This document shows, one piece after another, positions 1-64,000 of a stretch of 64,000 nt of DNA; positions within the stretch are counted from its first letter, which is position 1; each line of letters begins with the position of its first letter. Location of the stretch: the NCBI GenBank assembly GCA_001577345.1, contig LSLI01000001.1, positions 6,764 through 70,763 of the forward strand. Reading direction: 5' to 3'. The translations under genes and the position numbers were made by a program. The notes under the pieces are model-generated. The model had not been told where the DNA came from. It was given only the letters and a program-made list of their open reading frames with translations, and ran no database searches. This DNA is from Candidatus Gallionella acididurans. GTDB lineage: Bacteria; Pseudomonadota; Gammaproteobacteria; Burkholderiales; Gallionellaceae.

Positions 1-504
1 CAGGCAGGTATCGCTATCATCCAGATCGATGAAGCGGCGATGCGCGAAGGCCTGCCCCTGAAAAAGTCCGACTGGCCGTTCTACCTGGACTGGTCGGTAC
101 GCGCTTTCCGGGTGTGTTCATCCGGCGTCAAAGACCGGACACAGATACACACGCACATGTGCTACTCGGAATTCAACGACATTCTGCCGGCAATTGCTGC
201 GATGGACGCGGATGTGATCACGATAGAGACATCGCGTTCGGATATGGAGCTGCTGGAGGCCTTCAGCGAGTTTTCTTACCCGAACGACATCGGCCCCGGC
301 GTGTACGACATTCATTCGCCGCGCGTGCCTGGCACCGACGAGATGTTGCGCTTGATGCGCAAGGCTTTGGCGGTGATTCCTGCAAGCCGCCTGTGGATCA
401 ACCCGGACTGCGGACTCAAGACGCGCGGTTGGCCGGAAGTGGATGAGGCATTGCACAACATGGTGGCAGTCGCCCGGCAACTGCGCGGCAGCGCGGCAGT
501 ATAG
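1..504 (+). CDS. metE: Cobalamin-independent methionine synthase, C-terminal part (gene starts before the window)
   Basis: Frame is open from base 1 ([19 protein letters not shown]). Contains the Zn-ligand motifs [10 protein letters not shown] and [11 protein letters not shown], plus [13 protein letters not shown]. Confidence 0.97.
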
Positions 505-526
505 TTTGCCTAAGCCTGTCCATGAC

Positions 527-877
527 ATGTCGAGGCGGATGGTGCTGCGCAGCCTGACCCTTGAAACCGTAATTGGTGTGTATGAATGGGAACGAGTGGC
601 CGCAAGGCCGCTTATTTTTGATTTCTGGCTTGAAGCAGCACAACGCTTTACGCTCAATCGCGGGGAGATGGAAGGTCGCCTGCGTGACTGGGTGGCAGAA
701 TGCCGTTACCAGCTTCTTGAGGCATTGGCGGAACACATTGCGCAAAAGCTGATCAGTGAATTTGCCTGTCGGCGGGTTAGCATAGCCATTGAGAAACCCG
801 GTGCACTGGGCAAGGTGGCGCGCGTGGGCATCCGCATAACACGATATTCCGTGGTTGATTGCCCGATTGGCATTTAA
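527..877 (+). CDS. folB: Dihydroneopterin aldolase (FolB)-like protein, divergent
   Basis: IGVYEWER, LLEALAE and EKPGA motifs of FolB are present. The segment normally carrying the D-D...L-x-Y motif is shortened. Start placed at ATG 527. Confidence 0.75.
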   Translation: MSRRMVLRSLTLETVIGVYEWERVAARPLIFDFWLEAAQRFTLNRGEMEGRLRDWVAECRYQLLEALAEHIAQKLISEFACRRVSIAIEKPGALGKVARVGIRITRYSVVDCPIGI

Positions 878-902
878 CCCAGATAGTTCATTAGCCCAAA
901 AT

Positions 903-995
903 CCGTTCGTCCTGATGCTTCGACGCGCTCAGCACAGGGTACGCAGAGCGTATCGAAGGGCTTGCTCAAGTGGTTCGATACCTCACCACGAACGG
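903..995. repeat. REP/MITE-like palindromic element with a nested inner hairpin
   Basis: Termini CCGTTCGT (903) and ACGAACGG (995) are exact inverted repeats. Inner CTTCGACGCGCTC pairs imperfectly with GAGCGTATCGAAG. It lies between convergent genes. Confidence 0.7.
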
Positions 996-1060
996 TCTTT
1001 TACACCCGACTTCTCCTAATGGATTATCCGGGATTAATGATTGCTGCATACCATGGGGGT

Positions 1061-1540
1061 CTAAGAAATCCCCTGTGTGTTTTTCACGGACGGATACCGG
1101 CAGACCAGGGTGACCGTGACGCCGAATACCGCATGTGCAATCAATGTTATCCAGCCTCGCGCCTGCGCGAACCAGGGAAAGACCGCCGTGAAGCCGTATA
1201 GATTGATGAAGTAAAGTACGATTCCGAAAGCCGCGCCTGCCAGCAATGCCGGGATATTTTCAAGGCCCGACGTAAGTCGCGCAAGCAATGCGGCGTAAAC
1301 GACCGAAAGCGCGAAGTGGACCAGCGTGGCTGCCAGCATGATGCCGGTATCGAATGTGGCGGGTGGCGGCAACACTGAACTGCCCAGTACCAGTGCGGCC
1401 GTCAGCCTGGCATCGCGGAACAATATCGCGGGGAATGCATCGGTGAAAACCAGCCAGAGCAGCATCTGGACCAGCGTGGCCGAAGTGCCGGCAATCACGC
1501 CGGCAAGGACTGCGGTGCTCCAGTCGGGGCGGTGATTCAT
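1061..1540 (-). CDS. Small membrane protein of about 4 TM helices, function unknown
   Basis: Four hydrophobic stretches with LPPPATFD and FTAVFPWFAQARGW motifs. Likely start is ATG 1540 within ORF 1061..1642. Confidence 0.7.
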   Translation of the reverse strand: MNHRPDWSTAVLAGVIAGTSATLVQMLLWLVFTDAFPAILFRDARLTAALVLGSSVLPPPATFDTGIMLAATLVHFALSVVYAALLARLTSGLENIPALLAGAAFGIVLYFINLYGFTAVFPWFAQARGWITLIAHAVFGVTVTLVCRYPSVKNTQGIS

Positions 1541-1671
1541 GCTGCATTTGAACATGTGCGATGTCCCATTCAGTGAGGCTGTGCAAGCATGCGGCCCAGT
1601 TGGCTGGATACGGCGGCCTCTATCGCGGGTTGTCCGCCGCATGAAGGGAACGCCATTCCATGCTGCTGCTT

Positions 1672-2790
1672 CTACAGTAGTACCAGATTGTCCCGGTGGA
1701 TGATTTCTGCATCCCCGCCATAGCCGAGCAGGGCTTCGATTTCCTTACTGGGATGTTGCGCGATCAGGCGCGCTTCGGCCGAGTTATAGTTGGCCAGGCC
1801 GCGCGCTATGTCTTGTCCGTCCTCGTTCACACAGGCAACCACCGCGCCGCGTTCGAATTCGCCGATCACGCTCTTGACCCCGATCGGCAGCAGGCTCTTT
1901 CCTTCGGAGCGCAATGCCCTGATTGCACCGGCATCCAGCACCAGTTTGCCGGCGACTTGCAGGTGATCGGCCAGCCATTGCTTGCGCGCGGCCAGGGTCA
2001 GAGTGGGTGCAGTGAGCAGCGTGCCTATGGATTCTCCCTGCAGCAGGCGCGAAAGCACATCGCGTTCGTGCCCCGAGGCGATGACAGTATGCGCGCCGCT
2101 GCGTGCCGCGCGCTTCGCGGCAAGCACCTTGGTCAGCATGCCTCCGCGCCCGATGTGGCTGCCCGCGCCGCCCGCCATATTTTCCAGCTGCGGATCGGCT
2201 GCGGCGGCTACACTGACCAGTGTGGCAGCGGAGTCTTTGCGCGGGTCGGCGGTGTAAAGGCCGCTCTGGTCGGTGAGAATGATCAGCACATCGGCATCGA
2301 TCAGGTTGGTGACCAGCGCGCCCAGCGTGTCATTGTCACCAAACTTGATCTCGTCGGTGACCACGGTGTCGTTCTCGTTGATGATGGGGATGACGCGCAG
2401 GGACAGCAGCGTGGTCAGCGTGGCGCGGGCGTTGAGATAACGTTCGCGGTCGGCAAGGTCGGCGTGCGTCAGCAACACCTGTGCGGCATGCAGACCATGC
2501 TTGCGGAAGCAGCTTTCATAGGCTTGCACCAAACCCATCTGGCCGACTGCGGCGGCAGCCTGCAGGTCATGTATCGAAGCGGGGCGTTTCTTCCAGCCCA
2601 GGCGTTGCATGCCTTCCGCAATCGCGCCGGAGGATACCAGTATGACCTCGTGGCCGCTGGCGCTTAGCGCGGCGATTTGCCGCGCCCAGTTGCCCAGCGC
2701 TTCATGATCCAGGCCCGCACCCTGATTCGTCACCAGGCTGCTGCCTACCTTGACAACGATGCGCTTGCATTGGGTCAGTATGGTTTGCAT
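1672..2790 (-). CDS. proB: Glutamate 5-kinase with C-terminal PUA domain
   Basis: [21 protein letters not shown] and GRGGMLTK motifs with a PUA tail. Alternative start at 2802. Confidence 0.97.
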
Positions 2791-2828
2791 GTGTTGAGTC
2801 ATTTTAAATTTTCATTCAAAACACAAAT

Positions 2829-2885
2829 TGTAGGAGCGGGCCATGCCCGCGAACATCCTTCTCGCGGGCATGGCCCGCTCCTACA
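2829..2885. repeat. GTAG-family REP doublet (REPIN-like), copy 1
   Basis: 24-bp perfect arms TGTAGGAGCGGGCCATGCCCGCGA / TCGCGGGCATGGCCCGCTCCTACA with a 9-nt spacer. The same arms occur at 21722. Confidence 0.9.
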
Positions 2886-2906
2886 GTATTACACGCTGTT
2901 TGAGAA

Positions 2907-3980
<1,074 letters not shown>

Positions 3981-4055
3981 CTATTCAATTCCAATTAATT
4001 TTTTGCTAATTAATATTTGGCCAACTCACTGCCGGCTCAATTAAGCGCTGGAAAT

Positions 4056-4082
4056 AAAAAAGCCCTACCTTGCGATAGGGCT
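4056..4082 (-). terminator. Intrinsic terminator after rpmA
   Basis: Minus strand reads AGCCCTATC-GCAA-GGTAGGGCT-TTTTT. Confidence 0.8.
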
Positions 4083-4103
4083 GGCTTGTTCCGGACGGGC
4101 TGT

Positions 4104-4361
4104 TTAAGCAGCTACGATGGAAACAGTCCTGCGCTGTTGCGCGCCCTTGATGGCGAATACCACTTTGCCGGTGATCTTGGCAAACAGTGTATGGTCCTTG
4201 CCCATGCCGACATTGTCGCCGGGGTGGAATTCGGTGCCGCGCTGGCGCACGATGATGCTGCCCGCGCTGATCAGTTCGCCGCCGTAGCTCTTCACACCCA
4301 GTCGTTTTGAATGTGAGTCGCGTCCGTTACTGGTACTGCCGCCGCCTTTTTTTGATGCCAT
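4104..4361 (-). CDS. rpmA: 50S ribosomal protein L27
   Basis: [24 protein letters not shown] and IIVRQRGT. Confidence 0.99.
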
Positions 4362-4385
4362 GCTTGTTGCTCCTTAAAACAGAAA

Positions 4386-4697
4386 TTACGCAGAGATGCC
4401 GTCAATGCGGATCTCGGTGTAGTTTTGACGATGTCCCTGATTCTTCTGGTAGTGCTTGCGGCGGCGCATCTTGAAGATGCGCACCTTGTCGCCGCGGCCA
4501 TGCGCAACGATGGTCGCGTTCACGGTTGCGCCGGTCAGCAAGGGTTTGCCCACGGACAGCTTGTCGCCGTCGGCCACCATCAGCACCTTGTCCAGCACGA
4601 TGGCACTGCCCACGTCGCCGGGGAGGATTTCAACTTTCAAAGTTTCGCCGGAAGTGACGCGATATTGCTTACCACCGGTTTTAATGACTGCGTACAT
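4386..4697 (-). CDS. rplU: 50S ribosomal protein L21
   Basis: [14 protein letters not shown] and [16 protein letters not shown]. Confidence 0.99.
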
Positions 4698-4749
4698 AAC
4701 AACCTCGATAACTATTGTGATTTTGGGGCGATTTTTCGCGAAGGCGCGG

Positions 4750-4777
4750 ATTATACATAAATTTTCGCGTCCGTCAA
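4750..4777 (-). promoter_or_regulatory. Sigma70 promoter of rplU-rpmA
   Basis: Minus strand TTGACG-16 nt-TATAAT followed by the GC-rich discriminator CCGCGCC. Confidence 0.75.
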
Positions 4778-4785
4778 AATCCTTT

Positions 4786-6042
4786 TTATCTTCGCATCGA
4801 GTCGAAGAATTCGGCGTTGTTCTTGGTCGCCTTGATCTTGTCGAGCAGGAATTCCATTGCTTCCAGCTCGTCCATAGGATAGAGCAGCTTGCGCAGCAGC
4901 CAGATCCTCTGCAGGATGTCCTGCTTGATCAGCAATTCTTCCTTGCGCGTGCCGGAGCGGTTGACGTTGATCGCCGGGTAGATGCGCTTCTCGGCCATGC
5001 GGCGGTCCAGGTGGATCTCCATGTTGCCGGTGCCCTTGAATTCCTCGTAGATCACATCGTCCATGCGCGAGCCGGTGTCGACCAGCGCCGTGGCGATGAT
5101 GGTCAGCGAGCCGCCTTCCTCGATGTTGCGCGCCGCGCCGAAGAATCGCTTGGGGCGATGCAGCGCGTTGGCATCCACGCCGCCGGTCAATACCTTGCCG
5201 GAAGATGGCACCACGGTGTTGTAAGCGCGCGCCAGGCGGGTGATCGAGTCGAGCAGGATCACCACGTCCTTTTTGTGTTCGACCAGGCGTTTGGCCTTTT
5301 CCAGCACCATTTCGGCGACCTGCACATGGCGGCTGGCCGGTTCATCGAAGGTGGAGGCGACCACTTCGCCGCGCACGGTGCGGGTCATTTCGGTCACTTC
5401 TTCGGGGCGTTCGTCTATCAACAACACAATCAGGACGGCATCGGGGTTGTTCGATGAAATGGAATGCGCGATGTGCTGCAGCATCACGGTCTTGCCGGAT
5501 TTCGGCGAGGCCACCAGCAGGCCGCGCTGGCCTTTGCCGATCGGCGCAACGATGTCGATGATGCGACCGGTGATGTTTTCCTCGGCGCGTATGTCGCGCT
5601 CAAGGATCAATGGCACGGTCGGGAACAGCGGGGTGAGGTTTTCGAACAGGATCTTGTTTTTCGCATTCTCGGGAGGTTCGCCGTTGACCTTGTCGACTTT
5701 CACCAGCGCGACATAGCGCTCGCCGTCCTTGGGCGTGCGTATCTCGCCGTCTATCGAATCGCCGGTGTGCAGGTTGAAGCGGCGAATCTGGCTGGGGCTG
5801 ACGTAAATGTCGTCCGGGCCGGCCAGGTAAGAGGTGTCGGGAGAGCGCAGGAAGCCGAAGCCATCCGGCAGAATTTCCAGCGTGCCGTCGCCGAAGATGC
5901 TTTCGCCTTTTTTCGCATGGCTCTTTAACAGCGCGAACATGACATCCTGCTTGCGCATTCGGTTGGCGTTTTCTATTTCATTGGCCGCAGCCATTTCAAC
6001 GAGTTCAGTGACGTGTTTTGCTTTTAGGTCAGATAGGTGCAT
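4786..6042 (-). CDS. rho: Transcription termination factor Rho
   Basis: DGFGFLRS, Walker [20 protein letters not shown] and [10 protein letters not shown]. Confidence 0.99.
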
Positions 6043-6043
6043 A

Positions 6044-6120
6044 GCGATGCGGGAATGTTGATTTAGAGAGGAAAAAACAAAAGAGAGTGTTAATTGGGAA
6101 GTATTAAAAGAAACAGATTG
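6044..6120 (-). promoter_or_regulatory. C-rich/G-poor rut-like leader upstream of rho
   Basis: The minus strand has only about 4 G against more than 20 C in about 77 nt (hand count) in an otherwise GC-rich genome. Confidence 0.5.
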
Positions 6121-6229
6121 GGTCGGGGCTGAAGAAGTCCACCCGCATGGCCTGGAGCATGTTCGTTATATATATTTTAGGTGCAAAGGGACGAAGCTGG
6201 GAGGCGATGCGGGCGTGACAGTAAACGCT

Positions 6230-6556
6230 TTAGATGTGGCTGTCAATAAAAGCTGTTAATTGGGATTTTGACAATGCGCCGACCTTGGTGGCGGCAATGT
6301 CGCCGTTTTTGAACAACATCAGGGTGGGAATACCGCGTATGCCGAACTTTGCAGGGGTTTGCTGGTTCTCGTCCACATTGAGTTTGGCAACCGTAAGCCG
6401 CCCGGCATATTCCTTGGAGACTTCTTCCAGAATAGGGGCGATCATGCGGCAGGGGCCGCACCATTCGGCCCAGTAATCCACCAGAACCGGCAGGGGAGCC
6501 TGCACGACTTCGGCGTCAAAAGTGGCATCGGAAACGTAATGTATATGTTCGCTCAT
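6230..6556 (-). CDS. trxA: Thioredoxin 1
   Basis: WAEWCGPC and GIRGIPTL. It lies upstream of rho, as is usual in proteobacteria. Confidence 0.97.
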
Positions 6557-6727
6557 GGTTTGTACTCGCTATTGTGATGGTTGAATCGGAATGCAACAGG
6601 CGGATGATTGGGGGTTGTTCGCTGGATATCAAGTGTCATCCTACCCAAAAACCGCTTTGCTGTGAAGTGAATTAATTATGACCAGCTCTGTTAAAATACC
6701 GCGTTGCAAACAATATGGAGTTTCACC

Positions 6728-7051
6728 ATGACTTACGTAGTTTCCGAATCCTGCATCAAATGCAAATATACCGACTGTGTGGAAGTGTGTCCGGTGGACT
6801 GTTTCCACGCCGGACCGAATTTCCTGGTGATCGATCCCGATGAGTGCATCGATTGCACGCTGTGCGTTGCCGAATGCCCGGTAGAGGCGATCTATGCCGA
6901 GGACGATCTGCCCGAGAACCAGCGCCATTTCATCGCGCTGAACGCGGAATTATCCAAGACATGGAAAACCATCGTCGAAAAAATCGATCCGCCCGAAGAT
7001 GCCGATGAGTGGGCCAAGGTAAAGGACAAGAAGAATCTCCTCGAACGCTGA
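6728..7051 (+). CDS. fdxA: 7Fe ferredoxin (FdxA type)
   Basis: [25 protein letters not shown] and [12 protein letters not shown]. Confidence 0.92.
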
Positions 7052-7190
7052 GAAGGTGTTAAAACTACTGCGAGGCGATGATGCTGCGTTGAAAACCAGC
7101 TCAAAATGCTCATTTACCTATGTGTAAATTCCGCTTTTTCGCTGGTTTCCGCCTTGCCTGATCGCCTCTCGCTACGTTTTTCCACACTCT
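7051..7190. repeat. 140-bp long-hairpin MITE-like element
   Basis: Degenerate terminal inverted repeats (AGAAGGTGTTAAAA / TTTTTCCACACTCT). Nested pairings GCGAGGCGAT/ATCGCCTCTCGC and GAAAACCAGC/GCTGGTTTC. Confidence 0.6.
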
Positions 7191-7213
7191 GCTGCTAAGC
7201 AGCATCATAAATT

Positions 7214-9970
7214 ATGGGAAACTTGAAAAACAGCAGCACGCAAACAGCGGCGGCTGTTTTTTTTGATAGCGTCGCGCGCAACATCCTAGCGCAAAACGCC
7301 CTGCCCGATCTGCGCGGGGCAACGATCCTGTTGCCCAACTACCATTCTGCGCGTCCGCTGGCGCAGGCCTTGAGTGTCGAGGCCTGCCTGCCCGCACTGT
7401 TGTTGCCTCGGATGGTCACGCTCAGCGACTGGGCGCAATCCATTTCACTTGATATTTCCGTTCAGCCCGACACGCAACGCATCACCGCCTTGTACCAGGC
7501 CCTGCGCGAGCGGCGCTGGTTCGCCGATGCCGACCTGTGGAGCCTGTCGCGCGAACTGCTCGGTTTGATGGATGACCTGACCCGTCACCATGTCGCGTTG
7601 CCGGAATCTGGGACGGAGTTTGCGGAGCAGCTTGCACAGGCCTACCGGGCGCGTAGCGGACAGGCGATGCAGTTCGAGGCGCGCGTGGTGCACGAGCTGT
7701 GGTATGCGATGGCTACGGGCGGCGAACTGGCCGGAGAATTGGATAGCGTGCGCGCCTACCAGCAGCGGCTGGCGCAGTTGGCGCAGCGGGTGGATACACC
7801 GCTGTATGTATTGCTGACCTCGGATCTCGCAGCACCGGAAGCGCATTTTCTGGAAGCCTGCCGCGCGCGCGTTGCCGTCACGATTTTCGATTTGCGCAAG
7901 ATGGTGGCCGATGCGCCGGCCTGCGCGCTGCTGTCCCGTTCCCTGCAACATGCTGCGGAAAGCGCCGATCTGCGCAGCGCCGCCGCGCTGCTGAAAAAAC
8001 TGCCCGATGCCGCGCTGTCACAACGGCTGCGCCTGTTCGGCGCGCACAGCCTGGAACAGGAGGCGCGTGCCGCCGAGGTGCAGGTGCGGCGCTGGCTGCT
8101 GGCGGGCAGGCAGAACATCGCGCTGGTCGCGCAGGACCGCCTCGTTGCGCGGCGCGTGCGCGCCCTGCTGGAACGCGCCGGAGTGCTGGTGCGGGACGAG
8201 ACCGGGTGGACGATGTCCACGCTGGCGGTGAGCACGGTGCTGATGCGCTGGCTGGATGCGCTGCAAAGCGATTTTTATTACCAGGATCTGCTCGACCTGC
8301 TCAAGTCGCCATTCATCTTTGCCGATCTCGAGGCGAATGCGCGCAAGCAGGCCGTGTACCAGCTCGAACAACTGGTGCGCAAACACGGCGTGGCCTCGCA
8401 CCTGGACGCGTTTTTCGATTTGGCGCACGGCGCGGCCGGGGTACAAACCGCGCTGGCACGATTGCGCCAGGCGGCAGAGTCATTGCGCAGGGGCAGCGAC
8501 ACGCTGGGCGGCTGGCTGCGCGCGCTGGATGACAGCCTGTCCATCCTCGGCGTGCTGCAGGGCCTTGCGGCGGACGAGGCGGGCGCGCAATTGTTGCAGG
8601 CGCTGCATACCGGGCAGCAGGAGCTGGCGGCGGACAACACGCGCTTCAGCCGTGCCGAATGGCGGCGCTGGCTGGCCCAGCAGCTCGACGCACATACCTT
8701 CCGCGATACTTCAATAGACAGCCCCGTGCTGCTCACCCACCTGGCCGCCACGCGCTGGCGCAGTTTTGACGCGGTGCTGCTGCTCGGTGCCGATGCCGCG
8801 CATTTGCCGGGCACCGACAACGGCAGCCTGTGGTTCAACGACGCGGTGCGCAGCACGCTGGGTCTGCCCACGCGCGAGAACCATCTGGCGCAGCAGCGCG
8901 ATGACCTGCTGGGACTGCTGGCAATGAATGACACCGTGCTGGCCACCTGGCAATCCAGCAAAAGCGGCGAGAAGAATCTGCTCAGTCCGCATCTGGAGAT
9001 GCTGCGCGCGCTGCATGAACTGGCTTACGGAGATGATCTGGCAGACAAAGAGTTGGCAGGAATGCTGGCAGGTGCGCAGGTACGCGCCGCCGAATTTCCG
9101 TTGCCGGAAGCTGCCGCGATGCCCGCGCCTGTGGTGCCCCACAGCCTGATACCGGAGCGCATCTCGGCCAGCGGCTACAACAGCCTGGTCGCCTGTCCGT
9201 ACCAGTATTTCGCGCGCCACATGCTGCGCCTGAACGAACTGGACGAGGTGCGCGAGGGCGTGGAGAAGCGCGATTACGGCGAGTGGGCGCATGACATCCT
9301 GCATCGTTTCCATCAGCAGTTCCCGCTGCTGGGCGAACATGCGCGCGCCGCGCTGGAAGAGGCGTTGCAGCACATCAGCAGCGAGGTGTTCGCGCCCGCG
9401 GTGGAACGCGACTACCTGGCGCGCGCCTGGCTGTTGCGCTGGCAACAGGCGATACCCGCCTATCTGGATGTGCAGCTGAAAGGTGAAGCGGAAGGCTGGC
9501 GTTACCAGAACGGCGAGGTGCCGTTCGAGATGCCGCTGACCGGTGAGTTGACGATGCACGGGCGCATAGACCGCGTCGATGCGCGGGCGGAAGGCGCGGT
9601 GAAGGTGCTGGACTACAAGATGATGGATGCGATCCGGCTGCGCAACAAGCTCAGGGAACCGGGCGAGGATGTGCAGCTGGCCTGCTACGCCCGCGTGTAC
9701 GAGGCCGGCGAGGCCGCCTTTATCAGCATCGAGAAGGACAAGGTGGCCGCAGTTGCACCGCCGCAGGATGTGCCGGAACTGGCTCAGGCCAATATCGAAA
9801 GGCTGTTGACGGTGTTCGCGCAGCTGCGCACAGGCGCGGCCATGCCCGCGCACGGCGTGGACGAGGCGTGCGTGTATTGCGAGATGCGCGGGCTTTGCCG
9901 CAAGAGCGATTGGGAAACCGGGACTGAGGTTCGAGGACTGAGGGCTGTGGCGGAGGGTGGGCATGGATAA
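7214..9970 (+). CDS. addB: AddB-like double-strand break repair subunit (C-terminal PD-(D/E)XK nuclease)
   Basis: ISASGYNSLVACPYQYF, GRIDRVD...LDYK, QLACY and CVYCEMRGLC Fe-S cysteines. Overlaps addA. Confidence 0.85.
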   Translation: MGNLKNSSTQTAAAVFFDSVARNILAQNALPDLRGATILLPNYHSARPLAQALSVEACLPALLLPRMVTLSDWAQSISLDISVQPDTQRITALYQALRERRWFADADLWSLSRELLGLMDDLTRHHVALPESGTEFAEQLAQAYRARSGQAMQFEARVVHELWYAMATGGELAGELDSVRAYQQRLAQLAQRVDTPLYVLLTSDLAAPEAHFLEACRARVAVTIFDLRKMVADAPACALLSRSLQHAAESADLRSAAALLKKLPDAALSQRLRLFGAHSLEQEARAAEVQVRRWLLAGRQNIALVAQDRLVARRVRALLERAGVLVRDETGWTMSTLAVSTVLMRWLDALQSDFYYQDLLDLLKSPFIFADLEANARKQAVYQLEQLVRKHGVASHLDAFFDLAHGAAGVQTALARLRQAAESLRRGSDTLGGWLRALDDSLSILGVLQGLAADEAGAQLLQALHTGQQELAADNTRFSRAEWRRWLAQQLDAHTFRDTSIDSPVLLTHLAATRWRSFDAVLLLGADAAHLPGTDNGSLWFNDAVRSTLGLPTRENHLAQQRDDLLGLLAMNDTVLATWQSSKSGEKNLLSPHLEMLRALHELAYGDDLADKELAGMLAGAQVRAAEFPLPEAAAMPAPVVPHSLIPERISASGYNSLVACPYQYFARHMLRLNELDEVREGVEKRDYGEWAHDILHRFHQQFPLLGEHARAALEEALQHISSEVFAPAVERDYLARAWLLRWQQAIPAYLDVQLKGEAEGWRYQNGEVPFEMPLTGELTMHGRIDRVDARAEGAVKVLDYKMMDAIRLRNKLREPGEDVQLACYARVYEAGEAAFISIEKDKVAAVAPPQDVPELAQANIERLLTVFAQLRTGAAMPAHGVDEACVYCEMRGLCRKSDWETGTEVRGLRAVAEGGHG
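9921..9948. repeat. Heptamer tandem repeat (GGACTGA-type) in the addB 3' end
   Basis: GGACTGA GGTTCGA GGACTGA GGGCTGT. It is complementary to the CCTCAGT heptamers at 12012-12044. Confidence 0.55.
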
Positions 9971-12900
9971 TAAAATCGCCCTCGATCCCAATCACAGTGT
10001 CGTCGTCGAAGCCTGCGCGGGCAGCGGCAAGACCTGGCTGCTGGTGTCGCGCATCGTGCGCCTGCTGCTGGCCGGCGTGCAGCCCGGCGAGATACTCGCG
10101 ATCACCTTCACACGCAAGGCCGCGCAGGAGATGCAGGCGCGGCTGCACGAGTGGCTGCATCTGCTTGCGGTGCAGGACGACGATGCCGTTAGAGAGTTTT
10201 TGCGCGAGCGCGCTGTTGACGGGATTGACGGTGCCTTGCTGGCCAAAGCGCGCGGCCTGTATCGCGATGCCTTGCTGGCGCAGCCGGCCATCACGATCAG
10301 CACCTTCCATGGCTGGTTCATGCAGCTGATTCAGCGCGCGCCGCTGAATGCCGGCGTGCCGGTCGGCATGCAACTGCTGGAGCGTACCTCGGCGCTGCGC
10401 GACGAGGCGTGGCAGTCTTTTGCCGACAGCCTGCGCGCCGCGCCCGATGGCGAAACCGCGCAGCACATGCAACAGCTGTTCGCAGGATACGGCCTGCACA
10501 GCACGCGCACGCTGCTGGAAAACTTTGTGCACAAGCGCGCCGAATGGTGGGCTTACACGCAGGGGCAGAAAGATGCAGCGGCGTGGGCAACGGAACAGTT
10601 GCAGGACGAACTTGAAGTGGATTTCGATGCAGACCCGATTGCCGATGCCTGTGGCGATGCATCACTTCAGTCTGCCGTACTGGCTTTTGCGCAAGCCTTG
10701 GCGACGGGAACGGAGGTACAGTGCAACAATGCCGACAAGCTGCAAATGGCATGGGAGTTGACCGACCTCCGGCAGCGCTTTGCCGCATTGTCACGCGCGC
10801 TGTACACCCAGGCCGATGAGCCGCGCAGTTTCAAGCCGACCAAAAAACAGAACGCAGAAACTTTCCTTGTTGCGCGCGATGTATTGTTCGACAAGCTGCA
10901 GGCCGTGCGCGATGAGCTGACCGAAATCGAAGCGTTGCGCATGAACCGGGCCGCGCTGCACTGCGGAGCTGCGCTGCTGGAGCATTATCAGCAATTGAAA
11001 CTGCAACAGCAGCAGATGGATTTCACCGACCTGGAATGGCAGGTGTGCCGCATGCTCAACCAGGGCGATTGCGCCGAGTACATGCAATACAAACTGGACA
11101 GCCGTTATCGCCACGTGCTGCTGGACGAATTTCAGGACACCAACCCGCTGCAGTGGCAGATACTGCAATCATGGTTCGCCGCGTCGGCGGCGGTGGATTC
11201 GCGGCCCACGGTTTTCGTGGTCGGCGATCCCAAGCAATCCATCTACCGCTTCCGCCGCGCCGATGCGCGCCTGTTCGGCGAGGTGCGCGGATTTTTGCAG
11301 CAGGAATTCGGCGCGCATTATCTGACCCAGAACGAGACGCGGCGCAATGCACCGGCGGTACTGGCTGCGGTGAACGGCGTGTTCTCCGGACATCCGGACG
11401 GCTTCGTGGATTTCGAGGAGCATGTCGCCCACCATCAGGACTTGCCCGGCCATGTCGAAGTGCTACCGCTGGCCGTGGCAGAAACAGCACTCCCTCCACC
11501 ACCGGGGGAGGGTTGGGGAGGGGGAGAAAGCGATAAACTACTATTGCGCAACCCGCTCACCACGCCGCGCGAAGAAATACAAAGCGGCGCGCGTGAAACA
11601 GAAGCAGAGCAATTCGCCGCGCATATCGCCAAAATCGTCGAAAACTGGAGCGTGCGGGACGATGGCGTGACGCGCCGCGCCGAGTACCGCGACATCATGG
11701 TGCTGGTGCGCAAGCGCCTGCACCTGCGCGTGTACGAGCACGCCCTGCGCGCGCGCCACATTCCGTTCCTGACCTCGCGGCGCGGCGGCCTGCTGGACAC
11801 GCTGGAAGCGGAAGACATCCAGGCGTTGCTGACATTCCTGATCACGCCGTTCGCCGATCTCGAGCTGGCGCAGGCACTGCGTTCGCCGATTTTTTCGTGC
11901 AGCGATGAAGATCTGATGTCAATAGCAGGTTCAAGGAACAAGGATCAAGATTCAAAGATTCGGGATATAGAATCCAGGAGTGATGAGCAAGGAGCGAGCG
12001 GGGAGACTTTACCTCAGTCCTCAGTCCCCAGTCCTCGCTCCTCATGGTGGCAACGCCTGCAATACCTCGACCATCCATCCCCCGCATTGCAGCGGGCTCA
12101 TCGTCTGCTGGCAAGTTGGCTGGCGCAGGCCGACAAACTCCCGGTGCACGACCTGCTCGACCGCATCTATTTCGAGGGCGACCTGCTGCATCGCTATGAA
12201 GCTGCGCTGCCTGCCGAGCTGCACGAGACAGTGCGCGCCAACCTGCAGGCCTTCATGGAGATCGCGCTCAACGTCGATGCCGGACGCTATCCCAGCCTGC
12301 CGCGATTCCTCGCCGAGTTGCGCGAATTGCGCGCGGCGGAAAACGAATCGCCGGACGAGGGGAAAGTGGGCGAGGTCGGCAACGCGCTGCGCATCTACAC
12401 CGTGCACGAAGCCAAGGGACTTGAAGCGCCCATCGTGTGGCTGCTGGACGCCAACGACACGCAGGGCAAAGCCGACAGCTACAACGTGCTGCTCGACTGG
12501 CAGCCCAACGCGCCGCGCCCGGCGCACTTTTCGCTGTTCAGCGACAAGAAAGGGCGCGGCATCAAGCGCGCGCCTTACTTCGAGGCGGACGAGGCTTATG
12601 CGCGGCGCGAAGAAATGAACCTGCTGTACGTCGCGATGACGCGCGCCAAACAGGCGCTGCTGGTCAGCGGAAACGGCGAAGTAGCGGAGACATCATGGTA
12701 TGGCAGGATCGCGCAAGTTGCCGGGCAGCGCAGCAATCCATTGCTGGATGCGGGAGGCAGTGTTGTACCAGCACCGGAAAAATTATCCATGGCGGTGGAT
12801 ACTTCATTGTCGCGCCCGCTGCCAACCGGTCAGCATGTGCCGCGTACCACCGCAGAACAGCGTCGCGGCACCTGGTTGCACGCGCTGCTGCAACACCTGG

Positions 12901-13283
12901 CCCCGCCCAACGGGATGACAGACAAGGCTGCGCTTCAGGTGCAGTGCGGCATTCCGCCCGGCGAGATGGACAGCCTTTTGCGTCAAGCGCAGGCACTGCT
13001 TGCGCAGGCATCGCTGCAACGTTTCTTCGACCCGCAACACTATCTTGCTGCCAGCAACGAAATGTCCTATGTCAATGCGGCGGGCGAATTGAAGCGTATC
13101 GACCGGCTGGTGGAGTTCGGCGGCGAGGTGTGGGTGCTGGATTACAAGACCGGCGACAGCGCCGATTCCGCGCCGTACCGCGCGCAGATGCTGGAATATC
13201 GCACTGCGATGCAATCGGTGTATGCGGGCAAGAAAGTGCGCTGTGCATTGCTGTTTGCGGATGGAGAGTTGAGCGAGGTGTAG
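9963..13283 (+). CDS. addA: AddA-like UvrD-family helicase/nuclease
   Basis: ACAGSGKT, ILAITFTRKAA, LLDEFQDT, VGDPKQSIYRFR, TVHEAKGLE, YVAMTRA and the RIDRL...LDYKTG nuclease motif. RBS GGAGGG precedes ATG 9963. Confidence 0.9.
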   Translation: MDNKIALDPNHSVVVEACAGSGKTWLLVSRIVRLLLAGVQPGEILAITFTRKAAQEMQARLHEWLHLLAVQDDDAVREFLRERAVDGIDGALLAKARGLYRDALLAQPAITISTFHGWFMQLIQRAPLNAGVPVGMQLLERTSALRDEAWQSFADSLRAAPDGETAQHMQQLFAGYGLHSTRTLLENFVHKRAEWWAYTQGQKDAAAWATEQLQDELEVDFDADPIADACGDASLQSAVLAFAQALATGTEVQCNNADKLQMAWELTDLRQRFAALSRALYTQADEPRSFKPTKKQNAETFLVARDVLFDKLQAVRDELTEIEALRMNRAALHCGAALLEHYQQLKLQQQQMDFTDLEWQVCRMLNQGDCAEYMQYKLDSRYRHVLLDEFQDTNPLQWQILQSWFAASAAVDSRPTVFVVGDPKQSIYRFRRADARLFGEVRGFLQQEFGAHYLTQNETRRNAPAVLAAVNGVFSGHPDGFVDFEEHVAHHQDLPGHVEVLPLAVAETALPPPPGEGWGGGESDKLLLRNPLTTPREEIQSGARETEAEQFAAHIAKIVENWSVRDDGVTRRAEYRDIMVLVRKRLHLRVYEHALRARHIPFLTSRRGGLLDTLEAEDIQALLTFLITPFADLELAQALRSPIFSCSDEDLMSIAGSRNKDQDSKIRDIESRSDEQGASGETLPQSSVPSPRSSWWQRLQYLDHPSPALQRAHRLLASWLAQADKLPVHDLLDRIYFEGDLLHRYEAALPAELHETVRANLQAFMEIALNVDAGRYPSLPRFLAELRELRAAENESPDEGKVGEVGNALRIYTVHEAKGLEAPIVWLLDANDTQGKADSYNVLLDWQPNAPRPAHFSLFSDKKGRGIKRAPYFEADEAYARREEMNLLYVAMTRAKQALLVSGNGEVAETSWYGRIAQVAGQRSNPLLDAGGSVVPAPEKLSMAVDTSLSRPLPTGQHVPRTTAEQRRGTWLHALLQHLAPPNGMTDKAALQVQCGIPPGEMDSLLRQAQALLAQASLQRFFDPQHYLAASNEMSYVNAAGELKRIDRLVEFGGEVWVLDYKTGDSADSAPYRAQMLEYRTAMQSVYAGKKVRCALLFADGELSEV
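11489..11525. repeat. In-frame REP-like insertion in addA (encodes LPPPPGEGWGG)
   Basis: CTCCCTCC-ACCACCG-GGGGAGG followed by GTTGGGGAGGGGG; G-run/C-run palindrome. Confidence 0.6.
11926..12044. repeat. In-frame heptamer-periodic insertion in addA
   Basis: AAGGAAC AAGGATC AAGATTC, later CCTCAGT CCTCAGT CCCCAGT CCTCGCT CCTCA. It encodes a low-complexity peptide of about 40 aa. Confidence 0.65.
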
Positions 13284-13488
13284 GGGCGGGCAACTATGCC
13301 TGCCATGAGCGTGACGGCTTGGTTCTTGGTGGTACTGATGCGCCCCTTATATGGCTGCCTCCGACACATTCCGGAATGTTGGATTTCACCAGAACAAGTT
13401 CAACATTCTTCTGGCGGGAGAATTCTTCTATTTTTGATTATTGAGGTTTTCATATTTGATGACAGTGACACCTCTTTCTGAATGCGGT

Positions 13489-13706
13489 AAGGGGAAATTA
13501 AAAAGCTGGCACATCATTCCGGCGAATTCGGGGAATCCAGAATGCCTCGTCATTGCAACAAGGCTTTAGCTGCGAGCGAAGCGCGGCAGGGGCGCAGCCG
13601 ACGTGGCAATCCAGATGGTTTAAAAAATGCATCTTGGTCTTGCTGGATTGCTTCACTTCGTTCGCAATGACGGCAAGGGTGTCGTGAATTATGGAAGTAT
13701 CAATAA
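13489..13706 (+). repeat. 218-bp composite palindromic element, copy 1 (direct repeat of 26738..26956)
   Basis: Nearly identical to 26738..26956. Contains a dRS3-like ATTCC..GGGAAT and the nested palindrome GTCATTGC..GGCAATCCAG..CTGGATTGC..GCAATGAC. Confidence 0.9.
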
Positions 13707-13721
13707 TTTTGGTACAAAATT

Positions 13722-16541
13722 CTAGATCAGCCTCGGTTCTTGCATAAACACGACAAACTGTTCAGGTGTCAATGGCTTGCTGAAATAGTAACCTTGGATT
13801 ATGTCGCATTGCCAAGAGCGTAGCAGGTCGAGTTGATCCAGCGTTTCAACACCTTCCGCTATTACAATTTTATGCAGCTTGTGTGCGAGAGTAATGATCA
13901 CCTCGACAATGGTACGTGAGTTGCTGTCGTTGATCATGCCTGTGATAAACGACATGTCAACTTTTATATAGTCAATAGGCAGCAGTCTCAGGTAAGACAT
14001 GGATGAATACCCGGTGCCAAAGTCGTCGACCGCCACTTTTATTCCCATTTGCCGCAACTCATGGAGTACAGCAATTGCTTCGCTGGTTTTGTCCATGAAG
14101 AGGCTTTCGGTGACTTCGATTTCCAATGCGCTGGGTGGCGTGGATGTTGTTTGAAGCGCATCTTTAATGATCTGGATCAGGTTGCCGCGCTGGAATTGCC
14201 GGACAGAAATGTTGATAGCAATGGGAGGGGCATTTACACCCTCTGAGCGCCACGTCGCATGCTGGGCACAGGCATCCCATATTACATTTCTGCCAATCTC
14301 ATCGATAAGCCCGATATCCTCGGCAATACCAATGAAAACGCCCGGATAAACCAGGCCACGAGTCGGGTGGTTCCACCGTACAAGAGCTTCTGCACCTGTG
14401 ATTTGACCGGTACGCAAGTCAATTTTTGGTTGATAGTGAAGAATGAACTCTTTGTGGAGCAAACCTTGCCGCATCTCACGTTCCAAGTTCATGTGCTCGA
14501 TTGCCTCAATATTCATCTGTTCTTCGAAATAGACGAATTTGCCGCGCCCGAGATCCTTGGCACGGTACATGGCCGTGTCGGCCTTTTTGAGCAGTTCTTC
14601 GCTGTCATTGCCGTCCATGGGCGAGATGGCGATACCGATGCTGGCACTGATATGGCTTTCTTGGCCTGCAACCATGAAAGGCTGAAAAAATGCTTGCAAG
14701 ATGTTTTCAGCCACCGTGCTGGCGCTTTGTATTCCTGAGATGGCGGGCAAGATAATTGCAAATTCGTCACCTCCGAGGCGTGCGATGGTATCGCTTTCGC
14801 GGCTGCATCGGCGTAGCCGCTGTGCAGCTTCCATCAACAACTCGTCACCCGCTGAGTGGCCGAAGGCGTCATTGATGCCTTTAAAGCGATCAAGATCAAT
14901 GAACAGTAAAGCCAGGTTCCGCCCCTCGCGCTGCGCGAAGGAAATTTCACTTGAAAGCCGTTCCTTGAACAAGAGACGGTTCGGCAGGCCAGTCAGATCA
15001 TCGTGGTGAGCCTGATAAATCAGCTTTTCGTCGCGTGCAACCGCAGACATGGCAACACCAATTCGATCGCCAAGGTCTCGCAGATGAATAAGCAAGCTTG
15101 GTGGCAAGTCCCTGGTGTTTTTGAATCCCATGCAAAGAAAGGCAATCAAGGTTCCGTCAGTGAGGATGGGCAGAATGAACAGTTGCCCAGCAATCTGAAA
15201 CCCGGGTTGGGGGATATAATTCAGAAGACTCTCGGAGTTATCCAACCAGAAGCCCTTGTCCCGTTCCGAAAATTCCTGCAACTTTTCAATATTCACCCTG
15301 ATCCGACTCATTTCCAAGTTGGGGTTGCTTGCAGCTTGCAGAGAATAGATTCGTGCTTCACCCGCCGCAGACTTCTCCAACTCAACGATACCTGCAAAGT
15401 TGGCATCAGTGAGCTTTCGGATGCGCACCAGCACGATGGTAAAAGCCGCGTCCATATTCAGATTTGATAAAATGACCTGGTCGATCTCGGAAAGAACCTT
15501 GAGGGTAGCGAGCTGGCTGCCAAGTCGCTCGGCCATATCGTTGAGAGAGGTTGCCAGCTCTCCGAATTCGTCGTGACCTGCCACAGTAACTCTGTGGTCG
15601 AAATCCTCGTAGGCAAAGCGCCGTGTACCATTGATGAGCCTCTCCAACGGTCCCAGGGTTCTGCGGATCTGGAGGGTGCTTAGCAGAGCCACCAGCAGCA
15701 GCGCCAGTACGATGACACCAATGAATATCCGACTGAATTTCTCAATTGGGCGCAAGACGCCCGCCATCGGTTGCACCGCAATTGCGGTCCAGTATGATCC
15801 GGAAAATTGGGGCTTTAGAAAAAGCTTCCATTGCCCCATGATCCAGGGCTCCTTGCTGATCTGCACGTGATAATCAGGCGAAGGGTCGGCAATCCTGCGT
15901 GCCAACATGGCGGATTCAGCTTGAAGTTCGGGCTGAGAACAGAACAGCATGACGCCGGGATCGGCAAACATGCACATACCGATCATGTACTGAGAGTCTT
16001 CTTCATCTCCCCAAATATTTGCTGGATCAAGTTCCGCGACCAGTGCGGAATTTCCATGCTTGCCTGCATCAATCATGTGCAGAAGCAGAATTCGTGGTGA
16101 CGAGCCTAAATCTGATTGGACGATAAGGACAGATTCGCCCTTCGCTAGGTGGGCGCGCTCTGACTCCCCAATTGCAGGCCAGGCGAGAGCCTTGCCTATA
16201 AGCGGAGTGCTCAGTGTGCCAGGTCCGATGACTGTTAAACCGGAATATAGCCCTTTCAGATTCTCCAAAACCTGGCTACTTGGCACTGAGCCGTCATTGC
16301 GCATGAACGTAGCGATTTCAGCGAGGTCGGTCTGCATCTGCATTAACCGTTGATCTACGGCCAAGGCGAAATCCTTACTCGCTACCTTCAATCTGGAAAT
16401 GGCTTGATCGGTAAAAATGCCGCGCACCTGAATGAAGGTAAGCACTACCATTACCATCATGGGAAAGAAAGCGGCAAGAACAAACATGGCAAAAATACGT
16501 CGCGCTATACTGCCTTGGAAGAATCTCTTTTTGATCCTCAT
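13722..16541 (-). CDS. Membrane-anchored sensor diguanylate cyclase/phosphodiesterase (periplasmic domain-HAMP-GAF-GGDEF-EAL)
   Basis: Two TM segments, HAMP (DEFGELATSLNDMA), HHDDLTGLPNR, RESD I-site, GGDEF, AEAL and DDFGTGYSS. Confidence 0.92.
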   Translation of the reverse strand: MRIKKRFFQGSIARRIFAMFVLAAFFPMMVMVVLTFIQVRGIFTDQAISRLKVASKDFALAVDQRLMQMQTDLAEIATFMRNDGSVPSSQVLENLKGLYSGLTVIGPGTLSTPLIGKALAWPAIGESERAHLAKGESVLIVQSDLGSSPRILLLHMIDAGKHGNSALVAELDPANIWGDEEDSQYMIGMCMFADPGVMLFCSQPELQAESAMLARRIADPSPDYHVQISKEPWIMGQWKLFLKPQFSGSYWTAIAVQPMAGVLRPIEKFSRIFIGVIVLALLLVALLSTLQIRRTLGPLERLINGTRRFAYEDFDHRVTVAGHDEFGELATSLNDMAERLGSQLATLKVLSEIDQVILSNLNMDAAFTIVLVRIRKLTDANFAGIVELEKSAAGEARIYSLQAASNPNLEMSRIRVNIEKLQEFSERDKGFWLDNSESLLNYIPQPGFQIAGQLFILPILTDGTLIAFLCMGFKNTRDLPPSLLIHLRDLGDRIGVAMSAVARDEKLIYQAHHDDLTGLPNRLLFKERLSSEISFAQREGRNLALLFIDLDRFKGINDAFGHSAGDELLMEAAQRLRRCSRESDTIARLGGDEFAIILPAISGIQSASTVAENILQAFFQPFMVAGQESHISASIGIAISPMDGNDSEELLKKADTAMYRAKDLGRGKFVYFEEQMNIEAIEHMNLEREMRQGLLHKEFILHYQPKIDLRTGQITGAEALVRWNHPTRGLVYPGVFIGIAEDIGLIDEIGRNVIWDACAQHATWRSEGVNAPPIAINISVRQFQRGNLIQIIKDALQTTSTPPSALEIEVTESLFMDKTSEAIAVLHELRQMGIKVAVDDFGTGYSSMSYLRLLPIDYIKVDMSFITGMINDSNSRTIVEVIITLAHKLHKIVIAEGVETLDQLDLLRSWQCDIIQGYYFSKPLTPEQFVVFMQEPRLI

Positions 16542-16554
16542 CGACAGCTCACAT

Positions 16555-17010
16555 TTAAAAGGTGGAAGCCAAACCCACAAACTGCCCGTTGTTCGCCCGG
16601 ATGATGTCGTCCTGGCTTACAACCGCAGTCAGCGGCGCAATACTCTTGCCGTCTTTGCCGATGCTGTAGAGATCGTAGTCGGAGTTGATCGGGTGCAGCG
16701 ATTTGTCCTTACGCACCAAGCTCATGCTTGGCCCGTTTAGCGGGATTACAAGGTACTGATAGGGATGTCTCCAAGGATCGAGTTTGTTCCCTGCGCCCAC
16801 ATCACTCAAGCTGTTGGGGAGGCTGCCGACATTATCAGCTTGGAATTGTGCAATCGCCACCTCTAAGGATTTGATGTCGCCAATCGCCTCAGCGACTTGT
16901 GCCTGATAATAATAGTTTTGATAAGAAGGAACCGCAATGGCTGTAAGAATTCCAATGCTGGCCATTACCAACAGTATTTCAATCAAGGTAATACCCGAGA
17001 GCCGTCTCAT
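16555..17010 (-). CDS. Type IV pilin/pseudopilin-like protein (prepilin N-terminal cleavage/methylation motif)
   Basis: MRRLSG|ITLIEILLVMASIGILTAIAVPSY with Glu at +5. GspG-like LDPWRHPYQY and YDLYSIGKDG. Alternative start at 17022. Confidence 0.88.
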   Translation of the reverse strand: MRRLSGITLIEILLVMASIGILTAIAVPSYQNYYYQAQVAEAIGDIKSLEVAIAQFQADNVGSLPNSLSDVGAGNKLDPWRHPYQYLVIPLNGPSMSLVRKDKSLHPINSDYDLYSIGKDGKSIAPLTAVVSQDDIIRANNGQFVGLASTF

Positions 17011-17051
17011 CAAAGCAGTCAAAAATGTATTAAATTGAGTAAGTGTATACG

Positions 17052-17067
17052 CGTAAAAATTTTCACA
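17052..17067. promoter_or_regulatory. Possible CRP/FNR-family binding site upstream of the pilin gene
   Basis: CGTAA-AAATTT-TCACA against the consensus TGTGA-N6-TCACA. A -10-like TACATT lies on the minus strand at 17024-17029. Confidence 0.35.
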
Positions 17068-17178
17068 TCATATTTACAGACAAAGTGTGCAATTCATACG
17101 ATAGACGGTGAAACAAGATACCTGACCGTCCGTTCTTGGCTGCGGTCATAGAACGAAATGTACCAGAGCTGAATTATT

Positions 17179-17670
17179 TTATGTTCGATTTTTCAACGAC
17201 AGGGTCAGCTTGAACCTGGCAACCGGCTCGTCACTCAGCGACGGCACGGTGGCAATGACGTCGATCTGTCTTTCGACTCTCTCATCGGAAACTGCAGCGA
17301 GTGCTACAAGTTCAGCGATCTCTTTCCCTTGGTCGCAAATGAAATCCACATCACCCTCGGCGCGCTTGAGAAATTCTGCCTGGAAGTCCTTGAACACCAT
17401 GGAGATGCGTGCGGGTTGTTGCCGGATCAGGTACATGGCGAATGCACCGGGCGCGCAGTCCGCTCCGATGCAGAGCGCACCGAAGTACATCGAGCCGAGG
17501 TGATTCCTTGTTCTGCGCCGCAAGGGTATGCGGACTACCATGCGTTCGGGCGATATCTCCCTCACCGAGACGCCGACATAGAACAGCAGGGGAATCCTGG
17601 TGAACCCGAACAGGCGCAGAGAGATGGTCTCCCGTGTTTTCTCGGCAATCAGTTTGGACAACCAGTTCAT
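17179..17670 (-). CDS. Hotdog-fold thioesterase-like protein (DUF4442/PaaI-like)
   Basis: RRTRNHLGSMYFGAL and FKDFQAEFLKRAEGDV. Confidence 0.8.
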   Translation of the reverse strand: MNWLSKLIAEKTRETISLRLFGFTRIPLLFYVGVSVREISPERMVVRIPLRRRTRNHLGSMYFGALCIGADCAPGAFAMYLIRQQPARISMVFKDFQAEFLKRAEGDVDFICDQGKEIAELVALAAVSDERVERQIDVIATVPSLSDEPVARFKLTLSLKNRT

Positions 17671-17767
17671 TGTGTTCACTCTAAACGCTCGCTAAATTGA
17701 GCGCAACATTTTCGGTTTGACATTGCCCCTTCTGGGCCATATAGTCCGTTCAGAACGAACGTTCTTT

Positions 17768-18847
17768 ATGGGTGGGAATCAAGTGAAGCACGAAGCAACA
17801 AAAGGCCGTGGCGCGACGCTGCAGATCGAGGGGCACTTCGAGAGCGTGGCGCGCGAGCGTGTCGATGATGGCTGGGGCATGGCGGACGAGGAACTGCCGC
17901 CGTTCAAGACCACGGTGACGATAGATTCGGCGAAGAGCGTGATCCAGCGCAACGATTCGCCGGACCTGCCGTTCTCGCTGTCGCTGAACGCCTACCGCGG
18001 CTGCGAACACGGCTGCATCTATTGCTACGCGCGGCCCTCGCATGCCTACCTGAATCTTTCGCCGGGGCTGGATTTCGAGACCCAGCTTTTTGCCAAGCCG
18101 GATGCGGCGAAGCTGTTGCGTGCGGAGCTGGCCAAACCTTCCTACCGATGCTCGCCGATCGCGCTCGGTTCCAACACCGACCCCTACCAGCCTATCGAGC
18201 GCGACTGGCAGATCACGCGACAGATACTGGAGGTGCTGGCCGAACACAAACATCCGGTTTCCATCGTCACCAAGTCGGCGCTGATCGAGCGCGACCTCGA
18301 CCTGCTGACACGACTCGCGCGCGACGACCTGGTGCAGGTGTATATCTCGGTGACGACGCTGGACGCCGGGCTGGCGCGCCACATGGAACCGCGCGCAGCG
18401 TCGCCGCGGCGCAGGCTGCAAGCCATCCGGATGCTGAACGAGGCGGGCGTGCCGTGCGGGGTGATGGTGGCGCCGGTGATCCCTTTTCTGACCGATGCGG
18501 AACTGGAGCAGGTGCTGCAGGCCGCGCATCAACACGGCGCGCGCAGCGCGGGCTATGCCTTGCTGCGCCTGCCGTACGAGCTGAAGGATTTGTTCAGGGA
18601 CTGGCTGGCTACGCACTATCCGCTGAAGGCGGGGCATGTGATGAGCCGGATGCGCGAGATGCGCGGCGGGCGCGACAACGATCCCGAGTTCGGCAGCCGC
18701 TTTCGCGGCAACGGCCTGTTCGCCGACCTGCTGGCGCAGCGCTTCAGCAAGGCTTGCGGGCGGCTGGGTTTCAACCTGGAAGACAGGCCGCTGGTTACGG
18801 GGCTGTTCAAGCCGCCGTCGCGGAACGGGCAGATCGATTTGTTTTAA
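17768..18847 (+). CDS. PA0069/Rv2578c-family radical SAM protein (SplB-like)
   Basis: NAYRGCEHGCIYCYAR CxxxCxxC motif, GSNTDPYQP and C-terminal QIDLF. Confidence 0.9.
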   Translation: MGGNQVKHEATKGRGATLQIEGHFESVARERVDDGWGMADEELPPFKTTVTIDSAKSVIQRNDSPDLPFSLSLNAYRGCEHGCIYCYARPSHAYLNLSPGLDFETQLFAKPDAAKLLRAELAKPSYRCSPIALGSNTDPYQPIERDWQITRQILEVLAEHKHPVSIVTKSALIERDLDLLTRLARDDLVQVYISVTTLDAGLARHMEPRAASPRRRLQAIRMLNEAGVPCGVMVAPVIPFLTDAELEQVLQAAHQHGARSAGYALLRLPYELKDLFRDWLATHYPLKAGHVMSRMREMRGGRDNDPEFGSRFRGNGLFADLLAQRFSKACGRLGFNLEDRPLVTGLFKPPSRNGQIDLF

Positions 18848-18955
18848 CCGGTGGCCACGAAGTTTATCCCGATAAACTTGATCAACTATTGTTTGCCGTG
18901 CGTTAATTGGCTAGAATCTCCCGTCCACGCTTTACATTACCCAAGGAGAATAACA

Positions 18956-19540
18956 ATGGAACATACCCTGCCCGCACTACCCTATGCCATGGACGCGCTG
19001 CAACCGCACATGTCCAAGGAAACCTTCGAATACCATTATGCCAAGCACCACCAGGCCTATGTCACCAACCTGAACAACCTGATCAAGGGCACCGAGTACG
19101 AGAAACTTGATCTGGAAGCGATCATCAAAAAGGCGCCTGCCGGCGGGATTTACAACAATGCCGCACAGGTGTCCAACCACACTTTCTTCTGGAATTGCAT
19201 GAAGCCTAACGGCGGCGGCGCTCCCGGCGGCGCACTGTCAGCCGCGATCAACAAGAAGTGGGGCAGCCTCGACGAATTCAAAAAGGCGTTTCAAACCTCT
19301 GCTGTGGGCAACTTCGGTTCCGGCTGGACATGGCTGGTGAAGAAAGCCGACGGCAGCCTGGACATTGTCAACATGGGCGCGGCCGGAACACCGCTGACCA
19401 CCGGCGATAAAGCCCTGTTGTGCGTGGACGTCTGGGAGCACGCCTATTACATCGACTATCGCAACATGCGCCCCAAGTTCGTCGAGACTTTCTTGAGCAA
19501 TTTGGTGAACTGGGACTTTGTCGCGAAGAATTTTGCTTAA
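18956..19540 (+). CDS. sodB: Superoxide dismutase [Fe]
   Basis: [22 protein letters not shown] and [20 protein letters not shown]. Confidence 0.95.
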
Positions 19541-19592
19541 AGGCATGCAGGTGTCTCGTTAGCGTAACGTCGTGAAAACCATGCGGGAAAAT

Positions 19593-19628
19593 GGCGGTGT
19601 TTCATTGAATATTGGGAACACCGTTTTC
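19593..19628 (+). terminator. Probable intrinsic terminator after sodB
   Basis: CGGTGTTTC...GGAACACCG followed by TTTT. Confidence 0.5.
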
Positions 19629-19817
19629 TGCGCATCACGTGTGAAAATGTGCATCTGAATTAGAGCGAATGAGTGACTGGCAGGGAGAGTTATTTTCGCA
19701 GCGTCCTCCGTCTGCTTCATGATTCAAAGATTTTGTCGTAATTCCCTCGCCATCAGGCGTTTAAGCATTTTGGGACAGGGCCTCATAAGCAAGTCGCCTT
19801 AAAGCCAGGAGTTTCCG

Positions 19818-20867
19818 ATGCCAGCCAGACTGAACGAAAAATTACTGTCTCCTATTGCCGGTGTGGTAATTTTTGCCCTCGTGGCCATTGCCGGGTTCGC
19901 CTACGTCAAATGGATGCCCTACTATGCCAAGGCATTCGTCGCCCAGAGCCATCATTTCATAGGCGATTCGATACTCTCCGGTAAGGCCGCCGCTCCGCCG
20001 CCCGCATCATGGAGCGCGGCAACAGACTACGCGATCGCCTATGGCAAGGCGATCTGGCAGGCACTGGTACTCGGCCTGATTCTGGGTTCCGGCATCAAGG
20101 TGCTGCTTCCGGCCCATTGGGTGGGCGCGGCGCTGGGTCGAATAGGTTTCAGGAGCGTCGCTCTGGCCGGCCTTTTCGCCACTCCCTGCATGATGTGCAC
20201 CTGTTGTGCCGCACCCGTGGCCGCCGGCATGCGGCAAAGCCGCGCTTCGGTCGGCAGTGTGGTGTCCTGGTGGATATCGAACCCGGTGCTGAATCCGGCG
20301 ACGCTGGTGTTCATGGGCTTCGTGCTGGGATGGGATTGGGCCCTCTTCAGGGTTGTGCTCGGCATCGCGATGGTGCTGGTGGTTGCCCATCTGGCAGAGC
20401 ATTATGCCGGCCCGCAGGCAGCTGCTTCTCTCGAACAGGATTTGATCCCTGAGGCCGAGACTTCCCAAGACAACCTGCTGCTGCGCTGGATTCGGGAATT
20501 CATGACCCTCGCGATCAGGCTCGTGCCAGAGTATCTGGTTCTCGTGCTTTTGCTTGGTGCGGCCAGAGTTTGGCTGTTCCCGGTGCTGGGTGCGCATGAC
20601 GGCATAGGCTGGATCGTTGCGATGGCGCTCGCCGGCACATTGTTCGTCATACCCACTGCGGGAGAAGTGCCCATCGTGCAGGCGATGTTCGCATTGGGCA
20701 TGGGTGCGGGTCCCGCCGGGGCGCTCATCATGACGCTGCCAGCAGTCAGCCTGCCTTCGCTGGTCATGCTCCGCCGTGTCTTCAGCCTGCGCATTCGTCT
20801 AGTGATCGCCGCCGGGGTGGCACTGTCAGGCATGGTCGCCGGTCTTGTCGCTATGTTTGTATTTTAA
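19818..20867 (+). CDS. Predicted permease (DUF318/ArsP-like)
   Basis: Multi-TM protein with TPCMMCTCCAAP, NPVLNP and PTAGEVPI motifs. Confidence 0.8.
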   Translation: MPARLNEKLLSPIAGVVIFALVAIAGFAYVKWMPYYAKAFVAQSHHFIGDSILSGKAAAPPPASWSAATDYAIAYGKAIWQALVLGLILGSGIKVLLPAHWVGAALGRIGFRSVALAGLFATPCMMCTCCAAPVAAGMRQSRASVGSVVSWWISNPVLNPATLVFMGFVLGWDWALFRVVLGIAMVLVVAHLAEHYAGPQAAASLEQDLIPEAETSQDNLLLRWIREFMTLAIRLVPEYLVLVLLLGAARVWLFPVLGAHDGIGWIVAMALAGTLFVIPTAGEVPIVQAMFALGMGAGPAGALIMTLPAVSLPSLVMLRRVFSLRIRLVIAAGVALSGMVAGLVAMFVF

Positions 20868-20931
20868 TTTCGCGATGCACTTTGCGGGGGTTTGGTAATA
20901 TCCGCGCCTGCTCATTTACGGTGTTGTTGTG

Positions 20932-21726
20932 ATGAACCCCACTCTCGTCTTTGATATTGAAACCATACCCGACATAGCCGGGTTGCGCACCCTGCACGAG
21001 CTGGATGCGCACATCAGCGATGCGGAAGTCGCGGAAATGGCTTTCCAGTTGCGCCGCCAGAAGACCGGCAGCGACTTCATGCCCCACCATCTGCAACGCG
21101 TCGTGGCTATCTCCTGCGCGCTGCGCGAGGGCGACAACTTCAAGGTCTGGTCGCTCGGTGATCTGCACGAGGATGAGGGTTCCATCATCCAGCGCTTTTT
21201 CGACGGCATCGACAAATACACCCCGCAAATCGTGTCGTGGAACGGCAGCGGCTTCGACCTGCCGGTGCTGCATTACCGCGGCTTGATCCACGGCGTGCAG
21301 TGCGCGCGCTATTGGGACCAGGGCGAGGACGACAAGGATTTCAAGTGGAACAACTACATCAGCCGCTACCATTCGCGCCATCTCGACCTGATGGACTTGC
21401 TGGCGATGTATACCGGGCGCGCCAACGCGCCGCTGGACGAGCTGGCCAAACTGATCGGCTTTCCGGGCAAGTTGGGCATGGACGGCAGCAAGGTGTGGGA
21501 GGCCTACCAGCAGGGCAGGCTGGACGAGATACGCAACTATTGCGAGACCGATGTGGCGAACACTTATCTGGTGTTCGCGCGCTTCCAGATGATGCGCGGC
21601 GTGCTTACCCGGGCGCGTTACCAGAAGGAATGCGAACTGGTGCGCGCCGAGTTGGGCAAGCTCGACCAGCCGCACTGGAAAGAATTTCTCGCGGCCTGGC
21701 CTGAACACAAAATAACCTACCCGTAG
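20932..21726 (+). CDS. Predicted 3'-5' exonuclease (PolB-exo-like)
   Basis: VFDIETIPD, SWNGSGFDLPVL and YCETDV DEDD motifs. Lies upstream of rlmD. Confidence 0.88.
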   Translation: MNPTLVFDIETIPDIAGLRTLHELDAHISDAEVAEMAFQLRRQKTGSDFMPHHLQRVVAISCALREGDNFKVWSLGDLHEDEGSIIQRFFDGIDKYTPQIVSWNGSGFDLPVLHYRGLIHGVQCARYWDQGEDDKDFKWNNYISRYHSRHLDLMDLLAMYTGRANAPLDELAKLIGFPGKLGMDGSKVWEAYQQGRLDEIRNYCETDVANTYLVFARFQMMRGVLTRARYQKECELVRAELGKLDQPHWKEFLAAWPEHKITYP

Positions 21727-21782
21727 GAGCGGGCCATGCCCGCGATTGCCATTCAGATTCGCGGGCATGGCCCGCTCCTACG
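21722..21782. repeat. GTAG-family REP doublet, copy 2
   Basis: CGTAGGAGCGGGCCATGCCCGCGA-13 nt-TCGCGGGCATGGCCCGCTCCTACG. Its TAG is the exonuclease stop codon. Confidence 0.9.
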
Positions 21783-21802
21783 CGCGATGAAAGCTTACCC
21801 TC

Positions 21803-23122
21803 ATGTCTAAAAACAATCCGCAGCAAGACTCCGTCATCGTTGAATCCCTCGACCAGGAAGGCCGCGGTGTTGCGCGCACCGAAGGCAAGGTGATCTTCAT
21901 CGAGGGCGCGCTGACCGGCGAAGTGGTGAGCTACAGCTCGTACCGCAAGAAGCCGTCGTTCGAGCAAGCGCAAGTCACCGCGATACACAAGTCTTCGGCG
22001 ATGCGCGTGCAGCCGAAATGCAAACACTTCGGCGTGTGCGGCGGCTGCTCGATGCAGCACCTGGACGCAAGGGCGCAGGTCGCGGTCAAGCAGCGCATCC
22101 TCGAAGACAGCCTGTGGCACATCGGCAAGGTCAGGGCGGAAACCATATTGCGCCCGATCTACGGCCAGACCTGGGGTTATCGCGAGCGCGCGCGGCTTTC
22201 GGTCAGGCATGTGATCAAAAAGGGCAAGACGCTGGTCGGTTTTCACGAGAAGCGCAGCAGCTTTGTCGCCGACATGCAGCACTGCGAGATACTCACGCCC
22301 AGGATCGCCGTGCTGCTGCCGCTGCTGGCCGAGCTGATCAGCGGCCTGTCAATACGCGATCGCGTGCCGCAGATCGAGGTGGCGGTTGGAGATCACGTCG
22401 ATGTGCTGGTGCTGCGCGTGATGGATACGCCCAGCAGCGAAGATGAAAGCGCGCTGCGCGCCTTTGCCGATATGCACGAAATCCAGTTCTGGCTGCAATC
22501 CAAGGGCTATGACACCATCGCGCCGTTCCACCCGCTAAACGCACCGCCTCTTTCCTACAGCCTGCCGGAGTTCGGCATCACGATGCCGTTCGCGCCGAGT
22601 GAATTCACCCAGGTGAACAGCGCGCTGAATCGCGTGATGATCAGCCGCGCGATGCGGCTGCTCGACCCGCAACCGGGCGAGCGCATCGCCGATTTTTTCT
22701 GCGGCCTGGGCAACTTCACGCTGCCGATCGCGCGCAGCGGTGCACAGGTGCTGGGCATCGAAGGCAGCGAAACTCTGGTGGCTCGCGCCAGACAGAATGC
22801 CGAATTGAATGGCCTGGCCGGCAACGCCAAATTTGCCGCGATGAACCTGTTCGCGATCACAGCGGAGACTTTTTTCAGCCTCGGCCGATTCGACAAGCTG
22901 CTGATCGACCCGCCGCGCGACGGTGCGATCGAACTGGTGAAATCGCTGGGCGGTGAGTTTGCCCCGCGCCGGATTGTTTACGTTTCCTGCAACCCGGGCA
23001 CACTGGCGCGCGATGCCGCCGAACTGGTGCAACGCGGCTACGTGTTGAAATCCGCCGGGGTGATGAACATGTTTCCGCATACCTCGCATGTCGAGTCGAT
23101 CGCGGTATTCGAGCGGCCGTGA
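21803..23122 (+). CDS. rlmD: 23S rRNA m5U1939 methyltransferase
   Basis: TRAM domain, [14 protein letters not shown] Fe-S motif, [21 protein letters not shown] and MFPHTSHVE. Confidence 0.95.
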
Positions 23123-23589
23123 AACGCTACACCGACCTGGTCACCGACGCGCTCACGCGCGTGAAAGAGATCCAGCCCTGGGACCTGGGCAAGCAGCTGG
23201 CCGCAGGCAGCAAACCCGTGCTGCTCGACGTGCGCGAACCGGCCGAATTTGCCGTGCTGCATATCCCCGGGGCGATCAACGTGCCGCGCGGGATACTGGA
23301 ACAATCCTGCGAATGGGGCTTCGACGAGACCCTGCCGTTGCTTGCCGCCGGCCGTGGACTGGATATTGTGGTGATCTGCCGTTCCGGCTACCGGTCGGCG
23401 CTGGTTGCGGACGTGATGCAGAAGATGGGCTATACCGGCGTGGTTTCGCTCAGGACCGGGGTGCGCGGCTGGAACGATTCCGAGCAGCCGCTGGTGGATG
23501 CCGCCGGCAAGCCGGTGGATGCCGATACTGCGGAGGAGTTGCTGGCGCCGCGGCTGCGCCCGGAGCAGCGCGGTCCGGGTGGGCGCTGA
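23119..23589 (+). CDS. Rhodanese-domain sulfurtransferase
   Basis: [21 protein letters not shown] and active-site loop CRSGYRS. GTGA overlap with rlmD. Confidence 0.85.
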
Positions 23590-23731
23590 TCGGGCTGGTT
23601 GTCATTACAACATTCATGCTCAATTTGGAAGGCGTACTTACCGGGGAGATTGAACCGGGCCCCACGGCAATACCCGGCAAGGTTACAATTATCCCGGCAT
23701 GATCTGCGCACCACAGCATAGGGATCAATGA

Positions 23732-26056
23732 ATGAAGGCAATCAAGAATTCGGCTCTCGGACTGTTCGGTATCACCGGTGTCCTGGTTTCAATTTTCGGC
23801 ATCAAGATACCGTTTGCCGAATCCTTCGCCAAGGAGCACTGGCGCGCCGGCTTGGCCGCGTTGCTGCTGATCATCCTGATGATCCCGGCTGCAATTGGCT
23901 TGTTTCTCTATCTGGTCGACGCGAACAGATTCAAAACCGAGATCGTCCAGTACGTCAAGGCGCACTCCCAGCGCGATCTGGTGTTGCAGGGCGACCTGAA
24001 GCTGACCTTTTTCCCCAAGCTGGGGCTGGATTCCGGCAAGATGTCGCTGAGCGAGCGCAACAGCGCCAGGGAATTCGCATCCATCAACAACGCGCGGCTT
24101 TACATCGCCTGGTGGCCTTTGCTTAAAAAGCAGCTGGTGCTGGAGCGGGTGGAGATCGACGGCATCCGCGCCAACCTGACCCGGTTCAAGGATGGCACAA
24201 CCAACTTTGACGACCTGCTGGTACGCAATGAAGTTTTGTCGCCGGTGACGTTCGATATCGAGGGTTTGCGCGTCACCAATTCGGCCATCAATTGGCAGGA
24301 CGAGATGAAGTGGCAGCGTGTCGCGGTGCAGGATATAAGGATTGAGACCGGCCGGCTCGCCGACACCGTGCCGGGCAACCTGAAGGCGAGTTTCCATCTC
24401 AATTCGGAACGGCTGCACAGCGACTCCAACATCGAACTGAAAAGCAGTCTGTTTTTCGACCGCAAGGCCATGCGTTACGAATTCGCCGATATCGACGGCA
24501 AGCTGGACGGCACCGCGGGCGGATTCAGCAATCTTGACCTGAGTTTCAAGGGCAGTCTGGACAGCAATCCGGCGCAGCAATCCTTGCTGGCGGAAAATAT
24601 TGTTGTTTCCGGAACGGGCAATTACGGGCAGCGCAGCATCGAGGCCAGGCTGGGCATGCCGAAACTGCAATACGCGAAAGACACTTTGAGCGGCAGCAAT
24701 ATCACGCTTGATGCCACCCTGGCGCAGTTCGACGAGAAGTGGACGGCGTCGCTGCAGATGCCCGCGTTCGACTTCTCCAACAAGATATTCAAGGCGGGGG
24801 TGTTCAGTACGGATTTTGATTTCAGCGGGCCGGGGCGGAGGCTGCAGGGCAAGTTGTCCAGCCCGGCGAGCATGGATTTTGAAGCCGCGCCGACCCTGCT
24901 GCTGGGCGCCATGTCCCTGGATTTTTCCGCAAAGGATACTATGCTCTCGGGTGAGCTGTCCGGGAAGGCGACGGGCAAGCTGAGCGTGGATCTTTCCGGA
25001 CGCAGTGCGAATCTGGGCTTCAAGGCAACGGTCGACGACAGTGATATCACCGGCAAGATGGCATTGGCCGATTTCAACCACCCCGCATATATGCTGGATA
25101 TTAATATCAACCGCATCGATCTGGATCGGTATATCGCCGCCGACTGGATCAAGCGCTACCAGAACGATGCCACCCATCTGGATCTTGGCGGCCTCAAGGA
25201 TATGAATCTGAGCGGCAGTCTGCATGCCGGGGAGATCAGGGTGGCGAAGCTCAAAGCCAGCAAGCTCACTGCAGTGATCAAGATCGAGCAATCCGAACTC
25301 GCCATAGCGCCGTTGTCTGCCAGGCTTTACGGCGGGATATTGAACGGCAGCTTCAGCGCTGATGCCCGGGGCAAACCACAGTTCACGCTCGCGCAAAATC
25401 TGCGGGGCGTGCAGATGAATTCCCTGCTCGCCGACACGGCGGCCATTGGCAAACTCGATGGCAAGGGCGATATTGCGCTGAACATCAGCGCCGAGGGCGG
25501 CAGCATCGGCGAACTGCGCAAAACCCTGGACGGCAGCTTGGCGCTTGCCTTGGGTCGCGGTTCCATCGCGGGTATCGACCTGCGCACCGCACTGGTCGAG
25601 GGCAGGGATGATTTGGGAACGAGGAGCGAACCGCGCGTCCACGAATCCCGTTTCAGTGAAAGAACCGGTTTCTCCGGCTTAAAAGCCGCGTTCAATATCA
25701 AGGACGGCATCAGCCACGGCAACAGTTTTGAATTGAGGTCGGCGTTGTACCGGGTCGCGGGTGAAGGCGACATCACTCCCGGTTCGGGCAGCATCAATTT
25801 TCAACTTGCTGCCGTGGTGGCCCCCGCGCTCAAGCGGCACAGCGCGGGAGACCTGGCCGAATTGAGGGGCGTCACGATCCCGGTTCGCGTGAGCGGGCGC
25901 TACGTTGCGCCTGCCATCACGCTGGACTTTGCCGCCGCCAGCGGCGACATCGTGACCAAACGGATCAGTGCAGCCAGGGCCGCAGCGGAACATACACCGG
26001 TAGCCAAACAGGCACCCGCCACGAAAAAGCGGGCAAAAAAGCCCGCCAAAAAATGA
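23732..26056 (+). CDS. AsmA-family protein
   Basis: N-terminal TM anchor, GDLKLTFFPKLGL, NFDDLL and a C-terminal AsmA-like region. Confidence 0.85.
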   Translation: MKAIKNSALGLFGITGVLVSIFGIKIPFAESFAKEHWRAGLAALLLIILMIPAAIGLFLYLVDANRFKTEIVQYVKAHSQRDLVLQGDLKLTFFPKLGLDSGKMSLSERNSAREFASINNARLYIAWWPLLKKQLVLERVEIDGIRANLTRFKDGTTNFDDLLVRNEVLSPVTFDIEGLRVTNSAINWQDEMKWQRVAVQDIRIETGRLADTVPGNLKASFHLNSERLHSDSNIELKSSLFFDRKAMRYEFADIDGKLDGTAGGFSNLDLSFKGSLDSNPAQQSLLAENIVVSGTGNYGQRSIEARLGMPKLQYAKDTLSGSNITLDATLAQFDEKWTASLQMPAFDFSNKIFKAGVFSTDFDFSGPGRRLQGKLSSPASMDFEAAPTLLLGAMSLDFSAKDTMLSGELSGKATGKLSVDLSGRSANLGFKATVDDSDITGKMALADFNHPAYMLDININRIDLDRYIAADWIKRYQNDATHLDLGGLKDMNLSGSLHAGEIRVAKLKASKLTAVIKIEQSELAIAPLSARLYGGILNGSFSADARGKPQFTLAQNLRGVQMNSLLADTAAIGKLDGKGDIALNISAEGGSIGELRKTLDGSLALALGRGSIAGIDLRTALVEGRDDLGTRSEPRVHESRFSERTGFSGLKAAFNIKDGISHGNSFELRSALYRVAGEGDITPGSGSINFQLAAVVAPALKRHSAGDLAELRGVTIPVRVSGRYVAPAITLDFAAASGDIVTKRISAARAAAEHTPVAKQAPATKKRAKKPAKK

Positions 26057-26114
26057 TATCCCGCCGTTTGTGATGATGCGCTGGCGATATTAACCAAGGG
26101 ATACGGCCATTCAT

Positions 26115-26732
26115 ATGTACTACGGGGAAAAATTCAATGCGATAACTCATCTGGTCGGGGCCGTGCTTGCGCTTGCCGGCACCGTCGTGCTGATCGTGCT
26201 GGCAGCGCTGGGCGGCGATCCCTGGAAGATAGTCAGCGTCTCGATCTACGGCGCGACGCTGATCTTGCTGTACAGCTTCTCAACGCTGTATCACAGCCTG
26301 CGCGGGCGGGCCAAGGTCATCCTGCGCAAGCTGGACCACAACAGCATCTATCTGCTGATCGCCGGAAGTTACACCCCGTTCTGTCTGGTAACGTTGCGCG
26401 GCCCCTGGGGCTGGTCGCTGTTCGGCGTGGTGTGGGGGCTGGCCGCGTTCGGCATCCTGCAGGAACTGATGCAGCGCAGCGAAGCGCGCATATTGTCCTT
26501 GGTGATCTACGTCGTGATGGGCTGGGTGGCGCTGGCGGCGCTGGCCCAGCTGCGGCTTGCGCTGGGACCGGACGGTTTCGCCTGGCTGGTGGCGGGCGGG
26601 CTGTTCTATACGGTGGGCATCGTGTTCTATGTGATCGACAAGCGTCTCGCCCATGCGCATGGAATCTGGCACCTGTTCGTCATTGCCGGCAGCGCATGCC
26701 ATTATGTGGCGATCCTGCTTTATGTGGTTTAA
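26115..26732 (+). CDS. Hemolysin III / PAQR-family membrane protein
   Basis: GEKFNAITH, STLYHS, DHNSIYLLIAGSYTPF and HGIWHLFV. Confidence 0.92.
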   Translation: MYYGEKFNAITHLVGAVLALAGTVVLIVLAALGGDPWKIVSVSIYGATLILLYSFSTLYHSLRGRAKVILRKLDHNSIYLLIAGSYTPFCLVTLRGPWGWSLFGVVWGLAAFGILQELMQRSEARILSLVIYVVMGWVALAALAQLRLALGPDGFAWLVAGGLFYTVGIVFYVIDKRLAHAHGIWHLFVIAGSACHYVAILLYVV

Positions 26733-26737
26733 ACGGG

Positions 26738-26956
26738 AAGGGGAAATTAAAAAAACTGGCACGTCATTCCCGCGAATTCGGGGAATCCAGAATGCCTTGT
26801 CATTGCAACAAGGCTTCAGCTGCGAGCGAAGCGCGGCAGAGGCGTAGCCGACGCGGCAATCCAGATGGTTTAAAAAATGCATCCTGGTCTTGCTGGATTG
26901 CTTCACTTCGTTCGCAATGACGGCAACGGTGTCGTGAATTATGGAAGTATCAATAA
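26738..26956 (+). repeat. 219-bp composite palindromic element, copy 2
   Basis: Direct-orientation copy of 13489..13706 with few substitutions. Confidence 0.9.
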
Positions 26957-27031
26957 CTTGTTGTTTGCGCGCTGGTTGAATATTGTTTTTGCTGATAGAT
27001 TGCCGACCCCGGATATGCGCAGCCCAACTGT

Positions 27032-27060
27032 AAATGTTAAATGGCCAAATGTTAATTGGC
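27032..27060 (+). promoter_or_regulatory. 14-nt direct repeat upstream of the TonB-dependent receptor
   Basis: AAATGTTAAATGGC-C-AAATGTTAATTGGC, one mismatch, 15-nt period. Confidence 0.4.
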
Positions 27061-27131
27061 ATGGAACAGGAATTCCGGGTGACACACTCCCAAAAGACGA
27101 AAACCGGGAATTTCCGATAAGAGGGCTATTG

Positions 27132-29192
27132 TTGAAAAAGCAAAGCGTCATACTCTTGCTGCTGTGCTTTTCCGGGCACTCGGCCAATACAGAAGCGGCC
27201 GACGATGCGGGCGAACTGAATTATTTTCAGGAGCTTCCCGTGGTGTTGAGCGCTTCGCGTTTGTACCAACCTTTGTCGGAAGCGCCGAACGCGATGACGG
27301 TGATCGATCAGAAGATGATAGTCGATTCCGGTTTCCGCAACATTCCCGATCTGTTCAAGCTGGTTCCCGGCATGTACGTGAGCTATTACAAGGGCAGCCA
27401 GGCCATTGTTTCCTACCACGGCGCGACAGACCAGTTCTCGCGGCGCATGCAGGTATTGATAGACGGCCGCAGCGTTTATATGTCGCCAAACAATACCGTG
27501 GACTGGGCCAACCTGCCGATCACGATAGACGATATCGAGCGCATCGAGGTGATTCGCGGCCCGGCTGCGGCATCCTATGGCGCAAATTCGACACAGGGCG
27601 TGATCAATATCATCACCAACGATGCGGGAGCTGTGGATGGCAAGCACGCCAAATATACCCGCGGCAACAAGGGGATCAACGACGCGGACGCCAGATTTGG
27701 CAGGCGCGGCGAAACGTTCGATTACCGGGCGACTTTGGGCTACACCGCCGATAACGGTTATGACAACCTTACTTCGGCACCTTTTCAGGACCACAGATTG
27801 CTGAATAACAGCAATGACAACAATCAGGCGCGCCTGATGAATTACCGCGGCAACTATCATCCCGATGGGGCCAACAGCTTTGACCTGCAGTTCGGTTTCA
27901 ATCACGACATACAAGGCGTAGGGTTCAATGACAAGAACCCGACCCCGGCCACGCCGACCAGCACGAATGGCAACCCGTTCCATGACCTGATCGCCAACAC
28001 CAGCTTTGTCCAGCTTGGCTGGACACGTGCACTGGAAAATTCTTCCGAGCTCAGCGTGCGTTATTACCATATCCAGGAAGACCAAAGCGAGGCATTCCCT
28101 GTTTACCTGGGTGGGGTGTACTACCCCGGCCCGGTGGCACAGACCCTGTCAGTCGGCCGCGACCAGCTTGAGGTGCAGCATACCCTGCGGACTTCCGAAT
28201 CGAACCGCCTGGTCTATGGAACGAATTACCAGACCAATACGGTCAACGGCCAGAGCGTCATGCCGCCCCTGTCGCTGGCCCTGTCTTCCACGTCGTTTAC
28301 CGAAGACCTGCAGATTTTCGCCAATGACGAATGGCGCATCACCAAGCGGCTCCTGCTCAACATCGGCAACATGTTCGAGAGGGATGCCTACGGAAATAAG
28401 GATATGTCACCGCGCGTATCGCTGAATTTCCATGTGACGCCGCAGAATACTTTCAGAACGGGAATTTCAGTTGCCTACCGGACGCCGGCATTGGCGGAAA
28501 CCAACTTCCCGGCAATCCAGCCCGGCGCATTGATCATTCCCAGTGCAACGGCAACAAGCCCGGCGCTGATCCCGGAAAAAATGGTATCCCGCGAGGTCGG
28601 TTATCTCGGTGAATTTCCGGACTGGGACACCACACTGGATATGCGCCTGTTCAGCGATCTGTTGAGCAATGGAATTTTCCCCGACCCGACAACAGGCATT
28701 TTTGTAAATGGAATGTCTGCCGAATATCACGGCTTCGAGGCCACGCTGAAAAAATCCTGGAATGAATCCGGCAACCTGACGGTTAATTTTTCGCATGAAT
28801 TCGCAAGCAGCAACGCCCCGGCTTTGGCTGCGGCCGGTTACTCGTATATGCAGCCGGCCAGTTCACTGGTCGGCGGCGACAAACTTGCACAAAGCCTGCC
28901 GCTGAACAATGTCAGCCTGCTTTACTCCCGGCATCTGACCGGTAATTATTCCTTCAGCACAGCTTATTACTATCAGAGCTCCCTGCAGCCATTTGACCGC
29001 GGGTGGATAGACTTTCAGCCGCAGCAGCATCGGGCGGACCTGCGCATTGCCCGGTCTTTTGAGGGTGCCGCCGGATTCAAGGGCAATGTGGCGCTGGTGG
29101 TGCAAAACCTGTTCAACCAGAATTACAGCGAATATATCGCCAGCAATGTCTTCAACCAGCGCGCCTATGTCATGACCGCAATCAACTGGTAA
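27132..29192 (+). CDS. TonB-dependent receptor
   Basis: Signal peptide, plug motifs VVLSASR and IERIEVIRGPAAASYG, VQNLFN and a terminal Trp. TTG start after RBS GAGGG. Confidence 0.88.
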   Translation: MKKQSVILLLLCFSGHSANTEAADDAGELNYFQELPVVLSASRLYQPLSEAPNAMTVIDQKMIVDSGFRNIPDLFKLVPGMYVSYYKGSQAIVSYHGATDQFSRRMQVLIDGRSVYMSPNNTVDWANLPITIDDIERIEVIRGPAAASYGANSTQGVINIITNDAGAVDGKHAKYTRGNKGINDADARFGRRGETFDYRATLGYTADNGYDNLTSAPFQDHRLLNNSNDNNQARLMNYRGNYHPDGANSFDLQFGFNHDIQGVGFNDKNPTPATPTSTNGNPFHDLIANTSFVQLGWTRALENSSELSVRYYHIQEDQSEAFPVYLGGVYYPGPVAQTLSVGRDQLEVQHTLRTSESNRLVYGTNYQTNTVNGQSVMPPLSLALSSTSFTEDLQIFANDEWRITKRLLLNIGNMFERDAYGNKDMSPRVSLNFHVTPQNTFRTGISVAYRTPALAETNFPAIQPGALIIPSATATSPALIPEKMVSREVGYLGEFPDWDTTLDMRLFSDLLSNGIFPDPTTGIFVNGMSAEYHGFEATLKKSWNESGNLTVNFSHEFASSNAPALAAAGYSYMQPASSLVGGDKLAQSLPLNNVSLLYSRHLTGNYSFSTAYYYQSSLQPFDRGWIDFQPQQHRADLRIARSFEGAAGFKGNVALVVQNLFNQNYSEYIASNVFNQRAYVMTAINW

Positions 29193-29197
29193 ACGCG

Positions 29198-30145
29198 GTG
29201 CACATCTCCTTGCCACAAACACAGCGGATATGGTTTAAACATGCATTTTGCTGGATGCTGTGGCTGCTTCTTCCCCTGCATTTTTCAGGCTATGCAGCGG
29301 ACCTGCGTGTGCTGCTGGTGCTGAGCGGCAATGAGGCTCCCTATCGGACTTTTGCAACAACCTTCAGGCAGAACCTGCCTGCGGACATCCATGTCAGCAC
29401 GCAGGAATACGCCGATTCATTTTCCGACAGCGGACGTCAAATTGACCTGATCGTCACGGTGGGCGAGCTGGCGGCAGTTTCGGTAATCCCGCATACAGGC
29501 CACCCGGTTCTTGCAACAATGCTGACCAGCTTCAGATATGCCGAGCTGGCAAACAACCGCCAGCCGGGCGGGGAGCTCTCGGCAATTTTTGTCGATCAAC
29601 CCTGGGGCAGGCAAGTGAGCCTGTTGCGCGCCGCATTGCCGTCCCGCAACAGGATAGGCATATTGCTCTCTCCGGGAACGGATTGGAAAACAGAGCAGCT
29701 GCGCAGGCTGTTGCTGGATCGTGGCGCAACCCTGGTCACCCAGGTTGCCGATTCTTCCGGCACATTGTCCGGCGACCTGGAGCGCGTCCTGTCACGCAGC
29801 GATTTGCTGCTGGCCATCCCGGACAACACCATCTACAACAGCAGCAACATTCGCGACATCATACTCAGCAGTTATCGCCACGGGATTCCGCTGGTAGGAT
29901 TGTCCCAATCCTATGTCAATGCCGGAGCGTTGTGCGCGGTCTTTTCCACACTGGAACAACTGGCTGCACAAACCGGTGCAGCGGTGATTGCCTATGCAAA
30001 ATCGGGGCAGTTGTCCGGGCCGCAATATCCCGACTCTTACAGTATTGCAGTGAACCGGCAGGTGGCCCGGTCACTGGGAATTGAATTGCCATCCCTGGAA
30101 GCCATACGCAACCAGATGGACAAAACAAAGGGAGGCGAACCTTGA
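29198..30145 (+). CDS. ABC-type substrate-binding-like periplasmic protein (no permease or ATPase nearby)
   Basis: Signal peptide, DLLLAIPDNTIY, YVNAGAL and IAVNRQVARSLGI, typical of the ABC_sub_bind fold. Confidence 0.8.
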   Translation: MHISLPQTQRIWFKHAFCWMLWLLLPLHFSGYAADLRVLLVLSGNEAPYRTFATTFRQNLPADIHVSTQEYADSFSDSGRQIDLIVTVGELAAVSVIPHTGHPVLATMLTSFRYAELANNRQPGGELSAIFVDQPWGRQVSLLRAALPSRNRIGILLSPGTDWKTEQLRRLLLDRGATLVTQVADSSGTLSGDLERVLSRSDLLLAIPDNTIYNSSNIRDIILSSYRHGIPLVGLSQSYVNAGALCAVFSTLEQLAAQTGAAVIAYAKSGQLSGPQYPDSYSIAVNRQVARSLGIELPSLEAIRNQMDKTKGGEP

Positions 30146-32619
30146 AAAAACTTAGTATCCGGCAGTTTGTCGCAGGGCTGGCACTGATCCCCATGCTGAT
30201 CATGATAGTCAGCCTGCAGACCTATTTCCTGCAAGACCGATCTTCTTATCTGGACCGCGACTTTGTGGAACGGGGCAAACTCATCGCCCGCCAATTGGCT
30301 TCCAGCAGCGAATATGGCGTGTTTTCGAATAATCAAACTTTCCTGCAAGACTTGGCCCGGGGAGTCATGCAGCAACGGGATGTGCGCGGGGTCATGGTGC
30401 TGAACGCCGCTTCCGAAAAATTGATTGAAATGGGCGACTTTTCCGGCCTATCCGCGAATGCGACAGCCGATGCAAACCAGACCATGCCGGATCATCCTGA
30501 CCCTGCCAATAAATTGCCGGTCAGCAAAGCCAACCCGGTATACAGCAGCGGGGAGAACCTGTGGATTTACCGGCCCATCATTCCGGTGCAAGTGGCGCTT
30601 GGCGAGCTCGAGGTCAATCCTGTGGCAGAGCCGACCGGCGCGGTCATTCTGGAAATGAGCTGGGCGCATATCAGGAAACTCAAGTCGGGCATGTTCTGGG
30701 CGATGGTGTTTGTGACAACGCTGTTTTTTTCGATAGCCGTTTTTCTGGCCTATTTTGTCAGCCGCCGTATCGCTTCCCCGATCCGGAAATTGAGCGATGC
30801 CGTGCAGATGATAGGTAACGGGCATCTTGAAACGCGTGTTTTTGTGTCTGACCGCGTCACCGAACTGAGCAACATGGCGCAGGGCATAAATGCGATGGCC
30901 GCACAATTGCAAAAAGAGAGCATGAGCTTGCACCGGCAAATCGAGGAAGCTACGCGCATCGCCGCCACCGCTTTTGAGTCGCAGGAAAGCCTGATAATCA
31001 CCGATGCTCAAGGCCTGATCCTGAGGGTCAACAAGGCATTTACTGAGAGCACGGGCTATACGTCCGAGGAAATCGTGGGCAAAAAACCACGCCGCCTGCT
31101 CGACTCCGGCCGTCACCCCCCCGAATTCTACCGGGCAATGTGGGAGACCATCCGTAGTACCGGGTACTGGCATGGAGAAGTCTGGGACAGGCGCAAGAAT
31201 GGCGAAATATATCCAAAGCTGCTTTCCGTCACTGCCGTCAAAGGGGACGACGGGGCCATTACGCATTATGTCGGGTCGCACATCGATATCACCGAGCGCA
31301 AGGCGGCTGAGGAAGAAATCCAGTACCTGGCGTTTTACGACCCCCTCACGCGCCTGCCCAACAGGCGGCTGCTGCAGGACAGGATAAGGCAGGCGCTGGT
31401 TTCCAGTGCGCGCAGCGGTCTCGAAGGTGCGCTGCTGTTCATAGACCTGGACAATTTCAAGAACCTCAACGACACGCTGGGGCATGACATCGGGGATATG
31501 CTGTTGCAACAGGTCGGGCAACGCCTGGGGAAGTGCATACGCGAAGGCGACACTGTGGCGCGTCTGGGCGGCGATGAATTCGTGGTGATGCTGTTAAGCC
31601 TGGGCAAGCAGCCCATTGATGCGGCAGCCCAGGTCGAGGTTGTCGGAGAGAAAATACTCGCAGCCCTCGGCCAGCTTTACCAGCTTGGCCCACACGCATA
31701 CCGGTGCTCTGCCAGTATCGGGGCCACCCTGTTTAACGACAGCCAGCAGGCGACAGAAGAACTGATGAAGCAGGCCGACATCGCCATGTATCAGGCCAAG
31801 AAAGCCGGCCGCAATACCCTGCGCTTCTTCGACAGGAGGATGCAGGAAAATATCTCCTCACGCGTCTTGCTGGAAGGCGAGTTGCAAAAAGCGCTCGTGA
31901 ATCACCAATTCCACCTGCATTATCAAATCCAGGTGGACAGTGCGTTCCGTCCCTGCGGTGCAGAGGCATTGATCCGCTGGCGGCACCCTGAACGCGGGCT
32001 GGTTTTGCCGGCTCAATTCATTCCGCTGGCGGAAGAGACCGGCCTGATACTGACGATAGGGCAATGGGTGCTGGAGACCGCCTGCGCCCAGCTCAGGGTA
32101 TGGCAGCAAGATGCGCTTACCCGCGACCTGACGCTGGCTGTGAACGTGAGTGCCAAGCAATTTCGTCAGGCCGATTTCGTGTCGCATGTGAAAACTGCCG
32201 TGAAGCGCCATGCCATCAACCCGGCGCTGATCAAGCTGGAACTGACCGAAAGCATGCTGCTGGAAAACATCGAAGACACCATTGCAAAAATGAACTCGTT
32301 GAACGCGATTGGCGTGAAGCTCTCTCTGGACGATTTCGGCACAGGTTATTCATCGCTGCAATATCTCAAGCGACTACCGCTGGACCAGCTTAAAATCGAC
32401 CAGTCTTTCGTCCGTGATATAACCTTCGATCGCAGCGACGTGGCGATAGTGCGCACCATCGTGGCCATGGCACGAAGCCTGGGCATCGCCGTCATAGCCG
32501 AAGGGGTGGAGACGGAACAGCAACGACAACTTCTCCTGCAAAACGGCTGCTCCCACTACCAGGGGTTTCTGTTCGGCGACGCAGTTCCAATCGGAAGATT
32601 CATGACATTGCTTAAATAG
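30142..32619 (+). CDS. Sensor DGC/PDE: BarA/GacS-like periplasmic domain-HAMP-PAS-GGDEF-EAL
   Basis: QLASSSEYG periplasmic motif, HAMP, PAS (WHGEVWDRRKNG), REGD I-site, GGDEF, AEAL and DDFGTGYSS. TTGA overlap with the upstream gene. Confidence 0.92.
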   Translation: MKKLSIRQFVAGLALIPMLIMIVSLQTYFLQDRSSYLDRDFVERGKLIARQLASSSEYGVFSNNQTFLQDLARGVMQQRDVRGVMVLNAASEKLIEMGDFSGLSANATADANQTMPDHPDPANKLPVSKANPVYSSGENLWIYRPIIPVQVALGELEVNPVAEPTGAVILEMSWAHIRKLKSGMFWAMVFVTTLFFSIAVFLAYFVSRRIASPIRKLSDAVQMIGNGHLETRVFVSDRVTELSNMAQGINAMAAQLQKESMSLHRQIEEATRIAATAFESQESLIITDAQGLILRVNKAFTESTGYTSEEIVGKKPRRLLDSGRHPPEFYRAMWETIRSTGYWHGEVWDRRKNGEIYPKLLSVTAVKGDDGAITHYVGSHIDITERKAAEEEIQYLAFYDPLTRLPNRRLLQDRIRQALVSSARSGLEGALLFIDLDNFKNLNDTLGHDIGDMLLQQVGQRLGKCIREGDTVARLGGDEFVVMLLSLGKQPIDAAAQVEVVGEKILAALGQLYQLGPHAYRCSASIGATLFNDSQQATEELMKQADIAMYQAKKAGRNTLRFFDRRMQENISSRVLLEGELQKALVNHQFHLHYQIQVDSAFRPCGAEALIRWRHPERGLVLPAQFIPLAEETGLILTIGQWVLETACAQLRVWQQDALTRDLTLAVNVSAKQFRQADFVSHVKTAVKRHAINPALIKLELTESMLLENIEDTIAKMNSLNAIGVKLSLDDFGTGYSSLQYLKRLPLDQLKIDQSFVRDITFDRSDVAIVRTIVAMARSLGIAVIAEGVETEQQRQLLLQNGCSHYQGFLFGDAVPIGRFMTLLK

Positions 32620-32798
32620 TGCTGGCCGCAGTTGGTATCGCAGCGGCTGGCGAGCACAGCCCCCGAGCGGACCGATCGTCTGCAATGAACCGGTTTGGGT
32701 TCAGGCAACCATGTCCGGGTTGTACCTGCTATCTGTTCCGCTGCCGCGACGGTTGCCGCTTGCGGCCATGAAGAGGACGTGCATCCGGGCGCTGCCCG

Positions 32799-32829
32799 AA
32801 AAAAACGCCCCAGCGAAGTGGGGCGTTTT
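32799..32829. terminator. Bidirectional intrinsic terminator
   Basis: AAAAAAACGCCCCA-GCGAAG-TGGGGCGTTTT between convergent genes. Confidence 0.7.
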
Positions 32830-32892
32830 GCATTCCGGCATGCGCGGTTTTTTGCGCTAACCAGGCATGGTTTGGTCCGGCTGTTTTAGAGG

Positions 32893-33582
32893 CTAGTCTC
32901 TGTCGCCGCTGAATGCCATCAGCAGGCTCAGCAGGTTGACGAAGATGTTGTAAATGTCCAGATACAAACTCATCGTCGCCATCACGTAGTTGGTCTGGCC
33001 GCCTTTGATGATCTGGCTGATGTCGAACAGGATGTAGGCCGAGAAGATCAGCACGGCGATCGCGGAGATGGTCAGCGCCAGCGCGGGCACCTGGAAGAAC
33101 ATGTTGGCCAGAGAAGCGACGATCAGCAGGATCACGCCAATGAACAGGAATTTGCCCATGAAGCTGAAATCCTTCTTGGTCACTGTTGCCAGTGTCGCCA
33201 GGCTGAAGAAGATGATCCCGGTTCCGCCTGCCGCCATGCCCACCAGTTGTGCGCCGTTCTTCAGGTGCAACGCGATTTGCAGGATAGGTCCGAGGAAGAA
33301 TCCGGCAACCAGCGTGAATGCCAGCAGCAACGCGACACCCCAGCCGCTATTGCGGGTCGCAGTTACGCCGAACATCAGGCCCATCATCACGGCGAACATC
33401 AGCAGGGAGAAGATGACCGGATGCAGCGCCATGAACGAAAAATTGGTGGTCATGCCGATGAAGGCACCGATCACCGTCGGGATCATCGTAAGCGCCAGCA
33501 TCATGTAGGTGTTGCGCAATACCGTGTTTTGCGCGGTTCCGATTGCACCGATTTGCGTTGCGGGAATATATTGTTGTTCCAT
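32893..33582 (-). CDS. yccA: Bax inhibitor-1/YccA family membrane protein
   Basis: VLRNTYMMLALT and LYLDIYNIFVNLL; 7 TM. Lies downstream of tRNA-Ser as in other proteobacteria. Confidence 0.9.
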   Translation of the reverse strand: MEQQYIPATQIGAIGTAQNTVLRNTYMMLALTMIPTVIGAFIGMTTNFSFMALHPVIFSLLMFAVMMGLMFGVTATRNSGWGVALLLAFTLVAGFFLGPILQIALHLKNGAQLVGMAAGGTGIIFFSLATLATVTKKDFSFMGKFLFIGVILLIVASLANMFFQVPALALTISAIAVLIFSAYILFDISQIIKGGQTNYVMATMSLYLDIYNIFVNLLSLLMAFSGDRD

Positions 33583-33698
33583 TTGAAGTCTCCTAAAAGT
33601 TATGCGTTTACTCAACAACGGGGGTAAGACTAGCGGAGTGCGGGTAAAGTTTCAATTGTGATGCTGATAGTGGATATATACGGGTTGAGAATGGGTCT

Positions 33699-33788
33699 TG
33701 GCGGAAGCGGTGAGATTCGAACTCACGGAGGACTTTCATCCTCGCTAGTTTTCAAGACTAGTGCCTTCAACCGCTCGGCCACGCTTCC
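33699..33788 (-). tRNA. tRNA-Ser, anticodon TGA
   Basis: Minus strand GGAAGCGTGGCCGAGCGGTTGAAGGCA-CTAGT-CTTGAAA-ACTAG, a long variable arm, GTTCGAATC and an encoded CCA end. Confidence 0.97.
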
Positions 33789-33871
33789 TAAATTGTTGTT
33801 ACTTCGCACTCGGGCGGCAGACTTGGCTATTTCGTGTCTTGCCTGGCGCTGCCAGCCCTTTGAGGTCGCGC

Positions 33872-33900
33872 ATTTTGAACCAAGCAGCCAACCGTGTCCA
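33872..33900 (-). promoter_or_regulatory. Probable sigma70 promoter of tRNA-Ser
   Basis: Minus strand TGGACA-17 nt-CAAAAT then the GC-rich discriminator GCGCGACC. Confidence 0.5.
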
Positions 33901-33916
33901 GGAAAACGCAGGCTAG

Positions 33917-34372
33917 TCAGGAAGGAACCCGGTTTCTCACGCAGTCGGCCCAGTTGTTGGGAGTTTCATAGAGGCGTACCTGCTCGAGGCGCAGATGGTT
34001 GCCGTAGGTGTCCCGGTAGGCCGGGGCCAGGATGTTGAATGCCTCCTGGGCGAGGTTCTCGGCTGTGGGCACGGTGTCGAGGATGACGGTTTTGTGATTC
34101 GGCAAACTTGCCAGAAAGTCGCATACCGGCTTGTCGCCGCGATACACCAGGAAAGCGTGATCCCAGGCGTCCACCAGTTTCTCCTTGGCGATGCGCTTGA
34201 CATCGGAGAAGTCCATCACCATGCCTTGTTCGGATAGCCCCTCGCTGGTGATGATGTCTCCGGACAGGGTGATCTCGATCGCATAGCGATGGCCGTGCAA
34301 GTGTTTGCACTGGCTGTTGTGGTTGGGGATGCGATGTCCGGCATCGAATTCCAGGCGGCGGGTGATATACAT
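33917..34372 (-). CDS. queD: 6-carboxy-5,6,7,8-tetrahydropterin synthase
   Basis: EFDAGHRI, CKHLHGHRY, WDHAFL, PTAENLA and LYETP. Confidence 0.92.
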   Translation of the reverse strand: MYITRRLEFDAGHRIPNHNSQCKHLHGHRYAIEITLSGDIITSEGLSEQGMVMDFSDVKRIAKEKLVDAWDHAFLVYRGDKPVCDFLASLPNHKTVILDTVPTAENLAQEAFNILAPAYRDTYGNHLRLEQVRLYETPNNWADCVRNRVPS

Positions 34373-34411
34373 GTGGCTTGGGCGGGATGAATTGCAGCGG
34401 ATTATACCCTG

Positions 34412-36340
34412 TCAGATTTTAAAGGCCCGGACGCGTTGCAGAAATTCCTGTCGCACAGATTCACCCCCGTGCGAGCCATAGCGCAACGCGCTGTAGCGTG
34501 CCGCGAGATCCCGGATATTCGCCGCCAGCGCGGGATGCGCCGCCGCAACGCGATCGGCATAGTCCTGCGCGCCTTCATGTGCGGCCCGAGGCAGGCCCGC
34601 GCGGGCCAATCTGCCGCACACCCTGAGCCATGCGGCTTGCACCTTGTCCGGCCGGCGCACGAACAGGTGGCGCAGCATGAACAGCGAGAACAGCGCAATT
34701 ACCGCACCCAGCCCTGCCGACATGTTGAGCGCCATCTTTTGCCAGGTGACGGACTCCATGCCCAGGCGCGTCAGGAAAGCGAACTGGCGCTCGCTGTCGT
34801 AACCCAGCACCCATTGGTTCCACTGGTTGGCGAGCGTGTCCAGATTGAAGCGCAGGTCGCGCATCCACTGCGGCGGATTGCGTTCCATGAACGGCAATGC
34901 CGCGCTGTCGGAAACGGCGGCGGACAAGCCGCTCTCCAGTCGTCCCGGGGCAATCACGCCGGTGGGATCGACGCGCACCCAGCCTTGTCCGGCCAGCCAC
35001 ACTTCCGCCCAGGCGTGGGCATCGGATTGGCGCACGATGTAGTAGTTGCCGACACTGTTGTATTCGCCGCCCAGATAGCCGGTCACCACGCGCGCCGGGA
35101 CATTAGCCGCGCGCATCAGGAACACGAAGGCCGAGGCATAGTGTTCGCAGAAGCCCTGCTTTGCGTTGAACAGAAAGTCGTCGACACTGTTGCTGCCCAA
35201 AAGCGGGGGTTGGAGCGTGTAGACAAAGCCCTGCTTGCTGAAATAGCGCAGCGCCGTATTGACCAGGGTTTCATCGTCCTTGCTGCCGGCGCGCCATTCG
35301 GCGGCAAGCTGTTGCGCGCGCGGATTGAATTGCCTGGGCAGCTGCAATGCGCGCTGCAGCTGGCGTTCGGATTCCCGCACATTGGCGTGGTAGACCAGGT
35401 TGGAGCGCGCCGCATAACGCATCCGCGCGTGGACCGGCGCCCTGTTCAATACCTGAAAATCGGAAGAAATGATGGCCGGTATGGTCAGCTTGTCCGGCAC
35501 ATCCAGCGTGAACAACCAGGTCTTGTTGTGCGGTTCCAGTGTCACGACATAATCGATGGGCTGGCCGAGATCGGTGAAATCGGGCGGGTAGGTGAGCGTG
35601 GTTCTGCCCGGTGTCCAGGTGCGCCCGTCGAAATACCACAGCACCGGTCCGCGCCAATACATCTGGTCGCGGCGCGGCGGCTTGCCGTTGTAGGAAACGC
35701 GAAATGCAACCTCTTCCGACAGGCCCAGGCGGCTCAGGCTGCCCGGCGACATGCGGTCGTCCAGCCCGGTGCTGGCATAGGCGTCTTGCGGCAATCCCCA
35801 CAACGGGCCTTGCACGCGCGGAAACAGGATGAACAGGATCAGCGTCAGCGGCAGGGCCTGCAGCAGCAGCACCGCGGCGATGCGCATGCGCGGCCTGAGC
35901 GCGATGCTTTCCGCCTGCAGGTGCACCCAGGTCGTCACGATAACCGTCAGGGAGGCGAGCAGATACAATGCTGTGGGGATGCTCTGCGAGTAGAAAAAGT
36001 TGGTGATGATGATGAAGCATGCGAGGTAGACCAGCACCATCGCGTCGCGCGGTTTGCGCAGTTCCATCAGCTTGAGCGTGGCGAGCATTACCAGCAGCGT
36101 GACTCCCGCTTCGCGCCCGAACATGGTGTGGTAATTGAATATGATGCCGGCCGTCCCGGCAAAGGTGACCAGCATCAACAGCCAGCGTTTCGGCAACGCC
36201 TTGTCGCCGTACGTGAGCCAGGTTCGCCACAGCAGCAATCCGGCGCACAGGCCGCTGACCCACAGCGGCAGATGCTCGGCATGCGGCGCGATGACCATCA
36301 GGATGGACAGCAGCAGGCCGTAAATCAGGGACTTGTTCAT
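34412..36340 (-). CDS. tgpA: DUF3488/transglutaminase-like membrane protein (TgpA family)
   Basis: N-terminal TM region, GFCEHYASAF, DAHAWAEVW and WVRVDPT catalytic triad. Confidence 0.88.
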   Translation of the reverse strand: MNKSLIYGLLLSILMVIAPHAEHLPLWVSGLCAGLLLWRTWLTYGDKALPKRWLLMLVTFAGTAGIIFNYHTMFGREAGVTLLVMLATLKLMELRKPRDAMVLVYLACFIIITNFFYSQSIPTALYLLASLTVIVTTWVHLQAESIALRPRMRIAAVLLLQALPLTLILFILFPRVQGPLWGLPQDAYASTGLDDRMSPGSLSRLGLSEEVAFRVSYNGKPPRRDQMYWRGPVLWYFDGRTWTPGRTTLTYPPDFTDLGQPIDYVVTLEPHNKTWLFTLDVPDKLTIPAIISSDFQVLNRAPVHARMRYAARSNLVYHANVRESERQLQRALQLPRQFNPRAQQLAAEWRAGSKDDETLVNTALRYFSKQGFVYTLQPPLLGSNSVDDFLFNAKQGFCEHYASAFVFLMRAANVPARVVTGYLGGEYNSVGNYYIVRQSDAHAWAEVWLAGQGWVRVDPTGVIAPGRLESGLSAAVSDSAALPFMERNPPQWMRDLRFNLDTLANQWNQWVLGYDSERQFAFLTRLGMESVTWQKMALNMSAGLGAVIALFSLFMLRHLFVRRPDKVQAAWLRVCGRLARAGLPRAAHEGAQDYADRVAAAHPALAANIRDLAARYSALRYGSHGGESVRQEFLQRVRAFKI

Positions 36341-36360
36341 TGCAAAAACCTTAACTGCAA

Positions 36361-36488
36361 GCCACAGAGTTTGCAGAGAACACAGAGGGTCAAGAGCCTG
36401 AGGTATTTGGCAAATTCACTCGCTTGATTTAAATGCCAAGGCTGGAGACCCGGTGTTTTTTCTCTGTGAACTCTGTGTTCTCTGTGGC
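36361..36488. repeat. Nonamer-periodic inverted-repeat element
   Basis: GCCACAGAG TTTGCAGAG AACACAGAG pairs with CTCTGTGAA CTCTGTGTT CTCTGTGGC around an unrelated core. Confidence 0.8.
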
Positions 36489-36503
36489 TAATTATTTTTA
36501 GGT

Positions 36504-37586
36504 TCATGGTTGCCCCTGCTGCGGCAAATTAAATAACGCGATCCTGCGCAAACATTCATCGCGGTGCGCTATTCCGTTATTGGAGGGCAGTTGCGACACG
36601 TTACTGACGAAGTCAGCCGATTGCGGGAGCAACTGCCCAGCCGCTCCTCCCGCACCAGAGGGCTCCGCCCCACCGTGTCGGAGCGGCAACCCGCCATCCG
36701 GCAGGCCCAGCCCGTAGCGCAGGCCCTGGGCCTCCGCATCCAGCACCCAGCGCGTCATGCGCGCGAGTTTTTCTTCCTCGTTGCGGTCGGGAGTATCGGC
36801 ATAATCCAGCCACAACTCTTCGCCCAGCGGCGTGGAAAATTGCTTGACCTGCAAGCCGCGTTCCCGCGCATAGGCTTTCCAGGCGATGCGCGGCAGGGCG
36901 TCGCCTGGAGTGTATTTGCGCAGTCCGGAAAAATCCTCGTCACCCGCCACACTGCGCTTCCCGGTGCCGTCGGGGGAACTGCCGGACGGCAGAGGCGCTA
37001 CGCGCAAAGGTTTTGGGTAGACCAGGCAGCGCGTGCCGAAATGCAGGTATGACCAGCAATAGAACAGGCCGAGCGGGAATTCGGTGTACAGCATCAATCG
37101 CCCTGCCTGCAGCCATCCGCGCCGGGTTGCGGGTAGCGGGAAGGCGACTTCGCTGTCCTGCATGGCCGGGACATCAAACTTGAGCGGCGTGTTGGTGTTT
37201 GTCCAGAACGATTTGCCGGGTTGCACCAGGCACAACTGGTAACGCGACAGCTTGCTGCGGTTGTTGAAGTGCAGCATGAACTGCGCGGTCTCCCCGCGGA
37301 ACACGGGATCGGCCCGGCCCGGGCGTATCTCCAGGTGCGCGAGATTGCGGAATGCATGCAGCATCGACATCACCGCCATCATGGCCAGCAGAAATGTCAG
37401 CACATAGCCCAGGCTCAGGTTGTAGTTGATGTCGCCAAGCAGCATCAGCACCAGCACAAAGCCCAGCATAAAACCCTGTTTGGTGGGGATGATGAAGATG
37501 CGGCGCTGGGTGAGCGTGATCGCGCCGTGTTCCATCCTGGGGCGGAACAGCCAGGATTGGAACTTTTGTGTAAGCGATGCCAGCAC
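36504..37586 (-). CDS. DUF58-domain protein
   Basis: RRIFIIPT, TEFPLGLF, VYPKP, DEDFSGLRKY and IAWKAYAR. Lies between moxR and tgpA. Confidence 0.88.
   Translation of the reverse strand: MLASLTQKFQSWLFRPRMEHGAITLTQRRIFIIPTKQGFMLGFVLVLMLLGDINYNLSLGYVLTFLLAMMAVMSMLHAFRNLAHLEIRPGRADPVFRGETAQFMLHFNNRSKLSRYQLCLVQPGKSFWTNTNTPLKFDVPAMQDSEVAFPLPATRRGWLQAGRLMLYTEFPLGLFYCWSYLHFGTRCLVYPKPLRVAPLPSGSSPDGTGKRSVAGDEDFSGLRKYTPGDALPRIAWKAYARERGLQVKQFSTPLGEELWLDYADTPDRNEEEKLARMTRWVLDAEAQGLRYGLGLPDGGLPLRHGGAEPSGAGGAAGQLLPQSADFVSNVSQLPSNNGIAHRDECLRRIALFNLPQQGQP
36585..36687. repeat. In-frame double-hairpin insertion in the DUF58 gene
   Basis: GGGCAGTTGC/GCAACTGCCC (10-bp perfect, inner CTGAC-GAA-GTCAG) and GCCGCTCC/GGAGCGGC. 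Confidence 0.65.
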
Positions 37587-37597
37587 AGCTTTTAACG

Positions 37598-37705
37598 TGA
37601 AACTCGCGCAGCGATTCGTTTGCCTCCTCGCCCGCTTGCGGGAGAGGATTGAGGATAACCAGCGACTTGGTTGGCGTTGTTTGCCAGCCTAGTCGAATGG
37701 CTAGT
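37598..37705 (-). repeat. Composite repeat: ACTAGCCATTCGACTA...AGTCGCTGGTTATCC module plus CCTCTCCCGCAAGCGGGCGAGG hairpin
   Basis: The module at 37653..37705 (minus strand) matches 43520..43566 (plus strand). Confidence 0.7.
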
Positions 37706-37769
37706 GGTTTGACCAGAGGGAACGGGCAAGGCAAGTTTCATTATCAGGGGTAGCTACTTGCCATGCCTG

Positions 37770-38702
37770 TTAGGGTATCGCGACCGCTTCGATCAGTTCG
37801 CGCACCAGCACGGCACTATTCTGTCTGGAGAACTCGCCTGTTGCCTGCAGGCGGTGGCTGACCACGCCGGGCACCACGGCCTGCACATCTTCGGGGGTCA
37901 CCGCATCGCGGCTATCCAGCAATGCCCAGGCGCGCGCGCAGGAAAGCAGGGCAAGGCCGGCGCGCGGCGACAGGCCGTGAGTGTAGCGCGCCGCTTCGCG
38001 CGTGTAGCGCAGGATGGCCTGCACGTAATCCAGCAGCGCCGGAGAGACGAATATCTCTCTCGCGCGTTTTTGCAGCGCCAGCAGTTCGCTGCTTTCCATC
38101 TGCGGGCTGAGCTGGGCGACGATCTTGCGCCGGTCCACGCCCGACAGCAGTCCGCGCTCCGCGTGAGCGTCCGGATACCCCATCTGGATGCGCATCAGGA
38201 AGCGGTCGAGCTGCGATTCCGGCAGCGCGAAAGTGCCGATCTGGTAGGCCGGATTCTGTGTGGCGATGACGAAGAACGGACTGGGTAAAGGACGGGTCGT
38301 GCCCTCTATGGTCACCTGCTGTTCTTCCATCGCCTCCAGCAATGCGCTCTGCGCCTTGGGGGTGGCGCGATTGATCTCGTCCGCCAGGATCATTTGCGCG
38401 AAGATCGGCCCGGGATGGAACTTGAATTCCCCGGCTCTTGCATCAGTACTGGGGCGCTGAAAAACCGATACGCCGAGAATATCGGCCGGCAACAGATCGC
38501 TGGTGAACTGGATGCGCTGGAACTGCAGGCCCAGCGTGCGCGCCAGCACGTGCGCCAGTGTGGTCTTGCCGACGCCCGGCAGGTCCTCGATCAACAAATG
38601 TCCGCGCGCCAGCAGACAGGCAAGCGCGAAGCGGATTTGTAGCGGCTTGCCGAGGATGACCTGTTCGGCCTGGCGGATGACGTTGTTCAGGTTTGGGCTC
38701 AT
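37770..38702 (-). CDS. MoxR-family AAA+ ATPase
   Basis: EDLPGVGKT, RIQFTSDLLPAD, DEINRA and ATQNP. Confidence 0.93.
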   Translation of the reverse strand: MSPNLNNVIRQAEQVILGKPLQIRFALACLLARGHLLIEDLPGVGKTTLAHVLARTLGLQFQRIQFTSDLLPADILGVSVFQRPSTDARAGEFKFHPGPIFAQMILADEINRATPKAQSALLEAMEEQQVTIEGTTRPLPSPFFVIATQNPAYQIGTFALPESQLDRFLMRIQMGYPDAHAERGLLSGVDRRKIVAQLSPQMESSELLALQKRAREIFVSPALLDYVQAILRYTREAARYTHGLSPRAGLALLSCARAWALLDSRDAVTPEDVQAVVPGVVSHRLQATGEFSRQNSAVLVRELIEAVAIP

Positions 38703-38789
38703 TATTTGTTGGTAGGGGCGTAAGGCATTACGCCCGTATTGTTGGTGAAAAAAGTGGGCGCATGCCATACGCCCCTGCGGATGTTATGT

Positions 38790-39158
38790 TCAAAGCAAAA
38801 TCGCGGCGACCACTTTGCGGTCTTCCGCCACCAGTATGTTGTAGGTTCGGCACGCGGCCGGGGTGTCCATGCATTCCACGCCTATGCCCGCATCGGTCAA
38901 TGCCCGGTACAGCCGTGGATGGGGGAAGCGCTGCGTCGCGCCGGTGCCGAGCAGCAGCACATCCGGCTTGAGGGCGACAAAATAGGCGAAATGTGCCTCG
39001 CTCAATTCGTCAAACCCGGCGACGACCCAGTCGCTGCGCACTTCTTCGGCCAGAACCACGATGCTGCGCTCATGGCGCTCGCCGTTGACCATCACATGAT
39101 CCGCGCCATGGGCGGTGAACAGTTTGGTGTCGCCGGGATTGGACAGGTGCAATTTCAA
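38790..39158 (-). CDS. Mth938-like/DUF498 protein
   Basis: LLLGTG and MDTPAACRTYNILVAEDRKV. Confidence 0.9.
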   Translation of the reverse strand: MKLHLSNPGDTKLFTAHGADHVMVNGERHERSIVVLAEEVRSDWVVAGFDELSEAHFAYFVALKPDVLLLGTGATQRFPHPRLYRALTDAGIGVECMDTPAACRTYNILVAEDRKVVAAILL

Positions 39159-39298
39159 AATGGCCTCGCGGTTGTGCGGTGTGTGCGGGGGAGTTTAGAG
39201 TCAGTTGCGGGGCGCAGTCAAACGCGGCCGGGGAATTTCTTGATCTCCTGGCGCACTGCTATACATAGCGGCAGAAATCGCGCAGTAGATTTATGTCA

Positions 39299-40186
39299 CT
39301 ATGTACGGCGTGCTGCCCTGACAACCAGGCTTACGCCGATGGCCGTGAGCGTAACGCCTGCGATGGTCACTGCCGTGATGGGCTCGGAAAAAAGCACCCA
39401 GGCCATCACGGCCGTGGTGGGGGGCACCAGGTACAGCAGGCTGGTCACGGAAGTGGCCGCGCCGCGCTGGATCAGGATGTAAAGCAGCGAACTCCCGCCC
39501 AGGGTCAGGACCAGCACCGACCAGGCCAGTGCTGCAACGAATTCGCCGGTCCATTGCACCGGCTCGGTTTCAAGCAACGCCAGCGGCAGGGTGACTGCCA
39601 GCGCCGCCAGGAGTTGCACCGCATTGGCGCTGCGGGCATCGCAGCGCGTCACATGCCGCTTTTGGTACAGTGTTCCGGTGGTGATGCACAGCAGCGCGAA
39701 GACGGCCAAAGAAAGATTGAAGGCGGTTGCCTCGCCGCCCGCGCCCAGCTTGCTCGACACCACCAGCACCAGCCCGGCAAAACCCAGCGCCAGTCCGGCC
39801 CATTGCCGGCGCGTGACGTGGCCGCCTGTGGACGACAACCAGAAAGCCGTGAGCACCGGCTGCAGCCCGACGATCAGCGCAACCAGTCCCGAGCCCATCC
39901 CCGCCTTGACGGCGGCCCAGACCCCGCCCAGATAGCCGCCGTGCATCAGCATGCCGGTAACGGACAGATGCAGCCACTGTGCGCGCGTGCGCGGCCAGGA
40001 CACCCCGGCCAGCATGATCCAGGGGAGGAAGCAGAGTATCGAAAAGGCATAGCGCAGCGCCAGGAATTTCATCGGCGGGGCGAGCGGCATGCCGTAACGT
40101 GCCACGATAAAGCCCGTGCTCCAGATCAGCACAAACACCAGCGGCATCGCGCGGATCAGGATATCGTCATCGGCACGGTCAATCAT
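39299..40186 (-). CDS. DMT/EamA-family transporter
   Basis: 10 TM, FVLIWSTGFI, GLQPVLTA and a two-fold EamA repeat. Confidence 0.9.
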   Translation of the reverse strand: MIDRADDDILIRAMPLVFVLIWSTGFIVARYGMPLAPPMKFLALRYAFSILCFLPWIMLAGVSWPRTRAQWLHLSVTGMLMHGGYLGGVWAAVKAGMGSGLVALIVGLQPVLTAFWLSSTGGHVTRRQWAGLALGFAGLVLVVSSKLGAGGEATAFNLSLAVFALLCITTGTLYQKRHVTRCDARSANAVQLLAALAVTLPLALLETEPVQWTGEFVAALAWSVLVLTLGGSSLLYILIQRGAATSVTSLLYLVPPTTAVMAWVLFSEPITAVTIAGVTLTAIGVSLVVRAARRT

Positions 40187-40428
40187 CGGATGGGCAGTAC
40201 ATTGATTTTAATGGGCTCAAGTTAGACTGAAGTTTTGTGAATTTTGCGTCTTGCCGCTTTTCAGTCCCGCCCCGTTTATCCGGGGCATTTGCTGTAGCGT
40301 GGCTGCACGGGTAAAATCGCGCCCTTTGCTATTGCGCTGCGGATTCTATCATTTGGTGTCTTGGCATTATGCTTGGGACACCGGACAGCGCCCGAAAACT
40401 CGAGAATATATCCAGGGTAAACATTAAA

Positions 40429-41667
40429 GTGAAACCAATTTTAAAATCGACCAAGCTCTCCAACGTATGCTACGACATCCGCGGCCCGGTGATGGAGCGC
40501 GCCAAGCAGATGGAGGAGGAGGGCCAGCGCATCATCAAGCTGAACATCGGCAATCTCGCGCCGTTCGGCTTCGAGGCGCCGGAAGAGATACAGCAGGACG
40601 TGATCCTGAACCTGCCGAATTCGTCCGGCTATTCGGATTCGAAGGGCATGTTTGCGGCGCGCAAGGCGATCATGCATTACTGCCAGTCCAAGAAGATCAT
40701 GGGCGTGGCGCTGGACGACATCTACATCGGCAACGGCGCGTCCGAGCTGATCGTGATGGCGATGCAGGGCCTGCTCAACACCGGCGACGAAGTATTGATC
40801 CCCACGCCCGACTATCCGCTGTGGACGGCGGCGGTCACACTGGCGGGCGGCACGCCGCGCCATTACGTCTGCGACGAGCAGAATGAATGGATGCCCGACC
40901 TGGCCGACATGCGCAGCAAGATCACGCCAAGGACGCGCGCCATCGTCATCATCAACCCGAACAATCCCACCGGGGCGCTGTATTCCGACGAGTTGCTGCG
41001 CGAGGTGATACAGATCGCGCGCGAGCATGACCTGATCATTTTCGCCGACGAGATCTACGACAAGATGATCTACGACGGCGCGACGCACACCGCGATTGCC
41101 TCGCTGGCCGACGATGTGCTGTTCGTGACGCTGAACGGCCTGTCGAAAAATTACCGCGCCTGCGGTTATCGCGCCGGCTGGATGGTGGTGTCCGGGGAGA
41201 AGAAACACGCGCAGGATTACATCAACGGGCTGACGATACTGGCGTCGATGCGGCTGTGCTCCAACGTGCCCGGACAATTCGCGATCCAGACCGCGCTGGG
41301 CGGCTACCAGAGCATCAACGACCTGGTAGCGCCGGCCGGGCGCCTGTGCAGGCAGCGCGACCTCGCCTACAAGCTGCTCACCGAGATACCCGGCGTGACC
41401 TGTGTCAAGCCCAGGGCCGCGCTGTACCTGTTTCCGCGCTTCGACCCGAAAATATATCCGATCAAGGATGACCAGAAATTCATCCTGGAACTGCTGGAGA
41501 CCGAGAAGGTGCTGGTGGTGCAGGGCACCGGTTTCAACTGGATACATCCGGACCACATCCGCGTGGTGTTCCTGCCGAATGCCGATGACCTGACCGAGGC
41601 GATAGGGCGCATCGCAAGGTTTCTGGAGAGCTACCGCAAGCACCACGGTACAGAAATCAGTCGCTAG
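40429..41667 (+). CDS. alaA: Pyridoxal-phosphate aminotransferase, AlaA type
   Basis: KLSNVCYDIRGP, KLNIGN, INPNNPTG, DEIYDK and NGLSKNYRACGYRAGW. GTG start. Confidence 0.9.
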   Translation: MKPILKSTKLSNVCYDIRGPVMERAKQMEEEGQRIIKLNIGNLAPFGFEAPEEIQQDVILNLPNSSGYSDSKGMFAARKAIMHYCQSKKIMGVALDDIYIGNGASELIVMAMQGLLNTGDEVLIPTPDYPLWTAAVTLAGGTPRHYVCDEQNEWMPDLADMRSKITPRTRAIVIINPNNPTGALYSDELLREVIQIAREHDLIIFADEIYDKMIYDGATHTAIASLADDVLFVTLNGLSKNYRACGYRAGWMVVSGEKKHAQDYINGLTILASMRLCSNVPGQFAIQTALGGYQSINDLVAPAGRLCRQRDLAYKLLTEIPGVTCVKPRAALYLFPRFDPKIYPIKDDQKFILELLETEKVLVVQGTGFNWIHPDHIRVVFLPNADDLTEAIGRIARFLESYRKHHGTEISR

Positions 41668-41728
41668 TCGCCAGCAGAACCAAAATCCGCGCAGCGACAA
41701 CATCAACTAACGACTAGCGTCTAACGAC
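41658..41728. repeat. Heptamer-periodic hairpin spanning the alaA stop
   Basis: AGTCGCT AGTCGCC AG pairs imperfectly with CTAACGA CTAGCGT CTAACGA C. Confidence 0.5.
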
Positions 41729-41746
41729 AATAACTGGGATTTACAA

Positions 41747-43123
41747 ATGAAAACGAGCAAAGCGAGTTTCGGTGAAGGCTCACGTGAGCAAGGCGAACGT
41801 TACGCCGGAACCAAACCAATCAACGTAGGACTTCTCGGCATAGGCACCGTCGGCGGCGGAACCTTCACCGTGCTGCAACGCAACGCGGAAGAGATCACGC
41901 GCCGCGCCGGTCGCCCGATCCGCATCACCGTGGTGGCCGACAAGAATATCGAGCTGGCCAAGAAAGTCACCGGCGGCAAGTGTCGCGTGACTGATGATGC
42001 ATTCTCGGTTGTCAGCGATCCGGAAGTGGATATCGTCATCGAACTGATCGGCGGCTACGGTGTGGCGAAGGAGCTGGTGCTGAAGGCGATCGCGAACGGC
42101 AAGCATGTCGTCACCGCGAACAAGGCGCTGCTCGCGACGCACGGCAACGAGATATTCAAGGCCGCGCAGGACAAGGGCGTGATGGTCGCGTTCGAGGCCG
42201 CTGTCGCGGGCGGTATCCCCATCATCAAGGCGCTGCGCGAAGGCCTGAGCGCGAACCGCATCGAATGGATCGCCGGGATAATAAATGGCACCACCAACTT
42301 CATCCTGTCCGAGATGCGCGACAAGGGCCTGAGTTTCGACACCGTGCTGAAAGAGGCGCAACGCCTGGGATACGCCGAGGCCGACCCGACCTTCGATATC
42401 GAGGGCGTGGACGCGGCGCACAAAATCACCATCCTTGCCTCGCTGGCGTTCGGCATTCCGATGCAGTTCGACAAGGCCTATATCGAGGGCATCTCCAAAC
42501 TGGATGCCATCGACATCAAATACGCCGAACAGCTCGGCTACCGCATCAAGCTGCTGGGCATCACCAAGCGCACGCCGGAGGGCGTGGAGCTGCGCGTGCA
42601 TCCCACGCTGATCCCGACCAAGCGCCTGATCGCCAATGTCGAAGGCGCGATGAACGCGGTGCTGGTGCAGGGCGACGCGGTCGGCGCGACGCTGTATTAC
42701 GGCAAGGGCGCGGGCGCGGAACCCACTGCCAGCGCGGTGATCGCCGACCTGGTGGACGTGACGCGCATGCACACCGCCGATCCGGAGAACCGCGTGCCGC
42801 ATCTGGCGTTCCAGCCGAATGCGATGGCCGACCTGAAGATATTGCCGATGGACGAGGTGCAGACCAGCTACTACCTGCGCCTGCGTGTCGTCGATAAACC
42901 AGGAGTTCTGGCCGACATCACGCGCATCCTCGCGGATGAACAGATCTCGATAGATGCGGTGATCCAGAAAGAACCCGGCGAAGGCGAAACCCAGACCGAC
43001 CTGATCATGCTCACCCACCTGACGCGCGAGAAGCACATCAACGCGGCGATTGTGAAGATCGAGGCATTGGGCGTGGTGGCGGGCAAGGTGACCAGGCTGC
43101 GGCTGGAAGAGCTGGGAAAATAA
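41747..43123 (+). CDS. hom: Homoserine dehydrogenase with ACT domain; 21-aa N-terminal insertion
   Basis: GLLGIGTVGGG, VVTANKALLA, EAAVAGGIP, GIINGTTN and EADPTFDIEG. Confidence 0.97.
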   Translation: MKTSKASFGEGSREQGERYAGTKPINVGLLGIGTVGGGTFTVLQRNAEEITRRAGRPIRITVVADKNIELAKKVTGGKCRVTDDAFSVVSDPEVDIVIELIGGYGVAKELVLKAIANGKHVVTANKALLATHGNEIFKAAQDKGVMVAFEAAVAGGIPIIKALREGLSANRIEWIAGIINGTTNFILSEMRDKGLSFDTVLKEAQRLGYAEADPTFDIEGVDAAHKITILASLAFGIPMQFDKAYIEGISKLDAIDIKYAEQLGYRIKLLGITKRTPEGVELRVHPTLIPTKRLIANVEGAMNAVLVQGDAVGATLYYGKGAGAEPTASAVIADLVDVTRMHTADPENRVPHLAFQPNAMADLKILPMDEVQTSYYLRLRVVDKPGVLADITRILADEQISIDAVIQKEPGEGETQTDLIMLTHLTREKHINAAIVKIEALGVVAGKVTRLRLEELGK

Positions 43124-43127
43124 ACAA

Positions 43128-43164
43128 TGTAGGTTGGGTTAGCCGCTTGCGGCGTAACCCAACA
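43128..43164. repeat. GTAG-family REP (GTAGGTTGGGTTA...TAACCCAAC)
   Basis: TGTAG-GTTGGGTTA-GCCGCTTGCGGCG-TAACCCAAC-A. Confidence 0.75.
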
Positions 43165-43176
43165 AACAAATTATCG

Positions 43177-43497
43177 ATGGAACAATCCTCATACAAAGTG
43201 GTATTCGATGCGCTGGAGTGGCAGAACTCGATTCATGGTGCAAGGTTCAAGGTTTTTCGCAACGGTTCAAAACAGCTGCGCCTGGTTGAGTTCACCAACG
43301 AATTCATCGAACCGGACTGGTGCGAAAAGGGGCATGTCGGTTTCGTGATTCAGGGTGAGCTGGAAATCGATTTTCACGGGCACCTGGTGCGTTACCCGGA
43401 ATGTTCGGGAATCTTCATCCCGGCAGGTTCGGCGAGTGCTCATAAGGCACGGCCGATCACACCAACAGTGCTGCTGTTTCTGGTTGAGGAAATTTGA
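43177..43497 (+). CDS. Small cupin-like protein
   Basis: WCEKGHVGFVIQGELEIDF...IFIPAG...H-K beta-barrel signature. Family assignment is tentative. Confidence 0.65.
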   Translation: MEQSSYKVVFDALEWQNSIHGARFKVFRNGSKQLRLVEFTNEFIEPDWCEKGHVGFVIQGELEIDFHGHLVRYPECSGIFIPAGSASAHKARPITPTVLLFLVEEI

Positions 43498-43519
43498 AAA
43501 ACTTTCATTGGATAGTACA

Positions 43520-43582
43520 ACTAGCCATTCGACTAAGCCCGCAAGCGGGCGAGTCGCTGGTTATCCCGCGAAGGCGGGAATC
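43520..43582 (+). repeat. Structured repeat module plus dRS3-like palindrome upstream of thrC
   Basis: TAGCCA-TT-CGACT-AA-GCCCGC-AA-GCGGGC-G-AGTCG-C-TGGTTA followed by TCCCGC-GAAG-GCGGGA. Confidence 0.7.
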
Positions 43583-43603
43583 ACGGCTACGAGAGAATAA
43601 AGA

Positions 43604-45067
43604 ATGAAATACATTTCTACACGCGGCAATACGCCCGCGAAAAACTTCACCGAAATTCTGCTTGGAGGCTTGGCCCCCGATGGCGGACTGTACCTGCCGG
43701 AGCAATATCCGCAGGTGACACGCGCCGAACTGGATATGTGGCGCGGGCTGTCCTATGCCGATCTCGCGTACGCGGTGTTGTCCAAATTCGCGACCGACAT
43801 TCCCGCAGCCGACCTCAAGGCCATCATAGCCAAGACTTACACGACGGCGGTATACAGCAACGGCCGCGCCGATTCCGATTTCTCGCAGATCACACCGTTG
43901 CGCACGCTGGAGCCGGGTGTGCACATCCTCGAACTTTCCAACGGCCCGACGCTGGCGTTCAAGGACATGGCGATGCAGCTGCTCGGCAACCTGTTCGAGT
44001 ATGCGCTGGCAAAGCAGCACGATGAACTGAACATCCTCGGCGCGACCTCGGGCGACACCGGTTCCGCCGCCGAATACGCGATGCGCGGCAAGCGCGGCAT
44101 CCGCGTGTTCATGCTGTCGCCGCACGGCAAGATGAGCAGTTTCCAGCGCGCGCAGATGTATTCCCTGCAGGACCCGAACATCTTCAACATCGCGATCAAT
44201 GGAATGTTCGACGACGCACAGGACATGGTCAAGGCGGTGTCCAACGACCACGCCTTCAAGGAGAAGTACAAGATCGGCACGGTCAACTCGATCAACTGGG
44301 CGCGCGTGTCGGCGCAGGTGGTGTATTACTTCAAGGGCTACTTCGCCGCGACGAAATCGAACGACGAGCAGATTGCGTTCTCGGTGCCGTCCGGAAATTT
44401 CGGCAACATCTGCGCGGGGCATATCGCGCGCATGATGGGGTTGCCGATAGGCCAGCTGATCCTCGCGACCAATGAAAACGATGTGCTGGACGAATTCTTC
44501 CGCACCGGCGTGTATCGTCCGCGCGGCACGAAGCACACCTACGAGACCAGCAGCCCGTCCATGGACATCTCCAAGGCCAGCAACTTCGAGCGCTTCGTGT
44601 TCGACCTGGTCGGTCGCGACGGCGCCAGGGTGCGCGAGTTCTGGAGCAGGGTGGATGCGGGCAGTTCATCCGGCAACGCTGCGTCTGACATCGCCGCTTT
44701 CGACATCAAGGGGACCGACTATTGGGATGCGCTGCCGAAGTTCGGCTTCGCTTCCGGCAAGAGCACGCATCAGGACAGACTCAAGACCATCCGCAAGGTG
44801 TGGGAAGACCACGGTGTGATGATAGACACGCACACCGCCGACGGCATCAGGGTGGGGTTGTTGCAGCGCCGCCCCAGCCTGCCGCTGGTCTGCCTGGAGA
44901 CCGCGCTGCCCGCCAAGTTCGCCGAGACCATACAGGAAGCGCTGGGGCGCGAACCGGAGCGTCCCGCGGCCATGGCCGGGATCGAAAAACTGCCGCAGCG
45001 CTGCGTAGTGATGGATGCGGATGTGAAGAAGCTGAAGGCGTACATCGCGGCGAACGCGCCTCAATAA
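43604..45067 (+). CDS. thrC: Threonine synthase
   Basis: MKYISTRG, GLAPDGGLY, GPTLAFKD, ATSGDTG, NSINWAR and PSGNFGN. Confidence 0.98.
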   Translation: MKYISTRGNTPAKNFTEILLGGLAPDGGLYLPEQYPQVTRAELDMWRGLSYADLAYAVLSKFATDIPAADLKAIIAKTYTTAVYSNGRADSDFSQITPLRTLEPGVHILELSNGPTLAFKDMAMQLLGNLFEYALAKQHDELNILGATSGDTGSAAEYAMRGKRGIRVFMLSPHGKMSSFQRAQMYSLQDPNIFNIAINGMFDDAQDMVKAVSNDHAFKEKYKIGTVNSINWARVSAQVVYYFKGYFAATKSNDEQIAFSVPSGNFGNICAGHIARMMGLPIGQLILATNENDVLDEFFRTGVYRPRGTKHTYETSSPSMDISKASNFERFVFDLVGRDGARVREFWSRVDAGSSSGNAASDIAAFDIKGTDYWDALPKFGFASGKSTHQDRLKTIRKVWEDHGVMIDTHTADGIRVGLLQRRPSLPLVCLETALPAKFAETIQEALGREPERPAAMAGIEKLPQRCVVMDADVKKLKAYIAANAPQ

Positions 45068-45075
45068 CTCGAATC

Positions 45076-45103
45076 CGTCATTCCCGCTTTCGCGGGAATG
45101 ACG
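45076..45103. repeat. dRS3-like palindrome
   Basis: CGTCATTCCCGC-TTTC-GCGGGAATGACG (12-bp perfect arms); matches ATTCCC-N8-GGGAAT. Confidence 0.8.
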
Positions 45104-45110
45104 AAAAACC

Positions 45111-46016
45111 ATGACCAACCTCATCCTGCTCATCCTGTGTTTCATCGCAGGCATGCTGTTGCACCGCTACAAGCGCATGCCGGTCAACACGCCGGCCGTG
45201 CTCAACAGCTTCATCATCCATGTTTCGATGCCCGCGCTGACGCTGTTGTATGTGCACGAGTTGAAAATCAGCGGACATATAGGGCTGATGGTGGCGATGG
45301 GATGGATAGTGTTCGCGCTGTCGGCGGTATTTTTCCGCTTCATCGGGCGCAGGCTGGACCTGCCGCGGCGCACGGTGGGCGCGCTGATACTGACCGGCGG
45401 GCTGTGCAATACATCCTATGTGGGGTTGCCGATGATAGAGGCGTATTACGGGCACCAGGGGCTTGCCGCCGGCATCATCGTCGACCAGCTTGGTTCATTC
45501 CTGGTGCTCTCCACACTGGGTATTACCTTTGCCGGCATCTATTCGTCGGGGCGTCCCGGGGCCGGTGAAATGGCAAAACGGATATTCCTGTTTCCGCCGT
45601 TCATCGCATTGATGCTCGCGGTGTTGCTGATGCCGGTGGCTTACCCCGAATGGCTGACTATCGTGCTCAAGCGCATGGGCGATACCCTGGCGCCGCTGGC
45701 GCTGCTCGCGGTGGGCTTTCAGCTGCGCCTGGGCCATCTCGCGGGCAATGTCAGGAACCTGGCCATAGGCCTTTCATTCAAGCTGGTGCTGGCACCGCTG
45801 GCCTTGTTCTTGTTGTATGTGCCGTTGCTCGGCGCGCATGGCCAGGCGATCCAGATCACGCTGTTCGAAGCGGCCATGCCGCCGATGATCACTTCCGCGA
45901 TTCTCGCGACCGAGCACGACCTCGATCCGCCGCTGGCGACGCTGATGGTGGCGATGGGGCTGGTGATTTCATTCGCCACGCTGACCTGCTGGTGGTGGCT
46001 GATGCGGGGTGTGTAA
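45111..46016 (+). CDS. AEC (auxin efflux carrier/malate permease) family transporter
   Basis: Multi-TM protein with NTSYVGLP, LFEAAMPP and KLVLAP motifs. Confidence 0.85.
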   Translation: MTNLILLILCFIAGMLLHRYKRMPVNTPAVLNSFIIHVSMPALTLLYVHELKISGHIGLMVAMGWIVFALSAVFFRFIGRRLDLPRRTVGALILTGGLCNTSYVGLPMIEAYYGHQGLAAGIIVDQLGSFLVLSTLGITFAGIYSSGRPGAGEMAKRIFLFPPFIALMLAVLLMPVAYPEWLTIVLKRMGDTLAPLALLAVGFQLRLGHLAGNVRNLAIGLSFKLVLAPLALFLLYVPLLGAHGQAIQITLFEAAMPPMITSAILATEHDLDPPLATLMVAMGLVISFATLTCWWWLMRGV

Positions 46017-46223
46017 CCTGCTTGCGCGCTGCGCGCAGGCAAGAGAATCTGCGCCGCCGTCTGGTGGACGATGATGGTCCCGTTTTGCAAATTCCCATCA
46101 GTGTGGACTTGATGCCGCTGCCGGTCTAACATTCCGGCATACTGCTCGCAGATTGTGAAATCGTGCAGCGGCTGCAGATTTTATTTTTAACAATCACTGC
46201 TGTTAAACACCAAGGAGCTTCCC

Positions 46224-46667
46224 ATGACACGCAACGAAGTAACCGAACTGGTCATCACGCAAAAGCTGCGCAAGAATCTGAAATGGCCGCAACTGGCCAA
46301 AGAAATCGGACTAAGCAAGGAGTGGACAACCGCCGCTTTGCTGGGACAGATGACGCTTAATGCCGAACAGGCGGCAAAGATAGGGGCAATGCTGGATTTG
46401 CCCGCAGAGGCAGTCGAGCAACTCCAGGTGGTTCCCTACAAGGGTTCGCTGCCTACTGCCGTGCCTGCCGACCCGCTGATTTACCGTTTCTACGAGCTGG
46501 TCAACGTCTACGGCACGACCTTCAAAACCCTGATCCATGAAGAATTCGGCGACGGCATCATGAGCGCGATCGATTTCAATATGGATATCCAGCGCGAACC
46601 CGATCCCAAGGGTGACCGCGTCAGGATCGTGATGAGCGGCAAGTTCCTTCCTTACAAGACTTACTGA
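46224..46667 (+). CDS. cynS: Cyanate hydratase (cyanase)
   Basis: DPLIYRFYE, IHEEFGDGIMSAIDF and GKFLPYK. RBS AAGGAG. Confidence 0.96.
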   Translation: MTRNEVTELVITQKLRKNLKWPQLAKEIGLSKEWTTAALLGQMTLNAEQAAKIGAMLDLPAEAVEQLQVVPYKGSLPTAVPADPLIYRFYELVNVYGTTFKTLIHEEFGDGIMSAIDFNMDIQREPDPKGDRVRIVMSGKFLPYKTY

Positions 46668-46869
46668 GCGAGCTGACCTCGGCTGCCGGACAAAGCACGT
46701 TCGGCAGGGAGCGGGCTTTTTCGCTTGCCATCAGTACAGGGACCGGTTACCTGTGTGCCGCATCGCACCGGATTTTACCCATGCCATCAAAGAGGAGATG
46801 TGCCCGTTCGTCAAGAACATGTTCACAGGCATGTGGTAGGATGATTTAAACCGTAATAACCAAATCAAC

Positions 46870-49380
46870 ATGAAATCCAAACATGCTGATGACCAACCGA
46901 GTAACGGCGCAGATCGGGAGCTGCGGCAGGCGGAAGATGCACTTTACCGGACACTGTTCGAACATGCTCCGGTAGGAGTACTCGTTGCCGATACGGGAAG
47001 CCGTTATCTCGATGCCAACCCGAGCATCTGCCGGATGCTGGGCTATGCCCGCGACGAGCTGATCGGGATGCATGCCTCGGACATCCTGGTCCGATCCGGG
47101 ACGCAGCACATCATGCCGGCGCTGAACGATACCAAAATCCATTCCGGTTGCAGCCACGAGTGGCAGTTTCGGCGCAAGGACGGTTCGGTGTTCAGCGTCG
47201 AAGTCACCGCGACTACGATGCCCGATGGCAACCTGCTCGCAATGGTTCGCGACATCAGCGCGAGCAAGCCGGCAGACATGGCTGCCGCATGGCTGGCGGC
47301 GATCGTCGAATCTTCCGGCGACGCGATCATCGGCAAGGACCTGAACGGCATCGTCACCAGCTGGAACAGCGGCGCGGAAAAAATCTTCGGCTACAGCGCC
47401 CGCGAGATGGTCGGCACTTCCATCCTGCGGCTGTTCCCTGCCGACCGGCAGCACGAAGAGAAGCATATCCTGGGCAAGATCTGGCGCGGTGAAAAGGTGG
47501 AACACCTGGAAACGCTACGGCTGACCAAGGACAAGCGGCTGGTCGACGTCTTAATCACGACATCGCCGATCCGGGATGCCGCCGGCAATATCATCGGCGC
47601 CTCGAAGATCGCGCGCGACATCACGGCACTGAAAGCCCGCGAGCGGGAAATTGCCCGGATGTCCCGGCTGTATGCCGCGTTGAGCCAGATCAACCAAGCC
47701 ATCGTGTGGACCAAGACACGCGACGAGCTGTTTCAGAATATCTGCCGGGTACTCATCGAGCACGGCGGGTTCCAGATGGCCTGGATCGGCTGGCATGACC
47801 CGGCAACTCAGCTGCTGATGCCCGTCGCCGTGTGTGGTGACGAATCCGGCTATATCCGCAGCATCAGGATTTACACCGATGACAGGCCGGAGGCCCAGGG
47901 TCCGTCGGGCACGGCATTTCGCACTGGCCGCCCCTATATCTGCAACGACATGCTGAATGACCCGGCTACGCTGCCATGGCGGGCCGAGATCGTACGGCGC
48001 AGTTTCCGCGCCTCCGCGGTTTTTCCGGTACGGCAAAATGACCGGGTGTGCGGCACGCTCACTGTTTATGCGGACCAGCAGGATTTTTTTCAGGATGAGG
48101 AGATCGCGTTGCTGGCAGAGGCAGCCGGCGACGTTTCCTTCGCGCTCGACAATCTCGCCCGCGACGAAGAAAGGCGGCAGGCAGAAATGGCTGCGCAAAG
48201 CGAAAGGCAGTTCTCCGACACGATGATCGAAAGCATGCCCGGCATCCTGTATTTCTACAATGAGCAGGGGCAATTTTTGCGCTGGAACAAAAATTTCGAA
48301 ATTGTTTCCGGCTATTCCGGCGCTGAGATCGCGTGCATGCATCCGCTGGATATTTTCTCCGGCGAAGAGAAGCATGCGCTGGAACGGCGGATCGCCGAGG
48401 TTTTCGAGACCGGGGAGTCGTTCATCGAAGCATCGCTGATCGCCAGGGACGGCAAGGCCACGCCGTATTTTTTTACCGGCAGGCGCGTGGTGTTCAATGG
48501 CATGACGTGTCTGGTCGGCATGGGCATCGACATTTCCGAGCGCAAGCAGGCCGAGACCGCGTTGCGCGAGTTGAATGAAACCCTGGAACAGAAAGTGACC
48601 GAGCGCACCGGCGAATTGCAGGCCGCGCTGGTACGCGCCCGGGCGGCCGACGAGATCAAGTCCGCCTTCCTCGCGACGATGTCGCACGAGTTGCGCACGC
48701 CGCTGAACTCGATCATCGGCTTCACCGGCATAATCTTGCAGGGCCTGGCCGGGCCGTTGGGAGCCGAGCAGACCAAACAGCTCGGCATGGTGCAGGGTAG
48801 CGCCCGCCACCTGCTGGATTTGATCAACGATGTACTCGATATTTCGAAAATCGAGGCAGGCCAGCTTGAGGTCCGTGCCGAACCGTTTGACCTGCGCGTG
48901 TCGCTGGAGCGGGTGATCGCATTGGTGCGGCCTATGGCCGAAAAGAAGCATCTTGCGCTGGATGCCGTGATCCACGCCGGGCCATTCAACGTGGTCAGCG
49001 ACCGGCGCAGGGTGGAACAGATACTCCTGAACCTGCTCAACAATGCGATCAAGTTCACCGAGCACGGCGGCGTGACGGTCACGGCCGGGCTGATCGACGG
49101 ATTCCGGGCACAGCCCGACTTGCCGCCACGTCCGGCCGTGCGCTTGCAGGTATCCGATACCGGTATCGGCATCAAACCCGATGAGCTGGCCACGCTGTTC
49201 CAGCCGTTCCGCCAGCTTGATGCCGGCCTCACCCGCCAGCACGAGGGGACCGGACTGGGGCTGGCAATCTGCCGCCGGCTCGCAGTGCTGCTGCAGGGCG
49301 AGATAACGGTGAACAGCATATGGTCGAAAGGCAGCGAGTTCACCCTGACCATTCCTTTGCAGTTACCGTCCAGATCATGA
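46870..49380 (+). CDS. Soluble sensor histidine kinase (PAS-PAS-GAF-PAS-HisKA-HATPase)
   Basis: H-box MSHELRTPLNSIIGF, NLLNNAIKFT, DTGIGI and GTGLGL. No TM segments. Confidence 0.93.
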   Translation: MKSKHADDQPSNGADRELRQAEDALYRTLFEHAPVGVLVADTGSRYLDANPSICRMLGYARDELIGMHASDILVRSGTQHIMPALNDTKIHSGCSHEWQFRRKDGSVFSVEVTATTMPDGNLLAMVRDISASKPADMAAAWLAAIVESSGDAIIGKDLNGIVTSWNSGAEKIFGYSAREMVGTSILRLFPADRQHEEKHILGKIWRGEKVEHLETLRLTKDKRLVDVLITTSPIRDAAGNIIGASKIARDITALKAREREIARMSRLYAALSQINQAIVWTKTRDELFQNICRVLIEHGGFQMAWIGWHDPATQLLMPVAVCGDESGYIRSIRIYTDDRPEAQGPSGTAFRTGRPYICNDMLNDPATLPWRAEIVRRSFRASAVFPVRQNDRVCGTLTVYADQQDFFQDEEIALLAEAAGDVSFALDNLARDEERRQAEMAAQSERQFSDTMIESMPGILYFYNEQGQFLRWNKNFEIVSGYSGAEIACMHPLDIFSGEEKHALERRIAEVFETGESFIEASLIARDGKATPYFFTGRRVVFNGMTCLVGMGIDISERKQAETALRELNETLEQKVTERTGELQAALVRARAADEIKSAFLATMSHELRTPLNSIIGFTGIILQGLAGPLGAEQTKQLGMVQGSARHLLDLINDVLDISKIEAGQLEVRAEPFDLRVSLERVIALVRPMAEKKHLALDAVIHAGPFNVVSDRRRVEQILLNLLNNAIKFTEHGGVTVTAGLIDGFRAQPDLPPRPAVRLQVSDTGIGIKPDELATLFQPFRQLDAGLTRQHEGTGLGLAICRRLAVLLQGEITVNSIWSKGSEFTLTIPLQLPSRS

Positions 49381-49766
49381 GCTGCACGATACTGCTGATC
49401 GAAGACAACGAACAGAACCGCTATCTGGCGACTTTCCTGCTGGAGCAGCGCGGCCACAAGGTGATTCCCGCCCATGATGGCCCAAGCGGCATAGCGCTGG
49501 CAACGTCGCTAGCCCCCGGGCTGATATTGCTCGACATTCAATTGCCCCTGATGGATGGCTATGCCGTTGCTCAGGCGCTGCGCGGTGTCGATGCGCTGCG
49601 CAACACGCCTATTGTCGCGGTGACATCCTTTGCGATGGCCGGCGACCGCGAAAAAAGCCTGGCCGCCGGCTGCGATGGCTATATCGAAAAGCCGATCAAC
49701 CCCGAGACCTTTGTCGATGAGATCGAGCGCTTTTTAACTTCGCCAGCCGGGAGAAAACAGCCATGA
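49377..49766 (+). CDS. Single-domain response regulator (CheY/DivK-like)
   Basis: ILLIEDN, LLDIQLP and YIEKP. ATGA overlaps with both neighbours. Confidence 0.93.
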   Translation: MSCTILLIEDNEQNRYLATFLLEQRGHKVIPAHDGPSGIALATSLAPGLILLDIQLPLMDGYAVAQALRGVDALRNTPIVAVTSFAMAGDREKSLAAGCDGYIEKPINPETFVDEIERFLTSPAGRKQP

Positions 49767-52700
49767 CTCGCGTCCTGATCGTCGAAGACAAGGAAGAGAA
49801 TCTTTATTATCTGCGCGCTTTGCTGGAAGGCAACGGATGGGTAGTCGATTCCGCGTGCCACGGTGCCGAGGCACTGGTCAAGGCGCGGCAATCACCGCCG
49901 GACGTGATCATTTCCGACCTGCTGATGCCGGTGATGGACGGTTACTCGCTGCTGCGCCGCTGGAAGGCCGATGCACGTCTGAAGGATATTCCGTTCATCG
50001 TTTACACCGCAACCTACACCGAAGAGGATGACGAGCGCCTGGCCATGGATCTCGGCGCTGATGCCTTTATCCTCAAGCCTTCGGAGCCGCAGGATTTCAT
50101 CGCCCGGCTGCGCGAGGTTCAGGCCAACGCCGACGCAGCCAAACCGGCACTGCCCCACCAACCCACGGGCGATGAAAACACGCTGCTAAGGTATTACAGC
50201 GAGACGCTGATACACAAACTCGAGGACAAGACGCTGCAGCTGGAGGATGCCAACACTGCACTGCGGCGGGAGCTTGCCGAACGCAGGTCTGTGGAGGAGA
50301 AGCTGGGTTTCATGAACAGGATGCTACAGACCCAGCAGGAGACTTCGCTGGATGCGATTCTGGTAGTCGACGAAAACCAAAAAATACTCTTCCGCACCCA
50401 GAAAGTTATTGATCTATGGGGACTCCCTGCAGAAACATTAATGCCGGGACAGGATACACCCGCATCCATAGTTGCCGACCAGATTGAAGACGGGGATGCA
50501 TTTGTCGCCCAGATAAAATATTTGTACGAACACCGCAACGAGATGAGCATCGATGAATTGCAGTTCAAAGACGGCAGGATCATTGATCGCTATTCCGCGC
50601 CGATTACCGACACGGACGGAAAATATTACGGGCGTGTCTGGTACTATCGAGATGTCACGGAAACCAGGCGGGCGCAGCAGTCATTGCAGGCGAAAGAACA
50701 GGAGCAGCGCCAATTGGTTCAAATGCTTGAAGTCGAGCGATCCCGTCTGGTTGCGGCTCAACGGGTCGCCAAAGTTGGAAGCTGGGAGACCGACCTGGCC
50801 AGCATGGCGGTCATTTGGTCGGACGAGACCTTTCGTATCTTTGAAACCGAGCCGGCCAACTTTCATGGCACATATCAGGATTTCGTCCAGTATGTGCACC
50901 CTGAAGACCGCGCAGCGGTGGATGAGGCATTTGTCCGGTCGATCGAACAGCATACAGATGGCGTGATCGAGCACCGATTACTGCTGCCGAATGGCCGGAT
51001 CAAGTTCGTGGAAGAACGTTGGCAGGTAATGTTTGACGATCAGGAAAAGGCGATCCGAGCAGTCGGCACCTGCCAGGACATTACCGGGCGCAAACAATCT
51101 GAAATTGCGCTCAAGGCAAGCGAATCACGATATCAATTGCTGTTCGAGAACATGCTGGAAGGCTATGCGTACTGCAGGGCGATTTTCGAACAGGATCAAC
51201 TGCTGGACTTTGTCTACATCGAAGTCAACAGCGCGTTTGAAAAACTCACCGGACTTAAGGAGGTGGCTGGGAAAAAAATCAGCGACATCATCCCCGGAGT
51301 TAGGGAAACAAACCGGGAAATTTTCGAGGTTTACGGCCGGGTGGTATTGACCGGCAAGCCGGAAAAATTCGAGACATATGTGGCAGGTTTGGACATCTGG
51401 CTTTCCCTCGCTGTCTATAGCTATGATAAAGAGCATTTTGTGGCTGTCTTCGACAATATCACCCAACGCAAGGATACAGAAGCCAGGATCAGATACCTCA
51501 ACCGCGTTTATGCCGTGTTGAGCGGCATCAATGAGCTGATCGTGCGCGCGAATGACCGCGACCGGCTGTTCAGGGAGGCATGCCGGATTGCTGTCGAGGC
51601 AGGCGGATTCCGTATGGCCATGATATGCATCGTGGATCGCAGCGATATGCAAATAGTCCCTGTCGCCTCGGCGGGCAAGGACGTGGAACTGATGGATGCC
51701 ATCAAGAAAGTATTGTCATCCAGTGAGGGTACGCAGAAAACCATGACCGGGCAGGTAATCAGGGAAAAACAGGTCATCGTGTCCAACGATTCGCAAAGCG
51801 ACCCCAAGGTTGTGTTCCGCAAGGAATACGCCGAGTCAGGAGTGCGTTCGATGGCAATTTTTCCGCTGATCGTCTCGGATGAGGCGGTGGGTACGCTCGC
51901 GCTGTATGCCAGCGAGGTTGAATTTTTTCATGAGGATGAGGTACAGCTATTGACCGAACTGGCCATGGACGTCGCTTTCGCTATAGATCACATCGGCAAG
52001 CAGGAGCGGCTCAATTATCTCGCTTACTTCGATGCGCTCACCGGGCTGGCCAACCGCAGCCTGTTTTTCGAACGCGTCGGGCAATTCATCCGCAGTGCGG
52101 AGAGCAGCGGCCACCAGCTCGCCTTGTTGCTTATCGACTTGGAGCGATTTAAGAACATCAACGACAGCCTGGGCAGGGCCGCCGGTGACGCACTGCTTAA
52201 GCAGGTGGCCGAGTGGTTGAAGCAAAACATGGGAGGGGAAGGTCTGCTGGCACGGCTGGATGCGGACCATTTTGCCGTGGTAATGCCAAAAGTGAAGCCG
52301 GAGGGCAACCTGACCAAGTTGTTCGACAAGAAGTCTAGAGCTCTTCTGGAGCACCCGTTCCACCTGAGCGACGCCGTGTTTCGCATCTCAGCCAAGGCCG
52401 GTATCGCGCTGTGTCCCGATGACGGTAGCGATGTCGATACCCTGTTCAATAATGCCGAGGCCGCACTCAAGGTGGCCAAGCGGAGCGGCGACCGCTACCT
52501 GTTCCACACCAGGAAGATGACCGAGGCGGTGGCCGGCAAGCTCACGCTGGAAAACCAGCTGCGCCGTGCGATCGATAACGAGGAATTCGTGCTCCATTAC
52601 CAGCCCAAGGTGAATCTGGTCAGCGGCAAGGTTACGAGTGCCGAAGCGTTGATCCGCTGGAACGATCCGCGCACCGGCCTGGTGCCGCCGGGTCGTTTCA

Positions 52701-53305
52701 TCCCCATCCTGGAAGAGACAGGCCTGATCTACGATGTCGGGCGCTGGGCGCTGCGCCAGGCCATCGCGGATTACCTGCGCTGGCGTGCTGCCGGCTTGGC
52801 TGCAGTGCGTATCGCGGTGAACGTGTCGCCGCTGCAGCTGCGCAATCCCGGTTTTGCCGCCGAGATCGAGCGGAAGATCGGCATCAATGCGCATGCGGCC
52901 GAGGGGCTGGAGCTGGAGATCACCGAAAGCATGATCATGGAAGACCTGAAGCATAATGTCGCGAGCCTGCAGGCGATCCGCGCGATGGGAGTGACCGTGG
53001 CGATAGACGACTTCGGCACCGGTTTCTCTTCGCTGGGCTACCTCGCCAAGCTGCCGGCCGACACGCTGAAGATCGATCGCTCGTTCGTGGTCGGGATGAC
53101 CGCAGGGCCGGAAGGGCTGGCACTGGTGTCCACGATCATCGATCTGGCGCATGCGCTGAAGTTCAAGGTGGTTGCGGAAGGTGTCGAAACCGGGGAACAG
53201 TCAAACCTGTTGCGACTATTGAGCTGTGACGAGATGCAGGGTTATCTGTTCAGCAAACCGGTGCCGGTCGATGACTTCGAAAAGAGATTCCTCGGCCGGA
53301 CGTGA
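49763..53305 (+). CDS. REC-PAS-PAS-PAS-GAF-GGDEF(degenerate)-EAL protein, probable c-di-GMP phosphodiesterase
   Basis: Intact receiver (ISDLLMP, LKP). GGDEF is replaced by DADHF. AEAL and DDFGTGFSS are intact. Confidence 0.9.
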   Translation: MTRVLIVEDKEENLYYLRALLEGNGWVVDSACHGAEALVKARQSPPDVIISDLLMPVMDGYSLLRRWKADARLKDIPFIVYTATYTEEDDERLAMDLGADAFILKPSEPQDFIARLREVQANADAAKPALPHQPTGDENTLLRYYSETLIHKLEDKTLQLEDANTALRRELAERRSVEEKLGFMNRMLQTQQETSLDAILVVDENQKILFRTQKVIDLWGLPAETLMPGQDTPASIVADQIEDGDAFVAQIKYLYEHRNEMSIDELQFKDGRIIDRYSAPITDTDGKYYGRVWYYRDVTETRRAQQSLQAKEQEQRQLVQMLEVERSRLVAAQRVAKVGSWETDLASMAVIWSDETFRIFETEPANFHGTYQDFVQYVHPEDRAAVDEAFVRSIEQHTDGVIEHRLLLPNGRIKFVEERWQVMFDDQEKAIRAVGTCQDITGRKQSEIALKASESRYQLLFENMLEGYAYCRAIFEQDQLLDFVYIEVNSAFEKLTGLKEVAGKKISDIIPGVRETNREIFEVYGRVVLTGKPEKFETYVAGLDIWLSLAVYSYDKEHFVAVFDNITQRKDTEARIRYLNRVYAVLSGINELIVRANDRDRLFREACRIAVEAGGFRMAMICIVDRSDMQIVPVASAGKDVELMDAIKKVLSSSEGTQKTMTGQVIREKQVIVSNDSQSDPKVVFRKEYAESGVRSMAIFPLIVSDEAVGTLALYASEVEFFHEDEVQLLTELAMDVAFAIDHIGKQERLNYLAYFDALTGLANRSLFFERVGQFIRSAESSGHQLALLLIDLERFKNINDSLGRAAGDALLKQVAEWLKQNMGGEGLLARLDADHFAVVMPKVKPEGNLTKLFDKKSRALLEHPFHLSDAVFRISAKAGIALCPDDGSDVDTLFNNAEAALKVAKRSGDRYLFHTRKMTEAVAGKLTLENQLRRAIDNEEFVLHYQPKVNLVSGKVTSAEALIRWNDPRTGLVPPGRFIPILEETGLIYDVGRWALRQAIADYLRWRAAGLAAVRIAVNVSPLQLRNPGFAAEIERKIGINAHAAEGLELEITESMIMEDLKHNVASLQAIRAMGVTVAIDDFGTGFSSLGYLAKLPADTLKIDRSFVVGMTAGPEGLALVSTIIDLAHALKFKVVAEGVETGEQSNLLRLLSCDEMQGYLFSKPVPVDDFEKRFLGRT

Positions 53306-53316
53306 AATATCCGCAT

Positions 53317-53347
53317 AAGTCCCGCTCATCGCGGGCGGGACTTTTTG
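53317..53347. terminator. Intrinsic terminator between convergent operons
   Basis: AAGTCCCGCTC-ATCGC-GGGCGGGACTT-TTTT. Confidence 0.75.
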
Positions 53348-53401
53348 TTGGTGTGCATCTGCCACGGGTTCCCGTTCAGCCCTGGTGCAGAGAATGGGGG
53401 C

Positions 53402-55075
53402 TCAAAACAAACCGACAATCACCCCGTCTTCATTGACGTCGATTGAATGCGCAGACGGAGTTTTGGGCAGGCCCGGCATCGTCATGATCTCGGCACATAC
53501 CACCACGATGAACTCCGCGCCGGCCGCCAGTCGGACCTCGCTGATGTCCAGGATGTGATTGTCCGGGGCACCTCGCAAGGTGGGGTCGGTGGAAAAGGAA
53601 TATTGGGTCTTCGCGATGCAGACCGGAAAATGTCCGTAACCGGTTTTTTGCAGGGATTCCAGGCGCGCGATGATTTTCTTGTCGGCGGAGATATCGGACG
53701 CACCGTATATTTTCGTTGCGATGGCCTTGATCTTGTTCCAGAGAGTCTCGCTGTCTTCATAGACAAATTTGAAATCGTTGGGCTGTTCGCACATCTTGAC
53801 GACCGCATGCGCCAGATCGACTGCGCCTTTGCCGCCTTCGGCCCAATGCCGCGCCACAATTACTTCTGCCCCGTGTGTAGCCGCGCTGGACTTCAGCAGG
53901 TCGACTTCTGCGGGTGTGTCCTCGGTGCGGTGATTGATCGCGACGACACAAGGCAGACCGAAATGGTTGCGTATGTTGTCGATGTGGCGCTCGAGATTGA
54001 CCAGGCCTTTTTTGAGCGCCGCCAGGTCTTCCTTGCCGGTATCCTTGACCTCGACCCCGCCGTGGTATTTCAGCGCGCGCACGGTTGCCACCAGCACGAC
54101 CGCCGAGGGTTGCAGGCCGGACTTGCGGCACTTGATGTCGATGAATTTCTCCGCGCCCAGGTCGGCACCGAAACCGGCTTCGGTCACGACGTAATCCGCC
54201 AGCTTCAGGGCAGTGGACGTGGCAATGACCGAGTTGCAACCATGGGCGATATTTGCGAACGGGCCGCCGTGTATGATCGCCAGGTTGTTCTCCATCGTTT
54301 GCACCACATTGGGGGAAAAGGCATCCCTCAGCATGGCCGTCATCGCACCGTGCGCATTCAGGTCTCTCGCCAGCACCGGCTTCTGGCCGGTGGTATAGCC
54401 GATCACAATATTCCCCAGCCTTTCTTTCAGGTCTTCCAGGCTCTTCGCGAGACAAAATATCGCCATGACTTCCGAAGCGACCACGATATCGAATCCGTCC
54501 TCCCTTACATAACCGTTGCCTGGGCCTCCCAGACCGATCGTGATCTTGCGCAGCGCGCGGTCATTCATGTCTATGACGCGCTTCCACGTGATTCGCCGGG
54601 TATCGATATCGAGTTCGTTGCCGTGGTGTATGTGGTTGTCGATCAGCGCGGCGAGCAGGTTGTTGGCCAGCGAGATGGCATTGAAATCGCCGGTGAAGTG
54701 CAGGTTGATATCTTCCATCGGCACGACTTGTGCAAATCCGCCGCCGGCAGCGCCGCCCTTCATGCCGAATACCGGGCCGAGCGAGGGCTCGCGCAGGCAG
54801 ATTATCGCGTTCTTGCCGATCTGGTTCAGCGCGTCGCCCAGGCCCACCGTCGTCGTCGTCTTGCCCTCACCGGCGGGGGTGGGCGAAATGGCTGTAACCA
54901 GGATCAGTTTCCCGTTGGGTTCTTCCGCAATCCGGGCCGCATATTCAAGGGAAAGCTTGGCCTTGTAATGGCCGTATGGTTCAAGGGCTTCGGGCGGGAT
55001 ATTGGCCCGCTCTTCGGCCAGTCCGATGATGGTCCGTTTCGAGGCGGATTGCGCGATTTCAATATTGCTTTTCAC
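53402..55075 (-). CDS. fhs: Formate--tetrahydrofolate ligase
   Basis: [54 protein letters not shown] and MTMPGL. GTG start after AGGAG. Confidence 0.96.
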
Positions 55076-55150
55076 GATTGGATACTCCTGACGCCTGTTC
55101 CGGCATTGCAATAAATTCTGGTTCCGACTTTAAGTAAGACATAATTTTTT

Positions 55151-55173
55151 CTGGCCTGGCCTGGCCTGGCCTG
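55151..55173. repeat. Pentanucleotide simple repeat (CTGGC)4
   Basis: CTGGC x4 plus CTG in the agt-fhs intergenic region. Confidence 0.7.
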
Positions 55174-55217
55174 CTGCGTAAGTCCGGCGCAACCCAGCCC
55201 ATCACAGCGGCAAGCGG

Positions 55218-56399
55218 TCAACTTGCCAGCAGCCGGTTGGCTGCCTCCACGCCGACGCCATGCCTGATCGGCGCTTTCAGGCGCACCAGCACATCGTCCA
55301 GTGCGTTCAGGCACAGCCGCACGTTGCTCGGGCTGCTGGAGTGTCCCATCAGGCCGATGCGCCATACTTTTCCGGCCATCGCACCCAGGCCTGCGCCGAT
55401 TTCCAGCTTGTGTTCGGAGAGCAGGAGCGAACGTACCGCAGCTTCATCCACGCCATCCGGCACAATGATCGCATTCAGTTGCGGCAGGCACTCCGCTTCG
55501 GGCACCATGAAGTTGAGCCCCATTGCTTCCAGCCCGGCACGCAGCGCGAGATGATTTTTATGGTGACGCGCCCAGGCATTTTGCAGGCCCTCTTCCTGCA
55601 GTATCACCAGTGCCTCGTGCAAGCCATACAGCGCGTTGATCGGCGCGGTGTGGTGGTAGGCGCGCTTGGTCGCGCCTCCCCAGTAACCCATCACCAGATT
55701 CAGGTCCATGAACCAGCTCTGTACTTTGGTCTTGCGATTCCTGATCTTTTCCTGCGCCCGGGGATTGAAGCTGACCGGGGAGAGGCCAGGCGTGCACGAC
55801 AGGCATTTCTGCGTGCCCGAGTACACCGCATCGATGTTCCATTGGTCAACATTGAGCGGGGTACCGCCCAGTGAAGTGATCGCGTCGACAATGGTCAGGC
55901 AATCATATTTGTGCGCGATCTCGACCAGTGCTTTCGCGTCGGATTGTGCGCCGGTGGAGGTTTCCGCGTGCACGAAAGCGACGATGCGGGCATCGGGATT
56001 GGCTTTGAGCGCGTCCTCCAGTTTTTGCGGATCGATCGCGCGCCCCCATTCATCCTGTACCATCACCGCGATGCCGCCGCAACGTTCGACATTCTCTTTC
56101 ATGCGCCCGCCGAACACGCCGTTCTGGCACACGATGACCTTGTCTCCCGGCTCGACCAGATTGACGAAGCAGGTTTCCATGCCGGCAGAGCCCGGTGCCG
56201 AGACCGGCATGGTCAATTCATTTTCGGTCTGGAATGCGAATTTCAGCAGCGTTTTCATCTCGTCCATCATGGTTATGAAAACCGGATCAAGGTGGCCTAT
56301 GGTCGGACGCGACAGGGCTTCCAGAACACGCGGGCTGACATCGGAGGGACCTGGCCCCATCAAAACGCGTTGCGGCGGGTGGAACGATTTGATTGCCAT
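55218..56399 (-). CDS. Alanine/serine--glyoxylate aminotransferase (PLP class V)
   Basis: LMGPGPS, GHLDP, VHAETSTG, DAITSLGG, SGTQKCLS and YHHT. Confidence 0.9.
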   Translation of the reverse strand: MAIKSFHPPQRVLMGPGPSDVSPRVLEALSRPTIGHLDPVFITMMDEMKTLLKFAFQTENELTMPVSAPGSAGMETCFVNLVEPGDKVIVCQNGVFGGRMKENVERCGGIAVMVQDEWGRAIDPQKLEDALKANPDARIVAFVHAETSTGAQSDAKALVEIAHKYDCLTIVDAITSLGGTPLNVDQWNIDAVYSGTQKCLSCTPGLSPVSFNPRAQEKIRNRKTKVQSWFMDLNLVMGYWGGATKRAYHHTAPINALYGLHEALVILQEEGLQNAWARHHKNHLALRAGLEAMGLNFMVPEAECLPQLNAIIVPDGVDEAAVRSLLLSEHKLEIGAGLGAMAGKVWRIGLMGHSSSPSNVRLCLNALDDVLVRLKAPIRHGVGVEAANRLLAS

Positions 56400-56432
56400 G
56401 CTGTGGTCTCTCCTTGTTTGAATAAGTATTAT

Positions 56433-57650
56433 TTAATTCCGGCCCTGTTCCAGCAACTCTATCCAGTGCTTGACCGGCACATCGCTCGCGCCGGCCAGGT
56501 GCATCTGGCAACCGACATTGGCGGAGGCGATCACTTCCGGCTTGCCTGCACCCAGCGCGGCCAGTTTGTTGTCCAGCAGTTGCCGGGACAGTTTGGCTTG
56601 CAGCAGGGTGTATGTCCCGGCTGCGCCGCAGCACAGATGGCTGTCCGCGACAGGCGTGAGTTCGTAACCGCAACGCCTGAGGATCGCTTCCACTGTCCCG
56701 CCGAGCTTCTGTCCGTGCTGCAGGGTGCAGGACGAGTGGTAGGCCACGCGCGTGCCCCTGCCGATGTGCGCCCAGGCATCCAGATTCTCGCGGCCCAGAA
56801 TTTCGGCCAGGTCGAGCGTGATCGAGCTGATGCGCGCGGCCTTGTCTGCATACCCGGCATCGTCTTTCAATGCATGGCCGTAGTCCTTCACCATCAGTCC
56901 GCAGCCGCTGGCGGTCATCACGATCGCCTCGACGCCGCTCTCGAGGTATGGCCACCATGCATCGATGTTGCGGCGCATCATCGCGCGCGCGCCCTCGCTG
57001 TCGGACAGGTGCTGGTTGAGTGCGCCGCAGCAACCCGCACCCGGTGCGCTGACCAGCGAGATGCCGAGCCGGTCGAGCACGCGTGCCGCGGCCGCATTGG
57101 TGTTCGGCGTACCCAGCGGCTGGACGCAGCCCTGCAGAACCAGCATGCGCCGTGCGTGGGATGTCACCGGTGTCACGGTGGCGGCCTGTTTGGCCGGTAT
57201 TTTTTTTCCGAGTTCTGCCGGCAGCAGCGGGCGGACCAGGCGCGCCAGCGCCAGCACGACCGACATCCGGCCGGTATGGGGGATGACCGCGAGCATGGCC
57301 TTGCGCAACAGCCGTTCGGCAAGGGAGCGCGGCGCCAGCTGTTCGACCATCTCGCGGCCGATGTCGACCAGGCGGCCATAACGCACCCCGGACGGGCAGG
57401 TGGTCTCGCAGGAGCGGCAGGTCAGGCAGCGATCCAGATGCAATCGGGTCTTGGCGCTGGCCTGCTGCGTCTCGAGCATTTCCTTGATCAGGTAAATGCG
57501 GCCGCGCGGGCCATCCAGCTCCGATCCCAGCAACTGGTAGGTCGGGCAGGTCGCGGTGCAGAATCCGCAGTGCACGCAGCTGCGCAGGATGTCATCTGCT
57601 TCTGCGATATCGGGATTTCTCAGCAGTTCGGCGGAAATGGAGGTTTGCAT
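56433..57650 (-). CDS. glcF: Glycolate dehydrogenase Fe-S subunit
   Basis: CVHCGFCTATCPTY, DGPRGRI, CLTCRSCETTCP and two CCG domains. Confidence 0.95.
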   Translation of the reverse strand: MQTSISAELLRNPDIAEADDILRSCVHCGFCTATCPTYQLLGSELDGPRGRIYLIKEMLETQQASAKTRLHLDRCLTCRSCETTCPSGVRYGRLVDIGREMVEQLAPRSLAERLLRKAMLAVIPHTGRMSVVLALARLVRPLLPAELGKKIPAKQAATVTPVTSHARRMLVLQGCVQPLGTPNTNAAAARVLDRLGISLVSAPGAGCCGALNQHLSDSEGARAMMRRNIDAWWPYLESGVEAIVMTASGCGLMVKDYGHALKDDAGYADKAARISSITLDLAEILGRENLDAWAHIGRGTRVAYHSSCTLQHGQKLGGTVEAILRRCGYELTPVADSHLCCGAAGTYTLLQAKLSRQLLDNKLAALGAGKPEVIASANVGCQMHLAGASDVPVKHWIELLEQGRN

Positions 57651-57651
57651 G

Positions 57652-58716
57652 TCAGAGTTCGGCGTACAGCCGGCCGCGGTTGAAAATGTTCTTCGGGTCG
57701 AAACTTGCCTTGATCCGCTGGTGTATCGCCAGCAGCGGTGCAGGCAATGGCTGGAAAATTTCGTCTGTTTGTTTGCCGCCGCGAAACGCGGTGACATGGC
57801 CGCCAACGCTTGCGATGCGATGGCGTAACGATGCAGGGTCTTCATTGCTGTACAACCAGCGTTGCGCGCCGCCCCAGTCCAGCAGCCAAGTGCCTTCGAT
57901 ATTTAGGGGCGGAGTCGCGGGTTTGACCATCACGCGGTACAGCGCGCCGTTGCGCTTGAAGAAAGGCAGCTGATGCTCGCGCAGCGCATGCCAGAAGGCA
58001 TCGGCATCCGGCAGCACGTCGCCGGCTATCTTGCTGCGCGCCTCCCGGACGGCCTGTGCGCTGCCGGAGATGCGTATATACAATTGTTCGCCGTGAAAGC
58101 ACGCGCCGTCCACCGGAAGCGGCTTGCCCAGCAAGGCACTCATGCTCGAGACTGCACCTGCCGCGTTGCATACTCTTGTAACGGTGATGCTGGCCGCCGG
58201 GCGCGGCAGCACCTTCAGGCTGAGCTCGAGCATGACGCCCAGCGTGCCATGGGCACCGACCATCAGCCGCGAGACGTCGTAGCCTGCGACGTTCTTCATC
58301 ACCTGTCCGCCGAAGCGCAGTATCTCGCCTCGGCCGTTGATCAGTTTGCAGCCCAGCACGGAATCGCGCGCGGATCCGCAGTAGGGGCGGCGCGGCCCGG
58401 ACAATCCGCACGCAATCGTGCCGCCCAGCGTGGCAGCCTCGCCGAAATGCGGCGGTTCGAACGCCAGCATCTGCTCGGCTTCGGCCAGTGCGGCTTCGAT
58501 CTCGTGCAGCGTGGTGCCGCTGCGCACCGTCAGCACCAGTTCGCGCGGATCGTACTCGACGATGCCGCGGTGCCCGGTGACATCGATAGCCTGTCCCCGG
58601 CTTGCGTTGCCGAGAAAAGCCTTGCTGCCGCTTGCGGAAATACTGAGTGGCGTCTCCTTATGGAACGCGTCCAGCACCTGTTGCTGCAGTGCAGCGCTGA
58701 TATCTGATTCAAGCAT
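57652..58716 (-). CDS. glcE: Glycolate dehydrogenase FAD subunit GlcE
   Basis: YDPRELVLTV, FEPPHFG, GGQVMKNVAGYDVSR and LDWGGAQRW. Confidence 0.95.
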   Translation of the reverse strand: MLESDISAALQQQVLDAFHKETPLSISASGSKAFLGNASRGQAIDVTGHRGIVEYDPRELVLTVRSGTTLHEIEAALAEAEQMLAFEPPHFGEAATLGGTIACGLSGPRRPYCGSARDSVLGCKLINGRGEILRFGGQVMKNVAGYDVSRLMVGAHGTLGVMLELSLKVLPRPAASITVTRVCNAAGAVSSMSALLGKPLPVDGACFHGEQLYIRISGSAQAVREARSKIAGDVLPDADAFWHALREHQLPFFKRNGALYRVMVKPATPPLNIEGTWLLDWGGAQRWLYSNEDPASLRHRIASVGGHVTAFRGGKQTDEIFQPLPAPLLAIHQRIKASFDPKNIFNRGRLYAEL

Positions 58717-58724
58717 GGGTGTCT

Positions 58725-60194
58725 TTAGAAGCGCTCCAGTTCGGGATGTGGGAGTTGTCCGTGGTGCACATGCATCGCGCCGAATTCGGCGCAGCGGCGC
58801 AGTGTAGGCACGGCCTTGCCCGGATTGAGCAGGCCGGAGGGATCGAATGCGGCCTTGACGGCGTGAAACTGGCTCAATTCTGCGCTGTGGAACTGGACGC
58901 ACATCTGGTCTATTTTTTCGACGCCGACCCCGTGCTCGCCGGTGATGGTGCCGCCGACTTCCACGCACAGTTGCAGGATGCTTCGGCCGAATTCCTCGGT
59001 GCGATGCAGCTCGCCTTCCTTGTTGGCGTCGAACAGGATCAACGGGTGCAGGTTGCCGTCCCCGGCGTGGAACACGTTGGCGACCGCCAATCCGTATTCG
59101 GCCGACATCTCGCCGATGCGGCGCAACACATGCGGCAACTGGCGGCGCGGTATCGTGCCATCCATGCAGTAATAATCAGGCGAGATGCGTCCCACGGCGG
59201 GGAAGGCTGATTTGCGCCCCTTCCAGAACAGCTGCCGCTCGGCCTCGTCCGCCGCGGTGCGCACTTCGGTCGCGCCGCTGGCTGTCAATATGTTGCGCAC
59301 CGCGAGGATGTATTCGGATACCTCGGCATGCGTGCCGTCCAGTTCGCACAGCAGGATGGCATCGGCATCGCGCGGATAACCCGCATGCACGAAATCCTCC
59401 GCCGCCCGGATGGCGAGCTTGTCCATCATTTCCAGACCGGCGGGGATGATGCCGGCGGCGATGATGGAGCCGACCGCCTCGCCCGCCTTCATCACATCGT
59501 CAAAGGCCGCCAGCACGACCTGTGCGCGTTCCGGTTTGGCCAACAGCTTGACGGTGATTTCGACGATCACGCCCAGCATGCCCTCGGAACCGGTCATCAG
59601 CGCCAGCAGGTCATAGCCGGGCGAGTCCAGCGTCTCGGCGCCTATGGTCAGCAGTTCGCCTTCCATAGTGACCACTTTCAGCATCAGGATATTGTGCACG
59701 GTCAGGCCGTATTTCAGGCAATGCACGCCACCGGAGTTTTCCGCGACATTGCCGCCTATCGTGCAGGCGATCTGCGACGAGGGGTCGGGCGCGTAATACA
59801 TGCCGTAGGCCGCCGCAGCTTCGGATATGGCCAGGTTGCGCACACCGGGTTGCACGGTAGCCATCGCGTTATGCACATCGATATTCAGGATGCGGTTGAA
59901 TTTTGCCAGACTCAGCAGCAGTCCGTCCGCCAGCGGCAGTGCGCCGCCGGAAAGACCGGTGCCCGCGCCGCGCGCCACTACCGGCACCCCGTGTGCATGG
60001 CACAGGCGCAGGATGCTTTGCACCTGCGCTACGGTTTCCGGCAGCGCCACGACCATGGGCAGCTGCCGGTAGACTGCCAGCCCGTCGCACTCGAACGGGC
60101 GCATATCCTCTGCATCCGCAAGCACGGATTCTGACGGCAATAAGCCGCGCAGCGCACTAATCAGTGCGGTATTGTTTTCGCGTAGATGAGGCAA
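58725..60194 (-). CDS. glcD: Glycolate dehydrogenase subunit GlcD
   Basis: ARGAGTGLSGGA, YAPDPSSQIAC, HCLKYG, HAGDGNLHP and EHGVGVEK. TTG start. Confidence 0.95.
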   Translation of the reverse strand: MPHLRENNTALISALRGLLPSESVLADAEDMRPFECDGLAVYRQLPMVVALPETVAQVQSILRLCHAHGVPVVARGAGTGLSGGALPLADGLLLSLAKFNRILNIDVHNAMATVQPGVRNLAISEAAAAYGMYYAPDPSSQIACTIGGNVAENSGGVHCLKYGLTVHNILMLKVVTMEGELLTIGAETLDSPGYDLLALMTGSEGMLGVIVEITVKLLAKPERAQVVLAAFDDVMKAGEAVGSIIAAGIIPAGLEMMDKLAIRAAEDFVHAGYPRDADAILLCELDGTHAEVSEYILAVRNILTASGATEVRTAADEAERQLFWKGRKSAFPAVGRISPDYYCMDGTIPRRQLPHVLRRIGEMSAEYGLAVANVFHAGDGNLHPLILFDANKEGELHRTEEFGRSILQLCVEVGGTITGEHGVGVEKIDQMCVQFHSAELSQFHAVKAAFDPSGLLNPGKAVPTLRRCAEFGAMHVHHGQLPHPELERF

Positions 60195-60437
60195 TGGAAC
60201 TCCGGGAAGCTGCGTTTGTAAAATTTATTTATGCAAGCATATTAAGTTAGTCGGGTATAAAATTCCAGCGGAATGAACGGCAGGGTTCACAGCGGAGCAG
60301 GCAGGATAATACAGCCCAAATCTGTATTCTTGCCGCGGCCATGGAATTTGCCGTTGGCGGGAGCAGGTGGCCGGTCGATAACGGGCTGCAGCCGCTGCAA
60401 TGTTTACGGGATACTTTACAAAGGAAATATTTTAGTC

Positions 60438-61040
60438 ATGAATAAATGGGATGAACGTTACGCCAGTGAGGAATTCTATTTTGGAACAAAGCCGAATGAT
60501 TTTCTGGTTTCGCAACGGCTTCTGTTGAAACCGGGCATGAGCTGCCTCGCGGTGGCCGACGGGGAAGGGCGCAACGGCGTGTGGTTGGCGCAGCAGGGTT
60601 TGCGGGTGCTGTCGGTGGAAGCGTCACCGGTGGCTCTGGAAAAGGCGCGCAAGCTGGCCGAACAGCGCGGCGTTATCGTGGAATTCGAGCAGGCCGATCT
60701 AAGCCAGTGGCAATGGGGCGAAAACCGCTTCGATATGGTGGCGGCGATCTTTATCCAGTTCGCGGATCCCGCATTGCGCGAACAAATGTTCGCGGGCATC
60801 AGGCGCTGCCTGAAACCGGGCGGGTTGCTGTTGCTGCAAGGCTACACTCCGCGCCAGCTCGAGTACAAGACCGGCGGCCCGCCGGCGGCGGAGAACATGT
60901 ACACCGAAGCATTGTTGCGTGAAGCGTTCGGCGACATGGAAATCATTCATCTGCGCGAGCATGACGATCATGTCAGCGAAGGCGCGGGACACAGCGGCAT
61001 ATCGGCATTGATCGACCTGGTGGCGCGCAAGGTTGCTTGA
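60438..61040 (+). CDS. Class I SAM-dependent methyltransferase (TehB-like)
   Basis: WDERY, VADGEGRNGVWLA and LKPGGLLLL. Confidence 0.85.
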   Translation: MNKWDERYASEEFYFGTKPNDFLVSQRLLLKPGMSCLAVADGEGRNGVWLAQQGLRVLSVEASPVALEKARKLAEQRGVIVEFEQADLSQWQWGENRFDMVAAIFIQFADPALREQMFAGIRRCLKPGGLLLLQGYTPRQLEYKTGGPPAAENMYTEALLREAFGDMEIIHLREHDDHVSEGAGHSGISALIDLVARKVA

Positions 61041-61240
61041 ACGGGGCAGGCATTGCTTTATTGCTACAGTTCCGGTTGCCGGTCCGGTCACCAGCCATGG
61101 CCGACAGGTTTTTGTTCTTGGTCCCCCTGCACTATCGTGTAGTGGTATGCCCGGAAAAAAATAAGGTTTAATATGGCACGTACATTCGTTTCAAGTGACA
61201 CCATGGCCGTGTGTGGCAGCGGTGAATGCAGCAAGGGGGG

Positions 61241-62698
61241 ATGATGAAATTAAGCAAGCCGGCAGGTTTGATGTTCTCCGGATTGTTGTTGGCTTCTGGC
61301 GGAGTCTATGCCCAAAAGGCCGACGATAGTGAAGTCGGCAGCGCTGCGGCAAAGTCAGCGCAGGCCAGGCGCGAAGCCGAAGACAGAAAAAAAGCCGGAA
61401 GCGACGCGCGGGAGAAATTGCTGCCCGACGCCGAAGCGCTGATCAAAAACGGCAAGCCGGAGTTAGCCTACAAGCTGCTGGAAGCGTCAGAGTTTGAACG
61501 TTCCGGCGAAGTGCGCTTTGATTATCTGCTCGGTGTTGCCGCGCTGGATAGCGGCAAGCCGGACAAGGCGACACTCGCCTTCGAGCGGGTGCTGATGGTA
61601 GACCCGAATTTTGCCGGTGCACGCATGGACATGGCGCGTGCCTATTACCAGTTGGGCGACCTGCAGCGCGCCAATTTGGAATTTGAAGCAGTATTGAAGC
61701 AGGATCCTCCCGCAGCGGCGCGCGCCACGATCCGCAAATACCTTGATGCGATTGCCGCGCTGGATACCAGCAGGCAGACGCGCATCAACAGCTATGTCGA
61801 GGCGACTGTCGGGCGTGACAGCAACGTCAATAACTCCACTGACCAATCACAGATCAGTATCCCGTCTCTGGGCAATATTGTCGCCACGCTGAATCCCTCC
61901 GATGTAAAAGCATCCGACAACTATTATGGCGTGGCTGCCGGAACCGGGGTTGTTCACAGCCTGGATAACAACTGGGGATTATATGCCGGAGCGGATCTGC
62001 ATCAGCGCGGCTACCACACGCAAACAAGTTTTGATTCGGTCGATTTGGGCGGGCGCGCCGGCATGATGTACGGCACGCAAGACAACCGGGTGCGCGCGGG
62101 CATGCTGGCTGAGGAGAATACACTGGGCAATGCGCGCAACTTTAATGCCGCGGGTCTGGATACGGAATGGGCACATGTGTTTGATCCGGGCAATCAGGTG
62201 AATTTATTCGGACAGTATCTGCAATATCGCTTTGCGCAAACCGTTATGCAGGTGAACGATTTCAATCAGCAGGTGATCGGCGCGGGTTGGCAGCACGTGC
62301 TCGCCGGCGGGAAATCAGTGCTGTCCGGTGCGCTCTATTACGGCACGGAGCAGGATGTCTCGACGATCATCACACCGGCCACTCCCGATGGCGGGCGTAT
62401 CGACGGCGCGATGCATTTCAACGGTTTGCGCGTCGGCGGCCAGACAGAAGTCTTTGAAAAATTGACCCTGTTCGCCAATGCGGGTGCGCAGGTGGGCGAC
62501 TACAGCAGGGTCAATACTTATTTCCTGAACCAGCGCGCAGACAAGCTGTATCAATTGACGCTGGGTTTGAATTGGCATGTGTACAAATACTGGACGGTGC
62601 GCCCGCAGCTGGATTATGCGCGCAACGACTCGAATATCGTCATTTACAGCTACAATCGCACCGATGTTTCGCTGACGCTGCGGCGCGATTTCCAATAG
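61241..62698 (+). CDS. TPR plus outer-membrane beta-barrel protein (Slam/DUF560-like)
   Basis: Signal peptide, TPR helices (AFERVLMVDPNFAGARMDMARAYYQLG), G-x-D-S-N-V-N barrel start, alternating beta-strands and a C-terminal LTLRRDFQ. Confidence 0.7.
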   Translation: MMKLSKPAGLMFSGLLLASGGVYAQKADDSEVGSAAAKSAQARREAEDRKKAGSDAREKLLPDAEALIKNGKPELAYKLLEASEFERSGEVRFDYLLGVAALDSGKPDKATLAFERVLMVDPNFAGARMDMARAYYQLGDLQRANLEFEAVLKQDPPAAARATIRKYLDAIAALDTSRQTRINSYVEATVGRDSNVNNSTDQSQISIPSLGNIVATLNPSDVKASDNYYGVAAGTGVVHSLDNNWGLYAGADLHQRGYHTQTSFDSVDLGGRAGMMYGTQDNRVRAGMLAEENTLGNARNFNAAGLDTEWAHVFDPGNQVNLFGQYLQYRFAQTVMQVNDFNQQVIGAGWQHVLAGGKSVLSGALYYGTEQDVSTIITPATPDGGRIDGAMHFNGLRVGGQTEVFEKLTLFANAGAQVGDYSRVNTYFLNQRADKLYQLTLGLNWHVYKYWTVRPQLDYARNDSNIVIYSYNRTDVSLTLRRDFQ

Positions 62699-62721
62699 GC
62701 AATACTTGAGCGGGGTGTGAC

Positions 62722-63630
62722 ATGAAAAGTCTGGGCAATGCGTTATTTCACCTGGCGGCTGCGCTGGCGCTGGCCTGCGCTTGCGGCAGCGTTTATGCCG
62801 CTGTCGCGGGACATGTGCAATTTGTGTACGGGACGGTTCAGCTGACAACCGGGACCGGAAAGGCACATGCGATACAGAAAGGCGACGCGGTCAGCGAAGG
62901 CGATACCCTGACTACTGCAGCAACTGCCTCAGCGCAAATCAGCATGGAGGACGGCGGTTTCATTGCGGTTCGTCCGGATACCAGCCTCAAGTTCGACAGC
63001 TTCAGGTTTGCCGGCAAGCAAGACGGTAACGAGCAAAGTTTTTTTTCGCTGTTCAAAGGCGGATTCCGTGCCATCACCGGGCTGATCGGCAAGATCAACA
63101 AGGCAAATTACCGGATCACAACGCCATCGGCGACGCTGGGCATCCGCGGCACGGACCACGAAATCCTTGTGGTTGCACCGGGCAGTGCGATGGCCTTGCT
63201 GGCACCCGTCGGTACTTATGACAAGGTGAATCTGGGCGAGACCACCCTGACTACCGGCAAGGGCACACTGTCCATTTTGCCCAACCAGATGGGTTACGCT
63301 GGCGCGGCTGATCAAATGCCGCACTTGCAGCCGCTCAACCTCAAGATTTTCACTGTGGCACCGGCCCCGCAAGCCAAGGGTGGTGTGGACGATCAGGACA
63401 TACGTGATAATGCAGTGGTGGATAATGTTTTGCAGGGATCCTTGCCGGGCGGCGCACTTTCGCTCAATACCGGCGTTATGCAGGGGCAGGGTCTGGTCGT
63501 GGGTAGCATGGCCAATACCAACTTCATATTGCAACCCATCACTGCCACGGTGACAACGACAACGCCAAGTCTTTCTGTGACCGGACAACCAATTACTACA
63601 ACTACGACCAAGATATTGAGTTTATTCTAA
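62722..63630 (+). CDS. Exported FecR-domain protein with a Thr-rich tail
   Basis: Signal peptide; AGHVQFVYG, GDTLTT, KGGFRAITGLIGK and TPSATLGIRGT FecR-like motifs. Confidence 0.8.
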   Translation: MKSLGNALFHLAAALALACACGSVYAAVAGHVQFVYGTVQLTTGTGKAHAIQKGDAVSEGDTLTTAATASAQISMEDGGFIAVRPDTSLKFDSFRFAGKQDGNEQSFFSLFKGGFRAITGLIGKINKANYRITTPSATLGIRGTDHEILVVAPGSAMALLAPVGTYDKVNLGETTLTTGKGTLSILPNQMGYAGAADQMPHLQPLNLKIFTVAPAPQAKGGVDDQDIRDNAVVDNVLQGSLPGGALSLNTGVMQGQGLVVGSMANTNFILQPITATVTTTTPSLSVTGQPITTTTTKILSLF

Positions 63631-63693
63631 CGCGCCTGTGGTTTTGTCCATGGGCAAAACTCCGTTTCGTTTGTATCTGTCTATGCGGCGAGA

Positions 63694-64000
63694 TCAAACC
63701 TTGCTGCGTGCCCATCGCACGATGCCGACGGCATCCATCGCGCCCGCTTGCCGCGCCAACTCTTTTCCGCCCGCGAACAGCGCGAGGGTGGGAATGCTGC
63801 GGATGTTGTAGCGCGCCCCGATCTCCCGGGCCTCCTCGGTGTTCAGCTTTGCCAGGCGCATCCCGGGTTCCAGCTGTTTGGCAGCCTGCACAAAGGCGGG
63901 AGCCATCATTTTGCACGGGCCGCACCAGGGCGCCCAGAAATCCACCAGCACGGGTATGTCGTTGCGGCTGATGTGCAGCGCAAAATTGCCGCTGCCCAGT
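63694..64000 (-). CDS. Thioredoxin, TrxC-like (5' end lies beyond the window)
   Basis: VLVDFWAPWCGPC and IRSIPTL. The frame stays open to the window edge. Confidence 0.9.
   Translation of the reverse strand, partial: LGSGNFALHISRNDIPVLVDFWAPWCGPCKMMAPAFVQAAKQLEPGMRLAKLNTEEAREIGARYNIRSIPTLALFAGGKELARQAGAMDAVGIVRWARSKV

Follow-up and report, generated by a model that had tools for sequence, protein, structure and literature searches.

A GspG-like pilin encoded beside a dCache-HAMP-GAF sensor in Candidatus Gallionella acididurans: a possible accessory subunit of the receptor

Signalling from a pilin to a sensor protein is, to our knowledge, known in two or three model systems, where the pilin is always a structural one that signals on the side. 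In Caulobacter crescentus, the transmembrane helix of PilA binds TM1 of PleC and raises c-di-GMP via PleD, and the periplasmic domain of PleC was modelled on the dCache ligand-binding domain of the chemoreceptor Mlp37 (Del Medico et al. 2020, PMC7196804). In the pilin inventory control by PilA and PilS/PilR in Pseudomonas aeruginosa, an intramembrane contact between pilin and sensor sets the output (Kilmury and Burrows 2016, as described in PMC7196804). YfiR/YfiB-YfiN (DgcN), YycH/YycI-WalK, and the solute-binding proteins that feed sensors are further cases, in which the output of a TM-HAMP sensor is controlled by a small protein, extracytoplasmic or with a single membrane pass, that is encoded next to it (reviewed in PMC8050422). 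The pair described here is similar to them in this arrangement, but these accessory proteins are unrelated to its pilin in sequence and fold.

We analysed a 64,000-nt stretch of the Ca. Gallionella acididurans genome (the window), in which a pilin gene is followed by the gene of a membrane sensor with GGDEF and EAL domains (Table 1). Like the PilA-PleC-PleD system, this pair combines an inner-membrane pilin with a two-TM sensor that has a dCache-like periplasmic domain, and it would likewise work through contact of the pilin N-terminal helix with TM1 and a change of c-di-GMP. However, PilA of C. crescentus is a 59-aa structural subunit of a Tad-type pilus, which has no globular head and is encoded with its machinery, whereas the window pilin is an orphan with a conserved GspG-like head whose gene is paired with the sensor gene. 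Moreover, the c-di-GMP enzyme of that system is a separate response regulator, while in the window pair sensor and enzyme domains form one protein. PilS differs further: it crosses the membrane with six TM helices and lacks a periplasmic domain, its PilA is the major pilin, and its output is pilA transcription. Nor do PilA and PilS travel together as a mobile gene pair whose outputs can be exchanged, as the window pair does. We found no description of the pilin-sensor pair in the open-access literature, and, as far as we found there, a pseudopilin fold with a prepilin-peptidase-type anchor has not been described as a sensor accessory.

Table 1. Features of the pilin-sensor locus in the window
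Feature	Positions	Strand	Evidence
Prepilin gene, 151 aa	16555..17010	-	ORFs, sequence, profile searches
Spacer from pilin stop to sensor ATG, 13 nt	16542..16554	-	Sequence
Sensor gene, 939 aa, TM1-dCache-TM2-HAMP-GAF-like-GGDEF-EAL (ATG at 16541, end at 13722)	13722..16541	-	Pfam, profiles, translation
Cytoplasmic stub (xVARRxxxxF) and TM1, residues 1-39	16425..16541	-	Alignment
Periplasmic domain, residues about 40-268, dCache (double PDC)	15738..16424	-	Profiles, model, Foldseek
TM2 (about 269-291) and HAMP (292-340)	15522..15737	-	Pfam, profiles
GAF-like segment, residues about 345-505	15027..15509	-	Pfam GAF calls in homologs
GGDEF domain, residues 511-667	14541..15011	-	Pfam and translation
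EAL domain, residues 688-923	13773..14480	-	Pfam and translation
Region 5' of pilin, AT-rich	17011..17178	-	Sequence comparison, promoter scan
Low-GC segment, 4.4 kb, addA stop to radical-SAM start	13284..17716		GC, same-genus comparison

From the ORF list and the sequence, the pilin ORF spans 16555-17022 and ends with a TAA stop codon at 16555-16557; translation probably begins at the ATG at 17010, with the TTG at 17022 as an alternative. The original prediction, made from the letters of the window, had noted a pilin with G-ITLIE and E+5 that ends 13 bp before a sensor gene, and both the motif and the gap were found as described. Such spacing suggests that the pilin and sensor genes are co-transcribed. 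In the region upstream of the pilin, about 110 nt on the pilin-proximal side are conserved with a locus in a Gallionella MAG (L001). Promoter and terminator scans at the pair gave nothing above the shuffled expectation, and the upstream region showed no convincing site for sigma-70 or sigma-54; a sigma-54-like TGGTAC-N5-GTTC was rejected as a promoter because the GC element is missing.

The pilin begins with a leader, MRRLSG, followed by the mature sequence ITLIEILLV, and thus has the short basic leader, Gly(-1), hydrophobic helix, and Glu at +5 of a class III signal peptide. E+5 is invariant across the pilin family. The residue at -1 is Ala instead of Gly in 15 of 79 related loci and in 33 of 115 database matches, and these variants would fit a protein that does not need to polymerise. 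With GspG/PulG/EpsG/XcpT (TIGR01710, PF08334) the pilin shares the prepilin leader, E+5, DPWxxPYxY, probably the alpha-beta fold, for which they are its best structural matches, and Asp positions that match Ca ligands. The GspG Ca2+ site lies in the beta2-beta3 loop and includes D117 and D124/D125 in PulG/OutG (PMC13081927). D120 and D134/D135 of the window pilin are invariant and match this ligand pattern, the likeness to the metal site being one of sequence pattern. A PDB profile (5wda) matched the pilin over its full length, and the best Foldseek matches of the pilin model were the XcpG-filament, EpsG, PulG, and GspG, with E-values that are weak because the confidence of the head model is low.

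The pilin appears GspG-like in fold but is not a GspG. Its Pfam match to T2SSG is weak and it scores 47.9 bits against TIGR01710 (GspG), below the cut-off of 88.85; a genuine GspG scoring 193.6 bits is encoded elsewhere in the genome. It differs from GspG in a family-specific insertion of 18 aa (LVIPLNGPSMSLVRKDKS) before strand 2, in a longer Ca-loop, and in an extra C-terminal hairpin, and members of its family are never inside a gsp operon. The C-terminal tail, IIRANNGQFVGLASTF, is conserved with an aromatic last residue, and 68 of 80 pilin proteins terminate exactly at this Phe or Tyr. Among 28 sequences with 49-90% identity to the window pilin, 29 positions of the head are invariant, and judging from this alignment the head is conserved far above what is usual in filament-forming pilins. 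No named Pfam or NCBIfam family exists for this pilin subfamily, which comprised 788 clusters at 50% identity (E <= 1e-30) and was present in at least 574 species genomes. It is a distinct and sizeable family, whose pilin-fold members appear to serve only as partners of a sensor.

In the sensor, the HAMP, GGDEF, and EAL domains that had been predicted were called by Pfam, but the predicted GAF domain was not; we term the segment GAF-like because Pfam GAF domains were called at the same position in homologs. Both catalytic motifs and the RxxD I-site could be read in the translation, as the original prediction had stated. The GGDEF domain (PF00990, 4.6e-53) has an intact GGDEF motif with RESD, the RxxD I-site, five residues upstream (RESDTIARLGGDEF), and it is predicted to be an active diguanylate cyclase with an I-site. 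All motifs of the EAL domain (PF00563, 2.6e-73) were read (EALVR, N, ExE, DDFGTGYSS, K, EGVE, QGYYFSKP), and it is predicted to be an active phosphodiesterase. Outside HAMP, no part of the input module is as well conserved as the stub and TM1, where P27 is nearly invariant. The periplasmic domain contains the conserved motifs YLWG, Cys190/Cys201, and W238/FL..F....W. It has no named Pfam or NCBIfam family and did not reach Pfam dCache_1 by sequence, and its profile match was to KinD (4jgo). In the AlphaFold model of a homolog (L025, pLDDT 89.3), a long N-terminal helix and two PDC modules lie between the TM helices, and Foldseek matched the domain to KinD, PctA/B/C, CtaA, DctB, Mlp24/37, and TlpC. 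By the profile and structure matches, the periplasmic domain is a dCache fold. An integrative model of WalK-YycH was among the Foldseek matches to the sensor part.

The comparative set contained 80 loci from at least seven phyla, with sequences from Pseudomonadota (beta, gamma), Thermodesulfobacteriota, Myxococcota, Gemmatimonadota, Nitrospirota, Planctomycetota, Acidobacteriota, and Methylomirabilota. Every assessable pilin homolog in these loci adjoins a sensor whose TM1-dCache-TM2-HAMP-GAF input module is homologous. The sensor is directly downstream of the pilin in 76 loci, with spacers mostly of -4 to +40 nt and at most 127 nt; of the other four, three are cut by the end of the contig and one is a divergent gene pair. 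Across these phyla, the order and spacing of the pair are the same at 25-50% identity, with purifying selection on both genes. Among 121 genomes of the Gallionellaceae, four carry both genes and none carries a single one. In a sample of 401 genomes from across the Burkholderiales, both genes occur in 23 and are adjacent in all 23, while the pilin is alone in one genome and the sensor in three (one of them at a contig end). The adjacency is therefore far beyond chance, and the suggested two-gene module holds for every assessable locus of the 80 and for 23 of 24 pilin-positive genomes of the order. No further conserved neighbour gene was found within 5 kb in the 80 loci. DUF4442 was rejected as a third gene of the module, as it is not conserved in other loci and is present without the pair in a same-genus genome.

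The 70 complete sensors carry three kinds of output: 44 have GGDEF-EAL, 15 have HD-GYP, and 11 are histidine kinases. Nine changes of output class in all are required by the best tree. Since the pilin keeps to its input module as the outputs are swapped, it belongs with the input and not with c-di-GMP as such. This agrees with the placement of the pilin on the input side of the sensor in the original prediction, which had also described this pilin subfamily beside c-di-GMP enzymes in other genomes. The latter is true for 59 of the 70 sensors, but the 11 kinases indicate that the link is to the input module. The prediction had named, as one result that would speak against it, homologs lying mostly in T2SS/T4P operons with no c-di-GMP linkage; instead, homologs were found directly upstream of sensors.

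As had been noticed for the window, no machinery is adjacent: none of the 80 loci has T2SS or T4P genes (including GspE/F/H-K/L/M/D) within 5 kb of the pair, and the contig of the window has neither these Gsp genes nor a gene for an assembly ATPase, a prepilin peptidase, or another pilin. GspL scored above its cut-off in 19 of 42 module-bearing genomes and had no match in 15. Since many carriers lack GspL, the earlier idea that the pilin reports the state of a T2SS is weakened. The Ca. Gallionella acididurans genome encodes one Peptidase_A24 (prepilin peptidase), four GspE/PilB-class ATPases, and retraction-type ATPases, and 41 of 42 other carriers likewise have a prepilin peptidase gene. The invariant E+5, the kept Ca-site aspartates, and the peptidase in 41 of 42 carriers are equally expected of a polymerising pseudopilin.

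Two kinds of evidence bear on a contact between the proteins. When the pilin was modelled by itself, its insertion and tail had pLDDT values below 50; the values were 82-95 in the L025 homolog joined to its sensor N-terminus, where the alignment was deeper and the sequence different. For the joined model, the L025 in-frame pair was used with its stop codon read as Gly, and the alignment was padded with unpaired pilin and sensor rows. The contrast is confounded and is only suggestive of a contact. Inter-protein covariation (normalised MI with APC, 68 pairs) gave no usable enrichment and was dominated by phylogeny; the top pairs are phylogenetic noise, since they involve cytoplasmic HAMP/GAF columns. 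The periplasmic domain is about 25% identical across the family and the pilin head about 50%, and thus the head may bind something other than the dCache domain.

Our best explanation, to which we assign a probability of about 0.5, is that the pilin-like protein is a dedicated membrane-anchored accessory subunit (co-sensor) of the dCache-HAMP-GAF receptor and not a building block of a filament. The pilin would be made from a common transcript with the sensor and then inserted in the inner membrane, and in most family members the general prepilin peptidase would cut it while the membrane anchor is kept. Its N-terminal helix with the invariant E+5 would pack on the stub and TM1 of the sensor, and its GspG-like periplasmic head, with the family-specific insertion, the Ca-site-like Asp pattern, and the C-terminal hairpin ending in Phe/Tyr-COOH, would touch the dCache domain. 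The state of the complex, with a partner or ligand bound or free, would be passed via TM2-HAMP-GAF to the output, which here is c-di-GMP synthesis by GGDEF weighed against its hydrolysis by EAL and in other lineages HD-GYP or a kinase. What the data show is the conserved gene pair, its co-occurrence across genomes, the swapping of outputs, the folds, the lack of machinery close by, and the horizontal origin of the pair here; the common transcript, the physical contact, the surfaces involved, and the signal are what we infer from them. More tentatively, the pseudopilin fold may have been permanently recruited as a non-polymerising receptor subunit, whose head is the signal-recognition element of dCache-HAMP-GAF sensors in a two-gene cassette that crosses phyla with its outputs exchanged. 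Perhaps the head recognises its signal via the Ca-site, or its C-terminal aromatic carboxylate is a tethered ligand in the dCache pocket.

We consider it rather unlikely that the sensor instead reads a pool of pilin, in which case a T4P or T2SS would extract this low-abundance pilin and the remaining membrane pool would be sensed by helix-helix contact, as by PilS and PleC, so that filament extension and retraction would change c-di-GMP or the activity of a kinase. It has precedents in PilA-PleC and PilA-PilS, and the canonical N-terminal helix with its invariant E+5, the kept GspG fold and Ca-site-like aspartates, the prepilin peptidase in all but one checked carrier, and the four GspE/PilB-class and the retraction-type ATPases of the same genome are what it would predict. 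However, the module has no linked machinery, GspL is missing from many carriers, and Ala(-1) in 20-29% of the members should hamper cleavage, which assembly requires. A strongly conserved head with family-specific elements would be superfluous for such a role, and the close coupling to the sensor gene suggests low, stoichiometric expression.

It is improbable that the pilin is an output or cargo, that is, a specialised minor pseudopilin co-expressed with a pilus or secretion regulator and making no contact with the sensor, because the input module is constant while the outputs alternate between c-di-GMP enzymes and kinases, the phyletic co-occurrence tracks the input module, and no further pilin or machinery gene accompanies the pair. 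Such a role would suit the prevalence of c-di-GMP enzymes among the outputs (59 of 70), as c-di-GMP controls T4P and MSHA ATPases. Finally, the adjacency might be meaningless, if the two genes hitch-hike on a single mobile segment, or the pilin might not be expressed at all. The pair did arrive here horizontally and has a dispersed repeat alongside (see below), but its order and spacing persist across at least seven phyla, with identities of 25-50% and under purifying selection, and the pilin forms 788 clusters at the threshold given above, and this explanation is extremely improbable.

The co-sensor, if confirmed, would give dCache receptors an accessory subunit of a new class, and the prepilin peptidase would gain a role in signal transduction. 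It would also account for one way in which signals reach c-di-GMP, and some two-component systems, in groups that matter in the environment but have few genetic models, among them Gallionellaceae, Nitrosomonas, Desulfobacterota, and Gemmatimonadota. As a small and self-contained unit, the module lends itself to direct testing in a heterologous host.

The pair reached the Ca. Gallionella acididurans genome by horizontal transfer. GC is 0.46-0.55 over 13.0-17.5 kb of the window and 0.60-0.67 in the flanks, in line with the AT-richer block seen before, and two same-genus genomes do not have the low-GC segment, their addA and radical-SAM genes being about 80-95 bp apart. A 224-nt dispersed repeat abuts the sensor side of the pair. 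This repeat was rejected as a marker of c-di-GMP loci, since dozens of copies of it are scattered about.

The pilin gene and the sensor gene downstream of it are in a segment of low GC content (0.46-0.55 over 13.0-17.5 kb versus 0.60-0.67 in the flanks). From the likely start codon, the pilin reads MRRLSG|ITLIEILLVMA, which places Gly at -1 and Glu at +5. The sole Pfam match of the pilin was a marginal one to T2SSG, and the nearest NCBIfam model, GspG, gave 47.9 bits, below its cut-off of 88.85. In the sensor, Pfam identified HAMP (292-340), GGDEF (511-667), and EAL (688-923) domains. Since RESD-x5-GGDEF, EALVR, DDFGTGYSS, EGVE, and QGYYFSKP are all present in the translation, the I-site and both catalytic sites look intact. 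The original prediction had described the pilin, its distance to the sensor, the enzyme motifs, and the AT-richness of the block accurately. Its sensor architecture was also right, except that GAF was not called by Pfam here, though it was called at the equivalent position in homologs. The pilin and the sensor input module (TM1-periplasmic-TM2-HAMP-GAF) are both single-copy in this genome. The roughly 110 nt that precede the pilin start (17011-17120) are conserved in the locus of a Gallionella MAG (L001:810-931). This stretch, in which no consensus promoter was recognised, may contain a promoter or regulatory region belonging to the module.

Features of the pilin-sensor locus (window positions)
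Feature	Position	Strand	Remark
Prepilin ORF	16555-17022	-	ORF call; ATG at 17010 probably the start
Pilin C-terminus	16558-16605	-	aromatic last residue, at the end of the conserved GxFxGLAxx[FY] hairpin
Sensor, 939 aa	13722-16541	-	ATG at 16541; begins 13 nt past the pilin TAA stop
DUF4442/hotdog-fold gene	17179-17679	-	between pilin and radical-SAM gene
Intergenic repeat, ~270 nt	13436-13709 and 26736-26959		224 nt at 93% between copies

In a profile search of the PDB, PulG (5wda) was the only full-length match to the pilin and all remaining matches were limited to the N-terminal helix. The AlphaFold model (pLDDT 72.7) best matched the XcpG filament, EpsG, PulG, and GspG. The genuine GspG of this genome (193.6 bits) is on another contig; aligned to it, the pilin has an 18-residue insertion after DPWxxPYQYL and extends beyond the GspG C-terminus, with a tail that is predicted to form two extra strands in the more confident model of a homologous pilin joined to its sensor N-terminus. 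In the pilin family, D120 and D134/D135 never vary; they probably match the Ca2+ ligands of PulG/OutG, D117 and D124/D125 (PMC13081927).

The C-terminal half of the pilin is strongly conserved (RKDKSLxPINSDYDLYSxGKDG...TA..SxDDxxRAxxGxFxGLAxx[FY]). Among the best 80 loci, 68 pilins end exactly at Phe/Tyr and 9 more at [FY]DP, and 232 of 263 database relatives terminate in Phe/Tyr. This free carboxylate at the end of the hairpin suggests recognition of the C-terminus itself. In one pilin, from a Gemmatimonadaceae MAG (L042:8001-8432), an in-frame stop falls nine codons short of the normal terminus (..RANNGG*VGPASGY), through either a sequencing error or truncation of the tail. At the other end, Ala replaces Gly(-1) in 15 of 79 loci (including L004, L005, L013, L025, L026, L034, L038, L044, L060, L065, L066, and L076) and in 33 of 115 database relatives, for example ..QRA|FTLIE in Nitrosomonas and ..MAA|FTLVE in Burkholderiaceae, while E+5 is still invariant. 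Going by what is established for prepilin peptidase, Ala at -1 should lower cleavage.

Relatives of the pilin at 50-60% identity number in the hundreds, and the family comprises 788 representative clusters (50% identity, E ≤ 1e-30). In a scan of one genome per species, at least 574 genomes encoded a relative, and the best 80 loci were compared. They span beta- and gamma-proteobacteria, Thermodesulfobacteriota, Myxococcota, Gemmatimonadota, Nitrospirota, Planctomycetota, Acidobacteriota, and Methylomirabilota. In 76 of the 80, a large gene whose N-terminal 350 residues are homologous to the window sensor begins within about 40 nt of the pilin stop (up to about 130 nt in a few), as expected of the dedicated two-gene module that had been proposed. 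The contig ends directly after the pilin in two loci. In another (L002), the sensor is divergent and 1.2 kb upstream of the pilin, which is followed by an unrelated minus-strand ORF and then the contig end. Sensors are fragmented in L011, L020, and L021. Within the window's family (121 genomes), the pilin is found in four genomes and full-length input modules in the same four, each directly after the pilin. Within the order (401 genomes), 24 genomes have the pilin and 26 the input module; both occur in 23 and are always adjacent, while the pilin is alone in one and the sensor in three (one a weak match, one at a contig end). Adjacency by chance can in practice be dismissed. Duplicated forms, either sensor-pilin-sensor or two tandem pilins before one sensor, were seen in loci L024 and L074 and genomes G380, G461, G532, and G567.

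The output of the sensor varies. GGDEF-EAL was found in 44 loci, HD-GYP in 15, and kinases in 11; ten sensors without GGDEF (Pfam) have HAMP-GAF followed by HD-GYP or (PAS-)HisKA-HATPase(-REC). On the input-module tree the output class requires nine changes in all, and even close sisters differ, for instance an HD-GYP protein from Pirellulales and a kinase from Desulfobacteraceae. Since the output varies over a constant input module, the pilin co-evolves with that module and not with c-di-GMP enzymes as such. The predicted c-di-GMP linkage stands as a common association, but the pilin is tied to the input module. The sensor N-terminus was modelled through a homolog (L025, pLDDT 89.3), in which the stub, TM1, and the periplasmic helix form one helix of 70 residues, followed by two PDC modules, TM2, and HAMP. 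In Foldseek, the model matched the dCache domains of KinD, PctA-C, CtaA, DctB, Mlp24/37, and TlpC, in agreement with a weak profile match of the periplasmic part to KinD. Within the input module, conservation is highest in HAMP and in the cytoplasmic stub xVARRxxxxF with TM1 (P27). In the periplasmic part, it is restricted to scattered motifs (YLWG, two cysteines, W..FL...F....W).

When all neighbours within 5 kb were clustered for the best 80 loci, no pilus or secretion genes were found, in line with the lack of adjacent machinery that the original prediction had observed here, nor was any further neighbour conserved. The only recurring addition was a protein of ~150 aa, anchored in the membrane by its N-terminus and encoded between pilin and sensor in 11 loci (L018:8466-8891, L051:8439-8888, L035, L064, and seven more). 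These are mostly Desulfobacterota with kinase (PAS-HK-REC) outputs. The protein has no Pfam or NCBIfam match and could be a third part of the kinase variant. This genome encodes one prepilin peptidase, four GspE/PilB-class ATPases, and retraction-type ATPases, none of them on the window's contig. Prepilin peptidase is encoded in 41 of 42 other carriers. GspL was above the cut-off in only 19 of the 42 and had no match in 15, every one of the five Nitrosomonas MAGs as well as Ca. Ferrigenium among them; these absences are soft because most such carriers are MAGs. The GspL pattern speaks against a requirement for a T2SS.

The pair is thus a self-contained, mobile two-gene cassette without machinery linked to it, in which a GspG-derived pilin is strictly co-inherited with a dCache-HAMP-GAF input module and the outputs can be swapped. 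The most parsimonious mechanism, to which we give a probability of about 0.5, is that the pilin is an accessory receptor subunit: its helix would anchor it beside TM1 of the sensor, and its head would be placed on the dCache domain. In the model of the pilin alone, the family-specific insertion and tail have pLDDT below 50 (residues 94-109, 128-135, and 140-149), compared with 82-95 in a homologous pilin joined to its sensor N-terminus, a contrast that is suggestive only, since sequence and alignment depth differ between the models.

The pilin might instead report on the pilin pool, as in PilA-PleC and PilA-PilS. The invariant E+5, the retained Ca-site residues, and the near-universal prepilin peptidase would fit this main rival, but a static co-sensor is clearly the more likely reading, given how conserved the head is, how tightly the pilin is coupled to the sensor gene, that Ala(-1) variants occur, and that no machinery is linked. 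That the pilin is mere co-regulated cargo is improbable, as this would be hard to square with output swapping. Signalling from pilins to sensors is a known principle, and so are accessory proteins of sensors. Neither the pilin subfamily nor the sensor periplasmic domain has a curated family in Pfam or NCBIfam, and a full-text search of open-access papers found no description of the pair, which is of clear interest for the c-di-GMP, two-component, and type IV filament fields.

In this genome, the pair is a horizontally acquired insertion, since it is absent from same-genus loci and low in GC. About 80-95 bp separate addA from the radical-SAM gene in two genomes of the genus, and in a third (L104) only the DUF4442 gene is between them. 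The closest relatives of the pair are those of a Gallionella MAG (78% identity for the pilin, 73% for the sensor N-terminus) and Ca. Ferrigenium. The DUF4442 gene is not part of the module because it occurs without the pair in L104 and is not conserved beside the pair elsewhere. The ~270-nt repeat that abuts the 3' end of the sensor gene is a MITE/REP-like dispersed element; it was rejected as a marker of c-di-GMP loci, with dozens of full or partial copies over many contigs of the same genome.

Follow-up and report, generated by a model that had tools for sequence, protein, structure and literature searches.

A conserved receptor, binding protein and sensor unit with a predicted c-di-GMP output in Candidatus Gallionella acididurans

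Results

The window analysed here is the whole 64,000-nucleotide stretch of Candidatus Gallionella acididurans DNA, and all positions refer to it. On its forward strand lie three co-directional genes, encoding in order a TonB-dependent receptor (27132-29192), a PF04392 binding protein (29198-30145) and an sCache_4-HAMP-PAS-GGDEF-EAL sensor (30142-32619). The initial annotation had described the three genes as tightly coupled, and their junctions read as it claimed. The receptor stop codon TAA (29190-29192) is followed by a 5-bp gap (acgcg) and the GTG start of the binding protein at 29198, while the TTG start of the sensor (30142-30144) overlaps the TGA stop of the binding protein (30143-30145) within the tetranucleotide TTGA. 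The Shine-Dalgarno sequence of the sensor, GGGAGG (30130-30135, forward strand), sits 7 nt upstream of the TTG, within the end of the binding-protein gene. The genes flanking the trio are RlmD-like, AsmA, HlyIII, YccA, TgpA and MoxR. The annotation also placed a terminator at the end of the operon. A terminator-like hairpin is present at 32802-32829 (11 bp, A/U-flanked, fold -30.8 kcal/mol, z -4.76), but it lies 183 nt past the sensor stop and is shared with the convergent YccA/Bax1-I gene, and is likely a bidirectional terminator; a consensus scan does not have it in its list.

The receptor reading frame is open from 26877. Its start is likely TTG 27132 (or TTG 27129), 6 nt after AGAGGG, giving a protein of 686 aa with a signal peptide, a plug, a barrel of the 22-strand type and a C-terminal W. 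Both Pfam matches exceed their cut-offs (Plug PF07715, E 9e-21; TonB_dep_Rec_b-barrel PF00593, E 2e-20). A TonB-box-like segment, ELPVVLSAS (residues 34-42; 27231-27257, forward strand), was recognised by its conservation across trios, being kept as [EQ][LF]PVVLSASRL in those of Gallionellaceae and as VP.VLT[AT][ST]RL in those of Pseudomonas. The host genome carries three TonB_C genes, so that plug and barrel, TonB box and TonB are all present, as in TonB-dependent receptors generally. The best NCBIfam match is the TOL_0244 family (NF053590); at 192 bits against a curated cut-off of 645, we rejected membership, and receptors over or near that cut-off are followed by a YfiR-like gene, not by PF04392. 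A FecA-type transducer was also rejected: a Pfam search found no STN (N-terminal signalling) domain in the receptor, and no anti-sigma/ECF sigma pair adjoins it. FecA-FecR-FecI signals through just these parts, whereas any relay in Gallionella would run via the soluble binding protein.

The second gene encodes a periplasmic protein of 315 aa with a signal peptide, matching PF04392 (ABC_sub_bind) at E 1e-14 and 54.9 bits, where the cut-off is 25.9. Its AlphaFold model (pLDDT 88.6) has a two-lobe type I fold, with 3LFT, 3LKV and 6HNI/6HNJ as the top Foldseek matches and LuxP at rank 33 among the structural neighbours. Canonical, distantly related PF04392 genes adjoin a single BPD_transp_2 permease (three loci, L136, L138 and L139), with an ABC ATPase confirmed in two of the three. 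The Gallionella gene was said to have no such partner, and indeed no ABC permease or ATPase lies within about 5 kb either side of the trio. A permease encoded elsewhere would have undone the initial reading; however, the six BPD_transp_2 permease genes of the genome all belong to three Liv-type operons, every one of which has a Peripla_BP_6 binding protein of its own, and no unpaired BPD_transp_2 permease was found in the host genome. We therefore rejected assignment of the protein to a PF04392 ABC importer of the TrpX type. It is the only PF04392 gene of the genome, which is estimated to be 100% complete in 316 contigs.

The third gene encodes a membrane sensor of 825 aa. Hydropathy places transmembrane segments at residues 4-31 and 182-208, flanking a periplasmic sCache_4 input domain of the BarA/GacS type (residues about 32-181; 30235-30684). 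The Pfam matches are sCache_4 at residues 37-178 (32.1 bits against a cut-off of 22.1), HAMP at 205-257 and PAS at 283-385, the transmission and cytoplasmic sensing domains (30754-31296), GGDEF at 397-558 (31330-31815) and EAL at 580-812 (31879-32577), all on the forward strand. The GGDEF domain carries the I-site REGD (467) and the GGDEF motif itself (476), and the EAL domain has EAL (608), NVS, ELTE, DDFGTG (730), KID, EGVE (787) and QGF. The diguanylate cyclase and phosphodiesterase motifs are thus intact, as had been reported for GGDEF, RxxD and EAL, and the sensor is a predicted dual GGDEF/EAL enzyme. Because both domains look intact, its net c-di-GMP output is not predictable.

The input half of this protein resembles that of BarA. 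NCBIfam BarA matches residues 2-272 (E 8e-21), and the top PDB match of the input domain is the periplasmic domain of GacS (5O7J, E 2.7e-4). As in the tripartite kinases BarA, GacS, VarS and LetS, sCache_4 lies between two transmembrane helices and is followed by HAMP; unlike those kinases, the sensor lacks kinase, receiver and Hpt domains, and a Pfam search found PAS-GGDEF-EAL as its output in place of the HisKA-HATPase-REC-Hpt phosphorelay. It is the only sCache_4 protein of the genome. The annotation had singled out the stretch QLASSSEYG as BarA/GacS-like. The BarA-like character of the N-terminus stands, but across all of the 68 compared sensors no other part of sCache_4 is as well conserved as this stretch, which is therefore a motif of the family, not one peculiar to the Gallionella gene.

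We compared 96 related loci, of which 89 had enough flank downstream and 84 upstream. An sCache_4 sensor lies directly downstream of the binding protein in 86 of the 89, and the two genes share the 4-bp stop/start overlap at nearly every related locus. In 68 of the 84 (81%), distant families included, the gene immediately upstream is the receptor. The receptor is gone from about a fifth of the related loci, which suggests that the binding protein and sensor can function without an adjacent receptor; several loci (L026, L027, L034, L036, L052, L054, L058 and L062) have none within 7 kb, and in others it is displaced. The trio receptors form one clade, with NF053590 scores of 190-270 bits in many families. 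Across about 116 related loci examined, no conserved importer was found beside the trio.

In contrast to the constant input domain, the outputs vary. Among the 68 sensors, sCache_4 is found in 68, HAMP in 67, HATPase_c in 34, GGDEF in 32 and EAL in 3, and at least 11 switches between kinase and cyclase output are needed on the binding-protein tree. In many lineages (L221, L224 and L233) a full sCache_4-HAMP-HisKA-HATPase-REC-Hpt kinase occupies the trio. The neighbourhood survey proposed by the initial annotation thus recovered the receptor, binding protein and input domain as a recurring set with interchangeable outputs, and the kinase and cyclase versions that it had mentioned make up 34 and 32 of the 68, respectively. 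Pairwise distances of the binding protein correlate with those of the sensor input domain (r 0.84) and of the receptor (r 0.74), with 0 of 2000 permutations as high in either case, although shared ancestry inflates both r values. The three genes are a conserved, evolutionarily coupled unit in which outputs are freely exchanged on a constant input domain. Of 400 genomes sampled from the class, 75 carry the module (61 of 321 genera), with full BarA/GacS-type kinases among its sensors, as do 41 of the 61 in the family; a search of 1.84 billion proteins gave 1709 clusters at E<=1e-30. The control genome, E. coli, has BarA with the same input domain, yet no PF04392 gene; the sCache_4 domain therefore needs no binding protein.

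Transporter-less binding proteins that adjoin and control a membrane sensor occur in NspS-MbaA of Vibrio cholerae, LuxP-LuxQ, TorT-TorS and ScrB-ScrC, and MbaA and ScrC are GGDEF-EAL enzymes. The binding proteins of these pairs are PotD-like or ribose-binding-like, whereas that of Gallionella belongs to PF04392, and the sensor inputs differ as well; to our knowledge, none has a dedicated outer-membrane receptor. An assignment to the NspS-MbaA type was rejected, since the binding protein is PF04392 and not PotD-like, the logic alone being common.

A closer counterpart was found in Pseudomonas (P. nitroreducens group), where gpsA is followed by a receptor, a binding protein and an sCache_4-like hybrid kinase, and then by fabA and fabB. 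All three parts are homologous to those of Gallionella (receptor, E 2e-73; binding protein, E 2e-37; input domain, E 1e-32). By synteny, this trio apparently occupies the PA1613-PA1612-PA1611 position, PA1614 being presumably gpsA. In P. aeruginosa, the PA1612-PA1611 operon sits immediately 5' of fabA (PMC3462791). PA1611, a hybrid sensor kinase that has been studied within the GacS/RetS/HptB network, has its signal listed as unknown (PMC5812489), and its kinase/receiver output feeds HptB and binds RetS, whereas the Gallionella output is GGDEF-EAL. In the literature, we found no paper tying PA1612 or PA1613 to the input of PA1611.

The same arrangement is known from the Cycloclasticus sp. P1 system PahS/PahP/PahK/PahR, which senses at the cell surface (Wang et al., iScience 2023, PMC10570129). 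Its genes run from TonB-dependent receptor to periplasmic binding protein to membrane sensor, with no transporter, and in the 2023 model the receptor hands a ligand to the binding protein, which binds the sensor, the ligand being a signal and not a nutrient; the authors report that PahS and PahP bind ligand, and that PahP binds PahS as well as PahK (PMC10570129). Compared by order and size, the Gallionella trio likewise has receptor, binding protein and membrane sensor without a transporter, in the same order and with near-equal lengths (686/315/825 aa against 687/318/771 aa in Pah). PahR is annotated as GacA (gene table, PMC8547461), which fits a GacS-type kinase as found in the trios. A published pahS primer matched an unrelated monooxygenase gene. 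The two systems differ in that Pah acts through a histidine kinase and an unlinked response regulator, whereas the Gallionella output is a PAS-GGDEF-EAL enzyme directly; PahK also lacks a periplasmic sensor domain according to its authors, whereas the Gallionella sensor has an sCache_4 domain of 150 residues. The Pah host is a marine hydrocarbon degrader and Gallionella an iron-oxidising autotroph, so their ligands probably differ. The description of such trios as being without characterisation is outdated, because import for sensing is the published Pah model (PMC10570129) and PA1611 is a studied kinase (PMC5812489). The Gallionella trio, with its predicted c-di-GMP output and its iron-oxidising, autotrophic host, is a variant of a type of system that is known but little explored.

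Discussion

We propose, with a probability of roughly 0.6, that the three genes make up one trans-envelope sensing device that sets c-di-GMP through an imported ligand relayed by the binding protein. The receptor would take up a specific external small molecule into the periplasm, where the soluble PF04392 protein, its ABC transporter lost, would capture it. Either the liganded or the unliganded binding protein would then dock on the inner-membrane sensor at its BarA/GacS-type sCache_4 domain, and the signal would run through TM2, HAMP and PAS to shift the balance between GGDEF (synthesis) and EAL (breakdown). The sensor would in this way set c-di-GMP, and probably the choice between a motile and an attached lifestyle. 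We infer by analogy the import by the receptor, the ligand binding, the contact between binding protein and sensor and the direction of the change in c-di-GMP.

The trio also resembles YfiB-YfiR-YfiN (TpbB), whose three tiers are a protein in the outer membrane, a middle protein in the periplasm and a c-di-GMP enzyme in the inner membrane. On that pattern, the binding-protein-like protein would be a periplasmic repressor or activator sequestered at the receptor, and the system would respond to the state of the envelope, independently of a ligand and with no molecule relayed. The nearest receptor clade lends this some weight, since true members of the TOL_0244 family, to which the receptor is closest among named groups, show a parallel three-tier layout, with a middle protein of known repressor type (YfiR/HmsC-like DUF4154, Pfam E 1e-45) and a HAMP sensor after the receptor; that unliganded PahP resides on the receptor, as the Pah authors state, counts in the same direction (PMC10570129). 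However, the Gallionella middle protein is not a DUF4154 protein and retains the full two-lobe fold with high model confidence, its outer tier is a TonB-dependent receptor with the TonB box typical of active transporters, whereas YfiB is a Pal-like lipoprotein, and release in the Pah model depends on ligand. We regard this explanation as unlikely, if worth keeping in view.

Ordinary nutrient uptake, in which receptor and binding protein feed some inner-membrane importer while the sensor detects the same substrate independently, seems to us less probable still. PF04392 is originally a family of ABC-transporter binding proteins, and a gene could have escaped an assembly of 316 contigs; but no importer is conserved at the roughly 116 related loci examined, no BPD_transp_2 permease is left unpaired, the gene whose translation is coupled by the near-universal 4-bp overlap is that of the sensor and not of a permease, and the genome pairs a single binding protein with a single sCache_4 sensor. 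It is very improbable that the receptor is a mere neighbour, with a unit of binding protein and sensor whose ligand enters the periplasm via porins. The loci where the receptor is missing or displaced speak for such a unit, whereas its immediate upstream position, kept in 81% of loci over distant families, its membership of one clade and a divergence that tracks that of the binding protein speak against it.

The genetic tie of a sensor input domain to a soluble binding protein and a dedicated receptor in the outer membrane extends to about a fifth of the genomes sampled from the class and to roughly 1,700 protein clusters. It is a tentative thought, one we hold to be less likely than not, that the receptor/PF04392/sCache_4 unit is a general and ancient front end feeding external small molecules to the BarA/GacS family and its c-di-GMP-producing offshoots. 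The inputs of PA1611 (via PA1613 and PA1612) and of GacS-type kinases in many environmental Gammaproteobacteria would then be molecules imported by a dedicated TonB-dependent receptor, and in Gallionella the front end would directly gate a c-di-GMP switch between swimming and stalk or biofilm attachment. The apparent counterpart PA1613-PA1612-PA1611 would make this idea testable in a laboratory strain. As a soluble binding protein is far easier to purify and screen for ligands than a membrane sensor, it also offers a practical route to the signals of BarA/GacS-type sensors and c-di-GMP enzymes. For Gallionella, the trio points to an outside chemical cue that may control attachment or stalk-associated behaviour through c-di-GMP.

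Architecture and setting of the three genes

Reading of the ORFs and their junctions confirmed the three co-directional genes of the initial annotation as described. The first (27132–29192, +) encodes a TonB-dependent receptor of 686 aa with a credible TTG start at 27132, AGAGGG 6 nt before it and a TAA stop at 29190–29192; the frame is open from 26877, upstream of this start. Read from TTG 27132, the receptor begins with a signal peptide followed by the TonB-box-like ELPVVLSAS, and Pfam assigns it Plug and barrel domains. The GTG start of the second gene (29198–30145, +) lies 5 bp past the receptor stop, and the 315-aa product is a binding protein matching PF04392 (ABC_sub_bind) in Pfam. The third gene (30142–32619, +) starts with a TTG that overlaps the TGA stop of the binding-protein gene, with GGGAGG 7 nt upstream, and encodes an 825-aa sensor with the Pfam domain order sCache_4, HAMP, PAS, GGDEF and EAL. 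Its catalytic and I-site motifs had been called intact, and sequence reading found every one so. The proposed BarA-like input was also borne out, as the first 270 residues match the BarA model; among solved structures, this N-terminus is closest to the periplasmic GacS detector domain of P. aeruginosa (5O7J). Folding confirmed a strong A/U-flanked hairpin 183 nt 3' of the sensor stop, before a convergent YccA-like gene, which a consensus terminator scan did not pick up. The genes around the trio have housekeeping functions unrelated to it.

The closest public loci, at ~96–97% DNA identity, are in two Gallionella MAGs (L010 and L011). GC across window positions 27000–33999 is 0.54–0.585 versus ~0.60–0.62 in most flanking windows, which is compatible with acquisition from elsewhere. 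A repeat element at 26738–26956, just 5' of the receptor gene, extends the receptor ORF back to 26877; part of it recurs at 13489–13706 (~13.6 kb), and L011:4659–4775 matches 13591–13706 at 97%. A recent island was considered on the basis of the low GC of the trio (0.54–0.57) and this repeat and was set aside; there is no empty site to inspect, because the only close relatives, L010 and L011, are collinear over the aligned stretches.

Conservation of the input and exchange of the output

A profile built from 22 homologues yielded 80 named loci, mostly from Gallionellaceae and other Nitrosomonadales-type MAGs, and a phylum-wide sample added 16, giving 96 loci for comparison. An sCache_4 sensor lies directly downstream of the binding protein in 86 of the 89 loci with enough flank, almost always through a 4-bp overlap. 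Among full-length sensors, Pfam detects sCache_4 in 68/68 and HAMP in 67/68; the input domain contains an invariant QLAxSxEYGVF stretch. The outputs are divided between kinases (HATPase_c in 34/68, 31 of them with HisKA and 28 with a receiver) and cyclases (GGDEF in 32/68), with EAL confined to the Gallionella gene studied here and its two near-identical relatives (3/68). Mapped on the binding-protein tree, the outputs switch between kinase and cyclase at least 11 times; counting well-supported branches alone, at least nine changes remain for the kinase label and at least seven for the cyclase label. Both types can occur within one genome, as in the locus pairs L014/L016, L027/L057, L034/L052 and L049/L075. 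The neighbourhood survey thus upholds the earlier proposal of a receptor, binding protein and input set with interchangeable outputs: the trio is coupled at the gene level and modular. Pairwise divergences of the binding protein and the sensor input domain are correlated (r 0.84), as are those of receptor and binding protein (r 0.74); these values count toward coupling as supportive only, since shared ancestry inflates them.

An even sample of the class, in which Pseudomonas is here included, yielded a member at E ≤ 1e-16 in 75/400 genomes and 61/321 genera. When 20 loci from 20 families of this sample were inspected, the sensor was present in 19, the remaining locus being cut by a contig end. 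Trio sensors include complete BarA/GacS-type tripartite kinases (for example in loci L221, L224 and L233), and the sCache_4-HAMP-PAS-GGDEF-EAL architecture recurs in L229, L231 (Thiogranum longum) and L240. At the family level, 41/61 genomes carry one to three copies, and a search of 1.84 billion representatives returned 1709 clusters at E ≤ 1e-30. Trios were also seen in a different class of the same phylum (L132–L135 and L190; genomes of 2–3 Mb), with ~775-aa HAMP-PAS-HisKA-HATPase-REC sensors whose input domain has no Pfam match and is recognized by our own profile (E 1e-19 to 9e-24); of the 33 genomes matched in the phylum sample, 12 are from the single family of these loci.

A proposed sensing relay and its alternatives

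The best reading of the trio is a relay from receptor to binding protein to sensor, whose biochemical steps we infer. The receptor would carry an external molecule into the periplasm, where the orphan binding protein would take it up and dock on the sCache_4 domain of the sensor; HAMP and PAS would then pass the change on to the GGDEF/EAL pair. AlphaFold models the binding protein with confidence (pLDDT 88.6, pTM 0.82), as a two-lobe fold nearest to 3LFT (PF04392, with bound aromatic amino acids), 3LKV (PF04392, function unknown) and CD0873 (6HNI/6HNJ); on this model, therefore, the protein still looks like a ligand binder.

A rival explanation is that the receptor and binding protein take up a nutrient by way of an unseen importer. 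In other genomes, distant canonical PF04392 genes (L136, L138 and L139) have one BPD_transp_2 permease each just after them, beside which an ABC ATPase was confirmed in L136 and L139. The Gallionella genome (estimated 100% complete, 316 contigs) contains a single PF04392-like gene and a single sCache_4 gene, and its six BPD_transp_2 permease genes fall into three Liv-type operons that each include a Peripla_BP_6 binding protein of their own. A spare permease was therefore sought in this genome and not found, in line with the initial claim that the binding protein has none. The receptor could instead be a mere neighbour of the binding protein and sensor. In 68/84 loci the gene immediately upstream of the binding protein encodes a related receptor, which is otherwise displaced or absent, and an intact one is upstream in 16 of the 20 loci from 20 families. 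At L238:766–1864, in one genome of the class sample, the upstream receptor is reduced to a pair of short pieces, 133 and 132 aa long, beside an intact binding protein and sensor.

A third alternative, YfiR-like, ligand-independent repression or sequestration by the binding protein, is plausible because a parallel module exists. The best NCBIfam match of the trio receptor is the TOL_0244 family (NF053590); membership was rejected because the score is too low and genuine members carry another kind of middle protein. Receptors over or near the cut-off (L170–L189) are followed ~0.6 kb on by a ~190-aa YfiR/HmsC-like DUF4154 protein (Pfam E 1e-45; for example L174:3940–4530 and L184:4010–4541) and then by a HAMP-type sensor, often with GGDEF-EAL. 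This arrangement is a second module parallel to the trio.

The receptor-to-sensor relay has a published counterpart. The same logic was proposed in 2023 as a model for PahS/PahP/PahK/PahR of Cycloclasticus sp. P1 (PMC10570129; the first three are Q91_0827, Q91_0826 and Q91_0825), in which the regulator is annotated as GacA (PMC8547461); the Pah cluster resembles the trio in having its genes in the same order and of near-identical sizes. The earlier mention of similar trios with kinase or cyclase outputs in other proteobacteria is supported by our survey, and their supposed lack of characterization no longer holds in view of the Pah model: the trio type is not without precedent, and one putative relative is characterized. 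The Gallionella trio differs in its direct c-di-GMP output and in its host, a chemolithoautotrophic iron oxidizer, which suggests a different ligand. Full-text searches on PF04392/ABC_sub_bind with TonB and on TOL_0244 returned nothing about the trio, and exact look-up of ten class-sample binding proteins named Thiogranum and Thiohalobacter and no Cycloclasticus. The only printed pahS primer, Tn7-pahSf (PMC10570129), matches 13 marine metagenome contigs exactly (L241–L253), where a flavin monooxygenase-like ORF of 500 aa begins (MKHPYLDVLIVGAG...) and not a TonB-dependent receptor; the methods may print a primer of another project.

Relation to PA1611 of Pseudomonas

The trio itself is real and its functional unity well supported. 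One member, at L125:4842–11756, belongs to Pseudomonas sp. PSE14 of the P. nitroreducens group and has gpsA as one neighbour and fabA-fabB as the other. In P. aeruginosa, gpsA is presumably PA1614. By synteny, this trio occupies the position of PA1613-PA1612-PA1611 and would be orthologous to it. The PA1612-PA1611 operon lies directly upstream of fabA and is co-transcribed with it (PMC3462791), and the literature treats PA1613 as an outer-membrane protein of iron acquisition. The hybrid kinase PA1611 belongs to the GacS/RetS/HptB network, and its signal is listed as unknown (PMC5812489); our literature search found no paper tying PA1612 or PA1613 to this kinase. Given the shared position, PA1611 may receive its input by way of a binding protein and a receptor that are both unstudied. 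This lead offers a tractable test system, and the main value of the finding also lies in one more well-documented case.

What the first reader, a model, noticed from the sequence alone, without database searches (positions are those of the whole stretch)
53402..60194. glcDEF, glyoxylate aminotransferase and fhs: a candidate glycine/C1 route of phosphoglycolate salvage
Seen: five co-oriented genes, glcD-glcE-glcF (gaps 8 and 1 bp), a class V alanine/serine:glyoxylate aminotransferase (33 bp) and fhs (142 bp, no clear terminator). The cluster is bounded by a divergent gene and a terminator, so it is complete in the window. It has no glcB, gcl, tartronate semialdehyde reductase or glcC. Established: GlcDEF oxidises glycolate to glyoxylate, and characterised chemolithoautotroph salvage (Cupriavidus) uses the glycerate pathway and malate cycle, whereas transamination to glycine belongs to the plant/cyanobacterial C2 cycle. 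Fhs interconverts formate and 10-formyl-THF. Inference: either (a) glycine is cleaved and the C1 unit leaves through FolD and reverse Fhs as formate plus ATP, or (b) Fhs recaptures formate, for example from H2O2-driven glyoxylate decarboxylation in a microaerophile, to make serine from glycine without glycine cleavage. I know of no description of this operon.
Basis: partly seen in the sequence, partly recalled or inferred. Interest (0 to 1): 0.7.

Follow-up and report, generated by a model that had tools for sequence, protein, structure and literature searches.

The report
Glycolate-to-glycine operon with added fhs
An iron-oxidising, CO2-fixing Gallionella carries a common operon that turns the RuBisCO by-product glycolate into glycine; in a few related species a formate-tetrahydrofolate ligase gene sits behind it, hinting at a formate link that is not shown.

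Summary
Five co-oriented minus-strand genes, glcD, glcE, glcF, an AGXT-type class V aminotransferase (AGT) and fhs, lie at 53402-60194 with the stated gaps.

The genome is a Gallionella MAG. It has four RuBisCO genes, gph, gcvTHP, glyA, folD, an HprA-like dehydrogenase and a MOFRL glycerate kinase, so a plant/cyanobacterial-type C2 cycle is encodable. It also has malate synthase A without isocitrate lyase, purU, purT and an NAD-type formate dehydrogenase (FDH). It lacks gcl.

The conserved unit is glcDEF-AGT: glcF lies directly upstream of AGT in 51 of 75 informative relative loci. fhs is a rare add-on:
- It occurs in 12 of 317 Gallionellaceae genomes and in 7 of 156 Gallionella.
- It follows AGT in only 2 of 68 informative loci.
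- It is never adjacent to AGT in a 401-genome phylum sample.

Within this one Fhs clade the gene sits behind AGT in two different genomic contexts and behind glcF where AGT has decayed. Ten of the 12 fhs-positive genomes also have the FDH. No terminator or riboswitch separates AGT from fhs.

Verdict: this is a known-type glycolate-to-glycine salvage operon with a lineage-specific fhs. Coupling to formate/C1 metabolism is plausible (about 40%), and its direction is unresolved. Interest is moderate.

The parts
58725..60194 (-). glcD, FAD-binding subunit of glycolate dehydrogenase (489 aa, TTG start)
   Evidence: NF008408 scores 859 bits, just under its cut-off of 897. Pfam FAD_binding_4 and FAD-oxidase_C are present. 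It is 68% identical to E. coli GlcD.
57652..58716 (-). glcE, second FAD-binding subunit (354 aa), 8 bp after glcD
   Evidence: NF008439 scores 502 bits against a cut-off of 284. It is 52% identical to E. coli GlcE.
56433..57650 (-). glcF, Fe-S/CCG subunit (405 aa), 1 bp after glcE
   Evidence: NF008434 scores 630 bits against a cut-off of 333. Pfam CCG and 4Fe-4S dicluster domains are present.
55218..56399 (-). AGXT-type class V aminotransferase (393 aa), a candidate alanine/serine:glyoxylate aminotransferase, 33 bp after glcF
   Evidence: Pfam Aminotran_5 is present. The closest solved structure is 1VJO, Anabaena alanine-glyoxylate aminotransferase, at E 1e-106, followed by animal AGXT. The SGTQK motif with the PLP-binding lysine is read directly in the translation. 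The BhcA model scores only 211 bits against a cut-off of 650. glcF lies directly upstream in 51 of 75 relative loci.
55076..55217 (-). AGT-fhs spacer of 142 bp. It holds GC-rich hairpins, a (GCCAG)4 repeat at 55151-55170, an A/T-rich stretch and the CAGGAG ribosome-binding site.
   Evidence: The sequence is shown. It has no terminator-like or sigma-70-like site and no Rfam match. Its fold is not better than shuffled sequence (z -1.5). Repeat length varies in related metagenome contigs.
53402..55075 (-). fhs, formate-tetrahydrofolate ligase (557 aa, GTG start)
   Evidence: NF010030 scores 886 bits against a cut-off of 652, and PF01268 scores 870 bits. It is the only copy in the genome. It is present in 12 of 317 Gallionellaceae genomes.
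53317..53343 (.). Hairpin between the convergent fhs and the sensor gene. It marks the 3' boundary of the cluster.
   Evidence: The terminator scan finds 11 pairs followed by a T-run on the plus strand. The sequence is shown.
60273..61040 (+). Divergent neighbour at the 5' boundary, a SAM-methyltransferase-like protein (255 aa)
   Evidence: The ORF is listed. No NCBIfam family matches it. The orthologous gene next to glcD in L129 carries Methyltransf_11/25/31 Pfam hits. It is conserved beside glcD in many loci.
46870..53305 (+). Variable slot between the cluster and the conserved AEC-transporter gene. Here it holds a PAS histidine kinase (46870-49380) and a 1180-aa receiver-PAS protein whose translation ends in GGDEF/EAL-type regions (49763-53305).
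   Evidence: The histidine kinase is identified. The 1180-aa protein's domain label rests on reading its translation, not on a profile search. In other Gallionella this slot is empty (about 55 bp) or holds other genes.
45111..46016 (+). AEC-family (auxin efflux carrier, Mem_trans) transporter, a conserved convergent neighbour of glcDEF(-AGT) in Gallionella
   Evidence: TIGR00946 scores 75 bits, below its cut-off. PF03547 is on the ortholog. The synteny is shown.

Best explanation
Conserved unit. The functional unit is glcDEF plus an AGXT-type aminotransferase. RuBisCO's oxygenase product 2-phosphoglycolate is dephosphorylated by Gph. GlcDEF oxidises the glycolate to glyoxylate, and the aminotransferase converts glyoxylate to glycine.

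Completing the cycle. Genes elsewhere in the genome can finish a plant/cyanobacterial-type C2 cycle: GcvTHP and GlyA make serine from two glycines, and an HprA-like dehydrogenase and a MOFRL glycerate kinase return the carbon as phosphoglycerate.

Role of fhs. fhs is a rare accessory gene in Gallionellaceae that, in this small lineage, sits behind the aminotransferase and is probably read from the same transcript. Together with FolD it joins formate to the methylene-THF pool at the glycine/serine step.

Direction. I rate the assimilatory direction slightly more likely. Formate would be converted to 10-formyl-THF and then methylene-THF, which with glycine gives serine and spares the CO2 and NH3 loss of glycine cleavage. 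My reason is that this is the only capability the genome lacks without Fhs. The oxidative direction, from the glycine-derived C1 unit to formate plus ATP and then to CO2 through the NAD-linked FDH, is not excluded.

What is shown and what is inferred. Shown: gene identities, synteny statistics and the genome inventory. Inferred: substrate specificity of the aminotransferase, co-transcription, any flux, and the direction of Fhs.
For: - Gene identities are established.
- The genome has four RuBisCO genes (three form I, one form II) and a Gph above its cut-off.
- gcvTHP, glyA, folD, purU, purT and purN are present, and gcl, hyi, glxK, glcA and glcC are absent. The best gcl-like hit is an acetolactate synthase.
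- An HprA-like 2-hydroxyacid dehydrogenase and a MOFRL glycerate kinase are present.
- glcF lies directly upstream of AGT in 51 of 75 informative loci from Gallionella, Sideroxydans, Nitrotoga, Sulfuricella, Ca. Tenderia and others.
- Within Gallionella, genomes with glc genes are enriched for the glycerate kinase: 48 of 69 against 23 of 87.
- fhs linkage takes three forms. Form A is glcDEF-AGT-fhs, seen in four genomes (G000, G085, G156 and probably G075). Form B is glcDEF-AGT remnant-fhs, seen in G153. Form C is AGT-fhs with 42-72 bp gaps beside nadC, with no glcDEF seen in the stretch read.
- In the Fhs tree, form C is basal to the clade that holds forms A and B, with support 99/97. The AGT-fhs pair therefore looks ancestral to this clade or moved as a unit.
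- No terminator or riboswitch lies in the spacer.
- Ten of 12 fhs-positive family genomes carry the FdsGBA-type FDH, against 49 of 305 others.
Against: - fhs is absent from 305 of 317 family genomes, including most that carry glcDEF-AGT. The salvage module therefore works without it.
- The same Fhs clade also sits in at least five unrelated contexts: G053, G317, G254, G253 and L126.
- In G153 the aminotransferase has decayed while fhs is kept.
- None of the genomes with both genes in a 401-genome phylum sample has them adjacent.
- The 142-bp spacer could hold an unrecognised promoter.
- The co-occurrence statistics are not corrected for phylogeny or genome completeness. All the accessory genes tested co-vary, for example glycerate kinase with FDH at an odds ratio of 5.2.
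- Malate synthase A is present and could take the glyoxylate.
- No usable transcript evidence was found.
Confidence: 0.55

Rival explanations
1. fhs is a passenger. It landed in, or was left in, the variable slot downstream of the glcDEF-AGT operon. It serves general formate and C1 housekeeping: recycling formate from PurU, deformylase and cofactor synthesis, or using environmental formate together with the FDH. It has no special tie to glycolate salvage.
For: - fhs is present in only 12 of 317 family genomes and lies in many contexts.
- The slot between AGT and the AEC-transporter gene is variable and here also holds two sensor genes.
- The 142-bp spacer is much longer than the other gaps in the operon.
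- There is no adjacency in the phylum-wide sample.
- The FDH co-occurrence fits a self-standing formate module.
Against: - Adjacency to AGT appears in two different genomic contexts, with very short gaps in the second.
- fhs is retained behind glcF after AGT decayed.
- No terminator lies in the spacer.
- All 7 fhs-positive Gallionella have glcDEF, against 62 of 149 others.
Confidence: 0.35
2. Most glyoxylate is not aminated. It is condensed with acetyl-CoA by malate synthase A and oxidised to CO2, as in the malate cycle of Cupriavidus necator. The aminotransferase only supplies biosynthetic glycine.
For: - Malate synthase A scores 785 bits against a cut-off of 594.
- No isocitrate lyase is found. 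The best aceA hit is 24% identical at E 3e-9.
- The malate cycle is shown in C. necator, and malate synthase is common in non-cyanobacterial RuBisCO genomes (PMC7486775).
Against: - Malate synthase is not linked to glcDEF. It lies in a separate cluster with a methylmalonate-semialdehyde dehydrogenase, a tartronate-semialdehyde-reductase-type gene and a 2-hydroxyacid dehydrogenase.
- The gene conserved next to glcDEF is the aminotransferase.
- Malic enzyme and the other steps of the malate cycle were not checked.
Confidence: 0.15
3. The cluster serves uptake and use of external glycolate (and formate) as supplementary carbon, that is mixotrophy. It does not serve salvage of RuBisCO-derived 2-phosphoglycolate.
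For: - The glcDEF-plus-aminotransferase module also occurs in heterotrophs, according to unchecked earlier notes of this scan on SAR11 and others.
- An AEC-family transporter is a conserved neighbour.
- glcDEF-AGT is found in only 69 of 156 Gallionella genomes.
Against: - No GlcA/LldP-type glycolate permease and no GlcC regulator are found in the genome.
- The loci with the operon come mainly from lineages named as CO2-fixing chemolithotrophs.
- Gph and four RuBisCO genes are present.
Confidence: 0.1

Closest known systems
Plant/cyanobacterial C2 (photorespiratory) cycle, including the Anabaena/Nostoc alanine-glyoxylate aminotransferase (PDB 1VJO)
   Same: The steps are the same: Gph, glycolate oxidation, glyoxylate transamination to glycine, GcvTHP plus GlyA, hydroxypyruvate reduction and glycerate phosphorylation. 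The aminotransferase is closest to the cyanobacterial enzyme.
   Different: The host is a chemolithoautotrophic iron oxidiser. Glycolate is oxidised by the three-subunit GlcDEF. The first two steps are fused into one operon. The glycerate kinase is of the MOFRL type, which makes 2-phosphoglycerate. A formate-THF ligase is appended in a few species.
[quoted passage not shown] 2020, PMC7486775)
   Same: It is a Calvin-cycle chemolithoautotroph of the same GTDB order. GlcDEF makes glyoxylate, and a malate synthase and an NAD-linked Fds-type FDH are present.
   Different: In C. necator the C2 cycle does not operate and gcl-hyi-tsr carries the flux. Here gcl and hyi are absent, and the gene linked to glcDEF is an aminotransferase.
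THF-linked C1 oxidation pathway of SAR11 (Sun et al. 2011, PMC3160333)
   Same: FolD, Fhs and an NAD-type FDH (fdhF/fdsB/fdhD) occur together. Fhs is predicted to run towards formate with an ATP yield.
   Different: In SAR11 the C1 units come from methylated compounds, and fhs is not linked to glcDEF or an aminotransferase. Here the proposed C1 source is glycine cleavage, and the direction is untested.
Serine cycle entry in methylotrophs (FtfL, Fch/MtdA, GlyA, SgaA, HprA, GckA) — from general knowledge, not checked in a paper here
   Same: Formate is converted to methylene-THF, which with glycine gives serine. A serine/alanine:glyoxylate aminotransferase, hydroxypyruvate reductase and glycerate kinase follow.
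   Different: No test was made for malate thiokinase or malyl-CoA lyase. The organism fixes CO2 with RuBisCO. The aminotransferase is of the AGXT type, closer to 1VJO than to the plant SGAT 6PK1 (360 against 153 bits).

Membership tests
GlcDEF glycolate dehydrogenase | Three adjacent subunits are required: GlcD (FAD_binding_4 plus FAD-oxidase_C), GlcE (FAD_binding_4) and GlcF (two 4Fe-4S motifs plus two CCG domains). | tested here: met
   GlcE and GlcF score above their equivalog cut-offs. GlcD scores 859 against 897, just under, and is 68% identical to E. coli GlcD. The order glcD-glcE-glcF has gaps of 8 and 1 bp.
GlcDEF glycolate dehydrogenase | Glycolate-oxidising activity (as opposed to D-lactate or another 2-hydroxyacid) | not testable with these tools
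   It is inferred from orthology only.
AGXT-type class V glyoxylate aminotransferase | Class V fold with the PLP-binding lysine in an SGxQK motif, and close similarity to characterised alanine/serine:glyoxylate aminotransferases | tested here: met
   Aminotran_5 is present. The SGTQK motif is read in the translation. 1VJO matches at E 1e-106 and animal AGXT at about 1e-79.
AGXT-type class V glyoxylate aminotransferase | Glyoxylate as amino acceptor, and the identity of the donor (alanine, serine, glutamate or aspartate) | not testable with these tools
   No equivalog model is passed. The BhcA model scores 211 bits against a cut-off of 650, so it is not a BhcA.
Formate-tetrahydrofolate ligase (Fhs/FtfL) | Full-length FTHFS domain with the P-loop | tested here: met
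   PF01268 covers positions 1-556 of 556 at 870 bits. NF010030 scores 886 against a cut-off of 652. [10 protein letters not shown] is read in the translation.
C2 (photorespiratory) cycle | A RuBisCO with oxygenase side activity and a 2-phosphoglycolate phosphatase | tested here: met
   Four RuBisCO large-subunit genes are present. Gph on C55 scores 259 against a cut-off of 225.
C2 (photorespiratory) cycle | Glycine cleavage system plus serine hydroxymethyltransferase | tested here: met
   gcvT, gcvH and gcvP lie on C56 (51-56% identical to E. coli). glyA lies on C5 (67% identical).
C2 (photorespiratory) cycle | Hydroxypyruvate reductase and glycerate kinase that return carbon to phosphoglycerate | tested here: inconclusive
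   An HprA-like 2-hydroxyacid dehydrogenase scores 373 bits, below its cut-off of 448, and is split over two contig ends. A MOFRL protein passes the Pfam cut-off but falls below the archaeal glycerate-2-kinase equivalog cut-offs. Specificities are untested.
Bacterial glycerate pathway (Gcl-Hyi-Tsr-GlxK) | Glyoxylate carboligase | tested here: not met
   The best hit is 34% identical and is an acetolactate synthase: 1022 bits on the ALS model against 396 bits on the Gcl model, whose cut-off is 791. hyi and glxK/garK are absent. A Tsr-type reductase is present.
Malate cycle (C. necator) | Malate synthase available to take glyoxylate | tested here: met
   TIGR01344 scores 785 bits against a cut-off of 594. 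Isocitrate lyase is not found. Malic enzyme and pyruvate dehydrogenase were not tested.
THF-linked C1 oxidation or formate assimilation module | FolD, Fhs and a formate dehydrogenase in one genome | tested here: met
   folD lies on C70. fhs is the gene in this window. fdsG-, fdsB- and fdsA-like genes plus fdhD lie on C14. The fdsG and fdsB labels rest on reading the ORFs only, and fdsA on a 27% identity to E. coli FdoG; none of the three was run against a family profile. The direction of flux is not testable.

The most novel reading that the evidence does not exclude
In a small clade of Gallionellaceae, phosphoglycolate salvage has acquired a formate branch. Fhs is co-expressed with the glyoxylate aminotransferase and works with FolD and an NAD-linked FDH. 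One possibility is that it builds serine from glycine plus formate-derived methylene-THF, which would be a CO2- and NH3-neutral, serine-cycle-like salvage not described in a natural Calvin-cycle autotroph. The other is that it burns the glycine-derived C1 unit to CO2 with recovery of ATP and NADH, which would be a THF-linked counterpart of the malate cycle.
Probability: 0.3. Interest if true: 0.65.

Novelty: new variant of a known kind. Interest (0 to 1): 0.4.

Why it matters
How non-photosynthetic Calvin-cycle autotrophs dispose of 2-phosphoglycolate has, as far as my searches and the one study read here (Cupriavidus) show, been examined experimentally in few organisms. There the C2 cycle was found not to operate.

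This survey shows that an operon fusing glycolate oxidation to glyoxylate transamination is common in Gallionellaceae and other lithoautotrophic Beta- and Gammaproteobacteria. It co-occurs with a glycerate kinase. This points to a plant-like route in energy-limited iron and nitrite oxidisers.

A natural formate-fed or formate-yielding variant would interest two groups: those who engineer carbon-conserving photorespiratory bypasses, and those who study carbon and energy budgets of iron-oxidising mats. The fhs link is confined to a handful of species and remains unproven, so its weight is moderate.

Tried and rejected
1. Riboswitch upstream of fhs (ZTP/pfl, THF or glycine types). No Rfam match up to E = 1 in 53000-60600.

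2. Terminator or sigma-70 promoter in the AGT-fhs spacer. None was found, and the fold is not better than shuffles. I read a sigma-54-like GG...TTGC by eye, but the spacing is about 4 nt too long. I rejected it from reading the sequence only.

3. Transcript evidence.
- The run labelled RNA-Seq (X7) has a contig spanning the AGT-fhs junction.
- Its depth is a flat 4-6 over 20 kb of genes on both strands.
- It comes from a relative about 96-97% identical, so it looks like DNA.
- X25 is dominated by other organisms' glcD.
- I draw no conclusion from either run.

4. BhcA (beta-hydroxyaspartate cycle) identity for the aminotransferase. Rejected: 211 bits against a cut-off of 650.

5. gcl. The best hit is an acetolactate synthase.

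6. Generality of the AGT-fhs pair. In 401 evenly drawn Pseudomonadota genomes, none of those with both genes listed has them adjacent. Note that this call's match table was truncated.

7. Literature. Searches on Gallionellaceae with glycolate or phosphoglycolate, glcDEF with glyoxylate aminotransferase, and fhs with photorespiration found no description of this operon. The Gallionellaceae pangenome paper does not mention formate, glyoxylate, glycine or serine.

8. Co-occurrence as proof of coupling. I discounted it because all accessory genes tested co-vary within the genus.

Full report
**Observation**

The five genes are real and lie on the minus strand:
- glcD at 58725-60194
- glcE at 57652-58716
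- glcF at 56433-57650
- a class V aminotransferase (AGT) at 55218-56399
- fhs at 53402-55075, starting at a GTG behind a CAGGAG ribosome-binding site

Curated profiles identify GlcE, GlcF and Fhs above their cut-offs. GlcD falls just under its cut-off (859 against 897 bits) but is 68% identical to E. coli GlcD.

The aminotransferase is of the AGXT type. Its closest solved structure is the Anabaena alanine-glyoxylate aminotransferase 1VJO (E 1e-106), followed by animal AGXT. The plant SGAT is much more distant, and the BhcA model is far below its cut-off.

The cluster is bounded by a divergent methyltransferase-like gene and by a hairpin shared with a convergent sensor gene. Each of the five genes is single-copy in the genome.

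**Organism and inventory**

Record titles of the nearest loci name Gallionella and Gallionellaceae. The genome is a 3.43 Mb MAG in 316 contigs, and the window lies on a 101 kb contig.

I searched it with E. coli K-12 proteins, curated profiles and Pfam families.

Present:
- three form I RuBisCO genes and one form II gene
- a Gph above its cut-off, plus paralogues, one of them next to a RuBisCO gene
- gcvTHP, glyA and folD
- purU, purT and purN
- an fdsG/fdsB/fdsA-like NAD-type formate dehydrogenase (FDH) with fdhD. These labels rest on ORF reading and a 27% match to E. coli FdoG, not on a profile search.
- a MOFRL glycerate kinase
- a second cluster, split over the ends of contigs C34 and C128, that encodes a methylmalonate-semialdehyde dehydrogenase, a tartronate-semialdehyde-reductase-type enzyme, an HprA-like 2-hydroxyacid dehydrogenase, malate synthase A and a GMC oxidoreductase

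Absent:
- gcl (the best hit is acetolactate synthase)
- hyi and glxK/garK
- a GlcA-type permease and glcC
- G-type malate synthase and isocitrate lyase

**What is conserved**

I looked at 80 loci around close relatives of the aminotransferase.
- glcF lies directly upstream in 51 of the 75 loci with enough sequence.
- fhs follows AGT in only 2 of the 68 loci with enough downstream sequence.

The operon glcD-glcE-glcF-AGT occurs in Gallionella, Sideroxydans, Nitrotoga, Sulfuricella and MAGs labelled Ca. Tenderia.

In Gallionella the ancestral neighbourhood runs methyltransferase | glcDEF(-AGT) | AEC-family transporter | thrC | hom. The stretch between AGT and the transporter gene is a variable slot. 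It is empty in some species and filled with other genes in others. Here it holds fhs and two sensor genes.

**How rare fhs is**

I used a concatenated GlcF+AGT+Fhs query.
- Of the 24 Gallionella genomes sampled first, none had fhs.
- In all 156 Gallionella species genomes held, 7 had it.
- In 317 Gallionellaceae genomes, 12 had it, in 3 of 18 genera.
- In 401 evenly drawn Pseudomonadota genomes, the genomes listed with both an AGT orthologue and Fhs never had them adjacent.

**Why fhs may still be linked**

The Gallionellaceae Fhs proteins form one clade (86-99% identical, support 99/97). Within this clade the gene occurs in four situations.
- A: glcDEF-AGT-fhs. This is seen in this genome, in G085 (the same record as L030), in G156 (the same record as L060, Fhs 92%, on a 1.29 Mb contig) and probably in G075, where a contig breaks in the spacer.
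- B: glcDEF-86-aa ORF-fhs, in G153. The small ORF is a remnant of the aminotransferase that joins its residues 1-22, 288-310 and 364-391.
- C: AGT-fhs with gaps of only 72 and 42 bp next to nadC and clpB, without glcDEF in the stretch read (AGT 84% identical in L123, Fhs 86%).
- D: at least five other contexts without either partner.

Context C branches first in the tree. The simplest history is therefore an ancestral AGT-fhs pair that was kept in two lineages and lost in others. The pair could also have moved as a unit. Either history is more than a single chance insertion. It still rests on few independent events.

No terminator-like hairpin followed by a U-run, no sigma-70-like promoter and no Rfam element lies in the 142-bp spacer. 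Read-through from the operon is therefore plausible but not shown. The only run labelled RNA-Seq that holds the region looks like DNA.

**Co-occurrence**

The FdsGBA-type FDH is present in 59 of 317 family genomes but in 10 of the 12 with fhs (odds ratio 26, Fisher p about 1e-6).

In Gallionella all 7 fhs genomes have the FDH, glcDEF and the glycerate kinase. Genomes with glc genes are enriched for the glycerate kinase (48 of 69 against 23 of 87).

These numbers are not corrected for phylogeny or completeness. Unrelated accessory pairs also co-vary, for example glycerate kinase with FDH at an odds ratio of 5.2. I treat the figures as hints only. They suggest that fhs belongs with formate metabolism and that glcDEF-AGT belongs with a route back to phosphoglycerate.

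**Mechanism**

The best-supported reading has two parts of unequal strength.

The first part is fairly firm (about 0.75). glcDEF-AGT converts RuBisCO-derived glycolate to glycine. Housekeeping GcvTHP and GlyA, together with the HprA-like enzyme and the MOFRL kinase, can complete a C2-type cycle. In the one chemolithoautotroph whose study I read here (Cupriavidus), the C2 cycle did not operate (PMC7486775).

The second part is tentative (about 0.4). In this lineage Fhs is co-expressed and connects formate to the methylene-THF used or produced at the glycine/serine step. The direction is open.
- The genome already has PurU, which can release formate from 10-formyl-THF. Fhs therefore adds a new capability only in the assimilatory direction: formate into the C1 pool, and serine from glycine without glycine cleavage. 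This is my reason to rank that direction slightly higher.
- The oxidative direction has a precedent in SAR11, where folD, fhs and an fdhF/fdsB/fdhD FDH are predicted to oxidise C1 units with an ATP yield (PMC3160333). It fits the FDH co-occurrence equally well.

The main rival (about 0.35) is that fhs is a passenger in a variable slot.

**Novelty and score**

A glcDEF-plus-glyoxylate-aminotransferase module is a known kind. It also recurs in unchecked earlier notes of this scan on other genomes. Its prevalence in Gallionellaceae and the appended fhs were not found described in any paper I could search.

I rate it a new variant of a known kind with interest 0.4. The conserved part is expected biochemistry in an understudied group. 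The unusual part is confined to a few species and rests on inference.

Noticed in passing
own genome G000, contig C34:1-3188 joined to C128:1939-5575 (outside the window): A second glyoxylate-related cluster is split across two contig ends. It encodes a CoA-acylating methylmalonate/malonate-semialdehyde dehydrogenase, a tartronate-semialdehyde-reductase-type enzyme, an HprA-like 2-hydroxyacid dehydrogenase (its two halves join seamlessly across the contig ends), malate synthase A and a GMC oxidoreductase. Nearby lie an IclR regulator, an ABC transporter, a phosphoketolase/transketolase-like 735-aa protein and a four-carbon-acid-kinase-like protein. Malate synthase without isocitrate lyase or Gcl is unexplained.
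   Followed up: partly
window 55151-55170: A (GCCAG)4 microsatellite lies in the AGT-fhs spacer. Related metagenome contigs show 5-nt and other length differences here, and the G075 assembly breaks between AGT and fhs, possibly at this repeat.
   Followed up: no
window 45111-46016 and loci L032-L107: An AEC-family (Mem_trans) transporter gene is the conserved convergent neighbour of glcDEF(-AGT) across Gallionella, sometimes only about 55 bp from the AGT stop. It may export or import a C2/C4 acid, or the adjacency may be plain synteny.
   Followed up: no
L129/L130/L131 6744-7004 (G153:C3): An 86-aa ORF between glcF and fhs is a decayed aminotransferase. It joins AGT residues 1-22, about 288-310 and 364-391. 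This species has lost the operon's aminotransferase but kept glcDEF and fhs.
   Followed up: yes
L124/L125 9706-11979: In a lineage whose Fhs is 80% identical, fhs converges on a 757-aa fusion of a 3-hydroxyisobutyrate-dehydrogenase-like NAD-binding domain with a class III aminotransferase.
   Followed up: no
own genome G000, C14:11000-22300 (outside the window): fdsG-, fdsB- and fdsA-like genes and fdhD lie next to molybdenum-cofactor genes (mobA- and mobB-like) and a divergent regulator. The gene labels other than fdhD rest on ORF reading and weak identity. This FDH is present in 59 of 317 Gallionellaceae genomes, yet formate is not mentioned in the family's pangenome paper.
   Followed up: partly
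genus survey: Only 69 of 156 Gallionella species genomes (35 of 86 high-quality ones) have glcF or the AGT at all. More than half of these RuBisCO autotrophs seem to lack glycolate oxidation and may excrete glycolate.
   Followed up: no
L020 and L023 (G008, a complete 3.1 Mb Gallionella genome): In this complete genome the AGT orthologue (74-77% identical) lies about 180 kb from a more divergent glcDEF (GlcF 56% identical). The operon fusion is therefore not universal in the genus.
   Followed up: no
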